Assembly (NCBI GenBank): GCA_003518055.1
Contig: DOZJ01000002.1
Coordinates: forward strand, 378,304 to 440,362
Direction of reading: 5' to 3'
DNA length: 62,059 nucleotides
Source: Candidatus Falkowbacteria bacterium
GTDB taxonomy: Bacteria > Patescibacteriota > Patescibacteriia > UBA11705
The translations under genes and the position numbers were made by a program. Of the stretch, positions 1 to 62,059 are shown piece by piece. Numbering within the stretch: position 1 is the stretch's first letter; each line of letters opens with the position of its first letter. Under the pieces are notes generated by a model, which saw only the letters and a program-made list of their open reading frames with translations, was not told the origin of the DNA and made no database searches.

Positions 1-135
1 GAGTTGAAGGCTCGTGTCTATACTTCGAGAGCCTCAGCATGACACGAGGAGTATATGTCCCCCTGAGACAAGCTTGTCCTGAGCCTAGCCGAATGGTCGA
101 AACATAATTATTTTGGCTTACCCCGCATTGAGGCT
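1..135 (+). ncRNA. rnpB: Probable 3' portion of RNase P RNA (window starts inside the gene; 3' end uncertain)
   Basis: By-eye match to the conserved 3' region of bacterial RNase P RNA. CCTAGCCGAATGGTC (84-98) resembles CCUAGAUGAAUGAC, and ACATAA...TTGGCTTAC (102-121) resembles ACAGAAnnCGGCUUA. No ORF; hairpins follow. Recalled from E. coli/B. subtilis sequences, not a covariance-model search. Confidence 0.4.
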
Positions 136-261
136 ACGTCTCTAGTGCGGGGTTACAAAAGCATGCACCGAACTTGTTTCGGGGTGACACGCTGTAGGAA
201 CTAACAGGATTTAATTAATATTATTAGCGCTACTACTGTCTACTGAGTTCTCTTTAAACAC

Positions 262-289
262 ACACCCCAGCTATTCGTGGGTGTTTTTT
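262..289 (+). terminator. Intrinsic terminator-like hairpin plus T-run
   Basis: ACACCC (262-267) pairs with GGGTGT (279-284), followed by a run of Ts. Confidence 0.45.
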
Positions 290-315
290 CTAGTAATAAA
301 AAAGCCGAGTATTAC

Positions 316-591
316 TCAGCTGTTTATATATGATTTTTTACCCGGAGATGGTGGAAACCTCAACGCGAGTTTCCTCTTCCTGGATGCAGCCACGCGATCG
401 CAAATCGTCGCGATCAAACTGCCCAAACAGGCTACCGCCATAATTGACACAAAGAGGGTGATGATAATGTCACCAGCAAGCGTGCCTTTCCAGATAACCA
501 ACGAAAGTAGAGCCAAAACCGCCAAAATCAGCCCGCCGACGCGCACCAAAACATCCTGATAATCTTCCAGCGCGTAGAGGATTCGTTTCAT
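316..591 (-). CDS. Small membrane protein (91 aa, about 2 TM)
   Basis: ORF track. Hydrophobic helices. Its ATG overlaps the stop of the upstream 588..944 ORF (ATGA), suggesting translational coupling. Confidence 0.5.
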   Translation of the reverse strand: MKRILYALEDYQDVLVRVGGLILAVLALLSLVIWKGTLAGDIIITLFVSIMAVACLGSLIATICDRVAASRKRKLALRFPPSPGKKSYINS

Positions 592-944
592 GCGTCCTCC
601 GGTTCATCCGCGGCTTCATCCAGCCGTTTCTGTTCGCGGGCTCGTTCGACTTGGAGTTCTTCTCGCACCCGTGCCACTTCAGCTGCGAAAGCTTCATCCG
701 ACAGCGTTGACGGTGCAGTCTTGATATTCTGGGGTGAGTGGTGAAAAACCTTTTCCCAATGATATTCCTGTACCGCCTTGACTAGCAGGGTCAATAAGAT
801 TAAAAGTGTAATGGCTGAATAACCGGCGGTGATCGCCTGACCAAAAGTTGACTCAGGGAAAAACAAGGTAGTAATCAGCGCCGACACACCCAAAACCAAT
901 AGAACAATATAAATTATAATTTGATAAACCGTCGCTGATCTCAT
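588..944 (-). CDS. Membrane protein with charged coiled C-terminal tail (118 aa)
   Basis: ORF track. AAGGAGG (rc of 949-955) lies just upstream of the ATG. Two N-terminal TM helices. Confidence 0.6.
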   Translation of the reverse strand: MRSATVYQIIIYIVLLVLGVSALITTLFFPESTFGQAITAGYSAITLLILLTLLVKAVQEYHWEKVFHHSPQNIKTAPSTLSDEAFAAEVARVREELQVERAREQKRLDEAADEPEDA

Positions 945-1078
945 TCCGCCTCCTTGGTTGTATGTGAGGAATAAAAAAGATTATCATATGCAAATCAAGC
1001 TGTCAATGTTGAGATTAAATTACCGAACAAAACTTTCTTGATGCGATTAACAAAAAACGCCAAGTATTACTTGACGAT

Positions 1079-1330
1079 TTATGACTCTTCATCCCGTTTG
1101 GTTCTCTGCTCAATTCGAATGTCAATAATTTCTAGCATGATATGTTCAAATACCGTACCGAGAAAAAGTATTACAACCACCAACCCAAGTACGACAAACG
1201 GATTAATGATTAGAATTGAAAAACAATTGGCTAAGATCACCACCAAACAAGTAACTTCAAGCACCAGAACAAGGCTTAAAAGCGGTAGTAAAGTTCTGAG
1301 CCTGATATCTTTACGTTCGGGTTTGCTCAT
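1079..1330 (-). CDS. Small membrane protein (83 aa)
   Basis: ORF track. AGGAGA Shine-Dalgarno upstream (rc of about 1338-1345). Two TM helices. Preferred over the overlapping + strand ORF 1038..1433, which has no SD and a low-complexity product. Confidence 0.55.
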   Translation of the reverse strand: MSKPERKDIRLRTLLPLLSLVLVLEVTCLVVILANCFSILIINPFVVLGLVVVILFLGTVFEHIMLEIIDIRIEQRTKRDEES

Positions 1331-1379
1331 TTTGGTTCTCCTGTGGCGTCTTAATCCGACGAGGATTAGTTTGTTAAAC

Positions 1380-1460
1380 GATACAAATTACGAATATTTA
1401 CATATGTTACAAATAAGTCAATATCATTTGTAATATTCGTATTAATATGTAATTTGTATC
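1380..1460. repeat. AT-rich nested palindrome (left boundary element of the 1.4-8.1 kb island)
   Basis: Outer arms GATACAAATTAC / GTAATTTGTATC. Inner arms TTACAAAT / ATTTGTAA and ACGAATAT / ATATTCGT. Related to the element at 7970-8079. Confidence 0.7.
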
Positions 1461-1487
1461 TCGTGTGTTATCAATTTTTAATCCTTT

Positions 1488-2660
1488 TTAATACAAATCG
1501 CTCACTTCCCTGTAGCAGTGCTGCTGCATAATATGACTCATGCGCTCATTGTCGCTGCGGATTACCACCAGCATGGATCTGAACCGGCTGGGGGAATCAA
1601 AATTACCCAAGCGGCTAATATCAAGAAACCCGGTTTCTTCCTTGCCTCGGAATAATGAATAGGGAAGGGAGGTGGACATCAAAATCCCTTCTTTGGTCCA
1701 CGGCCGTTCGATCGAAATTTCAAACACTCTCAGCGCTTGGCCGCCATGCTCATCGAGCGCGAACTTGGTGAAGGCCAGCCAATGAATCCATTCGCTGATT
1801 TTTTCGCCGTTAGCCATGATGAAACCAACAGGCCCATGTCCGGTCTGCAATTCCGAGAGATACAACACGCGCGATGGCCCGCCCGGTTCTTTGTGATGAA
1901 TATATTCGTCCGGATTTTCCACGAAAAGCATGCTGTCATTAAAATTTTCCCGGTAGCCTGTTTTGCCAAGGAATGTGACAAACCGCTGAAAGTCGGCCGC
2001 GGATTTACAACCGGTATGCGCCGACGGGAACTTAACTCGGCGGCCATGATTTAGAATATAGTCTAGACCGATATTATCATTGGATGCATTTTTATAACCA
2101 TTGACTTCAAAGGAAAAAACACCGCTGGCGCACGCCACATAAATTGTTTTGACGATGTAGTTGAATATCACCGAAAAAATAATCGTTCCTTTGCGCACAC
2201 AGGTGATTGATGAAGTCGCGCCCGTGATTGACGCCGGAGCTTCGAACATGGCTTCCCATTGAGCGGCGCAGTCAATCGATTCAAACAAATCGCCGATCCG
2301 CTGGAGCGGGTTGGCTTTTGCTAGGGTGTCAATGAAGATTCTAAGTTGTTTTGATCGATCAGTCGGATCGGAAAAGAACATCAGCGGCTGACGCTCTGGG
2401 TCACTGTCACTCGGCCAGCGGTCTTTGTATCGTCCTTCAAGTTCTTCAGTCACCAAAATTCCGTGGCGGTCAAAAGCGGTCAGTCTCTGACTGATGACGA
2501 TTTCGGGAATGGCGTCGAGACCGAGAGTATCGCCTTTGCCGTATCTGACTAATTGCAGCGCTTCGGTCACGGTTGTTTCCATCAGATTGCGCCATGCGGC
2601 AATTAACGCGTTGATACATTCATTGCAATAAACAGCTTCAATCCCTTGCAGCGGTTTCAT
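1488..2660 (-). CDS. Hypothetical protein with weak IMPase/FBPase-superfamily-like metal-binding motifs (390 aa)
   Basis: ORF track (1488..2684). I place the start at MKPLQG (2660), preceded by GGTGGAGG. VTEELEG is followed 26 aa later by FSDPTDRS, which loosely matches EE ... DP[ILV]D[GS][ST]. Weak assignment. Confidence 0.6.
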   Translation of the reverse strand: MKPLQGIEAVYCNECINALIAAWRNLMETTVTEALQLVRYGKGDTLGLDAIPEIVISQRLTAFDRHGILVTEELEGRYKDRWPSDSDPERQPLMFFSDPTDRSKQLRIFIDTLAKANPLQRIGDLFESIDCAAQWEAMFEAPASITGATSSITCVRKGTIIFSVIFNYIVKTIYVACASGVFSFEVNGYKNASNDNIGLDYILNHGRRVKFPSAHTGCKSAADFQRFVTFLGKTGYRENFNDSMLFVENPDEYIHHKEPGGPSRVLYLSELQTGHGPVGFIMANGEKISEWIHWLAFTKFALDEHGGQALRVFEISIERPWTKEGILMSTSLPYSLFRGKEETGFLDISRLGNFDSPSRFRSMLVVIRSDNERMSHIMQQHCYREVSDLY

Positions 2661-2989
2661 CCTGCCTCCACCGGTGGTTGTCAACGTTCTGGTTTTTATC
2701 TTAGGTCGTTATTCCAAAATGTCAATCCACGAACAAGATAGCGTCAAGAAGTTTGAAATTCAAACCTATATTATCAATGGTAACGGAGAGTCTTTGCGGC
2801 CTTTCTTACCTGTGCATGAATCTTATCTATGCCTCTTGACATCGTGTAAAATATACACTATGATAATCGTGTAAGAGTTCCTTACAATTTGTCTGTAGAA
2901 ATGAAGCGTGAGTGTTTAGCGATATTTTGAGATAAAAATATCTTATTTAAGCGTAATTAGGCGATTTTCTTCTAAACTCTGGCAAAATA

Positions 2990-3018
2990 TTGACATTTTC
3001 TCATAAATATGATAAGTT
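2990..3018 (+). promoter_or_regulatory. Sigma70-like promoter for the 3136-7894 operon
   Basis: TTGACA (2990-2995), 17-nt spacer, TAAGTT (3013-3018). A second candidate, TTGACA-17-TATGAT, lies at 2836-2864. Confidence 0.45.
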
Positions 3019-3135
3019 TTTATGTTAAATTTCCTTTAGAATTGATATTGAATTCAGAGGAAATTTTATGTCGTTTGACAACTCACAGTTTATAAGAAAA
3101 ACTCAAACACTCCACACCGATAGAGGGAAAGGATC

Positions 3136-3981
3136 ATGATGAAAGCCATCACGTTGAGTCACGAGGATCGTGTTTATGAAGTAGCAAAGCTGGTCGGTGA
3201 GGACAGCCACGGCCGATACCGTTTGTATCGTTGTCGTGTCCCCGGAGTCGATCGAGAATATCTGCTTCAGATTGCTTCGGAGTTTAAACACAATGGTTCG
3301 TTGGATAAAGCGGCTTTTTTCCTTCGGGAATTGAAGCGCGTGGCTGATGAACTTGAAGCAGAATATAACCGGCTTGAACCGGGGAAGATGTTGAATTACC
3401 ATCTGTCATTCCCTGAACTGGTTGATAGTTTTGTGTGCGAGGAGCAGGGAAATCGCCGGGTCAATGTTCTGGCTTTCCGAAATGTTGACGTTATCAAGCG
3501 GCTGGTGCCGATTGCTAATATTGTTGAAATTGATGCGCTTCGGTGCGATCTGCGCAGCAGCGCTTGGGTCATGGGCAAGCTGTTGAAAATTCTGGTCCTA
3601 ACCCAGAGCATGAAGGTAGTCATCAATCAGGTTAATGGCGCCAATACTCTGCTCGATGCTGATCAGCATTATGTCGTGATCTTTGATTGGGCCGACTCGG
3701 AAATCCAGTCGGGTGAAATTCTTGCGGCCGTCGCCAGACGAGAAATCGGCAACGCCGCGTTCACCGTGATTGACCTCCTTGGAGGTGATTACAAGACGCG
3801 AACATTCCCCGAAGACGAGAGTGAATCCGCTGCCTATGCCGAGTACACGGCTTTTCTGCTGGGAATGGCTGACGGCCATCACAAGGATGCGGCGAAAGCG
3901 CACCGAGATTTTTACGCCGTCGTTGACAAGTATTGGTCGCGTGAGTTCTATCCTTTTACCACACACCCGCGATCCCGTTAA
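3136..3981 (+). CDS. Protein-kinase-fold-like protein, probably a pseudokinase (281 aa)
   Basis: ORF track. WVMGKLLKILVLTQSMKVVINQVNGANTLLDADQHYVVIFDWADS aligns by eye to the kinase catalytic-loop to DFG region (..vvHrDlkpeNiLld....vkliDFg.s). Q replaces the catalytic Asp and FDW replaces DFG. Confidence 0.6.
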   Translation: MMKAITLSHEDRVYEVAKLVGEDSHGRYRLYRCRVPGVDREYLLQIASEFKHNGSLDKAAFFLRELKRVADELEAEYNRLEPGKMLNYHLSFPELVDSFVCEEQGNRRVNVLAFRNVDVIKRLVPIANIVEIDALRCDLRSSAWVMGKLLKILVLTQSMKVVINQVNGANTLLDADQHYVVIFDWADSEIQSGEILAAVARREIGNAAFTVIDLLGGDYKTRTFPEDESESAAYAEYTAFLLGMADGHHKDAAKAHRDFYAVVDKYWSREFYPFTTHPRSR

Positions 3982-4001
3982 ATCGGGAAGGGGAGGGCAA
4001 G

Positions 4002-5171
4002 ATGGGACTTCGGACTCTAACCAGAGATGCCTATACTAATGTTAAATCAAGTGCTACTTTGGGTGGAACCAAAAGTGCTACTCATGCGGCTGAAGAAAGG
4101 GTTCATCGCGGTGAAGGTCTGGATCCGCTAGTTGATCCAAAGGGGCCGCCGCATCTCGGACCGGTTCGCATGTCTTTGCCTAGATATGAGAAAGTGGGAA
4201 ATCTTTGGCGTTTGACCGTCGGCATTCCTATGGCGGTAGAAAAATTGCTTGATACTACTGGGTCAATGGATAACAATGTTAATCTGGCTTTTGAAAACTG
4301 TCAGAAAGAATATGATCTCTATAGAGCTGGTGCTGTTCCTGTCCTTCATCGATATGATGTTCAGATGGCCACAGGTGCCTTCGGTGATGTTGAGGATTTT
4401 ACGAGGCTTGGTTTGCCCTTCTATTGCCGATCGCAGTTTGAGATGGATGAAAAGATCGCGGTTCAGATGTCTCTCATGGTCGCGGCCAAGAAGGGCTGGG
4501 GCAACGGCAAGGAAGACCCCCAGTTTGGCTTGTTTGGCGCTGCCTATTTGACTCAGGCGAGAATCAATGCCTACGGCCTGAAGTCTTATCACTTTACAGT
4601 GTCTGACGAACCCGTTGTGCCCGTAATTAATTATGACTGGCTGAAGCATGTCTTCGGTGATGATGTTTTGACCCATTGCGCGAGAATCGGATACCAGATG
4701 AGCGCCAATAAACTTCCCGATACGGCTCAGGTGGTCAAAGATTTACAGACAAGGGCACACGCATTTTTCCTCCTCGTAGATAATAGTCACTACGTAATTG
4801 AACAGTGGAAGGCTCTCTATGGTTCAGATCATTTCGTTTTTCTCCCGAATGGCACTACGGAGTATATCCATTTTGTGAACGCATGCATTATCGGTTTGAC
4901 CGAAGGTGTTCTTGATCTTCAAACCGCAAGGGAATTTTTGTTGGAGCATAAGCTTTCTCGTCCGGAAGCTGATAGTGTTGTTCGTGCTGTGGCCCATATT
5001 CCTCTTGGAGCTCAGGCTCAGTATCCGAACTTCGATAATCTGCCCAAGGCCGGCGATCTCTTCCGCGAGAAGACTGATCTCTGGCCGGTGGAACCGAGTG
5101 AAGTTGAGAATTCGGAAGCTACCGATGAGACTGCTGATGGCGAAAAGCCCGGCGGACCTGTCTGGCTCTGA
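4002..5171 (+). CDS. von Willebrand factor A (vWA)-like protein (389 aa)
   Basis: ORF track. GGGGAGGG SD. LLDTTGSMDNN resembles the vWA MIDAS motif DxSGSM (TerY-like). 20-nt gap from the upstream gene. Confidence 0.6.
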   Translation: MGLRTLTRDAYTNVKSSATLGGTKSATHAAEERVHRGEGLDPLVDPKGPPHLGPVRMSLPRYEKVGNLWRLTVGIPMAVEKLLDTTGSMDNNVNLAFENCQKEYDLYRAGAVPVLHRYDVQMATGAFGDVEDFTRLGLPFYCRSQFEMDEKIAVQMSLMVAAKKGWGNGKEDPQFGLFGAAYLTQARINAYGLKSYHFTVSDEPVVPVINYDWLKHVFGDDVLTHCARIGYQMSANKLPDTAQVVKDLQTRAHAFFLLVDNSHYVIEQWKALYGSDHFVFLPNGTTEYIHFVNACIIGLTEGVLDLQTAREFLLEHKLSRPEADSVVRAVAHIPLGAQAQYPNFDNLPKAGDLFREKTDLWPVEPSEVENSEATDETADGEKPGGPVWL

Positions 5172-5213
5172 TCTTTAATCCCTGAAATTAACCCCGAACT
5201 GAGGGAGGTGCGC

Positions 5214-6599
5214 ATGACCCGAAAGGTTTATGTGGTCACCGACCTCGGTCCGGGGGATGGTGGCAAGGGCGGAGTCGTTCACAAGATCGCTTCGATGCTG
5301 AAAGCGTTTCTGATTATCAAAGTGGGAGGCGCCCAAGGCAGCCATGGTGTCCGCACTTCGCGAGGTGAAAGCTTTGCGTTCAGTCAGTGGGGCTGTGGCA
5401 CGTTCGAGGGCATTCCGACTCACTTGTCACCTCGATTTATCGTTTCAATTGAAGGATTGTTGAATGAGGCCGAAGCCTTGCGCTATGGCCATGGCGTTCA
5501 CGATCCATTCAGTCTGCTGACGGTTGATCATCTGGCGCTCTGCTCAATTCCGTACCACGGTATTTCCTCGCGGCTAAAAGAATTGGCGCGCGGAAAAAAT
5601 CCGAGAGGTACGATTGGTACGGGAGTCGGCGAAGCTTTTCGCTATGCCCAAAGCCATCCGGAATTAAGTTTGAGAGTCAACGATTTGGCCCGGCCTGATA
5701 TGCGTGAGTTTCTGGCCGCAGTCCGCGATCAGATTACTCACGATCTCGAGCCAGTCATTCAGAGTGGATTTTTTGAAGAAGATGATCCGTTTGTCGAAGA
5801 AAATGTTCAGAAATTATTTGATGATGAGTTCCTGGATTTCATTACCGCTCGGGCCTATGCCTTGGCGCGAAATCTACAGGTAGTGGATCGCGATTATTTA
5901 CGGCAAATGTTCCTGCGTACTAATCGCCCGGCTGTAGTTGAAAGTTCACATGGAGTTCTGACTGATCACTACTGCGGTTTTGAACCGCATACTAGTGCCA
6001 TTCGGACTCTTCCAATGTTCGCGCATTCTATGCTTCGAGACGCTGATTTTGATGGTCAAATTGTCAATATCGGCGTGCATCGCGCATATGAAATCCGCCA
6101 CGGCGCTGGACCAATGCCAACGGCTGATGACGCCATGGGTGAAACTCTTTTGCCCGGCAGTCATAAAGAAGAAAACCGCTGGCAGGGAAAAGTTCGCGTC
6201 GGTCCGCTCGATTTGGTGCTCATGCGCTACGCGATAGCGTGCTGCGGGGGTCCCAAAGCTTTTGACGGACTGGCGATTACTTGGTTTGATCAGGTCCATG
6301 AAAATGGTGACTGGCAAATTTGTGATCATTACAAAAACGCGAAAGACAGAGAGTTTTTCACCCCTGATGGCGAGCTCAAAGTCAGTGTTGGCGACAACAT
6401 TGAACGGCTCATTTATCAGGAAGGTCTTGGGCAACAGCTTCAAGGTTGTATTCCCGAGATCAGTTCGATCCCTGTTCCCTTGAACGCGAACCGCGACGAG
6501 CTCTTCGAGCTCTGCGCCCGCGTTCTGCAGGAAAGACTTTCCGTCCCGGTGAGAATGGTCTCGCTGGGACCGACCGAAACCGACAAGGTCTGCAAGTAA
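5214..6599 (+). CDS. Divergent adenylosuccinate synthetase (PurA/AdSS)-family protein (461 aa)
   Basis: ORF track (5208). ATG at 5214 follows GAGGGAGG. Serial PurA motif matches: DLGPGDGGKGG vs GDEGKGK; GGAQGSHGV vs GGHNAGHT; RGTIGTGVGEAF vs TTGRGIGPAY; VESSHGVLTD...PHTSA vs LEGAQGTLLD...PFVTSS; HGAGPMPT vs GAGPFPTE. Confidence 0.7.
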   Translation: MTRKVYVVTDLGPGDGGKGGVVHKIASMLKAFLIIKVGGAQGSHGVRTSRGESFAFSQWGCGTFEGIPTHLSPRFIVSIEGLLNEAEALRYGHGVHDPFSLLTVDHLALCSIPYHGISSRLKELARGKNPRGTIGTGVGEAFRYAQSHPELSLRVNDLARPDMREFLAAVRDQITHDLEPVIQSGFFEEDDPFVEENVQKLFDDEFLDFITARAYALARNLQVVDRDYLRQMFLRTNRPAVVESSHGVLTDHYCGFEPHTSAIRTLPMFAHSMLRDADFDGQIVNIGVHRAYEIRHGAGPMPTADDAMGETLLPGSHKEENRWQGKVRVGPLDLVLMRYAIACCGGPKAFDGLAITWFDQVHENGDWQICDHYKNAKDREFFTPDGELKVSVGDNIERLIYQEGLGQQLQGCIPEISSIPVPLNANRDELFELCARVLQERLSVPVRMVSLGPTETDKVCK

Positions 6600-6622
6600 C
6601 CCCACAGCACAGGAAGAAGCCA

Positions 6623-7894
6623 ATGACAGATGTGAAAGTTCCCGTGACTCCCGTGTCTCCGACCGCTACTCCGACTCCTGCTTCGTCTCCCGAACCCGTG
6701 GTCGCTCCGCTGCCCGTCGTCGACGAGCTCATCGCACGGCTGAACACGCTCGGCGTCGACCCCGACACGATCAGCAAGATCAAGTCCGAGCTCGGTGCCT
6801 CCAGCCTCGACGACTTGCCGAACCTGACCGAGGAAGATCTCCTCAAGGTCGGCATGAAGGCGCTCCCTGCAAGGAAGCTGGTCCTGGCGCTGAAGCCGGC
6901 AGTCCCGACGGCGGTCGAAGTCGGATCCATGATGGGATCCAGTTCGGCCGATCTCGTCAACCTGCTGGCACCAGTTCCTGAGAGCCGCTCCATGCTCGAC
7001 GGCCTCAGCCTCGTCCAGATCGGGAAGATCGAGCGGACGGTCGTGTCGAACGGCATTCGCGCCGCTCTCGCGAGTCGTGCCGGCCTCTTCGATGTGCCGG
7101 CCTATCTGCTCGAGCTCATGAACGACTTCGTCACCAACCGCATGGAAGAGCCTGCGCCGCAGTCCTACTACGATCTGGAAGACGAGGTTGCGAAGCAGGA
7201 CAACGCCGAGGTTCTGCGCCTGCTCAAGGTCAGCGGTCGCTACACGACGAAGGAACGCAAGCATGAGTTCCTCGGTCGGATCGGTCGCCTCTGGCAGCCG
7301 GCCAAGACCTTCCAGGAGCAGCTCCAGGCCTGGTACGAGGCCTATCTCAAGGTCGCCGGCAGTCCCGCGGCCATGATGGCGGCGATGACAAGCCTCGCTG
7401 GTGGGGGCCGATCCGTTCTGCCGGTCGTCACCTCGACGCCCGACACCTCGCCTCTGCACGACGGTGCTCAGCTCGTGATCCAGTCGATCAATGCAGCATT
7501 CGCCGGACGGAACATCCCCGCGGCCATGGCGCTGGCCTTCGATGCCGAACGCATCAACGCGTTCCTCACGAGCGCGGACGTCATCCGCTATACAGGTTCG
7601 GTCAATCGCGAGGAGCTCGCACGTACGCTGGGCAAGCGGCTCGGCAGTACGCTGGTGACTCCCGACTACCGTCGGCTCGAGAACGTGCTCGTTCAGTTCG
7701 TACTGAGCGTGTACGAGATCGACGCTCGCGCACCGCTCGGTACGCCCCAGGAGCTGCAGTACATCATGGCGCTGTACATGCTCGGCCAGAACATCCCGTG
7801 GGATCGCCTTTTCGATGGCGTGACCAACGAGGGAGGCAGGGCCAGCAACAAGCTCACCGGCATCGGCGGCCGGGGCAAGCGCGACGACCTCTAG
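6623..7894 (+). CDS. Very G+C-rich hypothetical protein with P/T-rich N-terminus and SAM (sterile-alpha-motif)-like segment (423 aa)
   Basis: ORF track frame 6446..7894. I start at ATG 6623, preceded by AGGAAG. Third codon positions are almost all G/C. NLTEEDLLKVGMKALPARKLVLALK resembles the SAM-domain C-terminal consensus. The antisense 488-aa ORF is judged a shadow. Confidence 0.6.
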   Translation: MTDVKVPVTPVSPTATPTPASSPEPVVAPLPVVDELIARLNTLGVDPDTISKIKSELGASSLDDLPNLTEEDLLKVGMKALPARKLVLALKPAVPTAVEVGSMMGSSSADLVNLLAPVPESRSMLDGLSLVQIGKIERTVVSNGIRAALASRAGLFDVPAYLLELMNDFVTNRMEEPAPQSYYDLEDEVAKQDNAEVLRLLKVSGRYTTKERKHEFLGRIGRLWQPAKTFQEQLQAWYEAYLKVAGSPAAMMAAMTSLAGGGRSVLPVVTSTPDTSPLHDGAQLVIQSINAAFAGRNIPAAMALAFDAERINAFLTSADVIRYTGSVNREELARTLGKRLGSTLVTPDYRRLENVLVQFVLSVYEIDARAPLGTPQELQYIMALYMLGQNIPWDRLFDGVTNEGGRASNKLTGIGGRGKRDDL

Positions 7895-7934
7895 TCGTGA
7901 CTCCAAGTTCTTTTTCTGAATAAGTTATAATTTT

Positions 7935-7966
7935 CCGAGTAATTAATAGTTACTCGGTTTTTTTTT
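7935..7966 (+). terminator. Strong intrinsic terminator ending the 3136-7894 operon
   Basis: CCGAGTAA (7935-7942) pairs with TTACTCGG (7950-7957), followed by nine Ts. Confidence 0.8.
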
Positions 7967-7969
7967 GGA

Positions 7970-8079
7970 GATACGAATTACAAATTGGTACAAATAATAC
8001 AAAATTCGCTTGAGAACTATATGTGCGATAGTTATCTGCAATATTTGTAATATTAGTATAAGATTTGTAAATTTGTATC
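7970..8079. repeat. AT-rich nested palindrome (right boundary element of the island)
   Basis: GATACGAATTACAAATT ... AATTTGTAAATTTGTATC, with multiple TACAAAT/ATTTGTA heptamers. Outer arms are near-identical to those at 1380-1460. Confidence 0.65.
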
Positions 8080-8210
8080 CCAAGATTTGTAAAAAAAAAG
8101 ACACCAACTGATATTGGTGCTTATTTTTTTTGCAAATTCACTTATCTCGCTTGCCCGCCGAAGTCTCTTGACCGCCGAAATCTTGATGAAGGCGGTTGAC
8201 GCAGGTGGGC

Positions 8211-10088
8211 TTATCTTGCTTTCTCGCTTGAAACTATTTGAGGCAAAAACACTCGACTCGCGTACAGCCTCGTCGCCGTGAGACGATATCCTGAATCCCA
8301 AAATCTGCTATGCCCATCGATTAAGGACGCATGCGGGGTTTTGATTCCTCCTCGCCGCGGATAAAACTTAGCGAAACCTCTGTGCATCAGTCGGTATTGC
8401 ACCGAGTCGCGTTCCAATTCCTCGATATAAATTTTTCGCGCTTTGCGATTATGTAGAATTCTCCCGTTATCGTAGAAATAAGGAACCAGTAACGCATTTC
8501 GCAGTTCGTGGATTGCGGATTCTGTACCCACCCACACTGCGCCAAATAGCACGTGAGTCCAATGACTTTCTCCAAGAAGGGGACTGCTATCATCAAAGTC
8601 GTGAACTCTCAACGCATCATTGTCGTCCTTATCGAGCCAGAACATGACCACTTCATTTATGATTTTATTCTGAGCAAAATAGGTGTTCAGCAGTTCCTTG
8701 ATTGTTTCTTTATACCTAACATCAGTGTTTTGCCTGACGAAAATCGCCGCATCGCAGTCAGATGTTTTGTCTCCATAACCCTTGAGACGAGAGCCATAAA
8801 TCAAGAATACCGGGTAGATATAGGATGAAAGTTCAGCATCTGTCTCGATAATAACTTTAATAATCTTCCTGATTTCTGCGATTTCCGGTTGTAGAAAGCG
8901 TAGGTTCGCTGAGAATGGCCCTGATAAAGCCGGCACGGTTAATCCAAGCAATTCGAGGCTTGTATCTGTGACAATCTTCAAACTATGAAGTCGAAAGAAG
9001 GCCTTTGTTAAAGCATCACGGACTGCTGAGAATTCACATTTCCACAGTGCGAGCAGTTGCTCTTTATAGTTCGTATAAAGACTGGTCGCTCTGATTAAAT
9101 CCGTTTCAGCCGAAGCTTCAACCGCTTTTCGTACACCGTCAATGAACGCCAACTGGCATTCTACTTTTGTTCCGAGATCTGCAAACAATACAGCTTCATC
9201 GAGATCGAGAGTCCCGCTAAGAATCGCATTCTTGATTCCATTTCCGGTCTTTTCAATCGCCTGACGCTTGCGATCCTTGATGAGCCACGCGATCCGCTTT
9301 TCGAGGATATCGCCGAAATCATCACGCTCAATGGCGAAAAACTGCTCAGCTAATCTTTCTTGAATAATTTTTACGGATACAGGTGGTGCTTCTTCGTCAG
9401 ATGGTTCCAAAATCACATCATGCGATTTAATGAATCCCATGTCAGCCAAGACCGGCAAAGTCTCTTCAATGCTCTTCCTTAATGTTTCTTCCTCGCATTG
9501 TTCCAGCAGGTGAAAAACCGCACCAACCGTTAAAAAACCTTTTTCCACCAATTTCGGAATCAGATGCGCGGCCTTGACTACTCGCGGCAAATCATTGACA
9601 CGCTTTTCCACATCCATGACATCGCCGTCAACAAAGTTGGCGCGGACGTCAAGCATTGAAAGCAAATTATTCCAGGTGGTCATATAGGCAATCCGGAAAC
9701 GCGTGATTTCCAAGCGCAATTTCTCTTCCGCTGATTTCCAGTTAACATCAGGCAGAAACTCAAACGGCAGATACAGAATAATTCGCTGATAATCAGTTGA
9801 ATCTTCGAGTAAATCACTCAAAGAAGCGTACATCTCCGCGACCGTTATTTCATCGAGAAAGCCATCGTGAACAGCTTGTTCGAGTTCAATGCCAGGTTTT
9901 GGCAGCCGTGAAATAACCGCATCCAGCCGTTCATTCAGTTTTCTTCGCCAGACTAGCTCAGTCTGAAATTCGCGGTTGCTCGCTATATTATCCGGCCACA
10001 ATTTTTTGGCTAATTCCGGCCTTGAAAACAGCTCAACCACGGGCGGTACGATTATAATATCTCCGGTAGTATCTCCCATGTATTTCAT
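8211..10088 (-). CDS. Large protein with C-terminal Pol-beta-superfamily nucleotidyltransferase motif (625 aa)
   Basis: ORF track (to 10118). I start at MKYMGD (10088), preceded by AAGGAG. YGSRLKGYGDKTSDCDAAIFV fits G-S-x3-G-x5-S-D-x-D. The long helical N-terminal region is unassigned. Confidence 0.6.
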   Translation of the reverse strand: MKYMGDTTGDIIIVPPVVELFSRPELAKKLWPDNIASNREFQTELVWRRKLNERLDAVISRLPKPGIELEQAVHDGFLDEITVAEMYASLSDLLEDSTDYQRIILYLPFEFLPDVNWKSAEEKLRLEITRFRIAYMTTWNNLLSMLDVRANFVDGDVMDVEKRVNDLPRVVKAAHLIPKLVEKGFLTVGAVFHLLEQCEEETLRKSIEETLPVLADMGFIKSHDVILEPSDEEAPPVSVKIIQERLAEQFFAIERDDFGDILEKRIAWLIKDRKRQAIEKTGNGIKNAILSGTLDLDEAVLFADLGTKVECQLAFIDGVRKAVEASAETDLIRATSLYTNYKEQLLALWKCEFSAVRDALTKAFFRLHSLKIVTDTSLELLGLTVPALSGPFSANLRFLQPEIAEIRKIIKVIIETDAELSSYIYPVFLIYGSRLKGYGDKTSDCDAAIFVRQNTDVRYKETIKELLNTYFAQNKIINEVVMFWLDKDDNDALRVHDFDDSSPLLGESHWTHVLFGAVWVGTESAIHELRNALLVPYFYDNGRILHNRKARKIYIEELERDSVQYRLMHRGFAKFYPRRGGIKTPHASLIDGHSRFWDSGYRLTATRLYASRVFLPQIVSSEKAR

Positions 10089-10350
10089 TGATATCTCCTT
10101 TGACTGTTTTGACTCCATTTTGCTAATTTTAGTCCTCCAAGTTGGCCTGGAATCTTATAACATTTTTTACTTTTTGTCAAGTTTTGCTTATCGTTCCTCA
10201 GGAGCGGTTGCAACTATAAATAATTATAACAAAAAGAATTGTTGCTCAAATCAAAACAATCGAAAAACATTGATTGTTATTTTTAAGTCGAGTTTAACTG
10301 AAATCGGGTTCAGTTCCAAAAACGACAATTATTTGTTATTATTAACTTAT

Positions 10351-11760
10351 ATGAACACCAACGCGAAAAGTAAAACCAAAGACTTTCCCAAACCGGAAAA
10401 GTTTAGACGATTAATCGGTCCCAGTTTTATTATTTTAGCTCTTGGACTCGGCTCAGGCGAGGTGATCTTATGGCCGTATTTGGCTTCAAACTATGGACTT
10501 GGTTTGGTTTGGGGGGCGGTTTTGGGGATCACGTTTCAATTTTTTATCAATACTGAAATTGAACGATACGCCTTGGTCAAGGGCGAAAGCGTTTTTGTCG
10601 GGATTAATAAATTTTGGCGGGGAGCAGCCTATTGGTTTATTTTCTCCACGTTTATTGGCTTTGGTTTACCTGGTATTATTGCCGCCTCCGCCAAAGTAGC
10701 TTCCGCATTATTTGGCTGGGAAGAACATCGTTGGCTGGCTGTGTTATTTTTAGTGTTGATTGGGGTGATTCTATCAGCCGGTAAAACTGTATATGGTTTG
10801 ATGGAAAAATTAACCAAAACCATTATTCTAATCGGAGTTCCTTTTATCTTTGGTTTGGCAGTCTATTTAAGTTCATCCTCTGATTGGTCTGCTTTGGCCA
10901 ACGGCTTTGTCGGTCGCGGCGAGGGCTTTTGGTTTATCGCCCCCGGGATGGCTCTCGCCACTTTTCTGGCGGCGTTTGCATATTCCGGCGCGGGAGGCAA
11001 TCTCAACCTGACTCAGTCGATTTATATCCGGGAAAAAGGTTATGGTATGGGGAAGTATGCCCAAAAAATCGCCGGTCTTTTTACGCAAAAAGAAAAACAC
11101 CAAAAAATTAAATTAGCGGGATATGATTTTGAGCATGATGAAAAAAATATTACGAATTGCTTGACGTGGTGGCGTCAGATTAATCTCGAACATTTGATAG
11201 TTTTCTGGTTTGTCGGGCTGGTGTCGATTGTAATGTTGATGCTTTTGGCCTTTGTTACCACCAATGGGCTAAGCGGCACTGAACAGGGTATAAGTTTTAT
11301 TCTTTTTGAGGCCTCGGTGATTGGTCAATCTGCCATGCCGGCAATGGGAATCGCGTTCTTAATCGTTGTTGTGATCATGTTGTTTCAAACCCAGCTGGGT
11401 GTGATGGATTCAACTTCGAGAATCATGGCGGAGAATTACGCGATAAAGATTTTAGCGAAAAGTAACAATCAAACAATTAATCTGGCCAAAATATATTATG
11501 TCTTTTTATGGCTTCAAATATCATTTGGTATAATCTTGTTTTTATTCAATGTCTCTGAGCCAAAAACATTGTTAGTGCTTGGCGCCGTGATAAATGCTTT
11601 TGCCATGTTGGTTCATGTGCCTTTGGTTGCTTGGCTTAATCACAAATATCTCCCCCGGTTCTGTCGACCGGGGAACGCGCGAAAAATCGTTATGGGTTTA
11701 ATATCGTTGTTTTTATTGTGTTTTTTTATTTTTATAATGATTAATCAATTTTTTGAATAA
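10351..11760 (+). CDS. Polytopic membrane transporter, Nramp/APC-fold-like (469 aa)
   Basis: ORF track frame 9976..11760, starting at MNTNAKSK (10351). GPSFIILALGLGSGEVILWPY resembles Nramp TM1. About 11-12 TM helices. Family assignment is tentative. Confidence 0.55.
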   Translation: MNTNAKSKTKDFPKPEKFRRLIGPSFIILALGLGSGEVILWPYLASNYGLGLVWGAVLGITFQFFINTEIERYALVKGESVFVGINKFWRGAAYWFIFSTFIGFGLPGIIAASAKVASALFGWEEHRWLAVLFLVLIGVILSAGKTVYGLMEKLTKTIILIGVPFIFGLAVYLSSSSDWSALANGFVGRGEGFWFIAPGMALATFLAAFAYSGAGGNLNLTQSIYIREKGYGMGKYAQKIAGLFTQKEKHQKIKLAGYDFEHDEKNITNCLTWWRQINLEHLIVFWFVGLVSIVMLMLLAFVTTNGLSGTEQGISFILFEASVIGQSAMPAMGIAFLIVVVIMLFQTQLGVMDSTSRIMAENYAIKILAKSNNQTINLAKIYYVFLWLQISFGIILFLFNVSEPKTLLVLGAVINAFAMLVHVPLVAWLNHKYLPRFCRPGNARKIVMGLISLFLLCFFIFIMINQFFE

Positions 11761-11834
11761 CAAAAAACCAAGCATTGCTTGGCGTACTGAACTAAAACAT
11801 AGGATTGATTTAAATGATCCTTCGGAATTGGATC

Positions 11835-11999
11835 TCATGGGTCTTCATTATTACGCTCACGTTTGTTGTCATCATGTTCAATCATGAGCACGAAGGCCAT
11901 CAAAACAACAATCCCGAGAACAACCAACATTATATATGGAGCCACATAGGCTAAGGCGGCAATGATTAGAATCAAGACAAGTATTGCCACTGCGATCAT
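11835..11999 (-). CDS. Small membrane protein (54 aa)
   Basis: ORF track 11835..12092. The internal ATG at 11999 is preceded by AAGGAGG. Two TM helices. Confidence 0.45.
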   Translation of the reverse strand: MIAVAILVLILIIAALAYVAPYIMLVVLGIVVLMAFVLMIEHDDNKRERNNEDP

Positions 12000-12149
12000 C
12001 CCTACCTCCTTTGTTTGTGGCGAAGGCAGCTTGGGAGTCAGCTCATATAAATCCATCATCACGATAGCATTATTGAATAAAAATGTAAACACTTGCGTAA
12101 TTTTTAAAAATAGGGTATAATCAACTTCTTATTATTCTAATCAAAAATT

Positions 12150-12701
12150 ATGAGTAGTTTCAAGCGTGATAGTCGCCCTAGTCGTGACGGACGTCAAGGC
12201 GGACGAAGTTTTGGCGGCGACCGTGACCGCGGATTTGGCCGCAAGCCTTTTGGCGATTCACAGGGTGCCAGACATCAGGCGACCTGCAGTGAATGTGGTC
12301 AAACATGCGATTTGCCATTCATCCCGACCGGTGACCGTCCAGTGTATTGTTCTGATTGTTTTGCCCAGCAAAAAGCGTCAAATCCTAGCCGATATGAGCG
12401 CGACAGCCGTCCTCGGCCTGATTTCAATGATCGCCCTCGGTTTGAACGCCGTGATAACCGTGATAACGGTGGCCAAAGGTCTTCAGGTTCATCCAATAAT
12501 AATGAATTAAAAACGCAATTGGAGCAGCTGAACAATAAACTTGATCGAGTTTTAAATGCTTTACTTGACGGAAAAGAGAAAAAAAATTCAGTTGAGCCAA
12601 AAGAGACTAAAATTGATGCTGAACCCAAGAAAAAAGCTGAAGCTAAGGCCAAAAAAACCGTAGCCAAAAAACCGGCAGTTAAAAAGAAAAAAACCAAGTA
12701 A
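12150..12701 (+). CDS. CxxC-x17-CxxC domain protein with R/G-rich N-terminus and K-rich C-terminus (183 aa)
   Basis: CSEC, exactly 17 residues, then CSDC. This architecture is typical of a family common in CPR genomes. Confidence 0.7.
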   Translation: MSSFKRDSRPSRDGRQGGRSFGGDRDRGFGRKPFGDSQGARHQATCSECGQTCDLPFIPTGDRPVYCSDCFAQQKASNPSRYERDSRPRPDFNDRPRFERRDNRDNGGQRSSGSSNNNELKTQLEQLNNKLDRVLNALLDGKEKKNSVEPKETKIDAEPKKKAEAKAKKTVAKKPAVKKKKTK

Positions 12702-12808
12702 TTATCCTTCACGAATAAACCAAAATAATAAAATCCTTCACCTCACGAAGGGTTTTATTTTTACGCTAGATAGATATTTGTAAATTTAGGCTAAAATTGG
12801 ACAAACCG

Positions 12809-12837
12809 TTGACGTTTATTGGTAAATATGATATAAT
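12809..12837 (+). promoter_or_regulatory. Near-consensus sigma70 promoter driving the G+C-rich Cys-rich gene
   Basis: TTGACG (12809-12814), 17-nt spacer, TATAAT (12832-12837). Confidence 0.6.
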
Positions 12838-12896
12838 GTCCTTTATACGTTCTTTCTACAACACCCGTAGTAACGTCACCCGGGAAAGGGGACAAC

Positions 12897-14318
12897 ATGC
12901 GCAAGGTTCTCGCAAGCCTGTTCTTCTCGCTCATGGTGGTCGCCATCATGGGCAACCGTTCGTGCGTGCCGGTCGAGCCGGAGGAGCCGGCCTGCCTGGA
13001 CGACGGCTTCGTCTGCACCGCCGACAGCGAGTGCTGCGGCGGTCTGTGCTGGAATAACCCCGGCGATCCGTTCGCGATCTACGGCGAGTGCCGGAGCACG
13101 AATGACGGCTGGTGCAACACGGACGCAGACTGCCCCGACGGCCAGTTCTGTACGGGGGAGGGTTACTGTCTGGGGGACTTCGGTCCGTGCCAGGTCGAAG
13201 GCCTTGAGGCCTGCGTGCCGGGTGAAAACAAGCATTTCGATTCCTGTGTGGCCGCGCGCAGCGGTGAGCTCCGGCTCGTCCGTAGCCATTGCGGCCGCGA
13301 GAACACTTGTGTGTTCACATCGCAGTCCACTGTCGCTTGTGAGCCGGTTTCGGATCTCGAGGGAGTTCCTTGCGCCGATGACGCGGACTGTGCAGGATCG
13401 CTCTTCTGTGACCACGGTGTGTGCAGTATGCCCTGCACCAATGAGTATGACTGTCAGGAAGGGCAGCTCTGCTACTCATGGACCAACACCTGCCAGTGGC
13501 CGAACAGCGGCGAGTTCTGCAACGTGTCCTCGGATTGTCCGAACTATAGCGGCGACTCCAACCAGTGGCCCCACGGCGGGCAGATCTGCTATCAGGGCCA
13601 TTGCGACTACTACATCTTCGGTCCGTGCGAGGTTGAGAGCCAGATGCTCTGCGCGCCCGAGGACGGTCCGGCCGAATTCTACCGCTGTGTGGTCGAAGAC
13701 GGCACGGAGGTCCTTCACTGGATCCGCGGCACCTGCGGTGCGGCTTATGAGTGCGTCAAGAACTCGGACGGCAACGGACAGTGCATTGCGCCGCAGCCGG
13801 CAGAAAGCTCGGTCCAAGTGTCTCGGCTCATGAGCCAGTCTCAGCTCTACTACGGTGAGAACCAGATGTTCGTCTTCCGTCTTATGATCGTGGCGCTGGA
13901 CGGCTTCGTCGGCGAACACGGAGTGTTGAATGAGCTTTCGTTCAGCATTCAGATGTCGGAGAGGGATTATAGCCGAATTCATTACTGCAAGGTGGTGGAG
14001 TACCAAACCGGCTATATGCTCGACTACAGCGACAACCTCGAGCTGCGGACCTCCGAGACTGGTAGTCAGTACGCTTTGGTCAACTTTCACTTCGAGGGTG
14101 ATGTCCTGCTGCCAGTCGGCGCGTATACTAATCTGGAGCTGAGGTGCTTTGTCGCTTCCGGCGGAGCTCCATACGAGGCCATCCAGACAGGTTTCATCGG
14201 CAGGCTCGGCACATCCCCGGCAGACGCCATCGTGGTCTATGGGGTCGAGAGCGGGGAGCGCCTTTCGGTGTCCCCAACATATTCGGAGGATACCTTGGTA
14301 TCGATCCTGACTCGCTAA
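12897..14318 (+). CDS. Secreted cysteine-rich repeat protein, very G+C-rich (473 aa)
   Basis: ORF track. N-terminal signal-like segment MRKVLASLFFSLMVVAIMG. Repeated modules such as CTADSECCGGLC, CNTDADCPDGQFC, CADDADCAGSLFC, CTNEYDCQEGQLC and CNVSSDCPNY. Alternative-frame and antisense ORFs are judged shadows. Confidence 0.7.
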   Translation: MRKVLASLFFSLMVVAIMGNRSCVPVEPEEPACLDDGFVCTADSECCGGLCWNNPGDPFAIYGECRSTNDGWCNTDADCPDGQFCTGEGYCLGDFGPCQVEGLEACVPGENKHFDSCVAARSGELRLVRSHCGRENTCVFTSQSTVACEPVSDLEGVPCADDADCAGSLFCDHGVCSMPCTNEYDCQEGQLCYSWTNTCQWPNSGEFCNVSSDCPNYSGDSNQWPHGGQICYQGHCDYYIFGPCEVESQMLCAPEDGPAEFYRCVVEDGTEVLHWIRGTCGAAYECVKNSDGNGQCIAPQPAESSVQVSRLMSQSQLYYGENQMFVFRLMIVALDGFVGEHGVLNELSFSIQMSERDYSRIHYCKVVEYQTGYMLDYSDNLELRTSETGSQYALVNFHFEGDVLLPVGAYTNLELRCFVASGGAPYEAIQTGFIGRLGTSPADAIVVYGVESGERLSVSPTYSEDTLVSILTR

Positions 14319-14479
14319 TTTTATATCGATCTGCTTCATCACTGTTATCGCTCTGTGCCATCGCCAAACACGCGGTGGCCTTTTTTTATTCAAAGATAAC
14401 AGTAACCTTGATACGGCTATCTTTCGTAAAATATTTTTCATTCCACTCCAAAGTTTACTTATTCCATAGACATGGTTTA

Positions 14480-15097
14480 ATGAATGAAAGATATATCTCA
14501 AACAAACGTATTACTTATAATATGGTCAATGTTTCAGACTGCGAACAACGGTCAGACCAAGAATTAAAAACCCTAATTTTACAGGATTCGGCTTTTTTAT
14601 TGTGCCTAGTTGATCGCTATGAAGCCAAATTGACTCGATATATCAGGCGGTTATCAAATTTTAGTCAGGAAGACATAGAAGATATCCTGCAGGAGGTTTT
14701 CTTGACGGTCTACCAAAACATCAATGATTATGATGACCGGCTGAAATTTTCTTCATGGATTTATCGGATTACCCATAATAAAGTCATTGATTTTTTTCGT
14801 AAGCACAAGAAAAGACTTATCCCGATTGATGATTTTGACGACTCGCTATTATCGAAATTAGCTGTCGATCCCGATTATGGCCATAAAATTGATTTGGAGC
14901 TGGACCGCGTTAAATTAAACATGGCTATAAAACAACTCGATCTCAAATACCGAGAGGTTATCGCCTTATATTATTTTGAGTCAAAATCATACGATGAAAT
15001 TTCCGATATCTTGAAAAAACCAGCCGGTACGGTTGCGACTTTATTGAATCGAGCCAAGAAAAAAATATTTGAATATTATAAACAATATGACCATTAA
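14480..15097 (+). CDS. ECF-type sigma-70 family RNA polymerase sigma factor
   Basis: ORF track frame 14144..15097. The plausible start is 14480 (MNERY) or 14522 (MVNVSD). Region 2 (DIEDILQEVFLTVYQNINDY...FSSWIYRITHNKVIDFFRK) and region 4 (YREVIALYYFESKSYDEISDILKKPAGTVATLLNRAKKK) are recognisable. Confidence 0.75.
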   Translation: MNERYISNKRITYNMVNVSDCEQRSDQELKTLILQDSAFLLCLVDRYEAKLTRYIRRLSNFSQEDIEDILQEVFLTVYQNINDYDDRLKFSSWIYRITHNKVIDFFRKHKKRLIPIDDFDDSLLSKLAVDPDYGHKIDLELDRVKLNMAIKQLDLKYREVIALYYFESKSYDEISDILKKPAGTVATLLNRAKKKIFEYYKQYDH

Positions 15098-15806
15098 AGA
15101 TACAATCATCAATAAATTACACCAATCTGAGGTTGAGCCGCGAACCAAATGGTATTTTGCCGCCAAGAACATTGTTTTTTGGGTTTTATTTGTATTCTCG
15201 GTTTTGATCGGCGGTATGGCGATGTCCATTGTTTTCCATTTGAGTTTAATGAATCCGGTTCATGAATTGTCGGATGTGTCTTGGTGGCATCGTCTCATTA
15301 TGTTCGTTCCGGTTTTCTGGCTTGGGCTGTTGTCCGTGTTTGTCATCTCCGCCTTTTTTAACGTCACTCATACCAAAATCGGTTATAAATATAATCATTA
15401 TTTGATCGTCGTCATCAGTATTTTAGCCAGTTTTGTCCTCGGTTTTGTTTTTATGCTTGGAGGGATAAATAAAATCATCGAGCAAAAAACTTTTGATCAC
15501 GTGCCGGGTTATAGACAACTTCAGGTTCAACAATATCATGGGTGGATGAATCCCGAAGCTGGCCGGCTTATTGGCGTGGTTGAAACCCGGAGCGGTGAAG
15601 TTATTGAACTGAGAGCCGTAGACCGGTCACTTTGGAGTGTCGGTGGTGATCCGGCCGTGGTGGCAATTATTCAACCGGGAATGAGACTAAAAATTTTCGG
15701 CCGCATGTCGGGCGACCACATGTTTGATGCTCAGATAATCTCCCCATGGTTCGGCGGGCGCATGCTTGATGAAAGAAAATCTCCGCTGCCGCGTATTACC
15801 AAATGA
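15087..15806 (+). CDS. Membrane protein, possible anti-sigma factor (239 aa)
   Basis: ORF track 15069..15806. The ATG at 15087 overlaps the sigma stop by 11 nt. Several TM helices. The function is inferred from position only. Confidence 0.5.
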   Translation: MTIKDTIINKLHQSEVEPRTKWYFAAKNIVFWVLFVFSVLIGGMAMSIVFHLSLMNPVHELSDVSWWHRLIMFVPVFWLGLLSVFVISAFFNVTHTKIGYKYNHYLIVVISILASFVLGFVFMLGGINKIIEQKTFDHVPGYRQLQVQQYHGWMNPEAGRLIGVVETRSGEVIELRAVDRSLWSVGGDPAVVAIIQPGMRLKIFGRMSGDHMFDAQIISPWFGGRMLDERKSPLPRITK

Positions 15807-15845
15807 TAACGCCGGCCAGCGTCATTTAATAAATAAGAATAATCT

Positions 15846-16487
15846 ATGGACAAAAATAATATGACAGAAAGAGTGGGGTCAAAATATTATCTTGCGATCG
15901 CTCTCTGCGGCTTGATTATTACCACCTTTACCGTCTCGGCGGTAGTTAGCGCTGATGAAGGCGAATCAAAAGAGTTTGCACCAAAAGCCCACATGGAGAA
16001 TCGTGGCGCAATGGATCAAGCGCTGGAATCCGGAGATTATGAAACATGGAAAGAGTTTGGTGGTAACGGTCGAATAGCTGATATTATCACTGCGGACAAC
16101 TTTGACCGTTTTGTCGAGGCGCATCGATTGGCCAAGTCAGGGGACATGGATGGGGCCAAAACAATATTTGATGAATTGGGTATCTCTACACCCGAAGGTA
16201 AAGGTTTTGGACATTTTAACGGTCCGAAGGGCATACCCGGCAACGAAGATATAAGAGCGGCAATTGAAGCCAACGACTATGAAGCTTTTGTGACTGCGGC
16301 CGGTGATTTGCCAATGTTTAAAACAATCACCGCCGACAACTTTGATCGCTTTGTCGAGGCCCATAACTTAAGACAGGCAGGCGATTTTGAAGGCGCGCGC
16401 GATATTATGGATGAACTTGGAATCAAGGGACCTAGCATGGGTGTGGGGCGTGGTTTTGGCGATTGTCATCAAAAGTTAAATGATTAA
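15846..16487 (+). CDS. Secreted protein with internally duplicated domain (213 aa)
   Basis: Signal/TM segment. ITADNFDRFVEAHRLAKSGDMDGAKTIFDELGI and ITADNFDRFVEAHNLRQAGDFEGARDIMDELGI form a tandem duplication. Confidence 0.6.
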   Translation: MDKNNMTERVGSKYYLAIALCGLIITTFTVSAVVSADEGESKEFAPKAHMENRGAMDQALESGDYETWKEFGGNGRIADIITADNFDRFVEAHRLAKSGDMDGAKTIFDELGISTPEGKGFGHFNGPKGIPGNEDIRAAIEANDYEAFVTAAGDLPMFKTITADNFDRFVEAHNLRQAGDFEGARDIMDELGIKGPSMGVGRGFGDCHQKLND

Positions 16488-16575
16488 GACCTAATCAAGA
16501 GCAGAAAAGAGGGATATTTCCCTCTTTTTTCTTTGCCAGTATTATGATACACTGGGATAAATAAATCCATCTATC

Positions 16576-17151
16576 ATGAGAAAAATCATTTTTGATATTG
16601 AGACCCAAAACACGTTTGCCGAATTAGCCAAACGAGATGTTCTTGGTTTGAATTTGTCTCTGGTCGGTGTATATGATTCGGCTACTGATTCTTATACGGC
16701 GTATTTGGAATCTGAACTAACCAAGTTGTGGCCGATTTTAGAACACGCGGATGTCTTGATTGGGTTCAATTCCAATTCATTTGATATCCCGATTCTGAAT
16801 AAATATTACCAGGGAGATTTGACCAAGATTCGCAGTTTGGATATTCTCGAGGAAATACACAAGGTTCTTGGCAGACGAACGTCATTGAATTCGTTGGCTG
16901 AGGGCACCTTACAGGCGCAAAAAAGCGGCGATGGTTTGATGGCGGTTGAGTGGTGGAAAAAGGGTGAAATTGAGAAGTTAAAAAAATACTGTCTTGATGA
17001 TGTCCGAGTGACCAAGGATATATATGAGTTTGCTTTGAATCATGGTTATCTTCTATACAAAAAAATGGGTGAGGTCCGAAAGGTCCCTCTAGATACCCGA
17101 TCGTGGGAGGGCGGGGCGAGCCACCGACTGAATCTAACCCTGCCGTTTTAA
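16576..17151 (+). CDS. DEDD-type 3'-5' exonuclease / RNase H-like fold protein (191 aa)
   Basis: FDIET (Exo I), GFNSNSFDIPIL (Exo II), YCLDDV (Exo III). Confidence 0.65.
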   Translation: MRKIIFDIETQNTFAELAKRDVLGLNLSLVGVYDSATDSYTAYLESELTKLWPILEHADVLIGFNSNSFDIPILNKYYQGDLTKIRSLDILEEIHKVLGRRTSLNSLAEGTLQAQKSGDGLMAVEWWKKGEIEKLKKYCLDDVRVTKDIYEFALNHGYLLYKKMGEVRKVPLDTRSWEGGASHRLNLTLPF

Positions 17152-17174
17152 GCGGTTTTTTACTACAAAAAAAT

Positions 17175-17203
17175 TTGACAGTCTAAGCAGCGCGTGCTAA
17201 AAT
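17175..17203 (+). promoter_or_regulatory. Consensus-like sigma70 promoter of a short transcription unit
   Basis: TTGACA (17175-17180), 17-nt spacer, TAAAAT (17198-17203). Confidence 0.6.
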
Positions 17204-17211
17204 AGTCTTGT

Positions 17212-17268
17212 ATGAAATTATATCTCACACAATTTAGCGCAAATAATAATAATGGTCAGCCGCGCTGA
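17212..17268 (+). CDS. Candidate leaderless 18-codon peptide MKLYLTQFSANNNNGQPR (four consecutive AAT Asn codons)
   Basis: The ATG lies about 9 nt after the -10 box. There is no SD. Followed by a terminator at 17295-17322. Could equally be a non-coding sRNA. Confidence 0.25.
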   Translation: MKLYLTQFSANNNNGQPR

Positions 17269-17294
17269 TTTTCTTTTAGTTTCATCTAAAAAGA

Positions 17295-17322
17295 GAGTCA
17301 GCGGCAAAGCTGGCTCTTTTTT
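17295..17322 (+). terminator. Intrinsic terminator
   Basis: GAGTCAGC (17295-17302) pairs with GCTGGCTC (17309-17316, one G-U), followed by six Ts. Confidence 0.65.
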
Positions 17323-17438
17323 ATACATTGCTAATAACAAATATGTTACGAATATACGAATTTATAAATTTGAATAGTTGAGTTTCGGTTATTTGATCTC
17401 GTTTAGAATCTAGTGCTTATGGTTTAGAATTTGATTAT

Positions 17439-17513
17439 TCCCTGGTAGTAAAATCGGTATAACATCGCGCTGTTAACGCGAAGTTCCTGGTTCGAGTCCA
17501 GGCCGGGGAGCCA
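17439..17513 (+). tRNA. tRNA-Asn(GUU): tRNA-Asn (anticodon GTT), CCA encoded
   Basis: Manual cloverleaf: acceptor TCCCTGG/CCGGGGA, anticodon arm TCGCG-CTGTTAA-CGCGA, T-arm CCTGG-TTCGAGT-CCAGG. Confidence 0.85.
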
Positions 17514-17519
17514 ATAAAT

Positions 17520-17690
17520 ATGGATAAAAACATAGTTAAAACCCTAATTTTGATCCTTACCATCCTGCTCGGATTTTTTATGTTTGTATACGGTGAGATT
17601 GATGATAGTCCCGGCGGGCAGTTAATTGGGGTAGTCGCAATTGCCACCGGAATAATCGGGTTGATAAGACATAAGAAAAAAAGTCGTTGA
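17520..17690 (+). CDS. Possible small membrane protein (56 aa)
   Basis: Read manually (below the ORF-track cutoff): MDKNIVKTLILILTILLGFFMFVYGEIDDSPGGQLIGVVAIATGIIGLIRHKKKSR. Two TM helices, no SD. Confidence 0.3.
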   Translation: MDKNIVKTLILILTILLGFFMFVYGEIDDSPGGQLIGVVAIATGIIGLIRHKKKSR

Positions 17691-17995
17691 CCACGTCAGA
17701 CGGATTGACTAATATATTTCTACCATTTTGACTCACGGCCGACTATAGTTTTGTCGCTAAAGTTGCGAAACATTCCGGTTAAAATCGTCAGATAAATGTA
17801 CCTCGGGATTAGTGTCGATCGGTTTTCGTGGGATGCAAAATTACAAACAGCAGTCAAAAAATAAAGTTTGAACGAACAGCAAGAGTAACGGCAACGTTAT
17901 ATTTTTATGTTTTAGATGAATATACTACAAATTATACTACGAGACAGATTTTCGTCATAAGATAAAAAAAACAGGAATTGATCCTGTTTTGGTTT

Positions 17996-18841
17996 TTAAG
18001 CTTCACACGTTAGATTGTCCCAATCGTATTCCGGATTGGCTGCTTTGATTGCGTCCGGACCGCGTTCTTCACCGTATCCGCCGTCAAGACGATAGGTGAC
18101 GCGCGGCCGGCATCGGCTTTCCATGTCGCTAAAGAGAAAGAGAAACGGCGCGGTTGGTCCGCCGCCATCGTCGATGTTTGTCTTTGACCAGAAGACTTTT
18201 CCAAGACCAAGGACTAGGGAAGTTTGTCCGATTTTAATTGCCAGCGCGCAGAGGGATGTGATTCCAATTCCCAGGTCAAACAGTCGATCCTGCCACGGGT
18301 TCTTCGGCAGCTGGTGGACTTGTTCATGCTGAATGCCGAGACACTTTAGAGCTTGATTCAGCATGAAATATTCATTATCGTGCTCATCTCGTCGCACCAT
18401 GCGCGGCTTTGATTGCCCATGTTTGATCTTGAAGGCCTCATTTTCTTCAAGAATTTGTTTGACCGTTTGGATGGCAGAATCAAAGTGAATCTGACTCCCC
18501 GGACTGTTTGAATGCAGCGTGAAATCTCTAGGTGTGTATCTGCAGTTCGACCAGTCGCGACTGAACATGAACCATGGTCCGTTAAACACAACGGTTGGGG
18601 CATTGGCCGCCTGCTCATAAAAAGCAAATACGAGTTGAGTCATGCCAATCTGAATTACCGAGAAGTTACCATTAACCTTAAAGCCGGCTGTGTTGGCGCA
18701 AATTGCCAAGACTTCTGCTTCGGGATTGTCTTCGTTCACTTCATTATCAACCGTATAATGCTTGAGATCGACGCCCAGTCCCTGCATCAATCGCAGCAGG
18801 TACTCATATTCGCTTGATAGCATAAATGATCTTCGGATCAT
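17996..18841 (-). CDS. Hypothetical protein with two homologous halves (281 aa)
   Basis: ORF track (to 18913). I start at MIRRSF (18841), preceded by AGGAGG. N and C halves share a pattern (EYEYLLRLMQGLGV vs NEYFMLNQALKCLGI, then a hydrophobic beta-like core). Confidence 0.6.
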   Translation of the reverse strand: MIRRSFMLSSEYEYLLRLMQGLGVDLKHYTVDNEVNEDNPEAEVLAICANTAGFKVNGNFSVIQIGMTQLVFAFYEQAANAPTVVFNGPWFMFSRDWSNCRYTPRDFTLHSNSPGSQIHFDSAIQTVKQILEENEAFKIKHGQSKPRMVRRDEHDNEYFMLNQALKCLGIQHEQVHQLPKNPWQDRLFDLGIGITSLCALAIKIGQTSLVLGLGKVFWSKTNIDDGGGPTAPFLFLFSDMESRCRPRVTYRLDGGYGEERGPDAIKAANPEYDWDNLTCEA

Positions 18842-18986
18842 TGGTGCCTCCTGTAGTTGGTAGGACAAATTACCATAACACAGTTGGACAAAATTGTAAA
18901 TAGTTATGATCAAGAAATAGAAATATGATTTCGTTATGCCCGATTAGCTTGGTCTGGCGTTTATGTCTAATATTATATCGTCAATT

Positions 18987-21029
18987 CTACCTTTGATAAT
19001 AAAAGATAAAGTTTTTACCGCCATTGACCACATACCACTTATCAGCGGATATTTTGGCTTTTTCAACTATTTTAGTCGAATTTGTCCAGTAGTCATTAAT
19101 CACAAAGTATGCCTGATCAACCCCAGCCGTGTCCATAGCTTTGAGCATATAATCGCGTTTTGGCTGGTCAAAAACCATCCCTTCAAAATATGAATATAGG
19201 CTATTGTCTCCGCCGGTTGGGATTGAATAATAAAATTGCTCATTGTAGTAATATTTGAAACCAAGCTCTGATATCGCTGCCGCGCCAACCATTTGGTTGG
19301 CTAAAACAATGTAATTACCGTCAGCGGATTGATTGATAAAATTAATCGTCTCGATATCAGCAGCCGTCACATTGTATAGTTTTGTATTGATGTAGTCATT
19401 TTTTAGCGGATAGGTGAAGTAAAAGGCGCAAATTAAAATGGTGGTGAAAATGCCAACGAGCAAGGCCTGATCAAATCGTTGATCTTTCCGATGAAACAGC
19501 TGGACGCTGAAAAAATAAAAGGCCGTCATAGTAAGCGGTAAAAGAAAAAACATGGCCAGATCAGCTATTCTTTGAGTAAAATCAGCGTTATTGCTTGCGG
19601 TGACAAAATCAAGGGTAATGAAGGTTTTCATCAGCCCAAAACCGATCATAAATAGCCCGGTAAAAAGTAACTGTGAGGAATATTTTGTTAAAAGTTTGTG
19701 CTTGGATAAATAAAGGGCGGCCAGTGCTGCTAAGATCAAAAAGATGATTTCTTTATTGGAACCGTAAATGTGAATGAAGTCCATTATCGCCCTCCGCTGA
19801 TCCAGTATATATTGCCAATCAAGATTGTTTACCCATGTGAAACTCGGGATCCAGTTGATGGTATAACCCCGAGAAATAGAGTTGAGTAAAAATAAGAATG
19901 GGAAAACAATGGCGGCCCCCAAAGTCGTTATGTATTGTAAGTATTTGTTTTTGCTAGTTAGGTAAATGTTGTATAAAATCAATGGAACGCCATATAATGG
20001 GTGAATAATTAAAGTAAAGATTGAAATTAGCCACCGAGCTGCTAGATATTCAGTCTTTATTGATAAAAAGATTATCCCAATTGCAAAAACACTGGTAAGA
20101 TTCTGGGGCGTAGTCATGATGAAGTAACTGGTTGGGGCTAGAAATAAAATCAAGGCCGATAGCCAGGCCGGAAATGGGTATTCTTTGTTTTTGACAAAGC
20201 CCATGTAAATAGCGATTGGTAATAATACGGCGGCTGCGATGGGGCCGGCAAAGTGATTGATGGTTTCAAGCGGCAGGGTGGTTGTAAGGTGAATTATGAT
20301 TAGCCACATGTACATGCCAATATAGTATAGCGGTTTTGGTTGCAGTGAACCCGTGACAAGGATATTTTCCATACCGGCCTCGTGGATGAATGGGTCGTAA
20401 CCAAATCCCAGCTTGTATATAAGGCTGGCGGCGCCAAAAAATAAAAATGTATATAAAATAAAGAAAAATAGATTAGACTTTAGTCCTTTTTTAAATAAAA
20501 GAATAAGATTTAGGGTCAAGAGTCCAAAACCGATCCAAAAATACGTAGGCATATCGAACCAAGGGCTAGCTAGGGATTCTGTAGTTGATTTCGCGACCAA
20601 GATTGATAGCTCAAGAATGTATATCGCAACAAATGAAAGCTGTAACCGGCCTGGTTTTGAAAGCAGTTGAAGATTCATCTCGATTTTAGTCTCTGTTCCC
20701 GATGAATACAAATATTGTTCAATAGTAAAAAACGTTAAAATCACAATGACCCAGAGCAGCCAGACCGGTGTTGACCAAAGGTAAAAACAAACCCAAGCTA
20801 GGAAAACAATCGCGAACCAGATTAAGGCGGCCATGCTCCATGGCGAATAAAAATCCAATCTATGCGCCAGCGGGCTTCTTTTTAGTAATATAGCGTAATA
20901 AAGTGTTATGAAGACGGTAGCGGATAGGCCAACGAAAGCATTTTGTAAAACCAAAAAGTTTGCTACCATTAAAACAATGCCAGCTAAGCGCAGCCAAACC
21001 CCAAGTTTTTCTTCTATATGGATGATCAT
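18987..21029 (-). CDS. Large polytopic membrane protein (680 aa), function unknown
   Basis: ORF track. More than 15 hydrophobic helices and a soluble C-terminal domain. Confidence 0.65.
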   Translation of the reverse strand: MIIHIEEKLGVWLRLAGIVLMVANFLVLQNAFVGLSATVFITLYYAILLKRSPLAHRLDFYSPWSMAALIWFAIVFLAWVCFYLWSTPVWLLWVIVILTFFTIEQYLYSSGTETKIEMNLQLLSKPGRLQLSFVAIYILELSILVAKSTTESLASPWFDMPTYFWIGFGLLTLNLILLFKKGLKSNLFFFILYTFLFFGAASLIYKLGFGYDPFIHEAGMENILVTGSLQPKPLYYIGMYMWLIIIHLTTTLPLETINHFAGPIAAAVLLPIAIYMGFVKNKEYPFPAWLSALILFLAPTSYFIMTTPQNLTSVFAIGIIFLSIKTEYLAARWLISIFTLIIHPLYGVPLILYNIYLTSKNKYLQYITTLGAAIVFPFLFLLNSISRGYTINWIPSFTWVNNLDWQYILDQRRAIMDFIHIYGSNKEIIFLILAALAALYLSKHKLLTKYSSQLLFTGLFMIGFGLMKTFITLDFVTASNNADFTQRIADLAMFFLLPLTMTAFYFFSVQLFHRKDQRFDQALLVGIFTTILICAFYFTYPLKNDYINTKLYNVTAADIETINFINQSADGNYIVLANQMVGAAAISELGFKYYYNEQFYYSIPTGGDNSLYSYFEGMVFDQPKRDYMLKAMDTAGVDQAYFVINDYWTNSTKIVEKAKISADKWYVVNGGKNFIFYYQR

Positions 21030-21542
21030 AAATTATCACCTGAACATAAAATTAAAATCCACAGGGTACTCCTGATATTATTTTTAGTGGTGGTGATTTT
21101 TTTGTTCAGTCAAAAAATCGTTCTTGGTAATAGTGTATCTTATGAGGTGGATTTTGTTAATAGCAGCCGATTTGTTCGCGGGCCGTTTCCGGAAGGTCGG
21201 GTTGAGCCTCAAAGCAGCTCTTATTTGGTTAAATATGAACCGGTCTATTTTTCGGCTTATTCTCCGCGCCGATTTAATCGGGCAAAGGTCAGAATCAGCT
21301 ATCGCCAGTCTGCTGATTTAAAAAGCCAAATCGGCTTGAAGCTGGATGTTAATGACTGGGCCTTTTATTTTGAGCCATTGCCACCAACCGATCATGAGGT
21401 CCAAGTTTACGAGACTACGTTTGATCTGACGCGGGCTGAGCTTATTCGCAACCAGTTGAAATTTGTCATTGCCGCTCCGGGGATTGATAATCAGGGAGGG
21501 TGGATTGAAGTTTATAACCTACAAATTGAGCTGCTGAAATAA
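21018..21542 (+). CDS. Membrane-anchored protein (174 aa)
   Basis: ORF track. Single N-terminal TM. Its start overlaps the divergent 18987..21029 start by 12 nt. Confidence 0.5.
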   Translation: MDDHKLSPEHKIKIHRVLLILFLVVVIFLFSQKIVLGNSVSYEVDFVNSSRFVRGPFPEGRVEPQSSSYLVKYEPVYFSAYSPRRFNRAKVRISYRQSADLKSQIGLKLDVNDWAFYFEPLPPTDHEVQVYETTFDLTRAELIRNQLKFVIAAPGIDNQGGWIEVYNLQIELLK

Positions 21543-21543
21543 T

Positions 21544-21723
21544 ATGCGGTCTTATATTGTTGAAATAATTAATTTTGTCATCAATCACCTCGTTGTTTTT
21601 TCTTTGGGCTTATTATTGCTTGAGCTGTTTATGCCCGGGTTTGTAATTTATTATATTGATTTAAATATTTTATTGGTGTCAGTCATATCATTGAAAATTG
21701 GGTATTGGTTGTATCAGTATTAA
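21544..21723 (+). CDS. Possible small membrane protein (59 aa)
   Basis: Read manually: MRSYIVEIINFVINHLVVFSLGLLLLELFMPGFVIYYIDLNILLVSVISLKIGYWLYQY. Begins 2 nt after the upstream stop. Confidence 0.35.
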   Translation: MRSYIVEIINFVINHLVVFSLGLLLLELFMPGFVIYYIDLNILLVSVISLKIGYWLYQY

Positions 21724-21790
21724 CTTATATCTTTGGTTAAGCGGATAATCGTTAATCAAAAAAATCGAGTGTTTACTCGATTTTGTGATT

Positions 21791-22264
21791 TTATGAGTCG
21801 TGTTCAAAGTCTTCCTGCCTGCATGACTTCGAATGTACAATATGAATTGGGTATGTAACCCCATCGTCAAGGGTAAAGTCATCTTCGCCTACTGATACAA
21901 GCACGCTTGCCTTTGGGTTTACCTCTCCGGAGTGAAGTTTCCTAACCACAAATGAACCCATCGGCCCAGCCGGTTCGAGAACCACCGGTTCACCGATTAG
22001 ACCGCGTAGATAATACCGAATTCGAAAATCGGTTGGAATGATAGCCGAGTGGGCAAGAAATTCCTCGCCATTCGATAGGAAGACAACACCGTCAGAAATC
22101 CGAGTGAGAATTGCCGCCCCCATTTCTTGATCATCTGCGGACGCTTTCGTAATCTCAACCGTTCCCAGACCGGCTCCAGCGTTAACTTGTACCCACTCGC
22201 CAACCAATGATTCAAGATACGCCTTGAGCTCAGGTGACAATTCTGTGGTCTTCCAGTCGGTCAT
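21791..22264 (-). CDS. Hypothetical protein with duplicated beta-rich module (157 aa)
   Basis: ORF track (to 22303). I start at MTDWKTT (22264), preceded by AAGGAGGA. Lies 14 nt downstream of the channel gene. GEWVQVNAGAGLGTVEI... and GEPVVLEPAGPMGSFVV... are repeats. Confidence 0.6.
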   Translation of the reverse strand: MTDWKTTELSPELKAYLESLVGEWVQVNAGAGLGTVEITKASADDQEMGAAILTRISDGVVFLSNGEEFLAHSAIIPTDFRIRYYLRGLIGEPVVLEPAGPMGSFVVRKLHSGEVNPKASVLVSVGEDDFTLDDGVTYPIHIVHSKSCRQEDFEHDS

Positions 22265-22278
22265 CGTTCCTCCTTTGC

Positions 22279-23319
22279 CTACAGCTCGCTGCGGCCAAAC
22301 CATTTTTGATTTAGACCACCGGTAATACCGTTTTCTTCCATCAAAAGCAGTGCTCGGTTGATATCCTCGGTAAATGGTGACTCATCTTTCAACGCCAAAC
22401 CATAGTACTGCTTGTCAAAAATGAAATGCAGTGTGGCAAAGCGTCCGGTTTTGTCATTCATTTCCTTGTAAAGCAGACCCGGGGCGTCAAAAACCACTCC
22501 GTCAACCTGCATCGTCGCCAACAGATCAAAGGCGTCCGCCTCTTCCTGCACCAAGACCAGGTCGGCGCCGTACTTCTGCAGCGCGGCCTCACTGGTGGTT
22601 CCAGCCAAGGTCGCAATTTTCTGATCCTTGAGATCGGCGGCACTATGAATAGTCGTGTTGATATCACTGTTAATGATATTGCTGGTGATTTGACCCACCA
22701 TTATAGTGAAAAAAGCGATCCCTGTAATCATCATGATGATGGTGCAGAATTTCCCGAAGGCGGTTTTGGGTGTGATGTCGCCATAACCGACTGTCGCGGA
22801 GGTGACCAAAACAAAATAGCTGGATTCATATGTTCCTCGGAGATAACTACCCATATTCGCTTGGTGTCTTTTTTCCGTTAGATAGAATACGTGAGCCATG
22901 AAAATAACATAAAGCACGAAATACATCACCAAACGACCCACATCCCAGTTGAGTACAGGGCTTTTTTCGTTACGAACCATGACCGTCAAACCGGCGTTGA
23001 AGTAAGGATAGCTGAAATCAAATCTTTGTTCACGGCCATTCGTGACTGAAACGCCGCCGATCATCATGTCAAATTCGCCGCTGATCAAACGATCAAAACG
23101 CTTGTCCCGATCCACCCGAACATATTCAAAATCCACACCGAGGTAATTCCCCAGCTGTTCGAGCAGGTCAATATCATAACCGGTCAATCTACCCGACTTA
23201 TCTTCGATGACAAACGGGGTGTAGGTCGTGTACCCGACGGTCAAGGTTTCTGCCTCGGCCGCACCGCCAAAGAAAAGGCTGATCATCAAAGCTACCAGCA
23301 GGGTCCCGACTGTCTTCAT
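22279..23319 (-). CDS. GluR0-type ligand-gated K+ channel: periplasmic substrate-binding domain interrupted by a two-TM pore (346 aa)
   Basis: ORF track (to 23364). I start at MKTVGT (23319) after AAGGAG. SBP lobe 1 (LTGYDIDLLEQLG...DMMIGGVSVT..R), then TM, then pore helix with TSATVGYGDITP (K+ selectivity filter), then TM, then SBP lobe 2. Confidence 0.7.
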   Translation of the reverse strand: MKTVGTLLVALMISLFFGGAAEAETLTVGYTTYTPFVIEDKSGRLTGYDIDLLEQLGNYLGVDFEYVRVDRDKRFDRLISGEFDMMIGGVSVTNGREQRFDFSYPYFNAGLTVMVRNEKSPVLNWDVGRLVMYFVLYVIFMAHVFYLTEKRHQANMGSYLRGTYESSYFVLVTSATVGYGDITPKTAFGKFCTIIMMITGIAFFTIMVGQITSNIINSDINTTIHSAADLKDQKIATLAGTTSEAALQKYGADLVLVQEEADAFDLLATMQVDGVVFDAPGLLYKEMNDKTGRFATLHFIFDKQYYGLALKDESPFTEDINRALLLMEENGITGGLNQKWFGRSEL

Positions 23320-23549
23320 ATGTCCACTCCTTTGGTGTTTTTGGTTTTGAATGTCAAGGGTCAAAATACTCTATATTCTAGTATAAAAACAACTTTTTGT
23401 CAAGTGTCTGGCGAATGTTAACGGGTAAGGTTATTTATTTACGTAATTTAAGTCCTTTGTAACGTATTGCTGAGTTTGAATAACCAAGTTGATCAAAACT
23501 TGAATTACATTAAAAAAGACCCTGAAGTTTCAGGATCTATTGTTGATAA

Positions 23550-24722
23550 TTACCAGAAAAGCACATCACAGACAACCGCAAAGGCCAGCGCATCGTAGAA
23601 CGGATCGTATGGATAGTAATAACCGTATGGCTCATATCCATAATACCCATAGTTATAAAATGGATCATACGCATCATTCGAATCATCTTCGTATGTTTCA
23701 GTGTCAGTGTGAGTATTCACAGTACCTTCTTCGAGACTATAATTCACTTCCGCGCCGCAGCCGGGACAGTTCGAACTGCCATTGGGAATCCGGCTGTGAC
23801 ACTTCGGGCACTCGCCGTAGGTTTCCTCCGGCCCGGTTTCAACTTGTTCCCAGTTGAGACGCTTGCCGCAGATTGGGCAATTCTCAAAATGATCAACGCC
23901 GGCATTCATCAGCAGCACCGCGAGAGCCGCCTCGCAATGCTCACATTCGGTACCTTCACGCCGAGCATGTTCCAGCATGCCGGAGGCATAGATAGTAGCC
24001 GCGATCGAGTCTGATTCCTCATCCGAGTTTCCGAGGTCTGTCCACTTGTATGAGGTGTCAACAATCCGGTCAATCTCGTCAAAGAAGGTTCCGAGCTGGA
24101 GGTCAAACCAGAATTGCTCAGTATCGAACTTGCCATCAGCCAGCTTCTGGACAAAGACAACCACTCGGGGGTCAAAGTCAGCGGGCAGCTTTGAAGACGT
24201 CTTGTGGGCAAACCAGCTCATCATCGCTAGGCGCAGATCCTCAACCCCAAGTTCTTCGCGCTCTCGTGAATCAAGGATTTCGTCTGCCGGAAATCTCCAC
24301 GTATCGTACACATGATCAAGTACTTGGAATGAACCATCATCCTTGAGCATATCTACATGGACTTGAGCCGCCAAAGCCACCTGCCAAAACATATTAAAGT
24401 GCAGGGAAGCGTCAAACGCTCCAAGCAGCTTGCCAATCAACTCCCGGCCTGCATCGGTCACTTCATAGAACAGCGGGTCCGGATCTCTCGGTGTTGGAGT
24501 CTTCTTCTTGAACCAAGACAGTCTTGGCTTTTCGGCTTCCGGCTCCGGGGACTCTGCGTTTCTCACATTGATAAATCCGTGAACGTGCATCTCGCCGATG
24601 TCAGCTTCCATGAATCGCAGATCTTCATCCTCAATCAGCACCGGAATTCGAAGCCCACGCTCTTCCATGTAATACAGCAGGGTAATGATTCTCAGTTTCT
24701 GACGCCAGTCCAATTCTTTCAT
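23550..24722 (-). CDS. Hypothetical protein with Cys4 zinc-ribbon pairs and Tyr-rich C-terminal tail (390 aa)
   Basis: ORF track. GGGAGGG SD. CEHCEA...CPICG and CPKCH...CPGCG. The tail is YDPFYNYGYYGYEPYGYYYPYDPFY followed by a hydrophobic end. Confidence 0.65.
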   Translation of the reverse strand: MKELDWRQKLRIITLLYYMEERGLRIPVLIEDEDLRFMEADIGEMHVHGFINVRNAESPEPEAEKPRLSWFKKKTPTPRDPDPLFYEVTDAGRELIGKLLGAFDASLHFNMFWQVALAAQVHVDMLKDDGSFQVLDHVYDTWRFPADEILDSREREELGVEDLRLAMMSWFAHKTSSKLPADFDPRVVVFVQKLADGKFDTEQFWFDLQLGTFFDEIDRIVDTSYKWTDLGNSDEESDSIAATIYASGMLEHARREGTECEHCEAALAVLLMNAGVDHFENCPICGKRLNWEQVETGPEETYGECPKCHSRIPNGSSNCPGCGAEVNYSLEEGTVNTHTDTETYEDDSNDAYDPFYNYGYYGYEPYGYYYPYDPFYDALAFAVVCDVLFW

Positions 24723-24836
24723 TGGCCCTCCCGCCTGTCACTGTGACAGGATTCTGGTGGTATTTCTGTTTTGCAGTTCTCTGAGTTTAAAAAGAAGTGC
24801 CGGTTGACACTTCAGATTTTAGTTCGAATTAAGAGT

Positions 24837-25907
24837 TTAACGACGCCGACCGCCGCCTGAGCTGCGGAATCCGCCGCCGCTGCTCCTGCGGGCGCCTCCG
24901 CCGCCCCAGCCGCTGCTTCTCGGCGCTGCCGGTCTGGTCGCAGCCGGCCTGGTGCCGCCGCCGCTCGGGGTTGTATGCCAGCCGGGCTTGGCCGGAGGTG
25001 TCCGTCCAGCCGGTGCCGCTTCGGGCTGCTTGGTGGCGCCAGCGCCGAATCCCGTCGCCTTGCGCTTGGTCTGGTTCGGGTCGCGCGCCTGATAGTCGCG
25101 GGTCGTTCCGGCTCGTCCGGCTACGCCCTGCCCCGGCTTGTTATACTGGGTTGACTTGGCGTACTTGCTCGGCTTCTCTGCCGACTTGATGACCTTCGAG
25201 GTCGGTCGAGTCGTCTTGGAGATCGGCGACACCTGTGTCTTGGTGATCTGCCGACTCGATCGGAACGAATCTCGACGTGAGCTGAGCGCCGGACCGGCAA
25301 AGACCGGTCGCGGCGAGTAGAAGCCCGTCCGATACATCGGTACGTAGTATGGCCGCGGCGAGAACATGTAGCCGAGCAGTAGTCCGGTGGCAAAGCCACT
25401 GCCATGATGGTAGGCCATGGGGTAACTATAATAATAATCATTGTAGCCGTGGACGTGCTGACTGTAGCCGCCAGAGATCACGACCTGATTCGTGGTCGTA
25501 TTCCGCTCGAACTCTACCTGACCGATGGTGACTCCGTCTTCCTCCTTGCCGGTGGATGATGGAATGGCCACGAGGTCGACCAGCCGCTTGATGTCGTTCG
25601 ACTCTGGCAGCTCGCGGAAGACGACATAGTCGATCTTCCCATCCTGATCGATATCGACATTGTTGATTCCGGATTCGCCGTTGACCAGCGTCTCCATCTC
25701 TTCGATGCTCGCGACCTTGTTCTCGCGAATCATGGTCATAAGCGTCTCGAGATCGAAATCATCGGTCTTGACCGAGCCGGTGGTCTCCGTTTCAGTCTGG
25801 GTATACGTCTGATGGCTCGAGTGGGTACTTCGGCCGCAGCCGGCCCCGATAAAGATCATCAGGCTGAGAATAGCAAAAATAGGCAGAAAAACCCTCGGAT
25901 AGCGCAT
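24837..25907 (-). CDS. G+C-rich lipoprotein with DxDxDG Ca-binding-like loop, Tyr-rich segment and R/G/P-rich tail (356 aa)
   Basis: ORF track. AAGGAGG SD. Lipobox-like IGAGC. NNVDIDQDGKIDY. The C-terminus ends ...GGGGARRSSGGGFRSSGGGRRR. Confidence 0.65.
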   Translation of the reverse strand: MRYPRVFLPIFAILSLMIFIGAGCGRSTHSSHQTYTQTETETTGSVKTDDFDLETLMTMIRENKVASIEEMETLVNGESGINNVDIDQDGKIDYVVFRELPESNDIKRLVDLVAIPSSTGKEEDGVTIGQVEFERNTTTNQVVISGGYSQHVHGYNDYYYSYPMAYHHGSGFATGLLLGYMFSPRPYYVPMYRTGFYSPRPVFAGPALSSRRDSFRSSRQITKTQVSPISKTTRPTSKVIKSAEKPSKYAKSTQYNKPGQGVAGRAGTTRDYQARDPNQTKRKATGFGAGATKQPEAAPAGRTPPAKPGWHTTPSGGGTRPAATRPAAPRSSGWGGGGARRSSGGGFRSSGGGRRR

Positions 25908-26113
25908 GTTGCCTCCTTGGTTGGGGTTGCGCTGTTGGTTGTCAAAGCACTAAATTACTCGCCATTTTAACACGCTCGATTAAATCTGTCAAGTTTTGGC
26001 TAATTATATGTTTTTATCAGCTTGACAAAGGTATTTATTTATAGTAAGTTTCTTCGAAGATCATTTACATATAAAACAAGGCAAATTTACACCAAACTCC
26101 AAGTCAACAGGAG

Positions 26114-26959
26114 GTGGGGATGGCTGAGACAGTTTTAAACGCTCCAACTCAGGAATCATATGTTCTGAAACGCGCTCTGACCAATCCGGTTACCATAGTG
26201 TCATTTATTCTTGGTGTCTTGTGTGGCATTCTGCTGGCTTCGGTTGATTTTAGTACGCTGTTTCTGGTTGGCTTGATTGTGTTTGTTGTGGTTGCGTTCG
26301 GATCCTTTATTTTGGATGTTACCACGCGCAAGGTATTTTTCTTGGAAGATTGGCTGAAGATCGTCAAGACGCAGATGAAGCAGCGACAAAACCGTGATGT
26401 TCATGATCTACGTCTTGAAATTGCCGAGTGTGGTCGGATTCCCGGAACCACCACCCGCGTAGTGGCGGCCAATAATCAATTTCGAGTGGTCGAGCGGGTT
26501 TTTGGCAAGATTGATCAAGTCCTGGCGCATAAATACAAGACCGGAGAAATTAAGTATGGCAAGTTTTTGGCCGCGGCCGAAGGTTTGTCAAAAGCGATTC
26601 TGTCACATTTGAGACAGATTGTTACTCTGCTCCAGAGTCTGGGAGCGCTGCAGCCAAACGACAAGAGACTGGAATTTTTAGAGCGGCTCACCAGCCAGAC
26701 ACCGCAATTTGAGGCGGAAAGAGATCGTCTCCGGCAGCAGGCCGAAAGAAAGACCAGGGTTTATATCGAGGTGGATCGCATTATCACTGAAAATGAAACC
26801 GCCATTGGGGCGCTTGAAACCATGCTCGACAAGATCGCCTCAACTCCCACTGATATGGTTAGTGCTGCTGACTTTGCGGATTTACTCAATCAAGTCGCTG
26901 ATATTTCTAACCGTCTCGACACCACCAAGCATGAGGAGCGTACCGATGACAATGGCTGA
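26114..26959 (+). CDS. xpaC: XpaC-like membrane/coiled-coil protein (281 aa)
   Basis: Two N-terminal TM helices then a long helical region. Sits immediately upstream of, and overlapping, a TelA-family gene, as in the B. subtilis xpaC-yaaN pair. Assignment is by architecture and synteny only. Confidence 0.45.
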   Translation: MGMAETVLNAPTQESYVLKRALTNPVTIVSFILGVLCGILLASVDFSTLFLVGLIVFVVVAFGSFILDVTTRKVFFLEDWLKIVKTQMKQRQNRDVHDLRLEIAECGRIPGTTTRVVAANNQFRVVERVFGKIDQVLAHKYKTGEIKYGKFLAAAEGLSKAILSHLRQIVTLLQSLGALQPNDKRLEFLERLTSQTPQFEAERDRLRQQAERKTRVYIEVDRIITENETAIGALETMLDKIASTPTDMVSAADFADLLNQVADISNRLDTTKHEERTDDNG

Positions 26960-28217
26960 ACAGCAGAGTCAGGCTTTGATGATTCCTGAAGATGTCCCAG
27001 CCGCGCGGCCGCTTATGGTTGCGACAAGAGATGATGAGGCGCTGAAGCGTGATCTCGGCTTGGCGACCGCTGCTGATCTGCGGACTGGTCCGACAGACAT
27101 GGTGCTTTTTGAAAAGGCTGGCAGTATCGCGCAGCAGCTTCTGACGGTTGATCTGACGGATCCGGCCGTCGGCCAGACCCAGCGCAAGATGATGGAATCC
27201 TTTGGCCAGACTGCCGAGCGCAAGTGCCACAAGTCTTCAGGGATGCTCAGCACACCGCTTGGCAAGATGAAGGGGCTCGATGGCCAGGATTCCGGTCTTG
27301 CATCTTCACTTTCGTCTCTGACAGCCAAGGTTCAGGATTTGAATCCGGGCAAGTACAAGCTTGATCCCTCTAAGTACGGCTTGCTTCGGCGATTCTTCAT
27401 CCGTTTGACGCTGATGGCTCCGCCTCTTCGGACTTATCTCGCCAAGTTCCAGTCTGGTGAGATGGCTATCAATCTAATCATTGATGCCCTTGAAAGTGGC
27501 AAGGAAAAGCTTGAGAGGAATAATGATGAACTTGAGACCGAGCAGACTGAGATGCGGCGCGCCACCTTCGAGTTGCAGCAGGCCATCAAGCTCGGTCATG
27601 CTCTCGATAAGCATTTGACCAATGTCCATGATTCCATTAATGCTTCTGCTTCAGAGGATGAGCGGCTCAAGAAGCGCTACGTGGCTGAGGAGCTCCTATT
27701 CCCGCTGCGTCAGCGCATCGAGGATCTCCAGCAGCTTCTGGCAGTCAATCAGATGGGTGTGATTGCCACTGAAGTACTGATGAAAAATAATCGGGAACTC
27801 ATCCGCGGTGTCAATCGCGCCATCAAGGTTACGACCCGGGCACTTCGCATCGCCGTCATGCTCAGTGTGGGGCTTCATGACCAGCAGTCAGTGTTTGCTC
27901 AGACCAGCGCAATCAATGATACCACGAATGAGCTGCTTGTTCAGGATGCGGCACAGTTGCGGACGCAGGGCGTCGCGATTCACAAGCAGGCGGCCAGCGC
28001 CATGCTCAACATCGAAATGTTGAAGCGGGCGATGGAAGATACCATGATGGCCTTTGATGAGATTTCTCAGTTCCGTCAGGAAGCCCTGCCCAAGATGCGC
28101 GCTGACATCGATGCTTTGGAGGAGCTCACTACCGGCGCTGACAACAAGATCCGTGAAATGGAACGGGGCAAGGCGGCTCGTCCGATGATCGATCTGGCCG
28201 TTTCCGAAGCGGCCTGA
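26946..28217 (+). CDS. telA: TelA/KlaA-family toxic-anion-resistance protein (423 aa)
   Basis: ORF track frame 26709..28217. I start at ATG 26946 after GAGGAG (26934-26939), a 14-nt overlap with xpaC. Long helical TelA-like pattern (YLAKFQSGEMAINLIIDALESGKEKLERNNDELETEQTEM...). Confidence 0.7.
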   Translation: MTMAEQQSQALMIPEDVPAARPLMVATRDDEALKRDLGLATAADLRTGPTDMVLFEKAGSIAQQLLTVDLTDPAVGQTQRKMMESFGQTAERKCHKSSGMLSTPLGKMKGLDGQDSGLASSLSSLTAKVQDLNPGKYKLDPSKYGLLRRFFIRLTLMAPPLRTYLAKFQSGEMAINLIIDALESGKEKLERNNDELETEQTEMRRATFELQQAIKLGHALDKHLTNVHDSINASASEDERLKKRYVAEELLFPLRQRIEDLQQLLAVNQMGVIATEVLMKNNRELIRGVNRAIKVTTRALRIAVMLSVGLHDQQSVFAQTSAINDTTNELLVQDAAQLRTQGVAIHKQAASAMLNIEMLKRAMEDTMMAFDEISQFRQEALPKMRADIDALEELTTGADNKIREMERGKAARPMIDLAVSEAA

Positions 28218-28331
28218 GTTCATTTTTCTGTAAGTAGATATAAACTCAGTTAACCAACTGGGTTTTTTGTTGCAAAAAATCAGCGTTTAGCTGATTTCGG
28301 TTGACTCTTAAAGTTTTATTCCGTGGAAGGT

Positions 28332-29744
28332 TTATTTTACACTCCACTTTGTGTCGCTTCCTTCGTCCTGAATTTCCACTCCCATTGAGAGTAGTTGTTC
28401 TCTTATTTTATCGGCCGCGGTAAAGTCCTTTTTGGTGCGACAGGTATTTCTTTCAGTAATCAGGGTTTCAATTTGACGTTGAAACAGCGGATCCAGACTT
28501 TTTCGAGAAAATATAAATGCCCAGACTTTGTCTTGTTTTTTGAGGTGTTTCAAAATAAGCTTAACTGATTTTGAGCCGATTAAATTTTGATCAATAATTT
28601 TGTTCAAGAGGTTTATCAGGCTGAATAACGCGGCGATCGCTTGCGGCGTGTTGAGGTCATCATCCATAGCAGCGGCAAATTGTCGGTTGTTCTCTTCCAA
28701 ATAATTCAACGTTTCATCGATTTTACTGTCATCACCACGAGTGGCCGTCAGTCGATCAATAAAATGATAAACTTTGTTCAAACCCTCAGCCGCCGCCTGT
28801 AATGAATCCATGGTGAAGTTGAGCGGCTGGCGATAATGGCTGGTCACAATTAAGTAACGAAAAGCCATTAGGCCGGCTTTGGTTTTTGCTAGATCATTCA
28901 ATAGTAAAAAGTTTCCCAGGCTTTTCGACATTTTTTGATCGTCAACTTTCAAATGAGCTCTGTGGAGCCAATATTTCACAAATGGCTTGCCGGTCACCGC
29001 CTCGGTTTGGGCGATTTCATTTTGATGGTGGGGAAAAACCAAATCTTCGCCGCCGATATGAATATCAATTTGATCTCCCAGCAGTTTCATAATCATGGCT
29101 GAGCATTCTATATGCCAGCCCGGACGTCCATAACCCCATGGGGATTTCCATTTTATATCGCCGTCAGCGGCAGTGTAAGCTTTCCATAAAGCAAAATCGC
29201 CGTAATTATCTTTTTGATATTCATCCGATGCCATTCGGCCGCCGGCATCAGCCTTCAAGTTTTGGTTATCCAAATTGGCCAACTGGCCGTATGTTTTGAA
29301 CTCGGAAATGTCAAAATAAACCGAACCGTCAGCGGTCTGATAGGCGTAGCCGTTTTCTTCGAGTTTTTTGATGAATTTTACGATCTGTTTTATATAACGG
29401 GTGGCCCGAGGATTTTTTTTGGCTGGTAAAATGTTTATCAGTTTCAAATCATTATAAAACATCTTCTCATATTGAGCCGTAAAATCCGTCAGGGTTTTCC
29501 CCGCGGTGATTGAGCCTTTGATGGTTTTGTCATCAACATCGGTGATATTCATCACATCTTTGACTTTGTATCCGGTATAATTTAGGTATCGCTTGAGCAA
29601 ATCGGAAAATAAATAGGTCGAATAATTTCCAATATGGATGTGGTTGTAAACAGTTGGACCACAGGTGTACATTTTTACCGTATTTTTTTTAAGCGGTGCG
29701 AAGTCTTCTTTGGTCCTCGTTAATGTATTGTATAGTTTGAGCAT
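28332..29744 (-). CDS. cysS: Cysteinyl-tRNA synthetase
   Basis: MYTCGPTVYNHIHIGN (HIGH motif), KMSKS present, 470 aa. Confidence 0.9.
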   Translation of the reverse strand: MLKLYNTLTRTKEDFAPLKKNTVKMYTCGPTVYNHIHIGNYSTYLFSDLLKRYLNYTGYKVKDVMNITDVDDKTIKGSITAGKTLTDFTAQYEKMFYNDLKLINILPAKKNPRATRYIKQIVKFIKKLEENGYAYQTADGSVYFDISEFKTYGQLANLDNQNLKADAGGRMASDEYQKDNYGDFALWKAYTAADGDIKWKSPWGYGRPGWHIECSAMIMKLLGDQIDIHIGGEDLVFPHHQNEIAQTEAVTGKPFVKYWLHRAHLKVDDQKMSKSLGNFLLLNDLAKTKAGLMAFRYLIVTSHYRQPLNFTMDSLQAAAEGLNKVYHFIDRLTATRGDDSKIDETLNYLEENNRQFAAAMDDDLNTPQAIAALFSLINLLNKIIDQNLIGSKSVKLILKHLKKQDKVWAFIFSRKSLDPLFQRQIETLITERNTCRTKKDFTAADKIREQLLSMGVEIQDEGSDTKWSVK

Positions 29745-29887
29745 AATATGGTGATAATTATGGTTTAATTTTACTGTATTTGGTTATTGGTGTCAAAGCA
29801 TATTCGGTAATTATCTTGACAAAACTATCAAGCATGTTAAATTATTACATTCATTCCTACCACCGCGAGTTGGGAAAGGGAGGAATC

Positions 29888-30220
29888 ATGACCAAGGTGG
29901 CGTGGATTGTTTATGTGATGGTGGTTTGCCTTATTTTGGCTCCGGGAATAATTTTTTCTGGTTGCAAACGGGCTAACAAGACTTCGGGAGCCGAGGCTGA
30001 AACCAAAATTGAGGGGGTGGTGGCTGGTGTTGAGTATCACGATGATAATTATTATACGGTTTTGAGATTTCAAGATGGGCGAGTGAGGCTGTTTTGTAAC
30101 CTGTCTGAGGCGACGTTCTATCTCGGTCGTCATCATGTAATCAGTTTGGATTGTGAAAGTTGCGGTTGTTGCCAAATCACCGGAGCTCGGCTATCCGACC
30201 CGGAAAGTGTCACCAAGTGA
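29888..30220 (+). CDS. Small lipoprotein (110 aa)
   Basis: ORF track frame 29780. I start at MTKVAW (29888) after GGGAGGA. Signal peptide with lipobox FSGC. Confidence 0.55.
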   Translation: MTKVAWIVYVMVVCLILAPGIIFSGCKRANKTSGAEAETKIEGVVAGVEYHDDNYYTVLRFQDGRVRLFCNLSEATFYLGRHHVISLDCESCGCCQITGARLSDPESVTK

Positions 30221-30272
30221 CGCTTTTTTTACTTATGTTATAATTGCTGGGTTATTATTAAACAAAAAACAT

Positions 30273-31427
30273 ATGGATTATTATCAAAAATCTTTGGAGT
30301 TGCATGACCGACACAAAGGCAAACTTTCGGTTGAATTGAAAGTCCCATTAAAAGATAAAGATGATTTATCTCTCGCCTATACCCCCGGTGTGGCTGAACC
30401 TTGCCGTGAAATCGCCAGAGATCCAGAGAATGCATACAAATACACGATCAAAGGCAATTCAGTCGCGGTTATCACAGACGGCAGCGCGGTTTTGGGTCTT
30501 GGTAATATCGGCGGGCTGGCCGGGCTGCCGGTGATGGAGGGTAAGGCCGCTTTATTTAAGGAATTCGCAGGAATCGATGCTTATCCGATTTGCTTGAATG
30601 TTCAGAATGTTGATCAGACCATCGCGACTATCAAAAACATTTCTACGGGTTTCGGCGGTATCAACTTAGAAGATTTCAAAGCGCCGGAATGTTTTGCGAT
30701 TGAGGCTGCCTTGCAGAATATTGGTATTCCCGTGATGCATGATGACCAGCATGGCACCGCGGTTGTGGTTTTGGCCGCGTTGATCAACGCGTTGAAAGTT
30801 GTCGGTAAAACCAAGGAACAGGTAAAAATAGTTTTAAACGGCGCCGGAGCTGCGGGTATTGGTGTCAGCAAACTTTTAATCGCTTATGGTTTTGCGGCTG
30901 ATAAAATGATTTTGCTCGATAGTAAGGGGACCATATATTTAGGCCGTGAAGATTTGGCTGATAATCCGGCCAAGTCTGAACTGGCAGCCATGACCAATGT
31001 CGAAAAAACGACCGGATCATTAACCGAAGCCATTGCCGGTGCAGATATTTTTATCGGTGTTTCCGTCAAAGACGCGGTTTCTCCGGCCATGGTAAAGAGT
31101 ATGAACGCCGGAGCCATTGTAATCGCCATGGCCAATCCGGATCCGGAGATTTTACCATCAGCCGCCCATGAAGCTGGTGCGGCGGTAGTCGCGACCGGAC
31201 GAAGTGACTTCCCCAATCAGGTTAATAATGTTCTAGTTTTCCCTGGAATGTTTCGCGGCGCGCTTGATGCCAGAGCAGTTCAAATCACTTTGAAGATGAA
31301 GTTGGCTGCAGCTCAAGCCTTGGCGGAGTTGGTTGCAACTCCGAATGCCGACATGATCCTGCCGTCGCCGCTCGATCGGAATGTTGTCCCGGCGGTAGCG
31401 GCGGCCGTGATGTCTGCTGTTGAATAA
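30273..31427 (+). CDS. NAD(P)-dependent malic enzyme (short form, 384 aa)
   Basis: ORF track frame 30153, starting at MDYYQKS (30273). [40 protein letters not shown]. Confidence 0.85.
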
Positions 31428-31484
31428 TCCGTTACCATTTTTCATCGTTTGTGGTATAATGCCGATATCAAATTGCCCAAACTT

Positions 31485-33065
31485 ATGTTAACCAAACCAA
31501 TTTTCCGGCTACTCAAAATTTATGATCAGCCTCAATTGACTTACGATGAGGATGAAGTGATTAGAGTTAATCAAGTGATCGGCCGGGCGGCGTTGATTTA
31601 TGAAAAAATCCGCAATGCCATCGATTATCGTGAAGATCATTTGCTGAGGAAAAACGCGCTGTTTCGGATTCTGAAGCGTAAGCTTTTTATTGAAAAGATT
31701 CTCATCAATCAATCTGAAGATAAGTTAGCCGAACAAATTGTTCATGAAATGATTCGAGCCGGCTACCTGAAAAACAATTTTGAACCAAAGGCCAAAATCA
31801 ATACCGTTTTAACTATTTTAAAAAAATACCACACCTTGATCCAAGCCGCGGATTTGAGCCAGCGTGAGTTTATGTGGCTGATTGAGCTTGAAGCGTGTGA
31901 GATTGAAGAGGTGTTGGTTCCGGCGGACAAAGAAAAGGCCTTGATTCGTTTTGCGTTTGAAGTGATGAATCATCGGGTTATCACCAACCGTGGTGAAATT
32001 GATGACAAAGAAAAAGAGCTGCAGCTGTTTTTGTCCATTCATCGGGCTATCCGTAAACCGGACGACGCGATGTTGGCTTATGTCATGTGGGGGTTGTATT
32101 ATCCCAATTGGAAAGAAGCGGACCCTGAGTTGGTATTGAATATTGGTCGCTCTTTCGCCCAGATTAAAAAACAAATTCAGGATCAGCTTGATCACCCGTG
32201 GCATAAAGGGTTAAATAAAATGACCCGGCGTTGGGCCATCGTCTTTTGGACTATTCAAGACATTATTTTAAAAGATCCGGAAGAGGCTCAGGCCATATTT
32301 GATGATGAAGTCAGGCTTGAGCTGACAATCAATAAAGTTTGTGAAGCCCGCTACAAAGCCGTGAGAAAAAAACTTCACCGCGGTGTTTTTCGCAGTATTA
32401 TATATGTCTTTTTTACCAAGATGTTGTTGGCTTTGGTTCTCGAGCTGCCGCTTGATGTTTGGTTGAAGGGCTTTATCAACTATACCACGCTCGGGATCAA
32501 TATTCTGTTCCCTCCGGTGCTGATGTTCCTGGTCGCCATCACCATCCGTACCCCCGGCAAAAAAAATACTTTGATGATTATTAAGGAAATAAAAACTATC
32601 GTTTATAATTTATCCGATCAGCAGAAATTCAAATTGAAAGCACCGAAAAAACGCGGAACTTTTACCGGCTTTATTCTAAACCTGTTGTATTTGATTGTGT
32701 TCGTTGTCAGTGTATATTTTATTTTTAATGGTCTGGTTTTGCTTGAGTTCGCTTGGTTCAGTTCTCTGATCTTCATTTTCTTCCTGAGCGTAGTCAGCTT
32801 TTTCGGTTTGAGAATCCGCAAACCAATCAAGGAAATCAGCCTTGAGGAAAAGCGTGATAATATTTTTACTTTGCTGATAGATTTTATCTCTTTGCCGTTC
32901 GCCACCTTCGGCCAATGGTCATCAATAAAGTTTTCTAAAATAAACATTATTGCTTTTTTCTTTGACTTTATCATTGAAGCGCCGTTCAAAATTTTTATCG
33001 AGGTGCTGGAGGATTTATTCAGCTTTTGGCGCGAAAAGAAAGAGGAAGCGTTTGACCAGCAGTAA
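31485..33065 (+). CDS. Hypothetical membrane protein (526 aa)
   Basis: ORF track 31449, but TGGTATAAT (31452-31460) looks like an extended -10 box, so the start is probably ATG 31485. Soluble N-terminal half, about 5 TM helices in the C-terminal half. Confidence 0.55.
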   Translation: MLTKPIFRLLKIYDQPQLTYDEDEVIRVNQVIGRAALIYEKIRNAIDYREDHLLRKNALFRILKRKLFIEKILINQSEDKLAEQIVHEMIRAGYLKNNFEPKAKINTVLTILKKYHTLIQAADLSQREFMWLIELEACEIEEVLVPADKEKALIRFAFEVMNHRVITNRGEIDDKEKELQLFLSIHRAIRKPDDAMLAYVMWGLYYPNWKEADPELVLNIGRSFAQIKKQIQDQLDHPWHKGLNKMTRRWAIVFWTIQDIILKDPEEAQAIFDDEVRLELTINKVCEARYKAVRKKLHRGVFRSIIYVFFTKMLLALVLELPLDVWLKGFINYTTLGINILFPPVLMFLVAITIRTPGKKNTLMIIKEIKTIVYNLSDQQKFKLKAPKKRGTFTGFILNLLYLIVFVVSVYFIFNGLVLLEFAWFSSLIFIFFLSVVSFFGLRIRKPIKEISLEEKRDNIFTLLIDFISLPFATFGQWSSIKFSKINIIAFFFDFIIEAPFKIFIEVLEDLFSFWREKKEEAFDQQ

Positions 33066-33104
33066 GCTTTGCCATAAAGAAAAGAGTCAATTATAATTTG
33101 ATAT

Positions 33105-33485
33105 ATGGACAATAATGATAAAACTGACATTCTAACCGCGATAAACACATTTGCCGCCTCGGTTGACGAGCGTTTTAATAATGTTGATAAGCGTTTTGAC
33201 GCTGCCGATAAGCGTTTTGATAAAATCGAAGGTGATATTAAAGAAATTCGCGGTGATATTCAAGAAATCCGCGGTGATGTTCAGAATATTAGAGGGACCA
33301 TGGTTACCAAAGACTATTTGGATGAAAAAATGGCTGATCAACGCGGGGATCTGGTTGTGCTGATGCGCAAAGAGGATAATAAGGTTAAGCGCCTAATTGA
33401 TGTTTTAATTCAGCGCGGTGTTATTACCACCGAGGATAAAAAATCCATCGTTGAAATGGAGCCGTTTCCTGAACTAAGGGGATAA
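33105..33485 (+). CDS. Coiled-coil protein with tandem heptad repeats (126 aa)
   Basis: DKRFDAADKRFDK and GDIKEIRGDIQEIRGDVQNIRG, encoded by 21-nt tandem repeats at about 33184-33300. Confidence 0.55.
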   Translation: MDNNDKTDILTAINTFAASVDERFNNVDKRFDAADKRFDKIEGDIKEIRGDIQEIRGDVQNIRGTMVTKDYLDEKMADQRGDLVVLMRKEDNKVKRLIDVLIQRGVITTEDKKSIVEMEPFPELRG

Positions 33486-33582
33486 TTTATCTTTCTCGTC
33501 AGCTGCTCATGGCAGTTTTTTGATTTTGGTGTTAGTTTTATCAATTTATAATTTCATTGTTATAATAATTCAAAATGATTTT

Positions 33583-34284
33583 ATGACTCAACCCCTAGCC
33601 GGATTTTTATTGATCAACAAGTCCCAAGGCTGGACCTCTTTTGATATTGTGGCCAAATTGCGCCGGATCACTGGGGTGAAAAAAATCGGCCACGCTGGCA
33701 CGCTTGATCCGCTGGCCTCAGGTTTACTGATTGTCGCTGTCGGCCGCGAAGCGACCAAAAGAATTGACGAGTTCAAAGCCATGGAAAAGGATTACGAAGC
33801 TGAACTTGAGTTCGGCAAGGTTAGCGACACGTATGATATCGACGGAAATGTGTTGGCGTTTGCGAGGATCGATCGCGACGACGCAAACCCCAACCCGGTT
33901 TCAATTGAAACAGTTTCCTCGGCGCTGAATTCGTTTCTCGGGGTAATTGAACAAATGCCACCGGCGTTTTCCGCAAAAAAAATTGGCGGCACTCCTGCCT
34001 ACAAATTGGCTAGACAAGGGAAAGTGGTTGAATTAAAACCGGCCACTATTGAAATAAAACAAATCGAAATTTTAAAATACGCTTGGCCGTTACTGAGTTT
34101 GAAGGTTACTTGCGGCGCCGGCACCTATATACGCAGTTTGATTCATGATCTGGGCCAAAAAATCGGCTGCGGCGCGATTATGACCGGTCTGGTACGAACA
34201 AGAATCGGGCAGTACGAGCTGATGGACGCCAAAAATATTGACGCGCTGACGATTGACAATTGGATGGATTTTATGGTAGTTTAA
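33583..34284 (+). CDS. truB: tRNA pseudouridine(55) synthase
   Basis: ORF track frame 33520, starting at MTQPLAG (33583). GFLLINKSQGWTSFDIV...GHAGTLDPLASGLL. Confidence 0.85.
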   Translation: MTQPLAGFLLINKSQGWTSFDIVAKLRRITGVKKIGHAGTLDPLASGLLIVAVGREATKRIDEFKAMEKDYEAELEFGKVSDTYDIDGNVLAFARIDRDDANPNPVSIETVSSALNSFLGVIEQMPPAFSAKKIGGTPAYKLARQGKVVELKPATIEIKQIEILKYAWPLLSLKVTCGAGTYIRSLIHDLGQKIGCGAIMTGLVRTRIGQYELMDAKNIDALTIDNWMDFMVV

Positions 34285-34476
34285 TCATAATCGTTCACCC
34301 ACACATGAGGCGGTCATGTGGCTCTCAAGGCATCGGGCTTCATTACTTAAAGACCGCAGGCGTTATTTGCGATCATGAGGACGCCTAACTGAAGGCAGTT
34401 AATTTTTTAATGATTGATAATAACTGTTAAGTGTGATTAAATGATATACTCTCCATCAAAGCGAAAGGAGCGCGTT

Positions 34477-34935
34477 ATGGCGGGATCAGTAAAAGTGGAT
34501 GTCAAGTTTGAATGTCCGGTTTGCGGCGGTCATGAATATTATCCGCCTGTTACCGTGTACCAGAGGGAAGATGGTTTGTTTGAATATCAGGGACCGATGC
34601 TCAATGGAAAGCGTATTTCGGAGTTTCAATGCCTATCTTGTTCGGTGGGGTTTAGGGATCTGGTAAAATTCGGCACTTTGCGCCAGAGACAGAGAGATGA
34701 GGCTGAGCGCCAGAGGGAATCGGCCAGATCTGCTGCCAAGGACAAATGCGATCCTGGTCCACCTTACACCCGCGGTAGAGATTTGTGCTTGGATCGCTGC
34801 GATGGGTGTCAGTCTGAGGCGCAAGGTGATAATGAAATGGAAGCGTTGATAGGCGAGCCTGACGCCGCTGGTGGCGTAGATCGTGATGATTGTTATAAAA
34901 GTCGTTTTGCTTTTGAAGGTCCGAAAACAATGTAG
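34477..34935 (+). CDS. Zinc-ribbon protein (152 aa)
   Basis: ORF track frame 34441. The ATG at 34477 follows AAAGGAG. CPVCGG ... CLSC. Confidence 0.55.
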   Translation: MAGSVKVDVKFECPVCGGHEYYPPVTVYQREDGLFEYQGPMLNGKRISEFQCLSCSVGFRDLVKFGTLRQRQRDEAERQRESARSAAKDKCDPGPPYTRGRDLCLDRCDGCQSEAQGDNEMEALIGEPDAAGGVDRDDCYKSRFAFEGPKTM

Positions 34936-35344
34936 CTAACCGAATTGGTTAGTTTTTTGATTTAGACTGTATGGGAGCCCAGCTCGGCTTCCCGCCCTAA
35001 AGGACGGGGAAAATTCTCTTCTCCGCGGCTTTCTTGACTGCCGAAGCTTCAGCGCAGGCAGTAGCCCGGGAGTCCAGCGCGGCATCCTATCCACAATGAC
35101 AGGGATACGCAAAGTGATTTGTTTAAACTATCCATATAGGTAGTTTTTTGAATAAATAATTTGTTCACAATCCAAAATAGATATTCGTATATGTGCGTCG
35201 TTGTAAATGAAGTGGAATGATTTATTCATACTGATTAAAGTTGAAGTTTATTTAAGAAAAAAACAAAGTGGTAATAACAGGCTGTTTCTTGTGAAAAGAT
35301 AATAAGATGATATAATATTCATGAAAAATTAATTATAAAAAAAT

Positions 35345-35581
35345 ATGCCACAAGAAAAACCATCAATGGGCAGTTTAGACGAAGCAGTTTCAAAGAGGGG
35401 ATTGCAGCCAGGATCGACATGGAGCGAAGTTAATCGTCACGATGACACGACCGCCAGAGCCAAGGAGGCGGTGGCCAGAGAGCTGCCGGCAGATTCAAGT
35501 TGGGATCAAATTTTTGATCATGACAAAGCCCAAGCCCAATTGGATGAAAATCAGGAAGAAGATGAATCGGAGGCTGTTTAG
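35345..35581 (+). CDS. Small acidic hypothetical protein (78 aa)
   Basis: ORF track only; no clear SD. Confidence 0.4.
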   Translation: MPQEKPSMGSLDEAVSKRGLQPGSTWSEVNRHDDTTARAKEAVARELPADSSWDQIFDHDKAQAQLDENQEEDESEAV

Positions 35582-35636
35582 ATTTGATTTTTACAACGGC
35601 GAGCCACGGGCTTGTCGTTTTGATTCATAATAAAAT

Positions 35637-35665
35637 TTGACACAAATCATTTCTCTTGGTATAAT
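35637..35665 (+). promoter_or_regulatory. Perfect-consensus sigma70 promoter upstream of a long untranslated leader, tRNA-His and hisS
   Basis: TTGACA (35637-35642), 17-nt spacer, TATAAT (35660-35665). Confidence 0.7.
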
Positions 35666-36007
35666 CTTTTTGTTGTTAATTGAAAACATTAAATACGTCA
35701 GTACAAGGAAGATGTTTTGCCTAATTTAGGCCAAGCGAGTCGGGGACAGTGCAAGCCCGATCCTAAAATCAAAACTACACACCCTTGGATGTTACCTAGG
35801 TAACGCGTAGCCTGAATCAAAATTCAGGCCGAGTCTTGATCTCGTAAAAAATCACCCTGATGATAGTCAGGCGTTTTTGAAGAGAGCTTTCTTTTCTTTA
35901 ATGCGATTTAAGTATCAGGGAAAAGAGAGCTTTTTTCTTTTCCCAAACCTACACGCTGTCTAAACTTAATTCTCTTAATTAACTAAATCTCTCTTATCCT
36001 CAATCGT

Positions 36008-36084
36008 GGCGGTCGTAGCTCAGTCGGTAGAGCACTGGTTTGTGGTACCAGTGGTCGCGGGTTCGAGTCCCGTCGTCCGCCCCA
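36008..36084 (+). tRNA. tRNA-His(GUG): tRNA-His (anticodon GTG) with encoded G-1 and CCA
   Basis: Manual cloverleaf: G-1 opposite C73, anticodon arm CTGGT-TTGTGGT-ACCAG, T-arm GCGGG-TTCGAGT-CCCGT. One T-T mismatch in the acceptor stem. Confidence 0.85.
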
Positions 36085-36374
36085 CCGTATTAAGCGAGAT
36101 AAGCAAGACAGCGAGAAAAGCAGGGTAAGTTAATTACGGTTACTTATTTCACTTACCTTAATTAAAACTCGTCTCGCTGATATAAAATTCCTGACTATCT
36201 GGAATTTTTTTGTTATAATGTAATAAAGGAGGATTGAGAGAATTAAGTTTATAAAGGAAAGAGGATTAAGATGTCTGAGTGTTTGTAACAATACATAAAA
36301 ATATTATACTCAACAACTCCAGATTTTAATTCTCTTAATCTCTCAATCACTTAATCACCTGATTATCTTTCTTT

Positions 36375-37682
36375 ATGTCCAAATCAAATCTCCAACGCGC
36401 CAAAGGCGTTCGCGACTTTGGCCCGGCGGAAAAAATCGAACGTGATCGCATTATCGAGACAATGAAAAAGGTCTTCGAATCTTTTGGTTTCTCGCCAATT
36501 GAAACGCCAATCATTGAGCGCTACGAAACGTTTGCCTCCAAGTTTGCTCAAGGCGAGCAATCTGACGCAATGAAAGAAAGTTTCAAATTCAAAGATCAAG
36601 GCCGACGCGATTTAGTTCTCCGCAACGACTTTACCGTGCCCTTGTCTCGGTTTGTTTCGATGAACTCTGATTTGCCTATGCCATTCAAGCGATATCAAAT
36701 GGGGCAGATATTCAGAGACGGTCCGCTTAAACTTGGCCGCTATCGCGAGTTTTGGCAATGCGACGTTGATATTGTTGGTGAGCCGAACTTCATTGATGAT
36801 GTTGAGATTCTGGTGGTTATTCAATCAATTTTCAAAGCGCTAAATTTGGACGTGACCATAAAATTAAATAATCGAAAACTACTTGGCGCGCTGTTGGATT
36901 ATTATAAAATTAGCAAAGAGGCGCAAACTGAATTTATCATATCGTTGGATAAAATTGATAAAATCGGCAAAACAGGTGTCTTGGCGGAGCTTAAGACGAA
37001 GAATATTGATGCGTCATCAAGTGAATCTTTAATTGATTTGCTGAGTGAGCTTAGCGTTAGTGATATTACAAATGAAGAAAAAATCAATAAATTGGCTGGC
37101 CTAGACGGTTTCAATTCTTCGGCTTTGGAGGAACTGACCCAAACGCTGGCCATGATCAACCAGAATAATATCAGCTTTATTCCGAATCTGGCTCGCGGAT
37201 TAGCCTATTATACTGGGAATGTTTTTGAAGTTTTTTTAACGGACCAATCGAAATTAAGTTCATCCCTCGCCGGTGGCGGACGTTATGATGCTATGATGGC
37301 TGAGTTTACCGGTCTGAATTTGGGCGGCGTCGGCGTCGGTTTCGGGCTGGAAACCATTTTTGACGCTCTGAACTTAGTCGGTTCTGAACCAAACAGACAA
37401 ACCGTAACCAATATTTATGTTATTCCCTTGGGTCAAAATGAACTGAAACCGGCCATGGAGATTGCGAGTCGAATTCGCCAACAAGGCTTTAACGTGGATG
37501 TTGATAAGCTGGACCGAAAAATGAAAAAGAAAATGGAATACGCCAATAAACTGAATATTCCGTACGTGGCCGTTGTCGGTAGTGATGAATTGGCCAGTGA
37601 TTCCGTCATGCTCAAAAACATGGATACCGGCGAGCAAAAATTGATCAAGGTTGACAACCTGTCAACGGAAGTAAAAATTTAA
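36375..37682 (+). CDS. hisS: Histidyl-tRNA synthetase
   Basis: Class II motifs: GVRDFGPAE, FRDGPLKLGRYREFWQCDVDIVG, GGGRYD. 435 aa. Confidence 0.9.
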   Translation: MSKSNLQRAKGVRDFGPAEKIERDRIIETMKKVFESFGFSPIETPIIERYETFASKFAQGEQSDAMKESFKFKDQGRRDLVLRNDFTVPLSRFVSMNSDLPMPFKRYQMGQIFRDGPLKLGRYREFWQCDVDIVGEPNFIDDVEILVVIQSIFKALNLDVTIKLNNRKLLGALLDYYKISKEAQTEFIISLDKIDKIGKTGVLAELKTKNIDASSSESLIDLLSELSVSDITNEEKINKLAGLDGFNSSALEELTQTLAMINQNNISFIPNLARGLAYYTGNVFEVFLTDQSKLSSSLAGGGRYDAMMAEFTGLNLGGVGVGFGLETIFDALNLVGSEPNRQTVTNIYVIPLGQNELKPAMEIASRIRQQGFNVDVDKLDRKMKKKMEYANKLNIPYVAVVGSDELASDSVMLKNMDTGEQKLIKVDNLSTEVKI

Positions 37683-37784
37683 AATATGAAAACAGCATCA
37701 AATTCAAACAACCATTGCGAGCATCGTACTCACTTGCAGACATCGAGGTTGTTTTGATTTTGGTATCATTAATACTCAAATTAA

Positions 37785-37812
37785 ATCAGCCCTGATGTCG
37801 GGGCTGATTTTT
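37785..37812 (+). terminator. Intrinsic terminator after hisS
   Basis: ATCAGCCC (37785-37792) pairs with GGGCTGAT (37801-37808), followed by a T-run. Confidence 0.65.
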
Positions 37813-37831
37813 GTTCCTTAACACCGCTGCC

Positions 37832-38359
37832 ATGGAGGCTGTTATGCGGTACCGGTTCCATGAACTCCAATGGTCTGAGCACGAACTGCTCCAGCAGTTA
37901 GTTTCGTTTTACTGCGAGGTCTGGAAAGAACCTCCGTGGTTTGAAAATTTTTGGACGTCCGATATCGTGTTGAAATCCATTTTCCAGAGTTTTAAAAATC
38001 AAAATGCTGTTTGGCGGCTGGCTCTTGATGATTCAGGGTCGGTTGTCGGATTTACCACGGGGCATGAAGCTGACCGGCGCTACCTGATTGATTTTTCTCG
38101 GCGGGATGATTTTCCAGAATTCCTTCCTGAGGAGAGCTATTACTACGCCGCCGAAATCGCCGTAGTTCAAGCCGAACGTCACCGTGGCTTAGGGGCTGAA
38201 CTTATGAAGTTATTGGTGGCTGATGCCGAGCAACTGGGATTGCGGATTGTGGGTCGGACCAAAAATGAACTAGCGGAAAAGGTTTTGGCCAAAAACGGTT
38301 TTGTCAAAACCATGTTTACCGACGGTCAGGATTCTGAGCGGTTTTACTGGCTGCGGTGA
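37832..38359 (+). CDS. GNAT-family N-acetyltransferase-like protein
   Basis: ORF track 37811 (TTG). ATG at 37832. AEIAVVQAERHRGLGAELMKLL fits the acetyl-CoA-binding R/Q-x-x-G-x-G/A motif. Confidence 0.6.
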   Translation: MEAVMRYRFHELQWSEHELLQQLVSFYCEVWKEPPWFENFWTSDIVLKSIFQSFKNQNAVWRLALDDSGSVVGFTTGHEADRRYLIDFSRRDDFPEFLPEESYYYAAEIAVVQAERHRGLGAELMKLLVADAEQLGLRIVGRTKNELAEKVLAKNGFVKTMFTDGQDSERFYWLR

Positions 38360-38428
38360 GTGTGACCCCGAAGGCAATATCAACGAATGTCGCCTTCGGG
38401 AAATTTTATTAATTAACGAATTTAATAT

Positions 38429-39544
38429 ATGCAAACCAAACAATTGTTATCACAACTCATTGGCTATGACTCTCAGTGTGTGAAATCAAACAAAGACATC
38501 GCGCTTTTTATTGCCTCTTTATTTCCGCCGGAAAATGTTACAATTGATCGATTCAAAAGCAAAAACAGCTTGGATTTATACAATGTAACCATCAAGATTC
38601 AGGGTTTGAATAAAAATCTGCCGCCGTTGATTTTTAGCGGGCACACCGACACAGTCCCGGTGTCAGGCTCTTGGTTGACGGATCCATTTGACGCAGTTGA
38701 AAAAAACAAAGAAATTTTTGGCCTCGGCGCGGTAGATATGAAAGGCGGATTAACCGCTTTAATCCAAACGGCCAGACAACTAATTATCACCAAACCAGAA
38801 CGCGATGTGTATTTTTTCTTTGACGCTGACGAAGAAGGTGGGGGAGAGGGCGGTAGTCGCTTTCTGACTCAATACACGTTTAACCAAGCTGATATTATTA
38901 TCGCCGAACCCACCGATAAGAAAATTATTATTGGTCAAAAAGGAGTAATGGAACTGAAAATTACATTCAGCGGCCGAGCGCAACACGTCAGTTTGGCTGA
39001 TCAGACTTATAATGAAAAAAATAACGCGATATATAAAGCGGCGGCCGCCATTGATTGTCTGAAAAAACTGGAGTTGGAGTTGAACGCGTATGAGGGCAAT
39101 ATGTTCACGTCTCCAACATTGACAGTTTGCCAGATCACCGGTGGTTCAGGCGTTAACATTGTGCCGGCCAAAACTGAAATGATCATCAGTTGCCGTTTTC
39201 TTCCAAGCCAGCAAGTAGAACAAATAAAAGCGTCAATTATCAAGGCAATGAAAACTATTGACAAATTTGTCGTGGTTGAGGATCTTTTGATCGGTTCAGC
39301 CAACTTGGTGCCGGCTGAAAATCCGTTTGTGAAACTATGCCTGATGATTGCTTCATCAGTTGGTCAAAGTGTCCAACTGGACGTTTTTAGCGGCTGGACC
39401 CAAGCTGGGATTTACCGGTCGTGGGGCTCTTGTTTAATTTGGGGGCCGGGCCAAATGAACTTAGCTCATACGGTAAAAGAGCAGGTAGCAATTAAAGATA
39501 TCGATTTGATGTCAGACATTTACCTAAATTTGGCCAAAAATTAA
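38429..39544 (+). CDS. M20-family metallopeptidase (ArgE/DapE-like)
   Basis: FSGHTDTVPV, GLGAVDMKGGL, DADEEGGGEG. Confidence 0.75.
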   Translation: MQTKQLLSQLIGYDSQCVKSNKDIALFIASLFPPENVTIDRFKSKNSLDLYNVTIKIQGLNKNLPPLIFSGHTDTVPVSGSWLTDPFDAVEKNKEIFGLGAVDMKGGLTALIQTARQLIITKPERDVYFFFDADEEGGGEGGSRFLTQYTFNQADIIIAEPTDKKIIIGQKGVMELKITFSGRAQHVSLADQTYNEKNNAIYKAAAAIDCLKKLELELNAYEGNMFTSPTLTVCQITGGSGVNIVPAKTEMIISCRFLPSQQVEQIKASIIKAMKTIDKFVVVEDLLIGSANLVPAENPFVKLCLMIASSVGQSVQLDVFSGWTQAGIYRSWGSCLIWGPGQMNLAHTVKEQVAIKDIDLMSDIYLNLAKN

Positions 39545-39630
39545 GGTGGTTTATGGTTTGACAAAATGTAAAAATTATGATAAAAATAATACCTGGACAT
39601 TAACAACCACCATCGGAAGGAGAGGCCGCC

Positions 39631-41511
39631 GTGTCAATCGCCAACGCTATTGATGATATCAAGAGATTGATTTTCGGTCAGGAGTTTCAGCTCGCGGTAG
39701 AGGAGTTGGATCCTCTGTTGCGCGATCTCAAAACCTACCCGACCAAGAAGCGAAAACCGTTCGTAGCCAGATTAGTCTGCGAATTTGAGGTGATTGAACA
39801 GTCAGCCTATCACAAGGTTGACGAAGCCTTGTCACACGTGGGAAACGCTTTCCTCAACAACGGCTATTTGGATGAAGCGGAAAAATTTTATCTGTACTCG
39901 ATTGAAAAGAGGGCCGGCAATGTTTTTTCAACAACCGGAATTGGTCGATGCTGTTTTCTTCGTGGTGATTATGAAAACGCCCTGAAATGGTTTCGTAAAA
40001 GCCTAAAGATTAATCCAAGAGACAAATTTGTCCAGATCAAAGTGGCTGACACCTATACTGCTATGGAAAAATATGATGAAGCCCTAAAGATTCTGCGCCA
40101 ATTAGTCACGGATGTTGATGCGGCGGATCATTTTGTCGCCAAAAGAATCGCAGATGTTTATTTGCGGCAAAACCGGTTTGGCGACGCTCTGGCGATTTAT
40201 GAAAAGATCAAAGAAAAAGATGATGAGCGACATGATTTGACTCTGTTTGGCCTGTGTCTATGCTATCAATTTTTCGGACAGAAAGAGGCGTTCATTCGCA
40301 CTTTTAATCAGTTTATTGCTTACGATGTGACCAACGCCCGAATTCTAATTGAAATGACAAATGCTTGTTATTCAATGGGCATGTATTCTAAAGCGCACCT
40401 ATGCGCTTATCGAGCTGTAAAACATAACCCTGATCATATTTTTTCTTGGTATTGGCTGGCTAACACTTGCCGTAAAATGAAGCGGTATATGATGGCCATT
40501 CGTATCTGTAACATGCTTCTGGTTAAATCAGGGATTGATCCCGAAGACCGGGTTCGAATTTTGACCTGCAAGGGATATTGTTTTATGGAGCTTTATCGGG
40601 ATCAACCGACTGAAAACGCACATTTCAAGTTCTCGGAAGCGAGTCTGCTTGGTGCGAGTGATAAAATGGGGTGGGCTGCGGCCGGGCTGGTCTTTTTGTA
40701 CGGGACCAAATACCGCCATCATCCGGAACATAGAATCGAAATGATTTATCAGATGGAGAAATATCTTTACTGGGCTGAACAACTATCACCCAATACCAAA
40801 GATGTTGATCATGCTGGTGTAATGTATCGTCGGCATCGAGCTGATTTCGAGCAAGAATTTCCAAATCTGTTTGATTATGCCACACCGAATGAGCAATCAT
40901 CGTATGAACAGCCTGAAACCCAAACTGATGCCGTTCCTGACTTGTCATCCGAGCAGCTTTTATCTTATCTGAAGCAATGTATTCGAGACAAAGAAGTGGA
41001 TGAACCGATGTTTGGTCGTAGATTGCTGCATTTGACTTATACGGCCAATGGGCAGCTGGACCGCAACTTGGTTTCACTCGCTTACGCTGCCGAATGCAAT
41101 GGTTTGGTGGCATTGGGTGAACGGCTGTACCTTCAAAGCCTGATCGTGAATCCCACCAACACCATGGCCCTAGCTCGATTGTCCGGTATTATGAGAAAAA
41201 TGAAGCATTTTGAGCTGGCGGTAATTCTAGCTCGGAAGGCTCATTCGGTTGCCGTTGATAATTTTCATAGCTGGCTCAGTTTTGTTTCCGCTCTGTTTGA
41301 TGCCGAGAGATATGATGAAGGGATCACCGAATGCGAACAGCTGCTTGTCTTTGATCGTCAGTATGACGTCAATATCAGGGCCCGTTTGGCTGAAGTTTAT
41401 GAGGTTGTGGGTGAGTGGCGTAAGGCCGCGGATTTGTATGATGACTTATACGAGAAGACCGGTCAGGAACGATTTTTTGCGGCGATCCAACGTTGTTTCC
41501 CGCATATCTAA
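39631..41511 (+). CDS. Tetratricopeptide-repeat protein (626 aa)
   Basis: GTG start after GGAAGGAGAG. Recurrent TPR-like A/Y/L patterns (e.g. GDYENALKWFRKSLKINPRD). Confidence 0.65.
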   Translation: MSIANAIDDIKRLIFGQEFQLAVEELDPLLRDLKTYPTKKRKPFVARLVCEFEVIEQSAYHKVDEALSHVGNAFLNNGYLDEAEKFYLYSIEKRAGNVFSTTGIGRCCFLRGDYENALKWFRKSLKINPRDKFVQIKVADTYTAMEKYDEALKILRQLVTDVDAADHFVAKRIADVYLRQNRFGDALAIYEKIKEKDDERHDLTLFGLCLCYQFFGQKEAFIRTFNQFIAYDVTNARILIEMTNACYSMGMYSKAHLCAYRAVKHNPDHIFSWYWLANTCRKMKRYMMAIRICNMLLVKSGIDPEDRVRILTCKGYCFMELYRDQPTENAHFKFSEASLLGASDKMGWAAAGLVFLYGTKYRHHPEHRIEMIYQMEKYLYWAEQLSPNTKDVDHAGVMYRRHRADFEQEFPNLFDYATPNEQSSYEQPETQTDAVPDLSSEQLLSYLKQCIRDKEVDEPMFGRRLLHLTYTANGQLDRNLVSLAYAAECNGLVALGERLYLQSLIVNPTNTMALARLSGIMRKMKHFELAVILARKAHSVAVDNFHSWLSFVSALFDAERYDEGITECEQLLVFDRQYDVNIRARLAEVYEVVGEWRKAADLYDDLYEKTGQERFFAAIQRCFPHI

Positions 41512-41635
41512 TAGGGTAAAAATCCCTATTTTTTGTTGTTAATTTCCAAATGAGGAAAATACTTGCAAATAATTGTTAATTATGATATTATCTTGTTAGT
41601 TTCCATGAAATATTTCTTTGAATAAGGCAAAATGC

Positions 41636-41710
41636 GCCAGCGTAGCTCAGTGGTAGAGCAGTGGTTTTGTAAACCATTGGTCGCGGGTTCGAATCCCCCC
41701 GCTGGCTCCA
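41636..41710 (+). tRNA. tRNA-Thr(UGU): tRNA-Thr (anticodon TGT), CCA encoded
   Basis: Manual cloverleaf: acceptor GCCAGCG/CGCTGGC, anticodon arm GTGGT-TTTGTAA-ACCAT, T-loop TTCGAAT. Confidence 0.85.
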
Positions 41711-41739
41711 GGTTATCGCATTGGCGACAGGGACCAGCC
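41691..41739 (+). repeat. Direct repeat copy 1 (tRNA-Thr 3' end plus 29 nt downstream)
   Basis: 49 nt, GAATCCCCCCGCTGGCTCCAGGTTATCGCATTGGCGACAGGGACCAGCC. Repeated at 41800-41848 with one mismatch. Confidence 0.85.
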
Positions 41740-41799
41740 AGTGTAATTGGGGATGAGAAGCTTGCCCTGAGCGAGTCGCCGATAGCGACGAGTCGAAGG

Positions 41800-41848
41800 G
41801 AATCCCCCCGCTGGCTCCAGGTTGTCGCATTGGCGACAGGGACCAGCC
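41800..41848 (+). repeat. Direct repeat copy 2 (att-like duplicate of the tRNA-Thr 3' end)
   Basis: Same 49-mer with A to G at position 25. 60 nt separate the two copies. Confidence 0.85.
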
Positions 41849-42009
41849 TGATTCGAGTAGCCCGGAATGACGGTTTTGGTTTACAGTCCGGCAAAGTTTA
41901 TGGTGGGTTAATGTTTATTTAGAATTTATATATTATTATTTATACGCCATAGGACGTATCCCTGCCTACCGGCAGGCAGGTGTCCTTTGGCAGAGAATTT
42001 AAACCCAAT

Positions 42010-42165
42010 ATGTCTCAAGACAATCTGATCAAGCTTCAATGCAAAGAATGCCGCAGTATCAACTATCATACAAAACGGAATAAAAAGAAAATCAAAGAAA
42101 AACTGGAGCTGAACAAGTTCTGCAATACCTGCCGCAAACATACTGAGCACAAAGAAGTAAAATAA
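42010..42165 (+). CDS. rpmG: 50S ribosomal protein L33 (zinc-ribbon type, 51 aa)
   Basis: ORF track frame 41980, starting at MSQDNLIKLQC (42010). CKEC...CNTC and the KLELNKFC...H.EHKE pattern are typical of L33. Confidence 0.8.
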   Translation: MSQDNLIKLQCKECRSINYHTKRNKKKIKEKLELNKFCNTCRKHTEHKEVK

Positions 42166-42245
42166 GAGACCATCACTGGTCTTTTGTTTTATGGTTATGT
42201 TAAATATCCTCACAATCAAAAACAGTCAAAACAGCCGGAGGTTGA

Positions 42246-42881
42246 ATGGACCGGAAACTGATCGCCAACCGTTGGCTCAAATACTGGCTCTGTTATGGGG
42301 TCATTGCTTTTGGCGCCGGCGGGTATATTCTAACCAACCACATTTCATATCCCCACACCTCCCAGCTGCCTCTGACGTTGATTGACCAGCAGGTTCCTTT
42401 TTGGCCGTGGACGATCATAGTGTATAGTTTGATTTTCGGTTTGGTCGTGATTATGCCCTTTTTGATCAATGAAGAGTTTATGCTGCGCCGGGCTTTGCTA
42501 GGAGCCACCGTTCTCATCAGTCTGAATTTAATGGTGTTCGTTCTATTTCCGGTTGAATATCCGGCCAGACCTGACATGGATACCATTATGATGGCTGGAA
42601 GTTTTTGGGCAGATGTTTACAGCCTGATTCACCGGCTTGATACCACCAGCAATTGTTTTCCGAGCATGCATGTGAGTATGTCGACGCTTTTTGTCCTGGT
42701 ATTTTATAGAACTCGGCCAAAACTATTCAGGTTGTTTGCCGGCCTCGCGGTGATTATTTCATTCTCTACGCTGACCACCAAACAACATTATGTTATTGAT
42801 GTCGCGGCCGGTCTGATTTTGGGTGGGCTATCATACTATATCGCTTGCCGTCAGTATCCGCACCGCTTAACCTCATCTTAA
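42246..42881 (+). CDS. PAP2-superfamily membrane phosphatase / phosphotransferase
   Basis: PSMHVS and TKQHYVIDV match PAP2 motifs C2/C3. Six TM helices. Confidence 0.65.
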   Translation: MDRKLIANRWLKYWLCYGVIAFGAGGYILTNHISYPHTSQLPLTLIDQQVPFWPWTIIVYSLIFGLVVIMPFLINEEFMLRRALLGATVLISLNLMVFVLFPVEYPARPDMDTIMMAGSFWADVYSLIHRLDTTSNCFPSMHVSMSTLFVLVFYRTRPKLFRLFAGLAVIISFSTLTTKQHYVIDVAAGLILGGLSYYIACRQYPHRLTSS

Positions 42882-42942
42882 CCGGAATCGTATTAATCAA
42901 TACGATTTTTTTAAATAAAAATAGACATTGTATATGTCTATG

Positions 42943-43254
42943 TTATTGTTCTGTTTTTTCCTTCGCCTGTTCTTCAAGCATTTTTTTTATAGTCAGCATT
43001 CCGCAGATATTATCGTAATGCAGTTGGATGATTCGAACCAAAATAATTGTTGAGAACCAGATTAGGTAGATGTTTGGATGAAGGCGACCCAACGCCTCGG
43101 GGAAAGCCACATCACCGCCGATTAATGTGGTGAAATAAAGCAGGGCGATTGCTCCCGTTGAGCCAAAGAGGAAGTAGAAAAATGATGCTGCCCAAGAGCG
43201 ATATTTGAGATATTTACGAAGATCATATGTTTCATGGGGCATCGTGTGGTTCAT
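42943..43254 (-). CDS. Small membrane protein (103 aa)
   Basis: GGAGGAGGA SD (rc of about 43261-43270). Two to three TM helices. Confidence 0.6.
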   Translation of the reverse strand: MNHTMPHETYDLRKYLKYRSWAASFFYFLFGSTGAIALLYFTTLIGGDVAFPEALGRLHPNIYLIWFSTIILVRIIQLHYDNICGMLTIKKMLEEQAKEKTEQ

Positions 43255-43360
43255 GGTATTCCTCCTCCATGGTGGGCAGATTCAATATTATACGCCGTAA
43301 GTTGCTTTTGTCAATGGCGCCGGTTGTTTTCAGGTACGCTTTTTTGTATAATGTTCATAT

Positions 43361-45052
43361 ATGTTACAAGTTCATGAAGAGGGCCGATATCGACATTTTG
43401 TCATGGTCATTTCCGTGGTCTTTTTTTTCATCAGCAGTTATTTTATTTTTGCCCATTGGCTGCCGCAATATAGGGAGTCGGGGCAGATGATTTTTGACTG
43501 GCCGGATGCCATGGCCAACTTTGCCTTTATTGAATCATTTATCGCGGACAATCAATTTTTGATTCCTTTTCCTGACAATTCGGATATTCAAAATGTAGTT
43601 CACCCCCGCAGCGTCAATGTTTTTGCCGGTAATTTGGTTCCAATGGGATTTATCGGCCAAGTTTTGCTATATGGACTCATTGGCAAAGTGATTGGCGTTT
43701 ATGGTGTATTGTTTTTAACCCCCTTTTTCGGCTCTCTCGCCGTGTATTATTATTATCGATTATGCGCGAAGATATTCCATAATGATCTGGTCGGTTTTAT
43801 CAGCGCCGCGCTTCTAGCCACTCAATCGGCCTTCGTCTACTACACTATGGTAGTGATGCTGCATACAGTGTTGTTTGTCTCATTACTTATTATAGGTTTT
43901 TGGCTTTTAATCAAGCGAAATGACACCGACAAAGCAGTAAAAAAATATACCTTGATTTTTTTCAGCGGTTTCACAATCGGTTTTGCTTTAGCGGTGAGAA
44001 CGGTTGAAGCTCCATGGGTTTTGCTATCGGTTTTAATTTTATCTTTGATTTATGCTCGGCAAAAATGGTGGCTGTCGGCTCTGATATTTTGTTTTGGGTT
44101 GTCAGCGGCCTTTGCCCCGGTCTTTCTTATCAATAGTCAGTTGTATGGCGACGCTCTCAGTTTTGGTTATCTTAAACTCCACCAATCCGGCGAAGTTTTT
44201 AGTCGTCTGCCCGACGCTTTTAAAGTTAGCGGTCAAAATCAATTTGAACGCGTAATTCGAGCCGTCTTTTTACCCTTCGGCTGGAATGTAAAAAATTTGT
44301 TCAAAGTTGGTTATTTCTTTATCCTCCAAAATTTTTGGCCGTATTTATCGTTGACAGTTTTGGGCTTGGTTGCCTTTTTGCGCCAAAAAGAAAAATCTCT
44401 CGCGATGTGGGTTTATCTCGGAATTGGGTCAATGATTTGTCTCTGGCTGGTGTTGTATTATGGCAATTGGCGTTTCGATGATCTGGATGTGCTCCGCTAT
44501 GCGTCTATCAGCAGCTCATATACCAGATATTTACTGCCATTTTATATTTTGACTATTCCGGGAGCCGCTTACTTTATTTACAGGCTAATTTCAGGCTCAA
44601 AAGCTAAATTCCTTAGGCAACTGGCAGCAATATTTATCATTTTGGGGGTGGTTGGTTTTTCTGGCTATTCCGCCTTGTTCGGCCAAAAGGCTGATGGTCT
44701 TATTCATTATGACGAAACTACTCGCCGATATTACCGCCAATTTATGGTCGCTGATGCCATATTGCCGGCCAATAGCCTGGTAATTACTGACCGGGCTGAT
44801 AAATATTTTTTTCCCAAATATCAGACGGTTGTTTTTCAGTTGAATTATTCAATTTTCCCCGAATTGGCCAGAGTAATTGACAAATACCCGATCTATTATT
44901 TCACAGTCATGCCGGACAAAGACATTTCGTATATAAATCGGGAAAAAATCAATGAGTTTAATCTAATCCTTCACCAGCCGATTACCATTGATGACTCTTA
45001 TCGATTATTTCGACTGGATACGCTTGAGAATTTCACAAAAAATCAAAAATAA
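43361..45052 (+). CDS. Polytopic membrane protein, GT-C (ArnT/PMT)-like glycosyltransferase candidate (563 aa)
   Basis: More than 10 TM helices plus a soluble C-terminal domain. Heads a glycosylation gene cluster. Function is inferred from context. Confidence 0.5.
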   Translation: MLQVHEEGRYRHFVMVISVVFFFISSYFIFAHWLPQYRESGQMIFDWPDAMANFAFIESFIADNQFLIPFPDNSDIQNVVHPRSVNVFAGNLVPMGFIGQVLLYGLIGKVIGVYGVLFLTPFFGSLAVYYYYRLCAKIFHNDLVGFISAALLATQSAFVYYTMVVMLHTVLFVSLLIIGFWLLIKRNDTDKAVKKYTLIFFSGFTIGFALAVRTVEAPWVLLSVLILSLIYARQKWWLSALIFCFGLSAAFAPVFLINSQLYGDALSFGYLKLHQSGEVFSRLPDAFKVSGQNQFERVIRAVFLPFGWNVKNLFKVGYFFILQNFWPYLSLTVLGLVAFLRQKEKSLAMWVYLGIGSMICLWLVLYYGNWRFDDLDVLRYASISSSYTRYLLPFYILTIPGAAYFIYRLISGSKAKFLRQLAAIFIILGVVGFSGYSALFGQKADGLIHYDETTRRYYRQFMVADAILPANSLVITDRADKYFFPKYQTVVFQLNYSIFPELARVIDKYPIYYFTVMPDKDISYINREKINEFNLILHQPITIDDSYRLFRLDTLENFTKNQK

Positions 45053-45093
45053 GCTATAATTAACAGGTACGGATATAAATTAATTTTGTAACT

Positions 45094-46119
45094 ATGACAA
45101 AAAAGACTGATCAAAAAGACAAGGTTGCCGCGGTTTTTGGCGGGGCGGGGTTTATTGGATCTCATTTATGCGAGCGTTTGCTGGAAGATGGGTATAATGT
45201 TGTTTGTGTCGATAATTTTATTTCCAGCGGTCAAAATAACATTTCTCATTTACTACGGCTGCCAAAATTTGAGTTTATCAAACATGATATTACTGAACCG
45301 CTTGATCTGGAGTCTATTCATGACCTGGAAAAATTTCAGATCAAAGTGTTTGGTATTACCGAGGTGTATAATCTCGCCTGCCCGACTTCAATCAAGAATT
45401 TTGAACAGGTGAAACTCGAAACCGCCCTGACCAATTTTATGGGCACCAAAAACACTTTGGATCTAGCGGTCAAATATAAGGCTAAGTACATGTATTTTTC
45501 TTCTCAGGTTGTCTATGGCAACTTTGAAAAAGGCGAGTTTGTCAATGAAGATTTTTTTGAAGGCGTGACCAATCAGCTTGATCCGCGGGCTTGTTATGAT
45601 GAGGGTAAACGTTTTGCTGAAACTCTTGTTGATGTATATCGGGAAACGCAACAAGTCGATACAAAAATCGTTCGAATTTTTCGTACCTACGGCCCACGGA
45701 TGCTCCTTGGCGACGGTCAGATGATTCCTGATTTTATCGTCAACGCTATCGAAGGCAAAGAGCTGATTCTTCACGGCGGCACTGATTTTAAAACCAGCCT
45801 CATCTATGTTTCTGATGTGGTTGAGGGTTGCATGAAATTGATGGGATCAACGAGCAACGGTCCGTTCAACATAGGCAACCCCGAAGTCCATAATATTACA
45901 GACGTGGCGCAAAAGATCTTGGAATTGACCGAATCAAAATCATCAACGGTTGAAGGCGAGAAGCTTTTATTTCTCAGGGAAGGCGCTTTTCCGGATATTA
46001 CCCGAGCCAAAGAGGATATTGGCTGGTTTCCATTAATCACCCTAGAAGACGGGTTGAATAAAACGATCGAGTATACCAAGGCGCACAAAAATCTATTGGT
46101 CTTCCGAACCGAGGTTTAA
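45094..46119 (+). CDS. NAD-dependent sugar-nucleotide epimerase/dehydratase (UDP-glucuronate decarboxylase-like)
   Basis: VFGGAGFIGSHLCERLLEDGYNVVCVDN Rossmann motif. YDEGKR catalytic Y-x3-K. Confidence 0.8.
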   Translation: MTKKTDQKDKVAAVFGGAGFIGSHLCERLLEDGYNVVCVDNFISSGQNNISHLLRLPKFEFIKHDITEPLDLESIHDLEKFQIKVFGITEVYNLACPTSIKNFEQVKLETALTNFMGTKNTLDLAVKYKAKYMYFSSQVVYGNFEKGEFVNEDFFEGVTNQLDPRACYDEGKRFAETLVDVYRETQQVDTKIVRIFRTYGPRMLLGDGQMIPDFIVNAIEGKELILHGGTDFKTSLIYVSDVVEGCMKLMGSTSNGPFNIGNPEVHNITDVAQKILELTESKSSTVEGEKLLFLREGAFPDITRAKEDIGWFPLITLEDGLNKTIEYTKAHKNLLVFRTEV

Positions 46120-46176
46120 TGACGCATCATGGCCTACGAATTGACAAAGACCAACTTTATTCGTAGGCTTTTATAT

Positions 46177-46842
46177 ATGGATCAGGTTTTTATCGTAATT
46201 CCAGCCTATAATGAAAGTGACAGCCTGAAACAGGTGCTGGTCGATCTTTTGGCTATTAATTATCGGCATATTGTTATTGTCGATGATGGCTCCAGCTGCC
46301 CGGTATCAGAAATTATCCGCGACTTCCCGGTTCATATAGTCACGCACAGCCTGAATCTCGGCCAAGGTGCCGCTCTGCGTACAGGTACGGAATATGCTCT
46401 TCAAAATGGGGCGGAGATTGTCGTGCACTTTGATGCCGATGGTCAGCATCGAGCAGCGGAAATCGCTGATTTGGTACAAGTCATAGCTGAGGGATATGAT
46501 GTGGCCCTCGGGTCACGGTTTTTACACGCTCGACAACACGTGCCGAAAACAAAAAAATATTTCATCTTAAAACCGGCTATATATGTGAATTGGCTGTTCT
46601 CCGGTCTTAAACTGTCCGACGCGCATAATGGCTTTCGCGCTCTGTCCCGTCATGCTGCCGGCAAGATTATTATTGAACAAAACCGCATGGCGCATGGCAC
46701 TGAGATTGTCGCGGAGATAAAAAAGCATAATCTTAAATTCAAAGAGGTGCCGGTTGAAATTATTTACCATGAATATGGTCAAAATTTTAGTGGTGGGATC
46801 AAGGTCGTTATGGATCTAATAAAACAAAAATTCTTCAATTGA
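46177..46842 (+). CDS. GT2-family glycosyltransferase (polyprenol-phosphate sugar transferase-like)
   Basis: ORF track 46129. The likely start is MDQVFIVIPAYNES (46177). The DDGS and FDADGQH motifs are present. Confidence 0.75.
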   Translation: MDQVFIVIPAYNESDSLKQVLVDLLAINYRHIVIVDDGSSCPVSEIIRDFPVHIVTHSLNLGQGAALRTGTEYALQNGAEIVVHFDADGQHRAAEIADLVQVIAEGYDVALGSRFLHARQHVPKTKKYFILKPAIYVNWLFSGLKLSDAHNGFRALSRHAAGKIIIEQNRMAHGTEIVAEIKKHNLKFKEVPVEIIYHEYGQNFSGGIKVVMDLIKQKFFN

Positions 46843-46843
46843 T

Positions 46844-47203
46844 ATGAATTTATTTCAGCTTTTAATCATTGGGTTTTTGTTTATAACATTTTATCGCCTG
46901 ATAAAAAAAGTCCGGGATAGGCAAGTTAGTCAAGGATTGTTTTTGATTTGGTTTGTCCTTTGGCTGGCGGTTGGCGTTTTGGTGATATTTCCATCACTGA
47001 TGTCACGGATGGCGGAGCTGTCGGGGATCGGCCGCGGTGTTGATTTAGCGATTTATATTGCGATTATTATTTTACTCTATACTCAGTTCAAATTGTATCA
47101 TCGGCTTGAGGAACAGGATAAACGAATCAGTCATTTGGTACGCAAAATCGCTATTAATAACGCCCAAAAAAATGCCAATCCGAGTCGCGATAATCCTGCT
47201 TAA
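46844..47203 (+). CDS. Small membrane protein commonly paired with GT2 genes (DUF2304-like, 119 aa)
   Basis: Four TM helices. Positioned directly after a GT2 gene. Family name recalled from memory. Confidence 0.5.
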   Translation: MNLFQLLIIGFLFITFYRLIKKVRDRQVSQGLFLIWFVLWLAVGVLVIFPSLMSRMAELSGIGRGVDLAIYIAIIILLYTQFKLYHRLEEQDKRISHLVRKIAINNAQKNANPSRDNPA

Positions 47204-48230
47204 TTACAAAGATTATGCCGCCAGGTTTTTATCTGACTGCATTGAGTCTATCCGCCGGCTGGAATTTCCGTCCGGGTCTTTTAAAGTTTATATTGTGGAC
47301 AATGAATCCACCCCGATGACCGAAGCCTACATCTCACGCATTGCGCCCGAGGCGGATATAATTATTAATAAAGACAATTGCGGCTTTGCCGAGGGCAATA
47401 ATACCGGGGTTGAAGCTGCGATGCGAGACGGTTGCGATTTTGTATATTTTCTCAATATGGATACTGTCGCAGATCCCCACTGTTTGGAAAAAGTTTGGCA
47501 GACATACAAAACAGATGAAAAAAATGGTACAGTGCAGTCACGGCTGATGCTTCATCAAGAACCGGAAAAAATCAATAGTTTGGGGAATCTGCTTCATTTT
47601 CTCGGGTTCGGATATTGTGATCACTATAAAGAGCGTTTAACCGGCGCTGAGATTGATCATGAAATTACCTATTCAAGCGGCGCCGCATTGTTTATGTCAG
47701 TTGATGACTTTATGACTCTTGGCGGTTTTAATCCTGAATTTTTCATGTACCATGATGACGTTGATTTGGGGCTGAAAGTTAGGCTTCGCGGCTTGAAAAA
47801 TATGCTCTCAGTTGACTCGGTGGTTTATCATAAGTACGAATTTTCCCGCAGTATCTCCAAGTTTTATTGGATGGAGCGCAATCGGCTGATTACGTGGCTC
47901 GTTACGTTCAAAATTAAGACCTTAGTTCTGATTGCGCCGGCGGCAGTGATTATGGAGCTGGGTTTGATGGTTTACGCTTTGTCCGGCCATTGGATGAACG
48001 AAAAAATCAAAGCATATGCTTGGTTCGCCTCCATCTCGAATTGGAAAAAAATTATGGTTTGGCGCCGAGAATCCCAACAGTTGAGGCGGGTGTCGGACCG
48101 TAAATTGCTGTCCGGATTTGTTGGCCGAGTCATGTATCAGGAAGAGCTCAAACAACCCGTCGCGCAGATGATTGGTAATTTGTTTTTCAGCGCGTATTGG
48201 TTTTTAGCGCGTAAAATTATTTTTTGGTAG
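47172..48230 (+). CDS. GT2-family glycosyltransferase (352 aa)
   Basis: ORF track frame 47058, starting at MPIRVAIILLNYKDY (47172). VDNEST, GFAEGNN, LNMDT. Confidence 0.75.
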   Translation: MPIRVAIILLNYKDYAARFLSDCIESIRRLEFPSGSFKVYIVDNESTPMTEAYISRIAPEADIIINKDNCGFAEGNNTGVEAAMRDGCDFVYFLNMDTVADPHCLEKVWQTYKTDEKNGTVQSRLMLHQEPEKINSLGNLLHFLGFGYCDHYKERLTGAEIDHEITYSSGAALFMSVDDFMTLGGFNPEFFMYHDDVDLGLKVRLRGLKNMLSVDSVVYHKYEFSRSISKFYWMERNRLITWLVTFKIKTLVLIAPAAVIMELGLMVYALSGHWMNEKIKAYAWFASISNWKKIMVWRRESQQLRRVSDRKLLSGFVGRVMYQEELKQPVAQMIGNLFFSAYWFLARKIIFW

Positions 48231-48257
48231 AATTAAACTATCATTTTTTCATATTAT

Positions 48258-49400
48258 ATGAAAATTGCTCAAATAGTGTGCACCTTGCCGCCATATGGCG
48301 GCGGAATCGGTGTCGTCGCTCATAACTATGCCAAAGAGCTGGTCCGTCAAGGCCATGAGGTGGTGGTTTTTGTGCCGAGAAATAAAAAGCACCTCAAAAC
48401 CTTCTCCGATGATTATACGGTAAAACAGCTTTGGTCGCCGCTTCAGCTTGGTCATGGAGCGATTTTGCCGCAGCTCTTGTGGCGGCTGTTTAAATTTGAT
48501 GTCGTGCATATTCATTTCCCGTTTTTTGGAGCTGCTTTTTTTGTCCAGTTGGCCAAAAGAATCCGCGGGCCAAAAATGAAGCTGGTGCTGAGCTATCATA
48601 TGGATGTGATCGGCCACGGGATGAAAAAACGTCTGTTCAGCTTGTATAATCGGCTGATATTGAAGTGGTCGGTAAAGAATGCCGATAAAATTATCGTGTC
48701 ATCGATCGATTATATTGAAAACTCAAATCTTCGCGGCTATTATTTTGAAGCCAAGGAAAAATTTGTGGAGATTCCTTTCGGTGTTGACCGAGTATTTTCA
48801 CCGGCGAGAAAAAACCCCAGCTTGATGGAAAAATATCAGATTAAACCGGACAATATTGTTGTTGGCTTCGTGGGCGGGTTGGATTCGGCGCATTATTTCA
48901 AAGGGGTGAATAATCTCATCACCGCCGTCAGCAAAGTTGCCGATGATAAAATCAAGGCTATGATCGTCGGCGCCGGCAATCTCAAAAAAAGGTATGAGCA
49001 GCAAGCGGCTGATTTGGGCATCGGACCGCGCGTGATTTTTACCGGCTATATTTCCGATGAAGCCTTACCGGAGCATTATAATTTGTGTGATATTTTTGTT
49101 TTGCCATCAGTTGATAAATCTGAGGCCTTTGGTTTGGTTCTGCTCGAGGCGATGGCCTGCGGGAAGCCACTCATTGCGTCCAATTTGAAAGGAGTCCGGT
49201 CGGTGGTTGTACCCGGTCTTAACGGACTTTTGATTGAGCCGAATAATCCGCAGGACTTGGCGGATAAGATAAAATTTTTTGTCAGCAGCCCCAAATTGGT
49301 GCAGCAATTCCGGTTGAATGGAATTGAAACCGCCAATCAAAAATACCGCTGGCCAAAAGTGGTGGAAAAATTGGTCATGGAGTATAAACGTATCAATTAG
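48258..49400 (+). CDS. GT4-family (group 1) glycosyltransferase
   Basis: PSVDKSEAFGLVLLEAMACGKPLIASN (E-x7-E region). Confidence 0.8.
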   Translation: MKIAQIVCTLPPYGGGIGVVAHNYAKELVRQGHEVVVFVPRNKKHLKTFSDDYTVKQLWSPLQLGHGAILPQLLWRLFKFDVVHIHFPFFGAAFFVQLAKRIRGPKMKLVLSYHMDVIGHGMKKRLFSLYNRLILKWSVKNADKIIVSSIDYIENSNLRGYYFEAKEKFVEIPFGVDRVFSPARKNPSLMEKYQIKPDNIVVGFVGGLDSAHYFKGVNNLITAVSKVADDKIKAMIVGAGNLKKRYEQQAADLGIGPRVIFTGYISDEALPEHYNLCDIFVLPSVDKSEAFGLVLLEAMACGKPLIASNLKGVRSVVVPGLNGLLIEPNNPQDLADKIKFFVSSPKLVQQFRLNGIETANQKYRWPKVVEKLVMEYKRIN

Positions 49401-49402
49401 TT

Positions 49403-50107
49403 ATGTTGTCATTGTCAGTAATTATTCCGGTATATAATGAAGAGTCATATATAGATGCCTGCTTGAGTCAGGTGTCTGATTTTTTATCCCGGTTGTCGGC
49501 GGATTATGAAATTATTATCGTTAATGATGGCAGCACTGATTTGACCGCTGAAAGATTGAATAACTGGAGTCAACGGATAATTATCCTGAAAAATGAGGTT
49601 AATTCCGGCAAGGGCTTTTCAGTCCGTCGCGGCCTCTTGGCTGGGACTAAAAAGTGGCTTTTATATATGGATGCGGATCTTTCGACGCCGATCAATGAGT
49701 TGAACAAGTTTATTGTTCATTTGGATCAGGCGGACGCGTTAATCGGCTCGCGACGGCTGAAGGATAGTCATATTCTCAAGTCTCAGTCATTGTTTAAAAA
49801 TCTGGCTGGTAGGTTCGGTAATATTCTGATTCGTGCTTTTTCCGGTTTGGATTATGACGATACCCAATGTGGGTTTAAAATGTTAAGTCGTTCGCTGCAA
49901 CCGCTGGTAAAAAAAATGACAATAGACCGCTGGGGTTTTGATGTTGAGCTTCTTTATATTCTCAAAAAGCATAAAAAAATGATTCGGGAAGTTGCGGTTG
50001 ATTGGGTTAATAACGAAGATAGTAAAGTTAACCTTGGTGATTACCCGCGAACCTTGCTTGAGTTAATAAAGATTAAACAAAATGATCGTATGGGTTTGTA
50101 CCGATAA
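49403..50107 (+). CDS. GT2-family glycosyltransferase (dolichyl-phosphate glucosyltransferase-like)
   Basis: LSVIIPVYNEE, VNDGSTD, MDADLSTP. Confidence 0.8.
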   Translation: MLSLSVIIPVYNEESYIDACLSQVSDFLSRLSADYEIIIVNDGSTDLTAERLNNWSQRIIILKNEVNSGKGFSVRRGLLAGTKKWLLYMDADLSTPINELNKFIVHLDQADALIGSRRLKDSHILKSQSLFKNLAGRFGNILIRAFSGLDYDDTQCGFKMLSRSLQPLVKKMTIDRWGFDVELLYILKKHKKMIREVAVDWVNNEDSKVNLGDYPRTLLELIKIKQNDRMGLYR

Positions 50108-50116
50108 TATTAATCT

Positions 50117-51289
50117 ATGAAAATAGTCATCATCAATAACTTGTTTAAACCGTATAATATTGGCGGAGCGGAAAAAATCGTTGAACTCCAGGCGACTGCT
50201 TGGTCATCGGCGCATGACGTGACGATAATTACAACCAGTCCATTTAAAGGCATCAGTAGCCTTAAATTATCGGCTGATGAGACAGAAACCTATGCCTATA
50301 AAATTCTGCGTTTTTTCCCTTTAAATTTGTATCACTATTTGGACGGTCATGATTTTTTTTGGTTTGCCCGGCTGATTTGGAATTTTTTTGATGTGTTTAA
50401 TCTGCATTCATATTTGGTGATTCGTCAAAAACTGGCTGAAATTAAACCGGACATGGTCGTGTTTCACAATTTAAAAGGTATCGGTTATTTGCTTGGCCTT
50501 TTATCACGGAAATATCGTTGTGTTATGATTCTTCATGATGTGCAGTACGCCATTCCGAGCGGCTTACTCCTGAAATCTGAGGAAACAAAAAATTCAGAGT
50601 TGAATGGATTGTATTGTGACATCAATCGGCATTTGTTTTCCGGCGTCCAAAAGGTGATTGCCCCTTCGCAGTGGCTCTTGAATTTTTATCGTGACAAAGG
50701 TCTGTTTTCTTTGGCTAAAACGTATAAAGTTCCGAATCCGATTACCGGTCATGGAAGTTTTTCCGGATCGCGGACGCTGCATCAACCGCTGAAATTACTT
50801 TTTGTTGGCCAGATTGAAGATCACAAAGGCTTGGATTGGGCGTCAAATAATCTGGGATCAGAAATTGAGCTGGATATTGTCGGCTCGGGCAGTCAATTAC
50901 AAAATCTAAGGGACAAATATCCCTCAAAACCGTCTATTCGTTTTCACGGCCGGCTGGATAATCCAAACTTGACTCAGTTCTATCAGCAGGCAGACTATTT
51001 GCTGGTCCCATCGAGGTGCTATGAAAATTATCCAACCGTGATTCTGGAAGCCTTTGCTCATGGTTTGCCGGTTATTGGCGTGAGCCATGGTGGGGTGCCG
51101 GAATTAGTCGAAGAAGAAAAAACCGGGTTTTTATTCGAATCCGGTGTGGGTGACTCTTTGGTTAAAGCGGTTCAAAAAGCTCGATCTTGGGCAGATTATG
51201 AATCTCTCCGAACCGCCTGTCACCAGCGGGTGCAGCCCCAATCGGCTGAAAATTATGAAAAAACACTCTTAAGAATCGCACTTGAATAA
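50117..51289 (+). CDS. GT4-family glycosyltransferase
   Basis: PSRCYENYPTVILEAFAHGLPVIGVSHGGVPELV. Confidence 0.8.
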   Translation: MKIVIINNLFKPYNIGGAEKIVELQATAWSSAHDVTIITTSPFKGISSLKLSADETETYAYKILRFFPLNLYHYLDGHDFFWFARLIWNFFDVFNLHSYLVIRQKLAEIKPDMVVFHNLKGIGYLLGLLSRKYRCVMILHDVQYAIPSGLLLKSEETKNSELNGLYCDINRHLFSGVQKVIAPSQWLLNFYRDKGLFSLAKTYKVPNPITGHGSFSGSRTLHQPLKLLFVGQIEDHKGLDWASNNLGSEIELDIVGSGSQLQNLRDKYPSKPSIRFHGRLDNPNLTQFYQQADYLLVPSRCYENYPTVILEAFAHGLPVIGVSHGGVPELVEEEKTGFLFESGVGDSLVKAVQKARSWADYESLRTACHQRVQPQSAENYEKTLLRIALE

Positions 51290-51486
51290 ATATTGTTTTT
51301 TTGCTATGATTTCATTAGCTTTAATTTTACAAGCTAAGTATTATTACCGCTTATTTCTTGGGTTCAACTTTTCTTGCTAGCAAGAAATATGCGAGACAGA
51401 TGTTCGTTTATAGAATTTATGCACCATGGCGCGTGTCCTTTGGCAGAGAATTTATTGATTTGTTATTTATTATTTGTTTTCCCTAT

Positions 51487-51556
51487 GGGGGGTTCGTATA
51501 GTGGTAGTACAGCGGTCTCCATCCCGCCGTTCGCGAACGGCGGGATCCAAAACCGT
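51487..51556 (+). pseudogene. tRNA-Trp 5' fragment (positions 1 to about 43) carrying a 28-nt insertion (26-nt palindrome plus CC) inside the anticodon
   Basis: GGGGGGTTCGTATAGTGGTAGTACAGCGGTCTCC is identical to the intact gene. This is followed by ATCCCGCCGTTCGCGAACGGCGGGAT (a perfect 26-nt palindrome, 51521-51546) plus CC, then AAAACCGT, after which similarity ends. Confidence 0.7.
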
Positions 51557-51571
51557 CATTAAATCAAATGT

Positions 51572-51823
51572 ATGAAACTTTATTACGTATATTTATTGAG
51601 GGATCAAAATAAAAAGATTTATATTGGATACACAGAAAATTTAGAGCGGCGTTTTTGTGAACATTCTGCGAAGAAAGTTTATTACACAAAAAGATTGAAT
51701 AACCCGCAAATTTATTATTTTGAAGCTTATGTAGATGAAATTATGGCCAAAGAACGAGAGAGAAAATTGAAACAATATGGCTCGGCTTACATGGGTCTGA
51801 TGAAGAGAATTGGGTTGAAATAA
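51572..51823 (+). CDS. GIY-YIG nuclease-superfamily protein (83 aa)
   Basis: YYVYLLRDQNKKIYIGYTENLERRFCEH matches the GIY-(10-11 aa)-YIG plus R motif. Confidence 0.75.
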   Translation: MKLYYVYLLRDQNKKIYIGYTENLERRFCEHSAKKVYYTKRLNNPQIYYFEAYVDEIMAKERERKLKQYGSAYMGLMKRIGLK

Positions 51824-51837
51824 AATATTTATGGCAG

Positions 51838-51911
51838 GGGGGGTTCGTATAGTGGTAGTACAGCGGTCTCCAAAACCGTTAGCGAGGGTTCAATTCCTTC
51901 ACCCCCTGCCA
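51838..51911 (+). tRNA. tRNA-Trp(CCA): tRNA-Trp (anticodon CCA at 51870-51872), CCA end encoded
   Basis: Manual cloverleaf: acceptor GGGGGGT/ACCCCCT (G1-U72), D-arm GTAT-AGTGGTA-GTAC, anticodon arm GCGGT-CTCCAAA-ACCGT, T-arm GAGGG-TTCAATT-CCTTC. Confidence 0.8.
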
Positions 51912-51937
51912 TAAACATTTTATCCGAAAAGTAAAAA

Positions 51938-52026
51938 TAGGTTAGTACGGCGGGATCCATCCCGCCGTTCGCGAACGGCTGGATCCAAAACCGTTAGCGA
52001 GGGTTCAATTCCTTCACCCCCTGCCA
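51938..52026 (+). pseudogene. tRNA-Trp 3' fragment (D-arm remnant to CCA) carrying the same palindromic insertion
   Basis: ATAGGTTAGTACGGCGGGATCC, then ATCCCGCCGTTCGCGAACGGCTGGAT (51959-51984, one mismatch) plus CC, then AAAACCGTTAGCGAGGGTTCAATTCCTTCACCCCCTGCCA, which is identical to the intact 3' half. Confidence 0.7.
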
Positions 52027-52157
52027 GAAAAATTGTTTCTGAGTAAGAAAAAACACTTTGCTTTAAGGGTGTTTTTTTGATTGACAGTTTCACTTATTTA
52101 AGTTAAATTGACATATAAGTTCTTTACATTTAACTCAGCTAGCGAAAAGGCAGAAAC

Positions 52158-52376
52158 ATGGCCAAGCCAGCCAGTATGCGAGCGGTTTTTGATCTGGTTC
52201 AGAAATATCATTCCTTGAGGTTTAAGTTTAAACCGGGGACTCTTCCTTGGGAAGAACAAACGTATTTGACCCGTTATTTGTGGGTCGGGAAAGCCTCAAT
52301 TGTCACCGGCGTGGAATCAATCACAACTGTGACTTTTGGTTTGAATTCAATCGAAGATATCACTCCGGTCAACTAA
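52158..52376 (+). CDS. Small hypothetical protein (72 aa)
   Basis: ORF track. AAAGGCAGAAAC upstream. 28 nt before the MBL/cNMP gene. Confidence 0.45.
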   Translation: MAKPASMRAVFDLVQKYHSLRFKFKPGTLPWEEQTYLTRYLWVGKASIVTGVESITTVTFGLNSIEDITPVN

Positions 52377-52404
52377 CGACAAAGACAACCCTCAAGGAGG
52401 ACCC

Positions 52405-54558
52405 ATGAGTTCAAAAATTGTTGTTGATGAGATTATGCCCGGTTGCAAAGTGGCCAAAGTGGGTGGCACGGAGGTTATGTTCGGCTGTCCGTCTGAAGTG
52501 TTGAAGCTATTCAGCCGTCAGTCGAGGCAAATGCCCAAGATCATCGTCCTGCCGGATGAGTTTTATCGCTTTGGCGTGATTCAGGCGGCTTTGGAATTTG
52601 TGTTGTACGATTTCTTGTTTGTTCAGGGCCGGTTTTTCGCCGGCGAAAAATTGACAATCGTAAGCACTGAGGAGCAAGTTAACCGGATGGAAGAAATTTT
52701 GGAGTTGACGCTTCTCGGTCCGTCTCGCTGGCAGATGGAGCTTTGGGATATTCCGCCTGACATTATCGAGGATACGGTGAATTTGTCTCATCATTTCGCT
52801 CTCAAGCATCCGGGAACCGATCGGGTGGCGGCCATTGCCGATATGATAAATTTTGTGGCTTTCAACCATGATTTCGCAGAGCCTGATGGTCAAAATATTT
52901 TTATTGGCCACGGTGGCGCGAATATTTTTTCCGTCTCCGATGGTGTCAACAGTGATCGCGTTGATATCAATCTGCATGAAATGCAGGCGCCGCCGATTGA
53001 CATTCCTGTGCCTTTGACTTTGACGCCTCACGCGGTTTTCGGCGCGACGGCTATTAGTCAGTGTACTACCGGTTTTGATCCCAATGGCTACACTTCAGGA
53101 ATTTTGATTCACGTCAACGGCCTGATTATCTCCGCCGATGGTGTGGCTTGGATGAAGCCGCATTTGCAGAATCTGGGGATTAACCCCGCGGAAATTTCCG
53201 CTCATATTATCACGCACATTCATGATGATCACAGCAATATCTTTGACTTGATCGTCAACGGTGAAAAATTTCATCTTTTGGCGGACAAACTGGTTTATCA
53301 CTGCGTCGTGCGCAAAGCGGCGCTGCTACTCAATCTGTCAGAGGATAAAGTCGCTTCGTTTATCCACTGGATTGAATATAAATTAAATAAACCCCTAGAG
53401 TGGTATGGCGCGGTGTTTGAATTCTGGCCCACGGCGCATCCGATTCCGACCCGAGGCTTCAAAGTGACGGTCAGCGGCCATTCGATTATTTACAGCGGCG
53501 ATACGTGTTGGGGGTCTCAGCTCGCGGTCTTGGTTGGTAAAGGCGTGATCAGGGCGGATTTTGCTCAAAAGCTAAACGACGTGCCCAATCAAGACGCTGA
53601 TGTGATTTTTCATGATGCCGGCGGCGGTTTTGTTCATCCCTTGATTCATGAGTTGGCTGCTCTGCCGCCGCAGATTCGCCGTCATATTGTTCCCACTCAC
53701 TTGCCCAAACTGCCCCATGATTTGGTTGGTGTGTTTGAGCTGATTCATACTGGTCAAAACTGGATTTTGCTTCCTCAGAAAAGCTATGAGACCAGCACGT
53801 TTACTCAAATTCGTCGCGCGCCTTTGCTCGTCACTCTGAGCCCTGAATGGCGCAGTGTGATGTTGTCTCAGGGCACGGTTCAAGAATATCCTCCGGGTTA
53901 CATGTTGCTCAGGGAAGGTACTCCGGGTAAAAATTTTTATCTGCTTTTGGGCGGGACGGTTCAAGTATTGCAGGCAAACGAACAGGTGGCTTTGCTGTCA
54001 ACCGGTGATTTCTTTGGCGAGATTTCCTTGATGAGTGGTAGTGTCTGCAACGCTTCGATCATAACCAGAAGCCCGGTCAAAGTACTCGAATTGCCGCGGC
54101 ATATTTTTTTGGCCATGGTTCAAGCTACGGGTTTGGCGGCCAAGCTGGAAAAAATCCACAAAGTCCGTCCGATTTACATGCAGTTCTCATTGATGAAAAA
54201 TTTGCCAGCGGCGGTTCAAAACCGGTTGTTTGAAGTGACAAATATGGAGACTTGGTTGGCGGGTACGGTCATCATTCGTGAGGGTGATGTCGGTGATAAA
54301 GTTTATGGTATCATTGGCGGCCATGCTGAAGTGATTCATCTGGATCTATTGGGAGTAAGGCATAAACTGGCTGATTTGCATCCGGGGCAGATTTTTGGCG
54401 AGATGGCTTTCTTTGGTGATGGCCATCGCACGGCCGATGTGGCGGCGGTGACTGATATGACCGGTTTTTCCATTGATCGGGTCAGTTTTGAAGAAATCAT
54501 TGAAAACGTTCCGATGTTGAAATATGGTCTGGGTAAGCTGGCTGAGAGCCGCAAGTAG
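52405..54558 (+). CDS. Multidomain protein: unknown N-terminal domain, metallo-beta-lactamase-fold hydrolase, and two cyclic-nucleotide-binding domains (717 aa)
   Basis: AAGGAGGA SD. HIITHIHDDHSN (HxHxDH), later AHPIP / SGDT / FHDAGGG. Two CAP_ED-like segments (GDFFGEISLM...ASIIT and GQIFGEMAFFGDGHRTADVAA). Confidence 0.75.
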   Translation: MSSKIVVDEIMPGCKVAKVGGTEVMFGCPSEVLKLFSRQSRQMPKIIVLPDEFYRFGVIQAALEFVLYDFLFVQGRFFAGEKLTIVSTEEQVNRMEEILELTLLGPSRWQMELWDIPPDIIEDTVNLSHHFALKHPGTDRVAAIADMINFVAFNHDFAEPDGQNIFIGHGGANIFSVSDGVNSDRVDINLHEMQAPPIDIPVPLTLTPHAVFGATAISQCTTGFDPNGYTSGILIHVNGLIISADGVAWMKPHLQNLGINPAEISAHIITHIHDDHSNIFDLIVNGEKFHLLADKLVYHCVVRKAALLLNLSEDKVASFIHWIEYKLNKPLEWYGAVFEFWPTAHPIPTRGFKVTVSGHSIIYSGDTCWGSQLAVLVGKGVIRADFAQKLNDVPNQDADVIFHDAGGGFVHPLIHELAALPPQIRRHIVPTHLPKLPHDLVGVFELIHTGQNWILLPQKSYETSTFTQIRRAPLLVTLSPEWRSVMLSQGTVQEYPPGYMLLREGTPGKNFYLLLGGTVQVLQANEQVALLSTGDFFGEISLMSGSVCNASIITRSPVKVLELPRHIFLAMVQATGLAAKLEKIHKVRPIYMQFSLMKNLPAAVQNRLFEVTNMETWLAGTVIIREGDVGDKVYGIIGGHAEVIHLDLLGVRHKLADLHPGQIFGEMAFFGDGHRTADVAAVTDMTGFSIDRVSFEEIIENVPMLKYGLGKLAESRK

Positions 54559-54719
54559 AACAATCAACTGAAATACAGTTGATTTTTTTATAACCAAATA
54601 ATTCGGCTAATTTTAGATGTTTAAAGGTCACGGCGGAAGTTTTCTTTTTCATCCTGGTTGACAAAAAAATGATTGCATGATATTATAAATAGTCCCAATC
54701 ACAGCCAGGGAGGTCGATC

Positions 54720-55121
54720 ATGGAAGTGACGCATAATGGTTTGATCTTTCGTAATTCACAGCGTAATTTTGGGCTGCTTTATTTTGAGGTTGTCGTGCCG
54801 GCCGAGCTGGTTCCGGTCGTGACTACCAACGCGAACATGCCTTGCCCGAATGATCATATCTCCGGTGAGTGGCGTAATTATGACACCTACTGTCCGCGGT
54901 GCGGCGTTCACAAGTCTTCGCCTGAGATTACGCGGCCCCAGTTCATCATCCTTCCAGGGGTCAAGTATCATGATCCCCAGACCCTCGCTGACGGCTCCAT
55001 GATCCTTCGGTTCGAGCTGGCGCAGGGGAGTCAGAAGCTGCAGATCATCGCCGGGCCGCGTGGAGTCATTGCTCGTGTCACCTGGGATAAGGAAATGCCG
55101 ATGGAACTGTTCATCTGCTGA
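54720..55121 (+). CDS. G+C-enriched small zinc-ribbon protein (133 aa)
   Basis: GGGAGG SD. CPNDH...CPRCG. Confidence 0.55.
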   Translation: MEVTHNGLIFRNSQRNFGLLYFEVVVPAELVPVVTTNANMPCPNDHISGEWRNYDTYCPRCGVHKSSPEITRPQFIILPGVKYHDPQTLADGSMILRFELAQGSQKLQIIAGPRGVIARVTWDKEMPMELFIC

Positions 55122-55199
55122 TCTCAAAGTCGTAACCACGACTTTTTTTGATAATCCGAATAAATTTGCTATAATTATATTGAAATTAAAAACAAAAAT

Positions 55200-56249
55200 A
55201 TGAATTATAAAAAAGTACAGGCCGGATTTTTTCTTTCGTTGTTCGGCTTGGTGGTTATTTTGAGTGTGGCGGTTTTTTTGCCTTATATTTACTCGATAAT
55301 TTTTGCCTTTATTTTGGCGGTCGTATTTCATCCCGTGTACAAACTGCTGCTCAGGCTAAGCTTTTTTCAGCGGTTTCGCGGGCTGGCTTCCTTTTTGATC
55401 GTATTACTCATTTTGTTTATAATTTTATTACCGCTTATAACAATCGGCTTGGTTCTCATCAAAGAGGCTTCATCCTTGTATTCATCGCTGGTTCAAGATG
55501 AGTTTAGCTATAAACTGCTTGAGAAAATCGAAATCAGTATCAACACGCTGATGCCGCAATTCGCGTCATATGATTTGACGGCCAACTTTGACAGCTTGGC
55601 CAAGGATACCCTAAATTTTGTCATCAAAAACCTGGGCTTGATTTTTTCCAATGTATTATCAATTGTCTTCGGTTTCTTTATGACTTTATTTGCCATGTAT
55701 TATATTTTGAAGGACTCGCCCAAAATCAAAAACCAACTTATTTTGCTCAGCCCGCTGTCTGACAAGTATGACAAGCGGATCACCGCCAAGCTGATGCTGG
55801 CCGTTAATTCTGTAATTAAGGGCACTCTGCTGGTAGCCTTGATTCAGGGTGTTTTGGCTGGATTGGGCTTCTGGATTTTTGGTGTCCCGAATCCGGTTTT
55901 ACTTGGAGCGATTACCGTTATCGCCGCTTTGATTCCGGCCGTTGGAACCGCGTCGATCATGATCCCCACCATAGTTTATATTTTTGCCACTGGCCATTTT
56001 CTGCCGGCAATCGGTCTGACTGTTTGGGCATTTCTGCTTGTTGGTATGATTGATAATATACTGCGGCCGAAATTGATTGAGAAAGACATCAAGATTCATC
56101 CGTTGCTAATCTTTATCTCCGCTCTTGGCGGCTTGGCTATTTTTGGCGCGCCCGGGTTTATTATCGGGCCGCTGATTATGGCTTTACTTTATGCTATGAT
56201 TGATATTTACAAGGAGGAATTTCAAAATTATCTTCGCAATTCACGATGA
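55200..56249 (+). CDS. AI-2E family (PerM/UPF0118) transporter
   Basis: 349 aa, about 8 TM helices. The C-terminal pattern ...IDNILRPKLI...HPLLIFISALGGLAIFGAPGFIIGP is typical of the family. Confidence 0.7.
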   Translation: MNYKKVQAGFFLSLFGLVVILSVAVFLPYIYSIIFAFILAVVFHPVYKLLLRLSFFQRFRGLASFLIVLLILFIILLPLITIGLVLIKEASSLYSSLVQDEFSYKLLEKIEISINTLMPQFASYDLTANFDSLAKDTLNFVIKNLGLIFSNVLSIVFGFFMTLFAMYYILKDSPKIKNQLILLSPLSDKYDKRITAKLMLAVNSVIKGTLLVALIQGVLAGLGFWIFGVPNPVLLGAITVIAALIPAVGTASIMIPTIVYIFATGHFLPAIGLTVWAFLLVGMIDNILRPKLIEKDIKIHPLLIFISALGGLAIFGAPGFIIGPLIMALLYAMIDIYKEEFQNYLRNSR

Positions 56250-56398
56250 ATAATTTTAATTGTCATTTACAAAATGAGCAAGTATTAATCATTTTTGTCA
56301 CTAGTTGTTTTACAAAAATTCAGTAGTGAAGTTTTTGTAAAAAAATTGATAATGGTTTCAGATCAATGTTTATTTTGTAAAATATGAATTAGATTATT

Positions 56399-56878
56399 AT
56401 GAAAAAAATTTATCTCGGTTCGGACCATGCTGGATTTGAATTAAAAAAACAACTGGAAGAATATTTTGATAAAAGCGGTGTTTGGTACGAAGATCTTGGC
56501 GCTTTTGAATTGGAACCTGATGATGACTATCCTGATTTTGCGGCCAAAGTGGCGTCTCAAGTTAAAAAAAACCGGTCAATGGGAATTTTAATCTGCGGTT
56601 CATCGCTTGGTGTTTGTCTCACCGCCAACAAATTTAAAGGGGTTTACGCGGTTTCTGTTCATAATGAAGAAGAAGCCAAACTGTCGCGCGAACATAATGA
56701 CGCCAATATTTTGTGTTTATCCGGCGGCCAAACCAAAGCCAAGACCAGCCTCGGATTATCATTCAACCAAGCCAAAAAAATTGTTGCTGTCTGGCTCAAA
56801 ACCAAACCGGGGCGAGCGACTCGTCACCAGAAACGCATCCGCAAAATTAAAAAAATTGAAAACCTGAATTTAAAATGA
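56399..56878 (+). CDS. rpiB: Ribose-5-phosphate isomerase B
   Basis: MKKIYLGSDHAGFELKKQL, GILICGSSLGVCLTANK. Confidence 0.85.
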   Translation: MKKIYLGSDHAGFELKKQLEEYFDKSGVWYEDLGAFELEPDDDYPDFAAKVASQVKKNRSMGILICGSSLGVCLTANKFKGVYAVSVHNEEEAKLSREHNDANILCLSGGQTKAKTSLGLSFNQAKKIVAVWLKTKPGRATRHQKRIRKIKKIENLNLK

Positions 56879-56896
56879 TGAATAGCAAGCCCTTAT

Positions 56897-57661
56897 ATGG
56901 AAAAGCCATCGATCAATCGGATACAACAAATGGAAGTGAGTTTAAGACAAGCGAGGGCAGAACAGCTGCAGCTTTTTTTGTCCATAATGGACTCGGAGCG
57001 AGAACTCCCTGAAGAATATGCGAGCATAATAAAAAAACAAGCCCGGAGATCATTTCGCGGTTCGCCAACATACTTTGATCAGGCATGGAAAACCGTAATG
57101 AACGACCCCACGCGCAAAGAAATGGCGGATTTTATCAGAGAAAGACTTCGTGGGCGATTCTTGGTTGATCTTGGAGGTGGTTTTGGTGGTCTGGATCTGC
57201 CTGATTTTCCGGTAACGGCCTATATCAACGTTGATATATATGAAGAGGCGTTCGGAGCTGAACATAATCAACTTGTTCAAAATCCCATGCAGCCGGTAGC
57301 CCCAATTAGAACGGGAGATCATTATCCATATTTTGATAAGAATAAAAGACCGATTTTTAGCGTTTATTCTGACATGCTGACATTTCTCGCCAAGGTTAAA
57401 TCCGGCAGCATTTGCTGCGCCATGAACGGAATAGATGATCATATAATCCAGGTCCCTGAATACGGTGAATTGCTAGCGCAGGAACTGGTCCGCGTGACTG
57501 TCCCCGGAGGAGTTATTTTGGGGTATATATCAGAACCGATGAATATTTTAGACCGACAGGTTAAAGATGGACACGTTCGATTGGTAAAACATTCATTTAA
57601 TTATTCTCCGGCAGCCATGAAAGATCACGGTCATGAATTATTTGTTTTTGAGAAGCTGTAA
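56897..57661 (+). CDS. Hypothetical protein, possible class I SAM-methyltransferase fold (254 aa)
   Basis: FLVDLGGGFGG resembles motif I; otherwise unassigned. Confidence 0.5.
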   Translation: MEKPSINRIQQMEVSLRQARAEQLQLFLSIMDSERELPEEYASIIKKQARRSFRGSPTYFDQAWKTVMNDPTRKEMADFIRERLRGRFLVDLGGGFGGLDLPDFPVTAYINVDIYEEAFGAEHNQLVQNPMQPVAPIRTGDHYPYFDKNKRPIFSVYSDMLTFLAKVKSGSICCAMNGIDDHIIQVPEYGELLAQELVRVTVPGGVILGYISEPMNILDRQVKDGHVRLVKHSFNYSPAAMKDHGHELFVFEKL

Positions 57662-57662
57662 T

Positions 57663-58325
57663 ATGGTCAATATTTATCCCACGATATTGGTGAAATCAAA
57701 ACCCGCTTATATCAAACTTTTGAATCGGTATCGGAAATTTTTTAATTTGGTTCAGGTTGATGTGGCTAATGGCAGTTATGTCAAAAGCAAAAGCTATTAC
57801 TGCCGGCATACCACCGGCAAATTGAATTTAAAGACCAAATTGGATTTACATTTGATGATTGACCGGCCGCTGCGGTTCATTAAACGATGGAAAAACGTTT
57901 CAAATGTCGTTCGTTTTTATGTCCACGTGGAAACTGTAACTACCCACGCACCACAAAGGGTGCGGGGCGCAGCGGAAGCTTGGCGTGACCTGAGATTGGA
58001 ATTGAGCGGTCGGAAAATTGAATTGGCCATGGCTATTAGCCCAAAAACGTCGATTTCAGCGCTTAAACCATTTATTCATGACTTGAAAACGGTTTTAATT
58101 CTAGGGGTAATTCCGGGGCGAAATGCCGCGCCGTTTATTCCCACCACCTACAAGCGGATCAAACAAATAAAAAAGTTAAATCCCAAAATAAAAGTCGCCG
58201 TGGATGGGGGAGTCAGCCCCAAAACCGCGGCCAAACTGATTGTCGCCGGCGCCGACATCTTGTACAGCGGCAGCTACCTGAATCAAGCGGCTGATTTTAA
58301 GCAAGCGATTAAAGAATTAACATAA
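57663..58325 (+). CDS. rpe: Ribulose-phosphate 3-epimerase-like protein (divergent)
   Basis: ORF track frame 57633, starting at MVNIYPTIL (57663), 1 nt after the upstream stop. PTIL, VQVDVANGSYV (N in place of the usual metal-ligand D), HLMI, VHVE, VDGGV, GADILYSGS. Contains a G+C-rich insertion near 57940-58020. Confidence 0.6.
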   Translation: MVNIYPTILVKSKPAYIKLLNRYRKFFNLVQVDVANGSYVKSKSYYCRHTTGKLNLKTKLDLHLMIDRPLRFIKRWKNVSNVVRFYVHVETVTTHAPQRVRGAAEAWRDLRLELSGRKIELAMAISPKTSISALKPFIHDLKTVLILGVIPGRNAAPFIPTTYKRIKQIKKLNPKIKVAVDGGVSPKTAAKLIVAGADILYSGSYLNQAADFKQAIKELT

Positions 58326-58328
58326 CAT

Positions 58329-59189
58329 ATGGAACTTAACGCCAAACAAATTTTAGCCAAAGCCAAAACCGGCGGCTACGCCGTCGGTGCTTTTAATGCC
58401 GCCAACTGGGAGACGCTCAAAGCGATCTTTAACGCCGCGGAAAAACTTCATTCGCCGGCAATTATTGAAACTTCACCGGGCGAAACCGATTATCTCGGTG
58501 CGGAAAATCTGGTATGTCTGGTAGATAATTTTCGCGCGCGGACCGGGATCCCGATTCTGATCAATCTCGATCACGCTCTCGAAACCGCCAAAGTTTATCA
58601 TGCTGCCAAAGCCGGCTATGATCTGCTTCATTATGACGGTTCAAAATTAAGTTTTGAAGTGAATCTAAAACACGCCAAAGAAGTCGTGTCACGCCTGCAT
58701 CGACAAAACAAACTGGTTGAAGTGGAAATCAATCATATCACCGGCGGCAGCGAAGCCCATCGCGGCTCCATCAAATCCATGCAGAACCAAGCCGACTATA
58801 CTACACCGGATCAAGCTAAAATGTTTATGGCCGAATCCGGCGCCGACATTTTGGCTGTTTCCATTGGCAATGTCCACGGAATTTATCGTGATACCCCAAA
58901 GCTTGATATAAAACGGTTAAAACAAATCGCGGCTGGCGTCAGCTGTTTCTTTTCCCTGCACGGCGGCTCAGGCATCCCTGCCGGCCAAGTTAGGGCGGCG
59001 ATTAAACACGGTGTCGTTAAAGTTAATGTCAACACCGAGTTAAGGTTGGCGTTTCGAGACACCTTGGCCAAAGTGATAAAAACCAACAAGGAGGCGGCGG
59101 TCTACAAGTTTATGCCCGACGTCATCAGCGCTGTCCAAAAAGTAGTAGAAACCAAAATGAAAATGTGCGGTTCGGTTAATAAAAAATAG
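58329..59189 (+). CDS. fba: Class II fructose-bisphosphate aldolase
   Basis: GGYAVGAFN, INLDHA, HYDGS, VSIGNVHG, LHGGSG. Confidence 0.85.
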   Translation: MELNAKQILAKAKTGGYAVGAFNAANWETLKAIFNAAEKLHSPAIIETSPGETDYLGAENLVCLVDNFRARTGIPILINLDHALETAKVYHAAKAGYDLLHYDGSKLSFEVNLKHAKEVVSRLHRQNKLVEVEINHITGGSEAHRGSIKSMQNQADYTTPDQAKMFMAESGADILAVSIGNVHGIYRDTPKLDIKRLKQIAAGVSCFFSLHGGSGIPAGQVRAAIKHGVVKVNVNTELRLAFRDTLAKVIKTNKEAAVYKFMPDVISAVQKVVETKMKMCGSVNKK

Positions 59190-59280
59190 GTTTGTTGATT
59201 TTAATTTATACTGAACGCTTGGTTAAAAATATTGTAACCGCTAGTAATTTGGAGCGGGTGTTGATTGGGAAGTAAATAAC

Positions 59281-59802
59281 ATGAATTTAAAAGCCAAAAT
59301 CCGTGAAGTGCCTGATTGGCCGATCACGGGGGTAAATTTCAAAGATATCACCCCCTTGCTTGAGGATGGCGAAGTTTTTCGTTATGTGATTGACAAGATG
59401 ACTGAACCGTTCAAACAACAAACAATCGATAAAGTTGTCGTGATTGATGCCCGCGGTTTTTTGCTCGGGACACCGATTGCCTACAATCTTGGCTGCGGAG
59501 TCTGTTTGGTGAGGAAAAAGGGCAAATTGCCATCAAAAACAATTGAAGCTACGTATCAAAAAGAATATGGTCCGGACACGGTCGTGATGCATGAAGATAC
59601 GATCAAGCCCGGCGAAAAAGTTTTGGTTGTTGATGATCTGCTGGCCACCGGCGGCACGCTCGGTGCCGCCATTGAGCTGGTGGAGACACTGGGCGGCGAC
59701 ATTGTCGGGGTGAGTCTGGTGGTTGACTTGCCATTTCTCGGCGGCAGCGCTAAATTTAAGTCATACAACCTGCATTGGCTGGTGAGTTATGATCAAGAGT
59801 GA
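59281..59802 (+). CDS. apt: Adenine phosphoribosyltransferase
   Basis: FKDITPLL, VLVVDDLLATGGT (PRPP motif), 173 aa. Confidence 0.9.
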   Translation: MNLKAKIREVPDWPITGVNFKDITPLLEDGEVFRYVIDKMTEPFKQQTIDKVVVIDARGFLLGTPIAYNLGCGVCLVRKKGKLPSKTIEATYQKEYGPDTVVMHEDTIKPGEKVLVVDDLLATGGTLGAAIELVETLGGDIVGVSLVVDLPFLGGSAKFKSYNLHWLVSYDQE

Positions 59803-59860
59803 GTTCGTATAACCAGCAAATTAAACGTATTAAACCGGCAAAAGTTCGGATAGAAACCAG

Positions 59861-60040
59861 TTGATCTGAAATGTCGCTCCCTGCGGGTCGCTCCATTTCA
59901 GATCAACGCGCGCGCCTGCCGGACGCTATTATCCTCTGTGTCGCCCCTACGGGAGCGACACATCAGATAACAGCGCCTATCCGAAATTTCCCTCGGAACC
60001 CTACGGGATTCCTCACGAAACTTCGGATCAGGCGCGCGCG
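59861..60040 (+). mobile_element. Integron-like ORF-less cassette A, copy 1 (180 bp; attC-like site 59901-60047)
   Basis: Begins TTGATC after G59860. Inverse core GATCAAC at 59901-59907. Long stem AACGCGCGCGCCTG...CAGGCGCGCGCGTT. Ends at G60040 before TTGTAC. Confidence 0.6.
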
Positions 60041-60541
60041 TTGTACGAAATGCCAAAAAGCCTTATAATGTAGATGTTTAATAATTAACTTTTTAACCAC
60101 AAACATTATGGAAAGACATGAACCATCAGTGGAGAGTCAGGGCAATCAACCTGTACCTCCAGAGCTTAGAGAAGAAGCAATCAAAAAAATACTTGAGGAA
60201 AGTCCGAATATGGAGAACTTTAGAAAAGAGCAAATGACAGAACAAATGCGACGTAATGGGCGTTGGGGTACTTGTGTTGATTGCCCTGACGATCAAGGGC
60301 GTACATACGGAGCAAGTAGAAGCAATAAAGTAATGCCTGAAAACTGTCCTGAGACTGACAGATACGATCATTGGCTAGGAATTGACGCCCTTGATGAAAA
60401 GTAGGACGGCTTTTTCGCACATCGTACAACACTGCATAGCCGGTTCACTCACTCCGCTGTGCTTCGTTCGTTCACCCAAATTGGCACATGTTATCACTTC
60501 GTGATATTTTAACATGCGCCAACTTCGGCTATGCAGGAACG
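60041..60541 (+). mobile_element. Integron-like cassette B (501 bp) carrying a 98-aa ORF
   Basis: Begins TTGTAC. Its own inverse core GTACAAC is at 60424-60430 (the exact complement of G+TTGTAC). Ends at G60541 before TTGATC. Confidence 0.6.
60108..60404 (+). CDS. Cassette-borne hypothetical protein (98 aa)
   Basis: ORF track. Same orientation as the array. The stop lies 19 nt before the attC-like inverse core. Confidence 0.5.
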   Translation: MERHEPSVESQGNQPVPPELREEAIKKILEESPNMENFRKEQMTEQMRRNGRWGTCVDCPDDQGRTYGASRSNKVMPENCPETDRYDHWLGIDALDEK

Positions 60542-60548
60542 TTGATCT
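60424..60548 (+). repeat. attC-like recombination site of cassette B (125 bp)
   Basis: GTACAAC-A-CTGCATAGCCG ... (inner hairpin GGCACATGTTA...TAACATGCGCC) ... CGGCTATGCAG-GAAC-G|TTGATC. Confidence 0.55.
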
Positions 60549-60721
60549 GAAATGTCGCTCCCTGCGGGTCGCTCCATTTCAGATCAACGCGCGCGCCTGC
60601 CGGACGCTATTATCCTCTGTGTCGCCCCTACGGGAGCGACACATCAGATAACAGCGCCTATCCGAAATTTCCCTCGGAACCCTACGGGATTCCTCACGAA
60701 ACTTCGGATCAGGCGCGCGCG
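60542..60721 (+). mobile_element. Integron-like ORF-less cassette A, copy 2 (identical by eye to copy 1)
   Basis: The same 180 nt as 59861-60040. Ends at G60721 before TTAGGC. Confidence 0.6.
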
Positions 60722-62003
60722 TTAGGCGAAATGCATTTTTTATATTTTGGTATTTGCCGAGATACTTCCTATTGATTTAGGGCGGAAAATTTTATAAACT
60801 CAACACCATTATTTTATCAAGTCAAGTATGACCGAACGAATGAAAACAACCGAATATGCTGACGAGCGACAAAATGTTACCACCCTATTTTCTAGCGTTG
60901 GCATTGAAACGCCGCAGCAAATAACAATCCAGCAGAGCCCCGGAGAAACGTATGATCTTGAACCACGGCCAGAAGATAACTGGGTTTATGCCGCCTTGCT
61001 CGGACTCAAAGAACTCAACAGGCGGCTTGAGGTAGAGGGTCGGGCATGCAGACACTTTATTACTGTCGGCACTGGGCCCGGATTAGATGCAATCGGTGCA
61101 TATCACATTTTTCATCCTGACTTCATTCGTGTTACTGACATCAACGAACGTGCCGCCCAAATCGCACTAGGAAATCTACGCGCAAATCTTCCTAAAGATA
61201 GTCATGTCGTGTCTGCATGCAGTGCAGGCAACCTGCTTGAGGTGGACTTGAAGGATTGGGATACTCCGACACAAACGCCGCCTGTTGATGTTATTTATGC
61301 AAACTTGCCAAATATTCCGGCAAAAGATGTTGATATTAAATCGAGCAAGGCAGCAACTTATATAGACGAAAAACTGCTACAAGGCTGTCCTGAAAATTTA
61401 GATCGTTATCTTCTGGCCTTGCAGTACAAGTTTTTACAGCAAGCTCACAAAGTATTGTCTCAAGGGGGCTCTGCTGTCATTGCGCTTGGAGCAAGAGTAC
61501 CTTACTTAGCTATCCATAAGTTATTTGCTGCGGCTCATCTGCGGTTCGAAGAATTATTTGCAACTTTGAAAGTTCAAACACAACCCGAAGATGTTATTCC
61601 TGGTTATGCCAACGCTGAAAATGAACGGGCGGTAACATTTACGTTCTACGATTACGACCAAGTGCTTGCTTCTGGACTTCTAAATGCACCGATGACTGGC
61701 GAACAAATGCAACAGCAATTACAACCATATGCACTTTCAAGCCAGCAAGCACTTGTCGCTCGTCAGCAAGGAAAGCGTATCGGTCATATTGTTTCCATTC
61801 TGCGAGGAATAAAGGAATAAAATTTCCCGCCCTTTATGGTAAAGTATCTCGGCAAATGCAATTGATAATAAAAAATGCACATCGCCTAACACGCAGTATG
61901 CGACTACGCTCCTCGTACCTCGTCGCTTCGTCCATATTTGCCCGTGGTAAGCTCCCGCTGGTCGCAAATTTTACCACGGGCAAACATCGCATACTGCAGA
62001 ACG
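60722..62003 (+). mobile_element. Integron-like cassette C (1282 bp) carrying a methyltransferase gene
   Basis: Begins TTAGGC. Inverse core GCCTAAC at 61884-61890 (the complement of GTTAGGC, the classical GTTRRRY core). Ends at G62003 before TTGATC. Confidence 0.6.
60828..61820 (+). CDS. Class I SAM-dependent N-methyltransferase-like protein (330 aa)
   Basis: FITVGTGPGLDAI (motif I), VTDIN (acidic end of beta-2), VIYANLPNIP (an NPPY-like N-x-P motif of amino-methyltransferases). Confidence 0.6.
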   Translation: MTERMKTTEYADERQNVTTLFSSVGIETPQQITIQQSPGETYDLEPRPEDNWVYAALLGLKELNRRLEVEGRACRHFITVGTGPGLDAIGAYHIFHPDFIRVTDINERAAQIALGNLRANLPKDSHVVSACSAGNLLEVDLKDWDTPTQTPPVDVIYANLPNIPAKDVDIKSSKAATYIDEKLLQGCPENLDRYLLALQYKFLQQAHKVLSQGGSAVIALGARVPYLAIHKLFAAAHLRFEELFATLKVQTQPEDVIPGYANAENERAVTFTFYDYDQVLASGLLNAPMTGEQMQQQLQPYALSSQQALVARQQGKRIGHIVSILRGIKE

Positions 62004-62010
62004 TTGATCT
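61884..62010 (+). repeat. attC-like recombination site of cassette C (127 bp)
   Basis: GCCTAAC-AC-GCAGTATGCGA ... (inner hairpin ATTTGCCCGTGGTAA...TTACCACGGGCAAA) ... TCGCATACTGC-AGAAC-G|TTGATC. Same architecture as attC-B with covarying stems. Confidence 0.55.
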
Positions 62011-62059
62011 GAAATGGAGCGACCCGCAGGGAGCGACATTTCAGATCAACGCGCGCGCC
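62004..62059 (+). mobile_element. Cassette A, copy 3 (truncated by the window end) with its 20-nt core inverted
   Basis: The flanks match copies 1 and 2. Positions 62017-62036 are the exact reverse complement of 59874-59893. Confidence 0.6.

Follow-up and report, generated by a model that had tools for sequence, protein, structure and literature searches.

An undescribed module of five genes (B-C-D-E and F) is conserved across the ultra-small Patescibacteria (CPR). It was found in a window of 62,059 nucleotides, the whole stretch of DNA analysed, from a Candidatus Falkowbacteria bacterium. The order B-C-D-E with a convergent F was seen at 35 loci in Patescibacteria genomes, representing Saccharimonadia, Paceibacteria-type, Microgenomates-type and Peribacteria lineages; the genome scan picks up close relatives only, and the spread is to be read as several classes and not as every genome. 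B, C, D, E and F are the only recurring neighbour families at these loci, and their pairwise-identity matrices correlate (r = 0.75-0.95), the unit diverging together. The operon is a truly co-conserved unit, and the initial annotation, which knew of no described system with this combination, agrees with the lack of a PADLOC match and of any published description in a literature search. The best guess from sequence is that the module forms a regulated GTP-dependent ligase complex, which would produce a non-canonical purine derivative.

Gene organisation and genomic setting

The features are listed in Table 1. Genes B to E are packed with gaps of 20, 42 and 23 nt, and each start is preceded by a purine-rich Shine-Dalgarno sequence (GGGAAAGGA, GGGAAGGGGAGGG, GAGGGAGG and AGGAAG); the four packed genes, their ribosome-binding signals, the strong terminator and the divergent gene A are all as first described. 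More than one TTGACA-17-nt promoter had been proposed, but only one passes the scan, as a consensus match; a second TTGACA, at 2990, lacks a good -10 hexamer at the 17-nt spacing. The leader of the operon gave no match to an Rfam family. Gene F, which adjoins E in 31 of the 35 distinct related loci, had been overlooked, being a conserved fifth gene of the module outside the reported region 1380-8079. The IMPase/FBPase-like assignment of A was upheld at the level of the IMPase superfamily by profile or structure tests, while its inclusion in the system was not, as none of the 35 related loci has this gene.

Table 1. Features of the module and its surroundings in the window
Feature	Position	Strand	Description
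AT-rich palindromic element, left	1380-1460		Hairpin z = -4.0; begins GATACRAATTAC, finishes AATTTGTATC
Gene A	1488-2660	Divergent from operon	390 aa, IMPase/FBPase-like
Sigma-70-like promoter match	2836..2864	+	TTGACA-17-TATGAT, 11/12 positions, ~270 nt upstream of B
Gene B	3136..3981	+	Pseudokinase of 281 aa; fold like that of protein kinases, non-conserved catalytic residues
Gene C	4002..5171	+	389-aa vWA-fold protein, MIDAS-like D84-x-T86-x-S88
Gene C, tail	C-terminal		Disordered, acidic, ends in conserved W/Y-L
Gene D	5214..6599	+	461-aa predicted AdSS-like GTP-dependent ligase
Gene E	6623..7894	+	423-aa protein, strongly GC3-biased
Gene E, domains	SAM-like domain at ~residues 35-90		Disordered Pro/Ala-rich N-terminus; small SAM-like/(HhH)2-like domain
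Gene E, remainder			~300-aa all-alpha domain, no assigned fold
Intrinsic terminator of B-E operon	7935..7966	+	10-bp stem and T-run; hairpin 7935-7957, z = -4.3
AT-rich palindromic element, right	7970-8079		Hairpin z = -6.2; begins GATACRAATTAC, finishes AATTTGTATC
Terminator-like hairpin downstream of F	8101..8120	-	8-bp stem, then T-run on - strand
Gene F	8211..10118	-	635 aa, convergent with operon; conserved N-terminal domain and C-terminal Pol-beta-type nucleotidyltransferase domain

The region had also been described as a G+C-rich island bracketed by related palindromes. Two related AT-rich palindromic elements do exist, and six of the ten ATTTGTAWW sites of the window lie inside the two palindromic spacers. 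However, the elements enclose A-E and not the conserved unit, with the conserved F left outside and the non-conserved A inside. The G+C shift is likewise real but is almost wholly that of gene E (GC 0.64, GC3 0.81); B, C and D have a G+C content of 0.49-0.51 compared with a window mean of about 0.45, and three unrelated genes in the window are also GC3-rich. The GC3 of E is 0.65-0.86 in most other non-host-associated lineages, and in most lineages GC3 is raised in E and C and not in F and the flanks. Because E and C carry the same codon bias in other lineages, the shift is a property of the operon and not a sign of transfer. On the chromosome the module lies among core genes, with adenylate kinase, RpoD and DnaG on its left and CysRS on its right. 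The block is not a horizontally acquired island, given the spread over several classes with varying neighbours, the joint divergence and the recurring codon bias.

The encoded proteins and the core shared with phages

The initial annotation had called B pseudokinase-like, C a vWA protein, D a divergent AdSS-like protein and E a protein with a SAM-like domain, and these assignments held up. B matches PHROG 3043 'kinase' (E = 8e-6) and, in BLASTP, the Ser/Thr kinase gp260 of Sebata (E = 8e-11). With the family profile of B, 31 of 32 PDB matches were protein kinases, and the best significant match, to CK2-alpha, was collinear (E = 0.001). The HRD Asp, the catalytic-loop Asn and the DFG Asp are not conserved, and the phage relatives have HGA where HRD is expected. 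C had no match to Pfam or PDB by sequence, and every one of its 473 relatives is named 'hypothetical'. Its AlphaFold2 model (pLDDT 91) matched integrin beta I-like and SpaC vWA domains in Foldseek (E = 1.5e-5, probability 1.0) as well as viral VWFA proteins, and D84, T86, S88 and D202 are invariant among 31 sequences.

Pfam SAM_TNK was found in 20 of the 30 members of the E family (best E = 1.5e-7) and is sub-threshold on the window copy (6.5e-4). The all-helical AlphaFold2 model of E is mediocre (pLDDT 68) and gave no significant match in a fold search; the likeness to the RAD51 N-terminal HhH domain and the RNA polymerase alpha C-terminal HhH fold concerns the N-terminal domain only. F has the motif G442-S443...D454-x-D456, in which the GS and D residues are invariant in the family. 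Eleven of 25 members match Pfam Polbeta (best E = 1.3e-6), and a search with the family profile led to GLD-2 poly(A) polymerase (E = 0.004) and to HI0073, a nucleotidyltransferase.

The genes B-C-D are also common in large phages, including cluster C mycobacteriophages such as Sebata, which carries the trio gp260-gp261-gp263. At 51 IMG/VR loci a C-like gene is present in 47, almost always directly upstream of D, and a B-like gene in about 32; these two are the only widely recurrent genes. The phage B proteins have an N-terminal J-domain, with HPD in 16 of 20. Both E and F are absent from the phage loci. The phage link and the J-domain of the phage pseudokinase had been overlooked.

Protein D and the function of the module

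D matches Pfam PF00709 (E = 6e-31) and PHROG phrog_1211 (E = 1e-38), which has a PurZ-type label. It has at least 965 relatives, with identities of 58-65% among the best 120 listed, and those bearing names are almost all Patescibacteria. In a residue comparison with E. coli PurA, D retains what is needed for GTP binding and gamma-phosphate transfer to an oxo group, namely the P-loop, Asp13, His41 and Asp333; the family shows no variation at G12, D13, G15, K16, G17, the His41 equivalent, D333 and G416, and almost none at S414. Replaced are the site for L-aspartate and several of the contacts to the IMP phosphate. The PurA loop T300-T301-G-R303-R-R305 has become (W/Y)-Q-G-x-(V/I) with a deletion, and the aspartate contacts T300, T301, R303 and R305, together with R143, T129, R131 and Q224, are replaced in 34 of 34 members. 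Loss of the aspartate-binding loop makes adenylosuccinate synthesis improbable, and D probably does not make this product, unless an aspartate site has been rebuilt from other residues. Phosphotransfer kept as in PurA with a replaced aspartate site suggests that D couples another amine.

These substitutions also bear on whether D is a drifted Patescibacterial adenylosuccinate synthetase in ordinary purine salvage (the IMP to AMP branch), with neighbours that are unrelated or loosely regulatory. This is unlikely, since D scores 69 bits on the NCBIfam purA equivalog model with its cut-off of 402, shows only 23% identity with E. coli PurA as opposed to about 60% between CPR classes, is strictly tied to four non-metabolic partners and has both its partners and its derived (W/Y)-Q/M-G loop in common with phages. 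In addition, purB was not seen near the module. On the other hand, the relatives of D are publicly annotated as adenylosuccinate synthetase, the Pfam match covers the full length, the catalytic Asp and His, the P-loop and the guanine-specific Asp are intact, and Patescibacteria depend on salvage. Genes for PRPP synthetase, phosphoribosyltransferase and NUDIX come after the module in some Saccharimonadia, and a NUDIX neighbour recurs in nine loci.

The preferred explanation, held with about as much confidence as doubt, is a vertically inherited Patescibacterial module with an altered PurA-like enzyme, in which B-C-D is an older core shared with large phages. D would activate a purine or related acceptor with GTP and couple an amine other than aspartate, giving a product other than adenylosuccinate. 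B and C might be non-catalytic partners of D, the basis for a physical interaction of the three being gene order and co-occurrence. C could bind its partner through the MIDAS site and the flexible acidic tail with its terminal aromatic-Leu anchor, and B could be a scaffold or allosteric switch which in phages might additionally recruit host Hsp70. In Patescibacteria E would be an abundant adaptor, its high expression being read from the conserved codon bias, and the active-looking nucleotidyltransferase F may add a further step to the pathway, such as nucleotidylation of the product or of a macromolecular target. Such a module would have a routine, highly expressed function in a parasitic, nucleotide-scavenging lifestyle and not in strain-specific immunity.

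A conflict or defence role had been proposed initially. In this reading a vWA/pseudokinase sensor would control the synthesis by D of a purine-nucleotide signal or toxin, for anti-phage defence in bacteria and for counter-defence or takeover in phages. Ter/TerY-type conflict systems are known to contain pairs of vWA and kinase-fold proteins, D handles nucleotides and has an altered specificity, and F belongs to an enzyme class used in signalling defence systems. The B-C-D triad is found in many large phages, often holders of counter-defence genes, and its presence there is as compatible with conflict as with metabolism. This role is also unlikely. Defence systems are typically patchy, whereas order and content are conserved here over distant classes with joint divergence, much more widely than is usual for defence islands. 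Neighbouring genes are not defence genes and none is recurrent, an effector-like domain (nuclease, pore, NADase, protease) is absent, and the strong bias in codon use that is conserved in E and C points to constitutive high expression. The six proteins gave nothing significant against 5027 PADLOC models, the sole matches being A and F with E > 0.005.

A lower probability is given to an RNA-end modification or repair particle, in which C would be like Ro60-type vWA proteins, F would add 3' nucleotides to RNA, D would modify a purine in RNA and the HhH/SAM-like domain of E would bind nucleic acid. Phages lack E and F, hence these two cannot define the core function; TROVE, ligase and RtcB partners are absent, and there is no RNA gene in or beside the module. 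A polynucleotide kinase does lie two genes upstream of the triad in cluster C mycobacteriophages, but in two close Sebata relatives only and not at the other 49 viral loci. More in keeping with a particle are the nearest solved relatives of F (GLD-2-type poly(A)/terminal nucleotidyltransferases), the HhH resemblance of E and the loss from D of residues holding the free 5'-phosphate of IMP.

Very unlikely is a module for Hsp70-linked assembly or chaperoning. The vWA protein and the J-domain pseudokinase would then pair as co-chaperones in the manner of MoxR-vWA, with D as a GTP-dependent switch (SIMIBI-type) instead of a biosynthetic enzyme, and would assemble an abundant structure built from E in Patescibacteria, or in phages a structure of the virion or for host takeover. 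By structure AdSS falls in the P-loop NTPase group, which also has dimerising switches among its members, but D keeps the catalytic Asp and His specific to AdSS chemistry, beyond the nucleotide-binding residues. The J-domains of the phage pseudokinases are genuine, although the CPR pseudokinase has none, and the codon bias of E and C is typical of abundant proteins, although phages have no E. Proteins with vWA domains are recognised co-chaperones in phage assembly (PMC7824862).

Comparison with known systems

PurA (EC 6.3.4.4) has the same fold as D over the full length, with the P-loop GDxGKG, the catalytic Asp13 and His41, the guanine-specific Asp333, Ser414 and Gly416 in common. It differs in its intact aspartate loop and IMP contacts, and D is both far under the equivalog cut-off and invariably found within the B-C-D-E/F module. 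PurZ, an AdSS homologue with which phages make the 2-aminoadenine precursor, is likewise a phage-associated divergent AdSS with the label borne by phrog_1211. PurZ still uses aspartate, in contrast to D with its missing loop, and PurZ-type phage matches (Vibrio and others) are about 25% identical to D, no nearer than ordinary AdSS. DatZ/MazZ-like partners were not seen, the partners of D being a pseudokinase and a vWA protein.

In the TerY-P triad (vWA TerY, Ser/Thr kinase and PP2C) a MIDAS vWA protein also adjoins a kinase-fold protein in one operon. However, B is catalytically dead in all lineages, the PP2C phosphatase is missing and the third partner is AdSS-like. Genes for TerD, TerC and TerB are not adjacent, and the TelA gene of the window is 19 kb away; a summary of the Ter components is given in PMC7824862. 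The MoxR-vWA/J-domain co-chaperones of large phages (PMC7824862) similarly combine a vWA protein with a chaperone-recruiting partner, but here the AAA+ MoxR is missing, the J-domain is fused to the pseudokinase, an AdSS-like enzyme is linked and the CPR version has no J-domain.

The trio of cluster C phages (Sebata gp260, gp261 and gp263; Bixzunavirus) is annotated by similarity only, as kinase, hypothetical protein and 'PurA-like adenylosuccinate synthetase', and no functional study of these genes was found in the literature. Unlike the Patescibacterial module it has a J-domain on the pseudokinase, a small extra ORF between C and D, and neither E nor F. The three families and their order are nevertheless the same: C has a match in gp261 (E = 6e-6), D shares 33.5% identity with gp263, and common to both sides are the W-Q-G loop in D, the HGA-type dead catalytic loop in B, and in C the MG... 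N-terminus, the DxTGS MIDAS and an acidic tail ending in Leu.

A five-gene unit conserved in Patescibacteria

The genes B (kinase fold), C (vWA), D (AdSS-like) and E (SAM-like) follow one another on one strand, with the convergent nucleotidyltransferase gene F behind them, in related loci wherever the contig is long enough. A locus scan with one genome per species gave 35 related loci, from Saccharimonadia (environmental lineages and gut or oral Nanosyncoccus), Moranbacteria, Wildermuthbacteria, Daviesbacteria, Paceibacterota, Peribacteria and others. Unsupervised clustering of the neighbouring ORFs left B, C, D, E and F as the only families present in more than 9 loci. The pairwise-identity matrices of the five correlate with r = 0.75-0.95, and the families thus diverge as a unit. 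The operon recognised from this genome alone in the initial annotation is therefore conserved in others, with its order kept and with F as an additional member. Relatives of D number at least 965 at an E-value of 1e-10 or better; the best 120 of these are 58-65% identical, and those with a named source are nearly all Patescibacteria. C has 473 relatives, every one of them named 'hypothetical'.

The IMPase-like gene A, transcribed divergently from the operon, had been proposed as the phosphatase acting on the product of the system. It was found in 0 of the 35 related loci and is rejected in this role because of that absence.

The anatomy of the operon is largely as first described. The four plus-strand ORFs have the positions originally given, with gaps of 20, 42 and 23 nt between B and C, C and D, and D and E, and a purine-rich ribosome-binding site precedes each of the four starts. 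The strong terminator at the operon end was also recovered. TTGACA promoters with 17-nt spacing had been suggested upstream; one is a consensus match, and a second TTGACA (2990) is not followed at 17 nt by any acceptable -10 hexamer. An Rfam search revealed no riboswitch or leader RNA upstream of B or in the spacers. The sole Rfam match with an E-value below 1 was a CRISPR repeat inside gene A, taken as chance. A 488-aa antisense ORF (6440-7906, minus strand) overlies E; it is no gene but an artefact of the high G+C of E, and seven other loci show it too.

Features of the module and its surroundings in the window
Feature	Position	Strand	Description
Palindromic element, left	1380-1460		AT-rich, just past a gene end
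A	1488-2660	-	390 aa, IMPase-like, divergent from operon
Promoter match	2836-2864	+	TTGACA-17-TATGAT, consensus match
B	3136-3981	+	281 aa, kinase fold
C	4002-5171	+	389 aa, vWA
D	5214-6599	+	461 aa, AdSS-like
E	6623-7894	+	423 aa, SAM-like
Terminator	7935-7966	+	10-bp hairpin and T-run at operon end
Palindromic element, right	7970-8079		AT-rich, just past a gene end, related to left element
F	8211-10118	-	635-aa ORF, nucleotidyltransferase, convergent with operon

Some loci show peculiarities of their own. In a Saccharimonadia chromosome (OY970327.1; 12526-15430 of loci L002/L013) genes for a PRPP synthetase, a NUDIX protein, a phosphoribosyltransferase and a second NUDIX protein come straight after F, and a NUDIX neighbour is present in 9 of the 35 loci, which may point to a loose tie between the module and nucleotide salvage. 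Single in-frame stops interrupt otherwise intact C and/or F homologues in L009 (CAYPSC010000038.1), L016 and L018. These could reflect an alternative genetic code, sequencing errors or pseudogenes; reassignment of UGA is known in some Patescibacteria. L009 and two other loci carry Gammaproteobacteria or Fibrobacteres labels, probably due to mis-binning.

Composition and the question of an island

The block was first described as an island richer in G+C than its flanks and bracketed by palindromes. The shift is strong for E (G+C 0.64, GC3 0.81) but narrower than described, since B, C and D have only 0.49-0.51 in a window of about 0.45. The same bias is seen in most other lineages, where GC3 is 0.65-0.86 for E and 0.6-0.85 for C, with F and the locus averages near 0.45. 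Because the bias is found again in distant genomes, peaks at third codon positions and ranks the genes in the same way, it cannot stem from recent import into this genome. Codon-usage selection in abundantly expressed genes would be the simplest reading of the GC3 of E and C.

Neither an integrase nor a tRNA was found at the borders of the block. In its local context the module sits between core genes, those for adenylate kinase, RpoD and DnaG on one side and for CysRS further out on the other. Horizontal acquisition as an island is rejected: the recurrent GC3 bias, the lack of an integrase or tRNA at the borders, the occurrence in 35 genomes of several classes, the co-divergence of the families and the chromosomal neighbourhood all speak against it.

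The two palindromic elements are related to each other, as the initial annotation had it. They share the termini GATACRAATTAC...AATTTGTATC and repeated TACAAAT units, and a long hairpin is predicted in each (z = -4.0 for the left element and -6.2 for the right). No further copies occur in the window together with about 10 kb of additional left flank, and the elements are restricted to contigs of this organism, being absent from all the other loci analysed. As ends of an island they are ruled out because they are inverted-repeat hairpins and not direct repeats, are found in this organism only and do not enclose the conserved unit. Each may act as a terminator, bind a protein or be a miniature mobile element.

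Other genes in the window also attracted attention. Two strongly GC3-rich genes for secreted proteins, at 12897-14318 (plus strand, GC3 0.77) and 24837-25907 (minus strand, 0.73), have no Pfam match; one product is Cys-rich with a signal peptide, and the second resembles a lipoprotein and has a disordered tail rich in Arg, Gly and Pro. The composition of these two and of E suggests that a high GC3 is characteristic of a group of proteins that are probably abundant in this organism. The gene at 26709-28217 on the plus strand (GC3 0.63) encodes a member of the TelA family of toxic anion resistance (Pfam E = 5e-58). Its distance from the module is 19 kb, and no further Ter gene was noticed beside it. 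A 717-aa protein (52405-54558, plus strand) combines a metallo-beta-lactamase-fold domain with two cyclic-nucleotide-binding domains.

Folds and active sites of the encoded proteins

As single sequences only D was recognised; A, B, C, E and F gave no usable match in Pfam, NCBIfam or PADLOC and were identified from family alignments made out of the related loci. With profile or structure searches all five domain calls of the initial annotation, A to E, were borne out.

B matches a PHROG 'kinase' family (E = 8e-6) and is homologous to gp260 of mycobacteriophage Sebata (E = 8e-11), an annotated Ser/Thr kinase which itself matches Pfam Pkinase (1.7e-9). When the family profile was compared with PDB, kinases made up 31 of the 32 matches, collinear over both lobes (best E = 0.001). 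None of the beta3 Lys, the HRD Asp, the catalytic-loop Asn and the DFG Asp is conserved across the Patescibacteria family, and the phage relatives have HGA where kinases have HRD. B is accordingly a predicted pseudokinase, with the fold of a kinase and dead catalytic residues.

C has no match to the VWA families of Pfam and no PDB sequence-profile match even at E = 10. Its AlphaFold2 model (pLDDT 91) was compared by Foldseek and resembles the vWA domains of integrin beta I-like proteins and the SpaC pilus adhesin (E = 1.5e-5, probability 1.0) as well as many viral VWFA proteins. The MIDAS-like residues D84-x-T86-x-S88 and D202, with Thr in place of the first Ser, are invariant in 31 sequences. 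The final 16 residues are disordered and acidic, with a conserved W/Y-L at the very end. The top structural match was a BFVD model from Mycobacterium phage Sauce (A0A3G3M5V4, E = 3.6e-11, TM-score 0.60 on the query). At 595 aa that protein is much longer than C and may join the vWA protein to some other module.

E begins with a disordered N-terminus followed by a SAM-like/(HhH)2-like domain at residues ~35-90. This domain matches PF22931 in 20 of 30 family members (best E = 1.5e-7; the window copy, at E = 6.5e-4, falls below the cut-off), and its fold also resembles (HhH)2 domains. A PDB sequence-profile search returned SAM/HhH matches only, all of them non-significant. The model of E (pLDDT 68) has no significant fold match and the helical domain of ~300 aa matches nothing.

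In F the motif G-S...D-x-D is preserved, with G442, S443 and D454 invariant and D456 nearly so. Pfam Polbeta is matched by 11 of 25 family members and NTP_transf_2 by 9, the window copy alone remaining below the Pfam cut-off, and the family profile matches GLD-2 poly(A) polymerase in PDB (E = 0.004). By this motif and the palm-domain match F is a predicted nucleotidyltransferase of the Pol-beta superfamily. Gene A gave no match as a single sequence; a profile of its small family of divergent proteins (185 representative clusters) aligns, within the N-terminal 100 residues, with the PDB entries for IMPase, SuhB and FBPase (E = 3e-7 to 1e-5). Its metal ligands, E72, D98 and D101, do not vary, and nothing was matched by the C-terminal two thirds. 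Several members of the A family have an N-terminal helix-turn-helix domain.

D aligns over its full length with Pfam PF00709 (E = 6e-31; residues 14-456 on profile positions 8-413 of 416) but scores far below the equivalog cut-offs for purA (NCBIfam NF002223, 68.8 against 402 bits; TIGR00184, 62.4 against 395.6). In PurA the P-loop G12-G17, His41, Asp333, Ser414 and Gly416 serve in GTP binding, guanine recognition and phosphoryl transfer to the 6-oxo group. An alignment of 34 Patescibacteria members with E. coli PurA, whose numbering is used here, has G12, D13, G15, K16, G17, the His41 equivalent, D333 and G416 in 34 of 34 and S414 in 32; the His41 equivalent lies in a GSH motif and is one column off in the MAFFT alignment. 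L-aspartate is held in PurA by a loop with Thr300, Thr301, Arg303 and Arg305, and IMP is contacted by Arg143 of the partner subunit, Thr129, Arg131 and Gln224. In all members of the D family the stretch equivalent to T300-T301-G-R303-R-R305 is one residue shorter and reads (W/Y)-Q-G-x-(V/I). The IMP contacts are changed as well: position 143 is variable (L/H/F/V), 129 is I or V, 131 is T and 224 is H. The description of D in the initial annotation as a divergent AdSS-like protein is upheld. Judged from these residues, D would still activate an acceptor with GTP and would not use L-aspartate, and free IMP may not be its substrate either.

The phage PurA-like enzymes were also considered. D matches phrog_1211 (E = 1e-38), which also includes mycobacteriophage PurA-like proteins. 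PurZ, the enzyme of the 2-aminoadenine pathway, was compared through this family and through Vibrio-phage-type matches, which reach only ~25% identity, and no HD or MazG-type neighbour of the DatZ/MazZ kind was present among the recurrent genes.

Phage core, proposed function and known systems

The best phage matches of D come from ~200 cluster C mycobacteriophages (33-35% identity). In Sebata the kinase gene gp260 is followed by hypothetical gp261, small gp262 (88 aa) and PurA-like gp263; gp260 is a homologue of B and gp261 one of C. A profile scan of IMG/VR gave 51 loci that contain a D-like gene, most of them on contigs of 100-675 kb. A C-like gene is present in 47 of these, nearly always immediately upstream of D, and a B-like gene was detectable in ~32. 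These three are the only widely recurrent genes in the viral loci, the next family being found in 9. Nine viral loci encode a small protein of ~120 aa upstream of D and close to the C-like gene. Neither a mixed C alignment nor a single phage D sequence brought up anything new in scans of viral sequences, and Pnk was ruled out as a member of the phage module as it is found just in close relatives of Sebata.

The phage B proteins have an N-terminal J-domain (Pfam DnaJ, E = 6.7e-6) with the helix-II/HPD motif in 16 of 20; examples of the fusion to the pseudokinase are found in L073 (3731-4732) and L050 (5025-5993). The phage C proteins resemble C of Patescibacteria in their MG... N-terminus, in the DxTGS motif and in an acidic tail with Leu as its last residue. 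Both phage D proteins examined have the W-(Q/M)-G loop, and the D proteins of phages and Patescibacteria therefore form one derived clade. E and F were not found in the phages of the 51 IMG/VR loci except on two contigs of Patescibacteria type. These (L076, UViG_3300042731_008311; L090, UViG_3300028454_000294) have a Patescibacteria-type module with D 46-56% identical to that of the window, L090 also with E and F, and are either pieces of Patescibacteria genomes wrongly filed as viral or phages or mobile elements that have Patescibacteria as hosts.

A regulated ligase complex is the most likely account of these features. D would make a non-canonical purine derivative, C would bind and control it through the MIDAS site and the terminal anchor, and B, as a dead kinase, would act on it as a bound scaffold or switch. 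In phages the J-domain of B would bring in host Hsp70, and in Patescibacteria E, as a probably abundant adaptor, and the nucleotidyltransferase F would extend the pathway. The evolutionary and anatomical parts of this account are well supported, and we infer the chemistry and the interactions. A fuller reading, offered tentatively and with considerable doubt, is an ancient module of phages and Patescibacteria in which an AdSS descendant couples a GTP-activated purine to an amine other than aspartate, possibly a protein- or RNA-linked group, under control of the dead kinase and the vWA protein, in phages via host Hsp70; in Patescibacteria it would be a core, highly expressed system with E and F, underlying a nucleotide-dependent parasitic lifestyle.

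The defence or conflict role put forward as a hypothesis in the initial annotation is possible, but nothing found speaks positively for it: effector domains and defence neighbours are lacking, the distribution is not patchy, and among the PADLOC component models B to E had no match, with only non-significant ones for A (Cas11a, E = 0.028) and for F (PDC-S09, E = 0.0056). The same genes could also be explained, less well, by an RNA-end modification particle or by an Hsp70-linked assembly module. The loss of substrate residues, the equivalog score below threshold and the obligate partners contradict ordinary AdSS activity of D.

If the product of D is a new purine derivative, or an adduct of a purine with protein or RNA, this would be new enzymology for the AdSS fold. 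D is mislabelled in databases as a step of purine biosynthesis, and metabolic reconstructions that count it as purA will contain errors. Patescibacteria account for much of bacterial diversity, and no function is known for most of the genes conserved among them; the five-gene module, found in several classes and probably highly expressed, is a handle on their shared biology. The presence of its core in many large phages, including ~200 sequenced mycobacteriophages, links two sorts of obligate parasites that live on bacteria and points to shared host exploitation. Both settings are experimentally tractable: mycobacteriophages are open to engineering, and Saccharibacteria are naturally competent and have already been used for Tn-seq (PMC10633639).

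No published description of the module was found in the full-text literature, a coverage with most subscription papers outside it, which agrees with the initial annotation, to which no described system of this combination was known. The Aravind-group jumbo-phage survey treats phage J-domain and vWA co-chaperones and does not mention PurA or adenylosuccinate, and the Tn-seq supplements for Saccharibacteria have no 'adenylosuccinate' entry. The module is rated as a new kind of system made from known folds; a prior description is possible.

The closest relatives of the module are the uncharacterised mycobacteriophage trio gp260-gp261-gp263. Its parts are related by fold to PurA/PurZ, vWA proteins, protein kinases, Pol-beta nucleotidyltransferases and SAM-like domains. 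The TerY-P triad, which combines a vWA protein, an active Ser/Thr kinase and a PP2C phosphatase in one operon, resembles the module in pairing vWA with a kinase. No PP2C or other phosphatase was found among the recurrent neighbours of the module. Membership in TerY-P fails because the kinase is dead, PP2C is missing and A is not co-conserved, so the likeness is that of the vWA-plus-kinase pairing.

Follow-up and report, generated by a model that had tools for sequence, protein, structure and literature searches.

We identified, in a 62,059-nucleotide stretch of DNA (hereafter the window), a protein that has the adenylosuccinate synthetase (AdSS, PurA) fold but is distinct from both housekeeping PurA and phage PurZ. 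This protein, g3 (positions 5214-6599, + strand), is a member of a large uncharacterised clade of PurA paralogues with an obligate vWA partner, and is predicted to be a GTP-dependent ligase. We consider it rather probable that g3 is a retargeted GTP-dependent purine-6-oxo/amine ligase that serves a conserved multi-protein module as its catalytic subunit and is not an enzyme of the purine pathway. Within this reading, we infer catalytic activity, an amine other than aspartate and complex formation.

The g3 frame encodes 461 amino acids with zero internal stops. The ATG at 5214 is the start in the public gene call and in homologues; the mechanical open reading frame starts at GTG 5208. The public annotation is adenylosuccinate synthetase, and Pfam PF00709 matches the protein over its full length (residues 14-456; 108 bits, cut-off 27; E 6e-31). 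The AF2 model of g3 (pLDDT 92.7) superimposes on solved AdSS structures with TM scores of 0.71-0.78 in Foldseek; its only low-confidence part is residues 316-318, in the Asp loop. The order of the PurA motifs, which an earlier note had read from the letters alone, is borne out by alignment with the E. coli and Yersinia enzymes: GDGGKGG pairs with GDEGKGK, GGAQGSHGV with GGHNAGHT, TIGTGVGEAF with TGRGIGPAY, ESSHGVLTD...PHTSA with EGAQGTLLD...PYVTSS, and GAGPMPT with GAGPFPT. The same note had called the protein longer than usual and highly divergent, and it is both. E. coli PurA has 432 residues with its Met, about 30 fewer than g3, and identity to PurA is approximately 21-23%. All five NCBIfam purA equivalogs tested score g3 6- to 16-fold below their cut-offs (23-69 bits against 368-700: TIGR00184, 62.4 against 395.55; NF002223, 68.8 against 402; NF010355, 47.6 against 445; NF010357, 44 against 700; NF003295, 22.7 against 368). 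Pairwise scores with g3 are 58 bits for E. coli PurA and 20 for phiVC8 PurZ, compared with 191 for the mycobacteriophage Sebata protein, 178 for the Verrucosispora protein and 212 for a natural fusion protein described below. g3 does not fall inside canonical PurA, and its substrate residues are changed.

What g3 shares with PurA (EC 6.3.4.4; E. coli PurA, PDB 1ADE/1CG3) is the whole fold, with TM scores of 0.75-0.78, the GxxGKG P-loop, the GAGPxPT motif, the catalytic residues Asp13 and His41 and the guanine-specificity ligands Asp333 and Ser414. Given this common fold and these residues, g3 presumably carries out GTP-dependent O6-phosphorylation followed by attack of an amine. The P-loop had been described as altered; its sequence does differ, but every catalytic and phosphate-binding residue is kept. 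A survey of 136 clade representatives at no more than 50% identity found Asp13 in 123, Lys16 in 133, His41 in 134, Ser414 in 120 and Asp333 in every one.

The substrate-contact changes that had also been remarked on are present and clade-invariant, and they map to the L-aspartate and ribose sites. Asn38, a phosphate ligand in PurA, is replaced by Gln in 129/136 representatives, Val273 by His in 130, Thr300 by Trp, Tyr or Phe in 131 and Thr301 by Gln in 114; none of these four replacements is found in either PurA or PurZ. The RRRR loop is also one residue shorter in the clade, a deletion likewise absent from PurA and PurZ. Accordingly, g3 lacks Val273 and the canonical L-aspartate loop (Thr300, Thr301, Arg303) and has His273, Trp, Gln and a deletion in their place, within an alignment register that is ambiguous by one residue in this loop. 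It thus carries the clade signature of Gln38, His273 and [WYF]300-Gln301 together with the retained Asp13, His41 and Asp333. Two further positions separate the branches: Gln224, the ligand of the IMP O6 in PurA, is His, again unlike PurA and PurZ, in 120/120 members from the candidate phyla radiation (CPR) and is retained in the non-CPR members, and Lys331 of PurA is Trp in g3 and His in the phage and actinobacterial proteins. These substitutions suggest that the clade has a rebuilt version of the L-aspartate pocket of PurA. The loss of Thr129, Arg131 and Arg143 was considered as an argument against a nucleoside-monophosphate substrate and rejected: phiVC8 PurZ has the same changes (I129, T131 and loss of R143) yet retains binding of both Asp and a nucleoside monophosphate, so they prove nothing.

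The neighbours of g3 had been described as signalling-type proteins and not purine genes, and the surrounding operon is indeed conserved and made of kinase-like, vWA and HhH/SAM-like proteins. A candidate sigma-70-like promoter upstream of g1-g4 (2836-2864, +; TTGACA-17-TATGAT, 11/12) is a consensus match only. The first gene, g1 (3136-3981, +), encodes a 281-residue protein-kinase-like protein that resembles a pseudokinase, without the HRD Asp and the VAIK Lys. Its profile matches the catalytic-loop region of CK2 among PDB sequences (E 2e-5) and a PHROG labelled 'kinase' (E 8e-6); it is homologous to the Sebata gp260 'kinase' (E 8e-11) and is kept in CPR loci. The second, g2 (4002-5171, +), encodes a 389-residue vWA protein of the integrin beta-I-like type, whose MIDAS residues (D84-x-T86-x-S88 and D202) are invariant. 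Its AF2 model (pLDDT 92, pTM 0.90) finds integrin beta I-like domains in Foldseek (E 1e-6, prob 1.0). The g2 tail is disordered and acidic with a Trp-Leu end, and the N-terminus is usually Met-Gly. Downstream of g3, g4 (6623-7894, +; start per the public gene call) encodes 423 residues, of which the N-terminus is rich in Pro and Thr and the C-terminal domain is helical. It also has an HhH/SAM-like domain; its matches are weak for Pfam SAM_TNK/SAM_1 and reach E 0.6 for the RAD51 N-terminal HhH. Profile searches against PDB sequences returned nothing useful for g2 or g4, and it was the structure model that placed g2. A terminator-like hairpin with a T-run follows g4 (7935-7957, +), and another follows the convergent g5 (8101-8120, -). 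This last gene (8211-10118, -) encodes a Pol-beta-superfamily nucleotidyltransferase (NTase) of approximately 625-635 residues with a G-S...D-x-D motif, a poly(A)-polymerase-like palm and conserved helical N- and C-terminal domains. The codon signature of g1-g4 exceeds that of a ribosomal protein gene, and the high GC3 of g2 and g4 (0.81 in g4, the operon maximum) suggests that these partners may be abundant proteins. A search for RNA runs containing the locus found none; the runs with the locus are groundwater and soil DNA metagenomes.

Comparative analysis indicates that this arrangement is not peculiar to the window. The order g1-g2-g3-g4 with a convergent g5 recurs in nearly every CPR locus that has enough flank, with g3 the most conserved of the five genes and g4 likewise conserved, and the module is syntenic across classes, host-associated Saccharibacteria included, while its outer flanks vary. 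At 50% identity the clade as a whole falls into at least 1,239 clusters (E<=1e-30). Its members also occur in lytic phages and in large actinobacterial genomes, which points to paralogy; in Verrucosispora (6.3 Mb contig), an adenylosuccinate lyase gene lies 7.5 kb from the PurA-like gene. In contrast to PurA, the g3 clade is always linked to a vWA gene, and it is not linked to purine genes. All lineages examined have the vWA partner next to the PurA-like gene, and it stands directly upstream in 7/7 non-CPR loci (Actinobacteria, actinophages and a Rhizobium phage). The pair occurs in approximately 200 lytic cluster C mycobacteriophages and also in Rhizobium jumbo phages. The cluster C proteins (Bixzunavirus, e.g. 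Sebata gp263) are 33.5% identical to g3 over their full length (E 4e-60), carry the Q38, H273, W300-Q301 signature and have kinase-like and vWA-like genes upstream. These phage relatives are themselves uncharacterised, and RefSeq and PHROGs give them the label of the PurZ product ('2-aminooxy adenylosuccinate synthetase'). Unlike in the window, the kinase-like partner of the phage and actinobacterial members has an N-terminal J-domain-like HPD segment, and g4 and g5 are absent; in the Rhizobium phage, the candidate for such a kinase-like partner, gp016, shows no homology to g1. Neither g4 nor g5 had a tblastn match in phages or an HMM match in actinobacterial or phage loci, and both are CPR-specific additions. 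Two proteins, P0399 and P0451, are natural fusions of a PurA-like domain to a g5-type NTase, the C-terminal half matching g5 of the window at E 9e-62; their P-loop is degenerate (GEETKS). Our full-text literature search, covering phage, CPR, Patescibacteria, Saccharibacteria, NrtR, vWA and defence contexts, returned no work on the clade or on its pairing with vWA proteins.

Retargeting of g3 to a new substrate, which the earlier note had raised with PurZ as its precedent, is what the changed residues point to, although PurZ itself turns out not to be the relevant relative. The chemistry of PurA would be kept, with GTP-dependent phosphorylation of the purine 6-oxo group followed by its displacement by an amine, so that a 6-oxopurine nucleotide would be activated with GTP and joined to some amine that is not free L-aspartate. 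The NTase or partner proteins may supply or carry this nucleotide, and the vWA protein could act as an obligate adaptor, regulator or acceptor. Gene order and the fusion proteins are consistent with a complex of g3 with g2 and g5, and in CPR bacteria the enzyme would work together with the pseudokinase-like, HhH/helical and Pol-beta NTase proteins. A chemical analogy is offered by the lysidine and agmatidine synthases TilS and TiaS, in which a base carbonyl of a macromolecular substrate is activated using a nucleotide and attacked by an amine other than Asp. Their folds are unrelated to that of g3, and the only hints of an RNA substrate here are the HhH protein and the resemblance of the NTase partner to poly(A) polymerases.

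A bolder version, which we regard as unlikely, is that g3 makes no free metabolite and instead attaches a purine nucleotide, via N6, to a macromolecular amine. Within the abundant vWA or HhH partners, the acceptor could be a Lys or the N-terminal Gly; alternatively, it could be an amine at the end of an RNA on which the poly(A)-polymerase-like NTase, fused or neighbouring, acts. As a universal nucleophile, the N-terminal Gly is ruled out, and it stands as a speculative option: the Met-Gly start is found in 13/13 divergent vWA partners but in only 95/120 CPR members, the others having short Lys-rich extensions instead. If such coupling were true, the link between nucleotide and protein or RNA would be of a new type and would lie at the core of a phylum-wide, highly expressed CPR complex that infecting phages also use.

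The retained residues could also be read more conservatively. A working AdSS has the same catalytic residues and guanine ligands and, as in the members outside CPR, the same Gln224, which argues against retargeting; the enzyme may use IMP and GTP, and an Asp-like amine may be compatible with the sequence. Taken to its end, this would make g3 a fast-evolving CPR housekeeping AdSS (IMP, Asp and GTP) in purine salvage or interconversion, with coincidental or regulatory neighbours. Such an assignment accords with the full fold and Pfam match, with the public annotation and with the dependence of CPR bacteria on salvaged nucleotides; 93% of Patescibacteria genomes have been reported to be without de novo nucleotide synthesis (bioRxiv 10.64898/2026.06.21.733656), a figure that we also count in favour of the main reading. 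However, we find it improbable in view of the equivalog scores and of replacements at T300, T301, V273 and Q224 that are invariant and not drifting. Furthermore, in Actinobacteria and phages this clade provides a second copy, always with a vWA gene, and it is tied to a five-gene linkage across CPR classes and to an NTase in the fusions of some organisms. Neither purB nor a second purA is present in the 62-kb window, which is weak evidence.

The genomic company kept outside CPR raises a different possibility, to which we assign a similarly low probability: that the module is a conflict system, for cell defence or phage counter-defence, in warfare over NAD+/ADP-ribose or nucleotide pools, where the part of the PurA-like enzyme would be to form, break down or restore a nucleotide. 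In Actinobacteria, the vWA and PurA-like pair stands behind an NrtR-like Nudix/wHTH regulator at the head of the operon in three independent loci. Nudix genes adjoin the module in two loci (L043 and L002), and PRTase-like and cytidylyltransferase genes lie upstream of it in the Rhizobium phage. A combination of pseudokinase, vWA and AAA ATPase, as seen in L044, is typical of such systems, and the spread of the module through lytic mycobacteriophages would also fit. However, the NrtR-like protein scores 141 bits against the NCBIfam ADPR-responsive repressor, below the equivalog cut-off of 400, and PADLOC-DB v2 gave no significant match for any module protein of the window, with g5 marginal (PDC-S09, E 0.0056). 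The CPR module is syntenic over classes and not patchy, and its strong codon signature is unlike that of typical defence genes.

That g3 is instead a non-catalytic GTP-binding switch or scaffold, a pseudoenzyme in an abundant structural complex, appears very unlikely. The apparent abundance of g2 and g4, the catalytically dead kinase partner and the degenerate P-loop of the fusions would agree with it, but catalytic Asp and His and base contacts that are near-invariant over more than 130 divergent representatives are hard to account for without catalysis.

A PurZ-type enzyme making 2-aminoadenine (Z) nucleotides, suggested by the common superfamily and by the labels on the phage relatives, is effectively refuted by the absence from g3 of PurZ's own features, by a structure closer to AdSS (TM 0.77, against 0.46-0.58 to PurZ) and by hosts that are cellular genomes. 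PurZ and PurZ0 (N6-succino-2-amino-2'-deoxyadenylate synthases; PDB 6FM1, 7ODX, 7VF6) remain a precedent for retargeting of the PurA fold, but PurZ is an archaeal-type protein of approximately 340 residues that uses (d)ATP, keeps its Asp ligands and has Ser at the Asp13 position, as in the phiVC8 protein; g3 has Asp there. The Ser is a specificity determinant of PurZ that accommodates the 2-amino group (bioRxiv 10.1101/2025.10.22.683976). The NCBIfam PurZ model NF038379 (cut-off 300) gave no match to g3 at E<=0.01 and 38 bits to an actinobacterial clade-mate. PurZ genes sit with datZ, mazZ and dpoZ, none of which, in comparison with phiVC8, is among the kinase-like, vWA, HhH and NTase neighbours of g3.

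These findings imply that thousands of genes probably carry a wrong label, either 'adenylosuccinate synthetase' or, in phages, that of the PurZ product. Such mis-assignment distorts reconstructions of CPR purine metabolism at a time when the nucleotide economy of these bacteria is an active question. Because the clade is large, extends from CPR and Actinobacteria to two unrelated groups of large phages and is locked to a dedicated vWA partner, it represents a sizeable unexplored biochemistry on a well-understood scaffold. Since the fold and the catalytic residues define the chemistry, the choice of oxo-purine and of amine is directly answerable with recombinant proteins, and genetic systems exist in M. 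smegmatis with cluster C phages, in Micromonospora and in tractable Saccharibacteria.

Finally, a 16S rRNA gene considered at 6440-7906, where GC content is 0.58 and reading frames are open on both strands, was rejected, since the Rfam scan of the window yields four tRNAs and nothing else; the two-strand open frames there result from the very high GC3 of g4.

The PurA-like gene of the window (g3, 5214-6599, plus strand) is an intact open reading frame of 461 aa, and its ATG is the start in the public gene call for an identical protein. All the PurA-like motifs listed in the earlier note are present and align to PurA as described there, by HMMER against Yersinia PurA and by MAFFT with E. coli PurA. 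The description of g3 as a highly divergent member of the adenylosuccinate synthetase (AdSS) family also holds: the PF00709 fold is kept, with Pfam covering residues 14-456 (108 bits, E 6e-31), and the five NCBIfam purA equivalog models score far under their curated cut-offs (22.7-68.8 bits versus 368-700). The NCBIfam PurZ model did not match g3. An AlphaFold2 model from a 45-sequence input (pLDDT 92.7, pTM 0.91) had solved AdSS as top structural matches (TM 0.71-0.78), with archaeal PurA (0.56-0.60) and PurZ/PurZ0/DgsS (0.46-0.58) ranking below them. In pairwise BLAST, the window protein scored 58 bits with E. coli PurA, 20 bits with phiVC8 PurZ, and 176-212 bits with the mycobacteriophage 'PurA-like' protein, two actinobacterial proteins and one fusion of a PurA-like enzyme to a nucleotidyltransferase (NTase). 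Judged from sequence, g3 is an orthologue of neither purA nor purZ.

We placed g3 and its relatives on E. coli PurA numbering and counted residues in 136 clade representatives with mutual identity of 50% or less. In published E. coli PurA structures, Gly12, Gly15, Lys16 and Gly17 bind phosphate, Asp13 is the catalytic base, His41 the catalytic acid, and Asp333 and Ser414 confer guanine specificity. All are retained in g3, and retention across the clade is high for Asp13 (123/136), Lys16 (133/136), His41 (134/136), Asp333 (136/136) and Ser414 (120/136). The earlier note's point that several substrate-contact positions are changed holds, and the changes are fixed clade-wide: Asn38 is Gln in 129, Val273 is His in 130, Thr300 is Trp, Tyr or Phe in 131 and Thr301 is Gln in 114 of the 136 representatives, and the Arg-rich loop covering the aspartate site has lost one residue. 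The CPR (candidate phyla radiation) branch has His instead of Gln224, the ligand of IMP O6, in 120/120 members, and Trp instead of Lys331. Such fixation indicates that the substrate-site changes are not drift. Changes at Thr129, Arg131 and Arg143, common to g3 and PurZ, were not counted as evidence because PurZ has them yet binds a nucleoside monophosphate.

Homologues of g3 number more than 900; the best 120 share 58-65% identity and are 452-493 aa long (mostly 458-466), and source-named entries among them are almost all Patescibacteria/CPR MAGs. The window itself originates from groundwater metagenomes. On three long CPR contigs, the PurA-like gene lies amid the same five genes with different outer flanks. 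A scan of GTDB species representatives gave 35 loci, from lineages including Saccharimonadia, the host-associated Nanosyncoccus, rumen Saccharibacteria, Moran-, Wildermuth-, Davies- and Peribacteria, and Paceibacterota. By tblastn, nearly every CPR locus with enough flank carries g1-g2-g3-g4 and a convergent g5, g3 being the most conserved of the five. The suggestion of a non-purine operon is borne out: the neighbours are kinase-like, vWA, HhH and NTase genes of a conserved module. Gaps of 20-43 nt separate g1-g4 in the window; a promoter-like site lies 5' of them (2836-2864) and a terminator-like hairpin 3' (7935-7957).

The first gene, g1 (3136-3981), resembles protein kinases (CK2 catalytic-loop region, E 2e-5; PHROG 'kinase') and probably encodes a pseudokinase because the HRD aspartate and VAIK lysine are missing. 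The g2 product (4002-5171) had no match in Pfam, NCBIfam or PDB sequences; its structure model (pLDDT 92) matched a vWA/integrin beta-I-like domain by Foldseek (E 1e-6, prob 1.0). The MIDAS motif D-x-T-x-S...D is invariant. Of 120 members, 95 start with Met-Gly, and in 107 the acidic disordered tail terminates in Trp-[LIVM]. The g4 product (6623-7894) combines a helical body with an N-terminal domain that weakly resembles SAM/HhH domains. The convergent g5 (8211-10118, minus strand) encodes a Pol-beta-superfamily NTase with a G-S...D-x-D motif, whose family resembles non-canonical poly(A) polymerases (NTP_transf_2 in 14/19, MTPAP-like palm in 9/19, GLD-2 at E 5e-3). Three loci (L011, L018, L020) have in-frame stops in the g5 homologue, L011 also in g2; pseudogenes, assembly errors and an alternative genetic code are possible explanations. 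About 140 nt at the 5' end of g5 are overlapped by a mechanical ORF for an Nramp transporter (9976-11760, plus strand, TTG at 9976); its true start probably lies further downstream, because the NCBIfam match begins at residue 148.

In almost all CPR lineages, GC and especially GC3 of g1-g4 are well above those of the surroundings and g5. The ranges are 0.72-0.93 for g4, 0.68-0.88 for g2, 0.56-0.77 for g1 and 0.50-0.62 for g3, against 0.27-0.51 for g5 and flanks, and this rank order, g4>g2>g1>g3, is the same in unrelated CPR genomes (window 3136-7894; L001-L041). In locus L003, g4 and g2 exceed both PNPase and the ribosomal protein gene RpS15 of that contig. Very high expression of g4 and g2 may account for this; repeated transfer or nucleotide-level selection are alternatives. 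Both strands carry a long ORF at 6440-7906 (488 aa minus, 482 aa plus). An rRNA or antisense gene was rejected there: Rfam finds only tRNAs, and the open frames are an artefact of the g4 GC3 of 0.81. Two ORFs at 12897-14318 and 24837-25907 (473 and 356 aa) have no Pfam match and, like g4, a high GC3 (0.77 and 0.73).

The core of the module reaches beyond CPR and is older than it. In a search of 50,697 phage records, close relatives of g3 came solely from about 200 cluster C mycobacteriophages (33.5% identity, full length). Phage Sebata carries in order a kinase (gp260), a hypothetical protein (gp261), a small ORF and the PurA-like gp263; gp260 and gp261 are homologues of g1 (E 8e-11) and g2 (E 6e-6). 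The phage protein as query found 4,577 relatives, among them proteins 45-47% identical to the query in Verrucosispora, Micromonospora, Actinomadura, Thermopolyspora and Herbidospora. Three independent actinobacterial operons (L042, L043, L046) run from an NrtR-like Nudix/winged-helix regulator, with an intact Nudix box, through kinase-like and vWA-like genes to the PurA-like gene; L043 has a second Nudix gene. Kinase-like partners in Actinobacteria and mycobacteriophages (L042 6937-7911; Sebata locus L005 4607-5680) have HGA for HRD in the catalytic loop and an N-terminal J-domain-like HPD segment with a weak Pfam DnaJ match, a segment that CPR g1 lacks. Rhizobium jumbo phages lack the kinase but have a vWA-like gene (hhalign probability 99%, E 2e-18) directly before, on the upstream side of, a PurA-like gene. 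A vWA-partner HMM matched immediately upstream in 7/7 non-CPR loci, and HMM searches of these seven found g4 and g5 to be CPR-only.

Exhaustive HMMER of 1.84 billion representatives gave 1,239 clusters for the PurA-like clade at E<=1e-30. In two representatives, P0399 and P0451 (1,129 and 1,102 aa), the PurA-like domain is naturally fused to a complete g5-type NTase; the C-terminal half aligns to window g5 at E 9e-62, and the fusion ties the two enzymes together as a Rosetta-stone link. Both fusion proteins have a degenerate P-loop, GEETKS, in which Glu takes the place of Asp13. Databases name the clade 'adenylosuccinate synthetase', 'PurA-like' or '2-aminooxy adenylosuccinate synthetase'; the last, a PurZ name given by RefSeq/PHROGs to Sebata gp263, RHph_TM30 gp019 (L045) and PHROG 1211, is probably wrong because Asp13 is kept and Z-cluster neighbours are absent.

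Because the catalytic and GTP-binding residues are retained, we argue for g3 as a predicted active enzyme using PurA chemistry. Conversion of IMP and aspartate to adenylosuccinate is argued against by the clade-invariantly rebuilt aspartate pocket, by the presence of the clade as a paralogue in purine-prototrophic Actinobacteria and in phages, by the obligate vWA linkage and by the NTase fusion in some organisms. Most likely, on these sequence grounds, g3 would be the catalytic component of a conserved multi-protein module and would couple an activated 6-oxopurine nucleotide to some amine that is not free aspartate. A fast-evolving housekeeping PurA seems rather improbable. De novo nucleotide synthesis is reported to be absent in 93% of Patescibacteria genomes (bioRxiv 10.64898/2026.06.21.733656). 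Salvage by a true PurA would still need purB, and none lies within the 62-kb window. A conflict-system role is compatible with the enzymatic reading, but we regard it as a doubtful biological purpose, since in CPR the module is syntenic across the phylum and has its codon signature, unlike a typical patchy defence system, and the module proteins had no significant PADLOC match (g5 marginal only). A pseudoenzyme is unlikely given the conserved catalytic residues. PurZ-type function is effectively excluded, as Ser at position 13 is diagnostic of PurZ (bioRxiv 10.1101/2025.10.22.683976), whereas g3 has Asp there.

For the proposed coupling enzyme, the Nudix/NrtR/PRTase neighbours offer a lead to ADP-ribose or NAD-type metabolites, and RNA-end enzyme neighbours a lead to RNA: Pnk or HAD_PNKP adjoins the module in two divergent phages, and in CPR this theme is represented by g5, which resembles poly(A) polymerases, and by g4 with its HhH domain. 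In the Saccharimonadia locus L002, g5 is followed by a Prs-like gene and then by Nudix, PRTase and Nudix genes. Our literature searches found no published papers on the CPR module or on the PurA-like clade and its vWA partner; fold and chemistry are familiar, but the presumed specificity, the obligate partner and the module are not. The clade matters in being large, "cross-kingdom" in its cell and phage hosts, and directly testable. Elsewhere in the window, we observed a GluR0-type ligand-gated ion channel with a K+-channel pore within a solute-binding domain (22279-23364, minus strand), here in a CPR genome, a homologue of the toxic-anion resistance protein TelA (26709-28217) and a protein of 717 aa containing two cyclic-nucleotide-binding domains (52405-54558).

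Follow-up and report, generated by a model that had tools for sequence, protein, structure and literature searches.

What does it mean when a single gene in a bacterial genome departs sharply from the base composition of its surroundings? The window analyzed here, a stretch of 62,059 nucleotides from the genome of a Candidatus Falkowbacteria bacterium, raises this question through a gene at positions 6623–7894. It is routine to interpret atypical GC content and codon usage as signs of contamination or recent horizontal transfer, or of chimerism when metagenome-assembled genomes are curated. The original prediction for this locus was of the same kind and proposed either that the gene had been acquired very recently from a high-GC donor and spliced precisely into an operon or that the assembly is chimeric. 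The comparisons described below favor a different answer. The gene is the fourth member of a gene module (hereafter gene 4), its GC3 excess recurs among the modules of other genomes, and its product is a mosaic of domains. Gene 4 is probably a long-standing component of this module, and its high G+C content a property of the slot rather than of a recent import.

Counted from the ATG at 6623, gene 4 has a G+C content of 63.9%, with GC1, GC2, and GC3 of 0.663, 0.443, and 0.809, respectively. Among the ORFs of at least 200 amino acids in this 1.31-Mb genome, the mean GC is 0.447 (SD 0.049) and the mean GC3 is 0.474 (SD 0.078), such that gene 4 stands out in both measures (z = 3.9 and 4.3, respectively); a GC3 of 0.8 or more is found in only three of these 728 ORFs. 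Its codon choice shows no correlation with that of the genome as a whole (r = −0.05). Both the very high G+C content and the predicted discontinuity in GC3 are therefore real. Several simple causes can be set aside. Amino acid composition is ruled out, as the protein would have an expected GC3 of 0.514 with genome-typical codon choice, compared with the 0.809 observed. Codon bias of highly expressed genes was rejected because EF-Tu, EF-G, and DnaK in the same genome have ordinary GC3 values (0.40–0.46). A localized RNA or DNA element was also rejected, given that the excess is even over the whole length of the gene. For predicted mRNA folding against synonymous shuffles, gene 4 has a z of −3.3 and the PurA-like gene of the same module, which has ordinary GC, a z of −4.7, in a comparison where shuffling also erases local GC heterogeneity. 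The genome contains about 34 dispersed GC-rich islets (32 kb in total), two or three of which are inside the window.

An antisense ORF of 488 amino acids had been described as a shadow of this gene, and such a frame does exist on the reverse strand (6440–7906), in codon-aligned antisense register with gene 4. It is open because gene 4 contains no TTA, CTA, or TCA codons. If the frame were a real overlapping gene, dual coding could maintain the GC richness, and a full-length antisense ORF is indeed present here and in 10 of the 39 orthologues. However, all 1,000 of 1,000 synonymous shuffles kept the frame open, as expected of an automatic by-product, and in 29 of the 39 orthologues it is broken by 1–19 stops whose number tracks GC3. 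Moreover, the position-specific GC of the antisense frame has the pattern of a non-coding frame. A real antisense gene was rejected on the basis of the shuffles and the broken orthologues, and dual coding is scarcely credible as the source of the composition.

Along the window, GC rises from about 0.50 to 0.60–0.66 between approximately 6450 and 7900 and then falls to 0.35–0.39. The jump had been placed exactly at a gene boundary, next to an ordinary upstream gene. For the 3′ edge this placement is accurate, as the stop codon (7892–7894) is followed by an AT-rich terminator stem (7935–7957) and the transition is sharp. The 5′ edge, however, coincides only approximately with the gene start, and the upstream gene is not ordinary throughout: its final 30–45 codons already have a GC3 of 0.63–0.77, and the initial 30 codons of gene 4 have a GC3 of 0.53. 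The ATG at 6623 was preferred over an upstream TTG at 6446 because the homologues begin with MTD or MSD at the equivalent position. A Shine-Dalgarno-like AGGAAG, read from the sequence, is located 6 nt ahead of this ATG (6611–6616, forward strand). The operon is closed by an intrinsic terminator with a 10-bp stem and a T-run (7935–7967, forward strand), which is AT-rich and similar in composition to the host genome.

The composition jump, taken alone, speaks for an assembly chimera, in which a GC-rich fragment from another organism was joined in silico. However, the reading frames, the 23-nt spacer, and the ribosome-binding site are mutually consistent at the gene 4 junction. In addition, two Logan contigs (9,343 and 17,491 bases) from two samples span positions 5600–8900, bridging both boundaries with no differences and with even word depth; these contigs were produced by a different assembler from that of the genome, possibly from shared raw data. 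Furthermore, the identical gene order is found in more than 40 other genomes. Chimeric assembly is thus unlikely in the extreme. A soil run (X5) contained only pieces of the flanks, which were short and of low depth, and none of the sequencing runs listed was of RNA. No mobility genes, tRNA target, or island-specific direct repeats at the borders were found between positions 1 and 12 kb of the window. The AT-rich palindromes at 1380–1460 and 7970–8079 were considered as island borders and rejected, as they belong to a dispersed repeat family with extra copies in at least five other sites of the genome.

The genes surrounding gene 4 define its context. Gene 1 (3136–3981, forward strand) encodes a protein-kinase-like product, probably a pseudokinase, with a profile match to the catalytic-loop/DFG region of CK2-alpha (E = 7e-5) and a kinase match in PHROGs. 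Gene 2 (4002–5171, forward strand) co-occurs with the other module genes and encodes a putative vWA-like protein that has no match in Pfam. Gene 3 (5214–6599, forward strand) encodes a divergent ligase of the adenylosuccinate synthetase fold (PurA-like). It matches Pfam Adenylsucc_synt (E = 6.5e-31) and a PurZ-type family in PHROGs, and every NCBIfam purA model scores far under its cut-off. Gene 4 (6623–7894, forward strand; 423 amino acids) combines a SAM-like domain with a novel helical domain, in a conserved module position. These four genes are followed by the convergent gene 5 (8211–10118, reverse strand), which encodes a protein of 635 amino acids that carries a nucleotidyltransferase domain of the Pol-beta type at its C-terminus. 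The Pfam Polbeta domain was found in 10 of 10 gene 5 orthologues, with an invariant GS...DxD motif. For gene 4 itself, NCBIfam gave no match and PHROGs gave only one weak match, whose function is not known. Judging from domain architecture, the module is probably an accessory system of the conflict or regulatory type, although this is a guess.

This module is widespread but patchy among Patescibacteria (CPR). It is present in about 50 CPR genomes. A genome search combined with tblastn detected it in eight genomes besides this one, and all five genes occur at 40 of the 54 loci from genome contigs. Almost all hosts belong to the Patescibacteria, among them Saccharibacteria, Paceibacteria, and Falkow-, Uhr-, Moran-, Wildermuth-, Peri-, Kaiser-, and Nomurabacteria. 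All located homologues of gene 4 are in CPR-type genomes, contrary to the suggestion that the best matches might come from the putative host lineage of an epibiont. When grouped at 50% identity, the gene 4 family forms at least 327 clusters, and it is found in 13 of the 401 genomes of the class sample. The module was not found in a same-genus genome (84% complete) or in one same-family genome, and its flanks are not conserved among close relatives. This patchiness and the unconserved flanks make it likely that the module has spread horizontally among CPR. Pairwise identities of the five module proteins are correlated with one another (Spearman 0.51–0.81). Gene 4 is not fast-evolving, with a mean pairwise identity of 0.485 vs 0.514 for the PurA-like protein. 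The possibility that the nucleotidyltransferase gene is a resident anchor for insertion of the operon was rejected, as within the class sample this gene accompanies the operon in the five genomes that have the module, G000 among them, and otherwise occurs only as one short fragment in G558.

The GC excess is a feature of the gene 4 slot in general. In all 39 complete modules, gene 4 is above the local background GC (mean +0.142, range +0.016 to +0.269), and the copy in the window, at +20.5 points, falls at the 85th percentile. Gene 4 is the GC-richest of the five module genes in 36 of the 39, across hosts with a background GC of 28–54%. Compared with the PurA-like gene, the difference is +0.025 at GC1, +0.025 at GC2, and +0.175 at GC3, and the GC3 of gene 4 is higher in every one of the 39 modules. 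The other operon genes have smaller, consistently ranked offsets, with the whole operon somewhat elevated, and the module genes rank by GC3 in broadly the same order from host to host. The mean offset of the nucleotidyltransferase gene is only +0.005. Operon position was rejected as the cause, as gene 4 is also GC-rich at the loci where it is first in the operon (L063, L068, L073, L086, and L088). In the hosts with the lowest GC, gene 4 is much less GC-rich (GC3 0.24–0.40), and closely related copies may differ, as in G550 (GC3 0.80) vs G735 (0.40). Amelioration after transfer would yield the same pattern in both of these cases.

Examination of the gene 4 product further informs its history. 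Following a Pro/Thr-rich and probably disordered N-terminus (residues 1–33, 6623–6721; pLDDT below 50, GC3 0.53), residues 34–96 (6722–6910) form a SAM-like five-helix domain, with model helices from H35–42 to H80–90, which is the constant part of the slot. In a VIA search, the best match was the SAM domain of ASK3 (6v0m; Z 7.9, rmsd 2.0 over 63 residues, 32% identity), EphA2/SHIP2 (5zrx) scored Z 7.7, the top eight matches were all SAM domains (Z 7.0–7.9, mostly rmsd 1.8–3.7, 58–71 residues aligned), and the (HhH)2 domains of XPF, FANCM, and Hef reached Z 6.6–7.0. All of these scores are below Z 8, a range in which a common helical arrangement can produce a match. In Pfam, both SAM_TNK (20.1 bits; threshold 25) and SAM_1 (19.3; threshold 23) scored too low, and SAM_TNK matched 13 of 120 family members at E ≤ 0.01, the lowest value being 3.8e-6. 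When the family profile was compared with PDB sequences, it matched the SAM domain of polyhomeotic (1pk1; E = 1.4e-3), followed by the C-terminal domain of the RNA polymerase alpha subunit and NusA (HhH type) at E about 0.04. HHH_5 matched 2 of the 120 members. (HhH)2 domains are defined by two helix-hairpin-helix motifs with Gly-rich hairpins (hxxhxGhGxxxAxxhh), and the alignment (A7) contains only one conserved Gly-containing turn (G.K..pARK), within the pattern L..L.e.DL...G.k..pARKl...l. The ESM Atlas provided leads, with scores below 0.9 only, to eukaryotic SAM-containing clusters. Taken together, the models support an N-terminal domain that is SAM-like at the fold level. The predicted SAM signature is upheld in this structural sense and not by Pfam thresholds, and its description as eukaryote-like implies no eukaryotic origin. 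Compared with the SAM domains of ASK3, EphA2/SHIP2, and polyhomeotic, the gene 4 domain is likewise a bundle of five helices spanning approximately 65 residues. However, it differs in falling below the Pfam gathering cut-offs, in having (HhH)2 domains score nearly as well, and in being fused to a novel helical domain in a bacterial operon, and its oligomerization is putative. No second SAM-like domain was detected on the other module proteins.

The remainder of the protein consists mostly of an all-alpha domain (residues 105–399, 6935–7819) of a divergent subtype, type C, modeled by AF2 with a pLDDT of 89 and a pTM of 0.84. Foldseek searches against PDB and BFVD returned nothing significant for either of the gene 4 models, and the best VIA matches of the helical domain were generic helical bundles (Z up to 6.9). 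For this domain, Pfam identified no family in 120 members, and the family profile had no match among PDB sequences. The confident model thus points to an all-helical domain of about 300 residues that lacks a known relative among solved structures. A pore-forming-toxin fold of the ClyA type was rejected (Z 6.5 at rmsd 8.7, with short helices). A HEPN domain was also rejected: the R-x4-6-H motif that characterizes the HEPN partner of HEPN/MNT (type VII toxin-antitoxin) systems is missing, the conserved residues include N-R-E/D, and the VIA score against an AMPylated HEPN toxin (Z 5.2) is at noise level. The last 24 residues (400–423, 7820–7891; pLDDT below 50) form a flexible tail ending in TGIGG-x7-L. 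A [ST]G[IL]GG motif followed by a few residues and a C-terminal Leu recurs in module-type relatives; among 180 tails compared, 69 end in Leu.

The two parts of the protein have different affinities. The type C domain is 51–69% identical to those of P0002–P0006 and P0014, compared with 33–38% to the module-typical type A. A type C alignment (A3) had no match among genome contigs and one partial relative among metagenome contigs. The SAM part, in contrast, is module-typical, being 51–59% identical to that of module-type relatives, yet it is no less GC-rich than the remainder of gene 4. At least three kinds of C-terminal domain occupy the gene 4 slot in different genomes. These sequence comparisons indicate that a domain swap occurred, in which a divergent helical subtype was joined to a module-typical SAM domain. 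The predicted splice into the operon is therefore accurate only in a loose sense, insofar as the C-terminal domain is of another subtype than the one that normally follows the SAM domain of this module.

These observations bear directly on whether gene 4 was imported once and very recently from a high-GC donor, such as the host of an epibiont, into a resident operon. Such an import would fit the codon usage unrelated to that of the genome, the sharp 3′ edge, and the conflict between the C-terminal subtype and the module phylogeny. However, a single event in one genome would not account for a slot that is GC-rich in 39 of 39 modules, or for the G+C content of the module-typical SAM part. The nucleotidyltransferase gene shares the distribution of the operon but stays at background GC, gene 4 has a host-like ribosome-binding site and terminator, no mobility gene was found, and the flanking palindromes are dispersed genome repeats. 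Moreover, even the nearest relatives are only 51–69% identical in the C-terminal domain, and no identified non-CPR lineage is represented among them. We consider a single recent import, as originally predicted, to be quite improbable.

Another alternative is repeated transfer with incomplete amelioration, by which the four-gene operon circulates within CPR from GC-rich reservoirs, e.g., unseen mobile elements or CPR genomes of high GC. Each copy would then be at a different stage of decay toward its host, with gene 4 either starting highest or being replaced most often. The patchy module, its unconserved flanks, the elevation of the whole operon, the variable offset of gene 4, and the very different GC3 values of closely related gene 4 proteins are all consistent with this scenario. 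Possible sources exist, as the same class includes GC-rich CPR genomes (G682, about 0.66; G630, about 0.59). In addition, gene 4 was swapped at least twice, and in the gene 4 tree the clade of this copy is sister to the copies of G771, G644, G630, and G682 (support 91/89), three of which are in surroundings richer in GC (background 0.55–0.66) than those in this genome. Several patterns argue against it, however. The nucleotidyltransferase gene is co-distributed and co-diverging with the operon and yet has host GC at the same loci, and hosts broadly agree in how the genes rank by GC3. Synonymous sites should be saturated because protein identities between modules are 35–60%. Furthermore, the module-typical SAM segment is as GC-rich as the swapped-in domain, and searches of viral contigs and of phage and plasmid records returned nothing. 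Repeated transfer is, in our assessment, rather unlikely.

Tentatively, and short of calling it probable, we prefer the explanation that a gene-specific force keeps the GC3 of gene 4 some 17–25 points above its co-inherited operon neighbors in dozens of CPR lineages. The GC3 excess would then be an equilibrium. One candidate force is selection on synonymous sites, e.g., for mRNA stability or level; another is GC-biased conversion tied to frequent recombination at a swap-prone slot. The likely horizontal spread of the module makes compositional equilibrium at each locus a weaker assumption. At the protein level, the SAM-like domain may act as an oligomerization or docking adaptor that links a variable helical payload to the module, and the C-terminal tail could serve as a ligand for the putative vWA metal site.

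Comparisons with known systems illustrate how this locus differs from more familiar cases. Like horizontally acquired islands in the Lawrence-Ochman amelioration framework, gene 4 deviates by about four standard deviations in GC and GC3, has codons unlike those of the host, and belongs to a patchy module in a variable region. Unlike the case of such islands, each of the 39 modules has the anomaly in its orthologous slot, across a radiation at the phylum level. The anomaly is graded among co-inherited genes and absent from the linked nucleotidyltransferase, and neither a donor lineage nor a mobility gene nor a copy on a phage or plasmid was found. The RcGTA-like clusters of Alphaproteobacteria are also conserved clusters that remain above host GC for reasons other than recent transfer, but their excess is at GC1 and GC2, reflecting cheap amino acids, with GC3 at the genome level (Kogay et al., 2020; PMC7360931). 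The excess of gene 4 over the PurA-like gene is, in contrast, mostly at GC3. In its architecture, the module is similar to conflict systems with effector-associated domains and vWA-containing ternary systems, in which a constant small N-terminal helical domain is combined with exchangeable C-terminal domains and the operons encode vWA, kinase-like, and nucleotide-handling proteins; a PurA-like enzyme goes unmentioned there (Kaur et al., 2020; PMC7159879). The module differs in that the partners carry no matching SAM-like domain, and a search of PADLOC-DB 2.0 gave no match for genes 1–4 and only a weak one for the nucleotidyltransferase (E = 0.006). A defence role for the module, based on this analogy, would be conjecture.

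For gene 4, the compositional anomaly is a conserved trait of a single gene with an internal control gene beside it, and calls of transfer or chimerism would mislead for genes of this kind. A GC3 excess that persists over hosts with background GC from 28% to 54% is not predicted by mutation-drift amelioration. If a gene-specific force is indeed responsible, anomalies in GC and codon usage would be unreliable markers of recent transfer in CPR genomes, and an undescribed layer of constraint on synonymous sites would exist in ultra-small bacteria. The analysis also defines a previously unannotated, CPR-wide five-gene module and the gene 4 protein family. Relatives of the module occur in Saccharibacteria that are now cultivable and manipulable. 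If the proposed protein architecture is correct, the SAM-like adaptor with its swappable helical domain would represent a new five-gene system of the CPR.

The GC-rich gene at 6623–7894 on the forward strand (gene 4; 423 aa) lies in a genome of 1.31 Mb (eight contigs; 97.6% complete) in which ORFs of at least 200 aa have a mean GC of 0.447 (sd 0.049) and a mean GC3 of 0.474 (sd 0.078). From its ATG at 6623 to its stop at 7892–7894, gene 4 has a GC of 0.639, with GC1, GC2, and GC3 of 0.663, 0.443, and 0.809, respectively. The abrupt jump to high GC described in the original prediction is therefore confirmed, and the per-gene GC3 comparison that it proposed reveals a clear discontinuity. The gene is about 4 sd from the genome ORF mean, and only three of 728 ORFs of this size reach a GC3 of 0.8. 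The GC3 excess is synonymous, because the protein would have an expected GC3 of just 0.514 under the usual codon choice of the genome. Across the window (mean 44.9% GC), sliding-window GC is 0.60–0.66 from about 6450 to 7900 and then falls straight to 0.35–0.39. The jump was said to coincide exactly with the gene boundary, which holds for the 3' edge, where an AT-rich terminator directly follows the stop, but the 5' edge is approximate: GC3 is already 0.63–0.77 in the last 30–45 codons of the upstream gene and 0.53 in the first 30 codons of gene 4. The start codon is backed by AGGAAG six bases upstream and by homologs that open with MTD or MSD. Expression-linked codon bias of the genome was ruled out as the source, because the GC3 of housekeeping genes is ordinary (EF-Tu, 0.40; EF-G, 0.43; DnaK, 0.46; GroEL, 0.55).

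Gene 4 is not a lone oddity within its genome. The 1.31 Mb contain approximately 34 GC-rich islets at scattered positions, which together make up 32 kb. The window contains more sharply bounded GC-rich genes at 12897–14318, 24837–25907, and 26709–28217 (GC 0.54–0.61; GC3 0.63–0.77). Pooled across the islets, codon usage is correlated with the usage in gene 4 (r = 0.89) but not with the usage in the remainder of the genome.

A chimeric assembly, which had been raised as a possible cause, was not borne out and has a negligible probability. Two Logan contigs (9,343 and 17,491 bases), built independently from two groundwater samples, span 5600–8900 across both gene boundaries with zero differences; they may derive from the same data as the genome, but a different assembler was used. 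More decisive is the recurrence of the same gene order in dozens of other assemblies. The long antisense ORF (488 aa) does exist and is the codon-aligned antisense frame of gene 4, which is open because gene 4 has no TTA, CTA, or TCA codons. This frame stays open in all of 1000 synonymous shuffles and is interrupted in 29 of 39 orthologs, such that dual coding, with the antisense ORF as a real overlapping gene, is very improbable.

Searches by tblastn with the proteins adjoining gene 4 in the window revealed a fixed neighborhood (the module), which consists of genes for a kinase-like protein (3136–3981), a vWA-like protein (4002–5171), a PurA-like protein (5214–6599), gene 4, and, convergent to these, a 635-aa Pol-beta-type nucleotidyltransferase (8211–10118). 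When a clade alignment was used to scan GTDB genomes, one for each species, 54 loci were found, nearly all with titles belonging to Patescibacteria (CPR), including Saccharibacteria, Paceibacteria, Minisyncoccia, and Falkow-, Uhr-, Moran-, Wildermuth-, Peri-, Kaiser-, and Nomurabacteria. Six module-bearing MAG records (L045, accession CAYGDX010000001.1; L046; L047; L057; L078; and L085) are titled Gammaproteobacteria, Fimivivens, Fibrobacteres, Turicibacter, or Omnitrophota, which are probably wrong labels or mis-binned contigs. At least the "uncultured Gammaproteobacteria" CAYGDX01 is mislabelled, as its gene coordinates match those of G735, a genome from the CPR class of the window. All five genes are present in 40 of the 54 loci, and contig ends cut most of the others. 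Five loci (L063, L068, L073, L086, and L088) have an alternative layout with gene 4 ahead of the kinase-like, vWA, and PurA-like genes; the stretch examined of each yielded no nucleotidyltransferase gene. In the class sample, the nucleotidyltransferase is confined to module-bearing genomes, with the exception of one short fragment. The pairwise identities of the five proteins are intercorrelated (Spearman 0.51–0.81). Together with the co-occurrence, these correlations indicate that the five genes travel together.

The gene 4 family comprises at least 327 clusters at 50% identity (HMMER matches with E up to 1e-3 among 1.84 billion representative proteins), none of which carries an annotation. 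Counting the genome of the window, the family has a patchy distribution (phylum sample, 3/401 genomes; relatives, 6/61; class sample, 13/401); it was not found in a same-genus genome (84% complete). The genes flanking the module (1491–2684 and 10354–11757) are absent or located elsewhere in the closest relatives (G401–G404), and the module neighborhood (1–12000) as a whole falls in a part of the genome that is variable. AT-rich nested palindromes of TACAAAT/TACGAAT-like words lie on either side of the operon region (1370–1470 and 7960–8100). They were rejected as island borders and represent a dispersed intergenic repeat family, with copies at five or more other sites (contig 1, about 255,460; contig 2, about 60,590, 129,220–129,430, 134,930, and 268,590–268,660). 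Three metagenome runs also contain short pieces around 8044–8093 in other contigs, and each of these runs has one contig with a 2-base deletion variant at 8057.

GC richness is a trait of the gene 4 slot. Among 39 complete modules with 4 kb or more of surrounding non-module DNA, which are species representatives but not phylogenetically independent, gene 4 exceeds the local background (4–14 kb, rather than whole-genome GC) in every case (mean +0.142, range +0.016 to +0.269) and is the GC-richest module gene in 36. The very recent import from a high-GC donor originally proposed is thus not supported, and a single event of this kind is unlikely. The offset of the window copy (+0.205) is only at the 85th percentile and is therefore ordinary for the family. 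The corresponding mean offsets are +0.105 for vWA, +0.067 for PurA-like, +0.056 for kinase-like, and +0.005 for nucleotidyltransferase genes. Relative to the adjacent PurA-like gene, gene 4 is higher by 0.025 at GC1, 0.025 at GC2, and 0.175 at GC3 (higher at GC3 in 39/39); relative to the nucleotidyltransferase, GC3 is higher by 0.255 (38/39). Except for the usual dip at the 5' end, the GC3 excess is uniform over the gene, and the GC excess is present also when gene 4 is first in the operon. Gene 4 GC scales with that of the host background (slope 0.87, r = 0.67). Rapid protein turnover is not the explanation, because the conservation of gene 4 is similar to that of the PurA-like protein (mean pairwise identities of 0.485 and 0.514, respectively). 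The closest published parallel found, gene-transfer-agent clusters, is likewise GC-elevated, but with the excess at GC1 and GC2 (PMC7360931) rather than at GC3 as in gene 4. In this comparison, the co-inherited nucleotidyltransferase gene at background GC serves as an internal control.

Gene 4 of other module-bearing genomes has at least two types. Type A includes G550, G735, and G424 (67–73% identical to each other), with G015 and G389 as more distant members. Type B includes G479, G403, and G539 (64–70% identical; L016:8295–9332, L040:9455–10453, and L039:1806–2885 are type B occupants of the slot), and has the same SAM-like start and an unrelated C-terminal part of about 250 aa that lacks a Pfam match. 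The window protein is only 35–39% identical to type A; the PurA-like proteins of the same genomes are 57–62% identical to that of the window (G389, 50%). Residues 31–96 are 51–59% identical to the SAM part of both types and essentially unrelated to the N-termini of P0002–P0006, which, with P0014, are the closest relatives of the C-terminal helical domain. Residues 105–400 are 51–69% identical to these six proteins and 33–38% to type A. Because these identities point to different relatives, the window copy is a mosaic of a module-typical SAM domain and a helical domain of another subtype. In the gene 4 tree, its clade is on a long stem (100/100) beside the copies of G771, G644, G630, and G682 (91/89), three of which are in GC-richer surroundings; in the PurA-like tree, the window groups firmly with the module-bearing genomes (100/100). 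The precise splice envisaged in the original prediction thus has a counterpart in a domain swap, but the swap does not account for the GC, because GC richness does not differ between the two parts and can be greater still in type B copies (GC3 0.90 in a 36% background in G403).

The main rival is repeated operon transfer from GC-rich reservoirs with incomplete amelioration. The patchy distribution, the unconserved flanks, the very different GC3 among close relatives, and the existence of CPR genomes of the same class that are GC-rich are all consistent with it. However, the nucleotidyltransferase co-travels with the operon yet remains at background GC, the GC rank order among module genes is broadly stable, and the family was not found in viral, phage, and plasmid collections. 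Repeated transfer is accordingly doubtful, and single import, chimerism, and dual coding all rank below it. Three same-class loci (L034, L036, and L035, from G771, G682, and G630) have unusually high local GC (0.55–0.67). Two of these have a distant PurA-like gene (30–32% identical) adjoining or near the gene 4 relative, suggesting that an older, second form of this pairing exists.

The suspected SAM/HhH-type resemblance holds at the level of fold. The full-length AF2 model is mediocre (pLDDT 68), with five helices within residues 35–90. In an exhaustive structural comparison, SAM domains ranked top (ASK3, Z 7.9, rmsd 2.0 over 63 residues, 32% identity; EphA2/SHIP2, Z 7.7; EphA5, EphA1, PHC3, CASKIN2, and p73, Z 7.0–7.6), with the (HhH)2 domains of XPF, FANCM, and Hef just below (Z 6.6–7.0). 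A domain profile matches the polyhomeotic SAM domain (E 1.4e-3). Pfam SAM models are sub-threshold on the window protein, although, of 120 family members, 13 to 19 are hit by these models. The N-terminal domain is SAM-like, and no membership of a curated SAM family is claimed. Residues 105–423, modeled with 120 homologs, are all-alpha with about 16 helices (pLDDT 89, pTM 0.84). The C-terminal 300 residues match no Pfam model, and the helical domain has no convincing structural neighbor (best Z 6.9, small designed or viral helical bundles; none by Foldseek) and no conserved catalytic-looking motif, its near-invariant positions being dominated by Trp, Gly, Leu, and Ala, with a single Asn and a single Glu. 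Many module-type members have a flexible tail of [ST]-G-[IL]-G-G, 2–6 residues, and a C-terminal Leu (7820–7891 in the window), which resembles tails of the docking or degron type; the last residue is Tyr or Phe in many other family members. Among the other module proteins, none was seen to carry a further SAM-like domain. In the kinase-like protein, which has a match to the catalytic-loop/DFG region of CK2-alpha, an Asn and a DW(S/A) element that align with this region are retained (alignment A5). The HRD aspartate, as read from this alignment, is apparently missing, and the protein is therefore probably a pseudokinase or an atypical kinase. The nucleotidyltransferase retains GS...DxD.

Taken together, gene 4 is probably an old module component, with a silent-site GC excess that reflects a maintained, gene-specific equilibrium. 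The underlying force may be selection at synonymous sites or else GC-biased conversion in a slot prone to recombination. The protein would act as a SAM-like adaptor with an exchangeable helical domain, and its tail may be a ligand of the vWA metal site.
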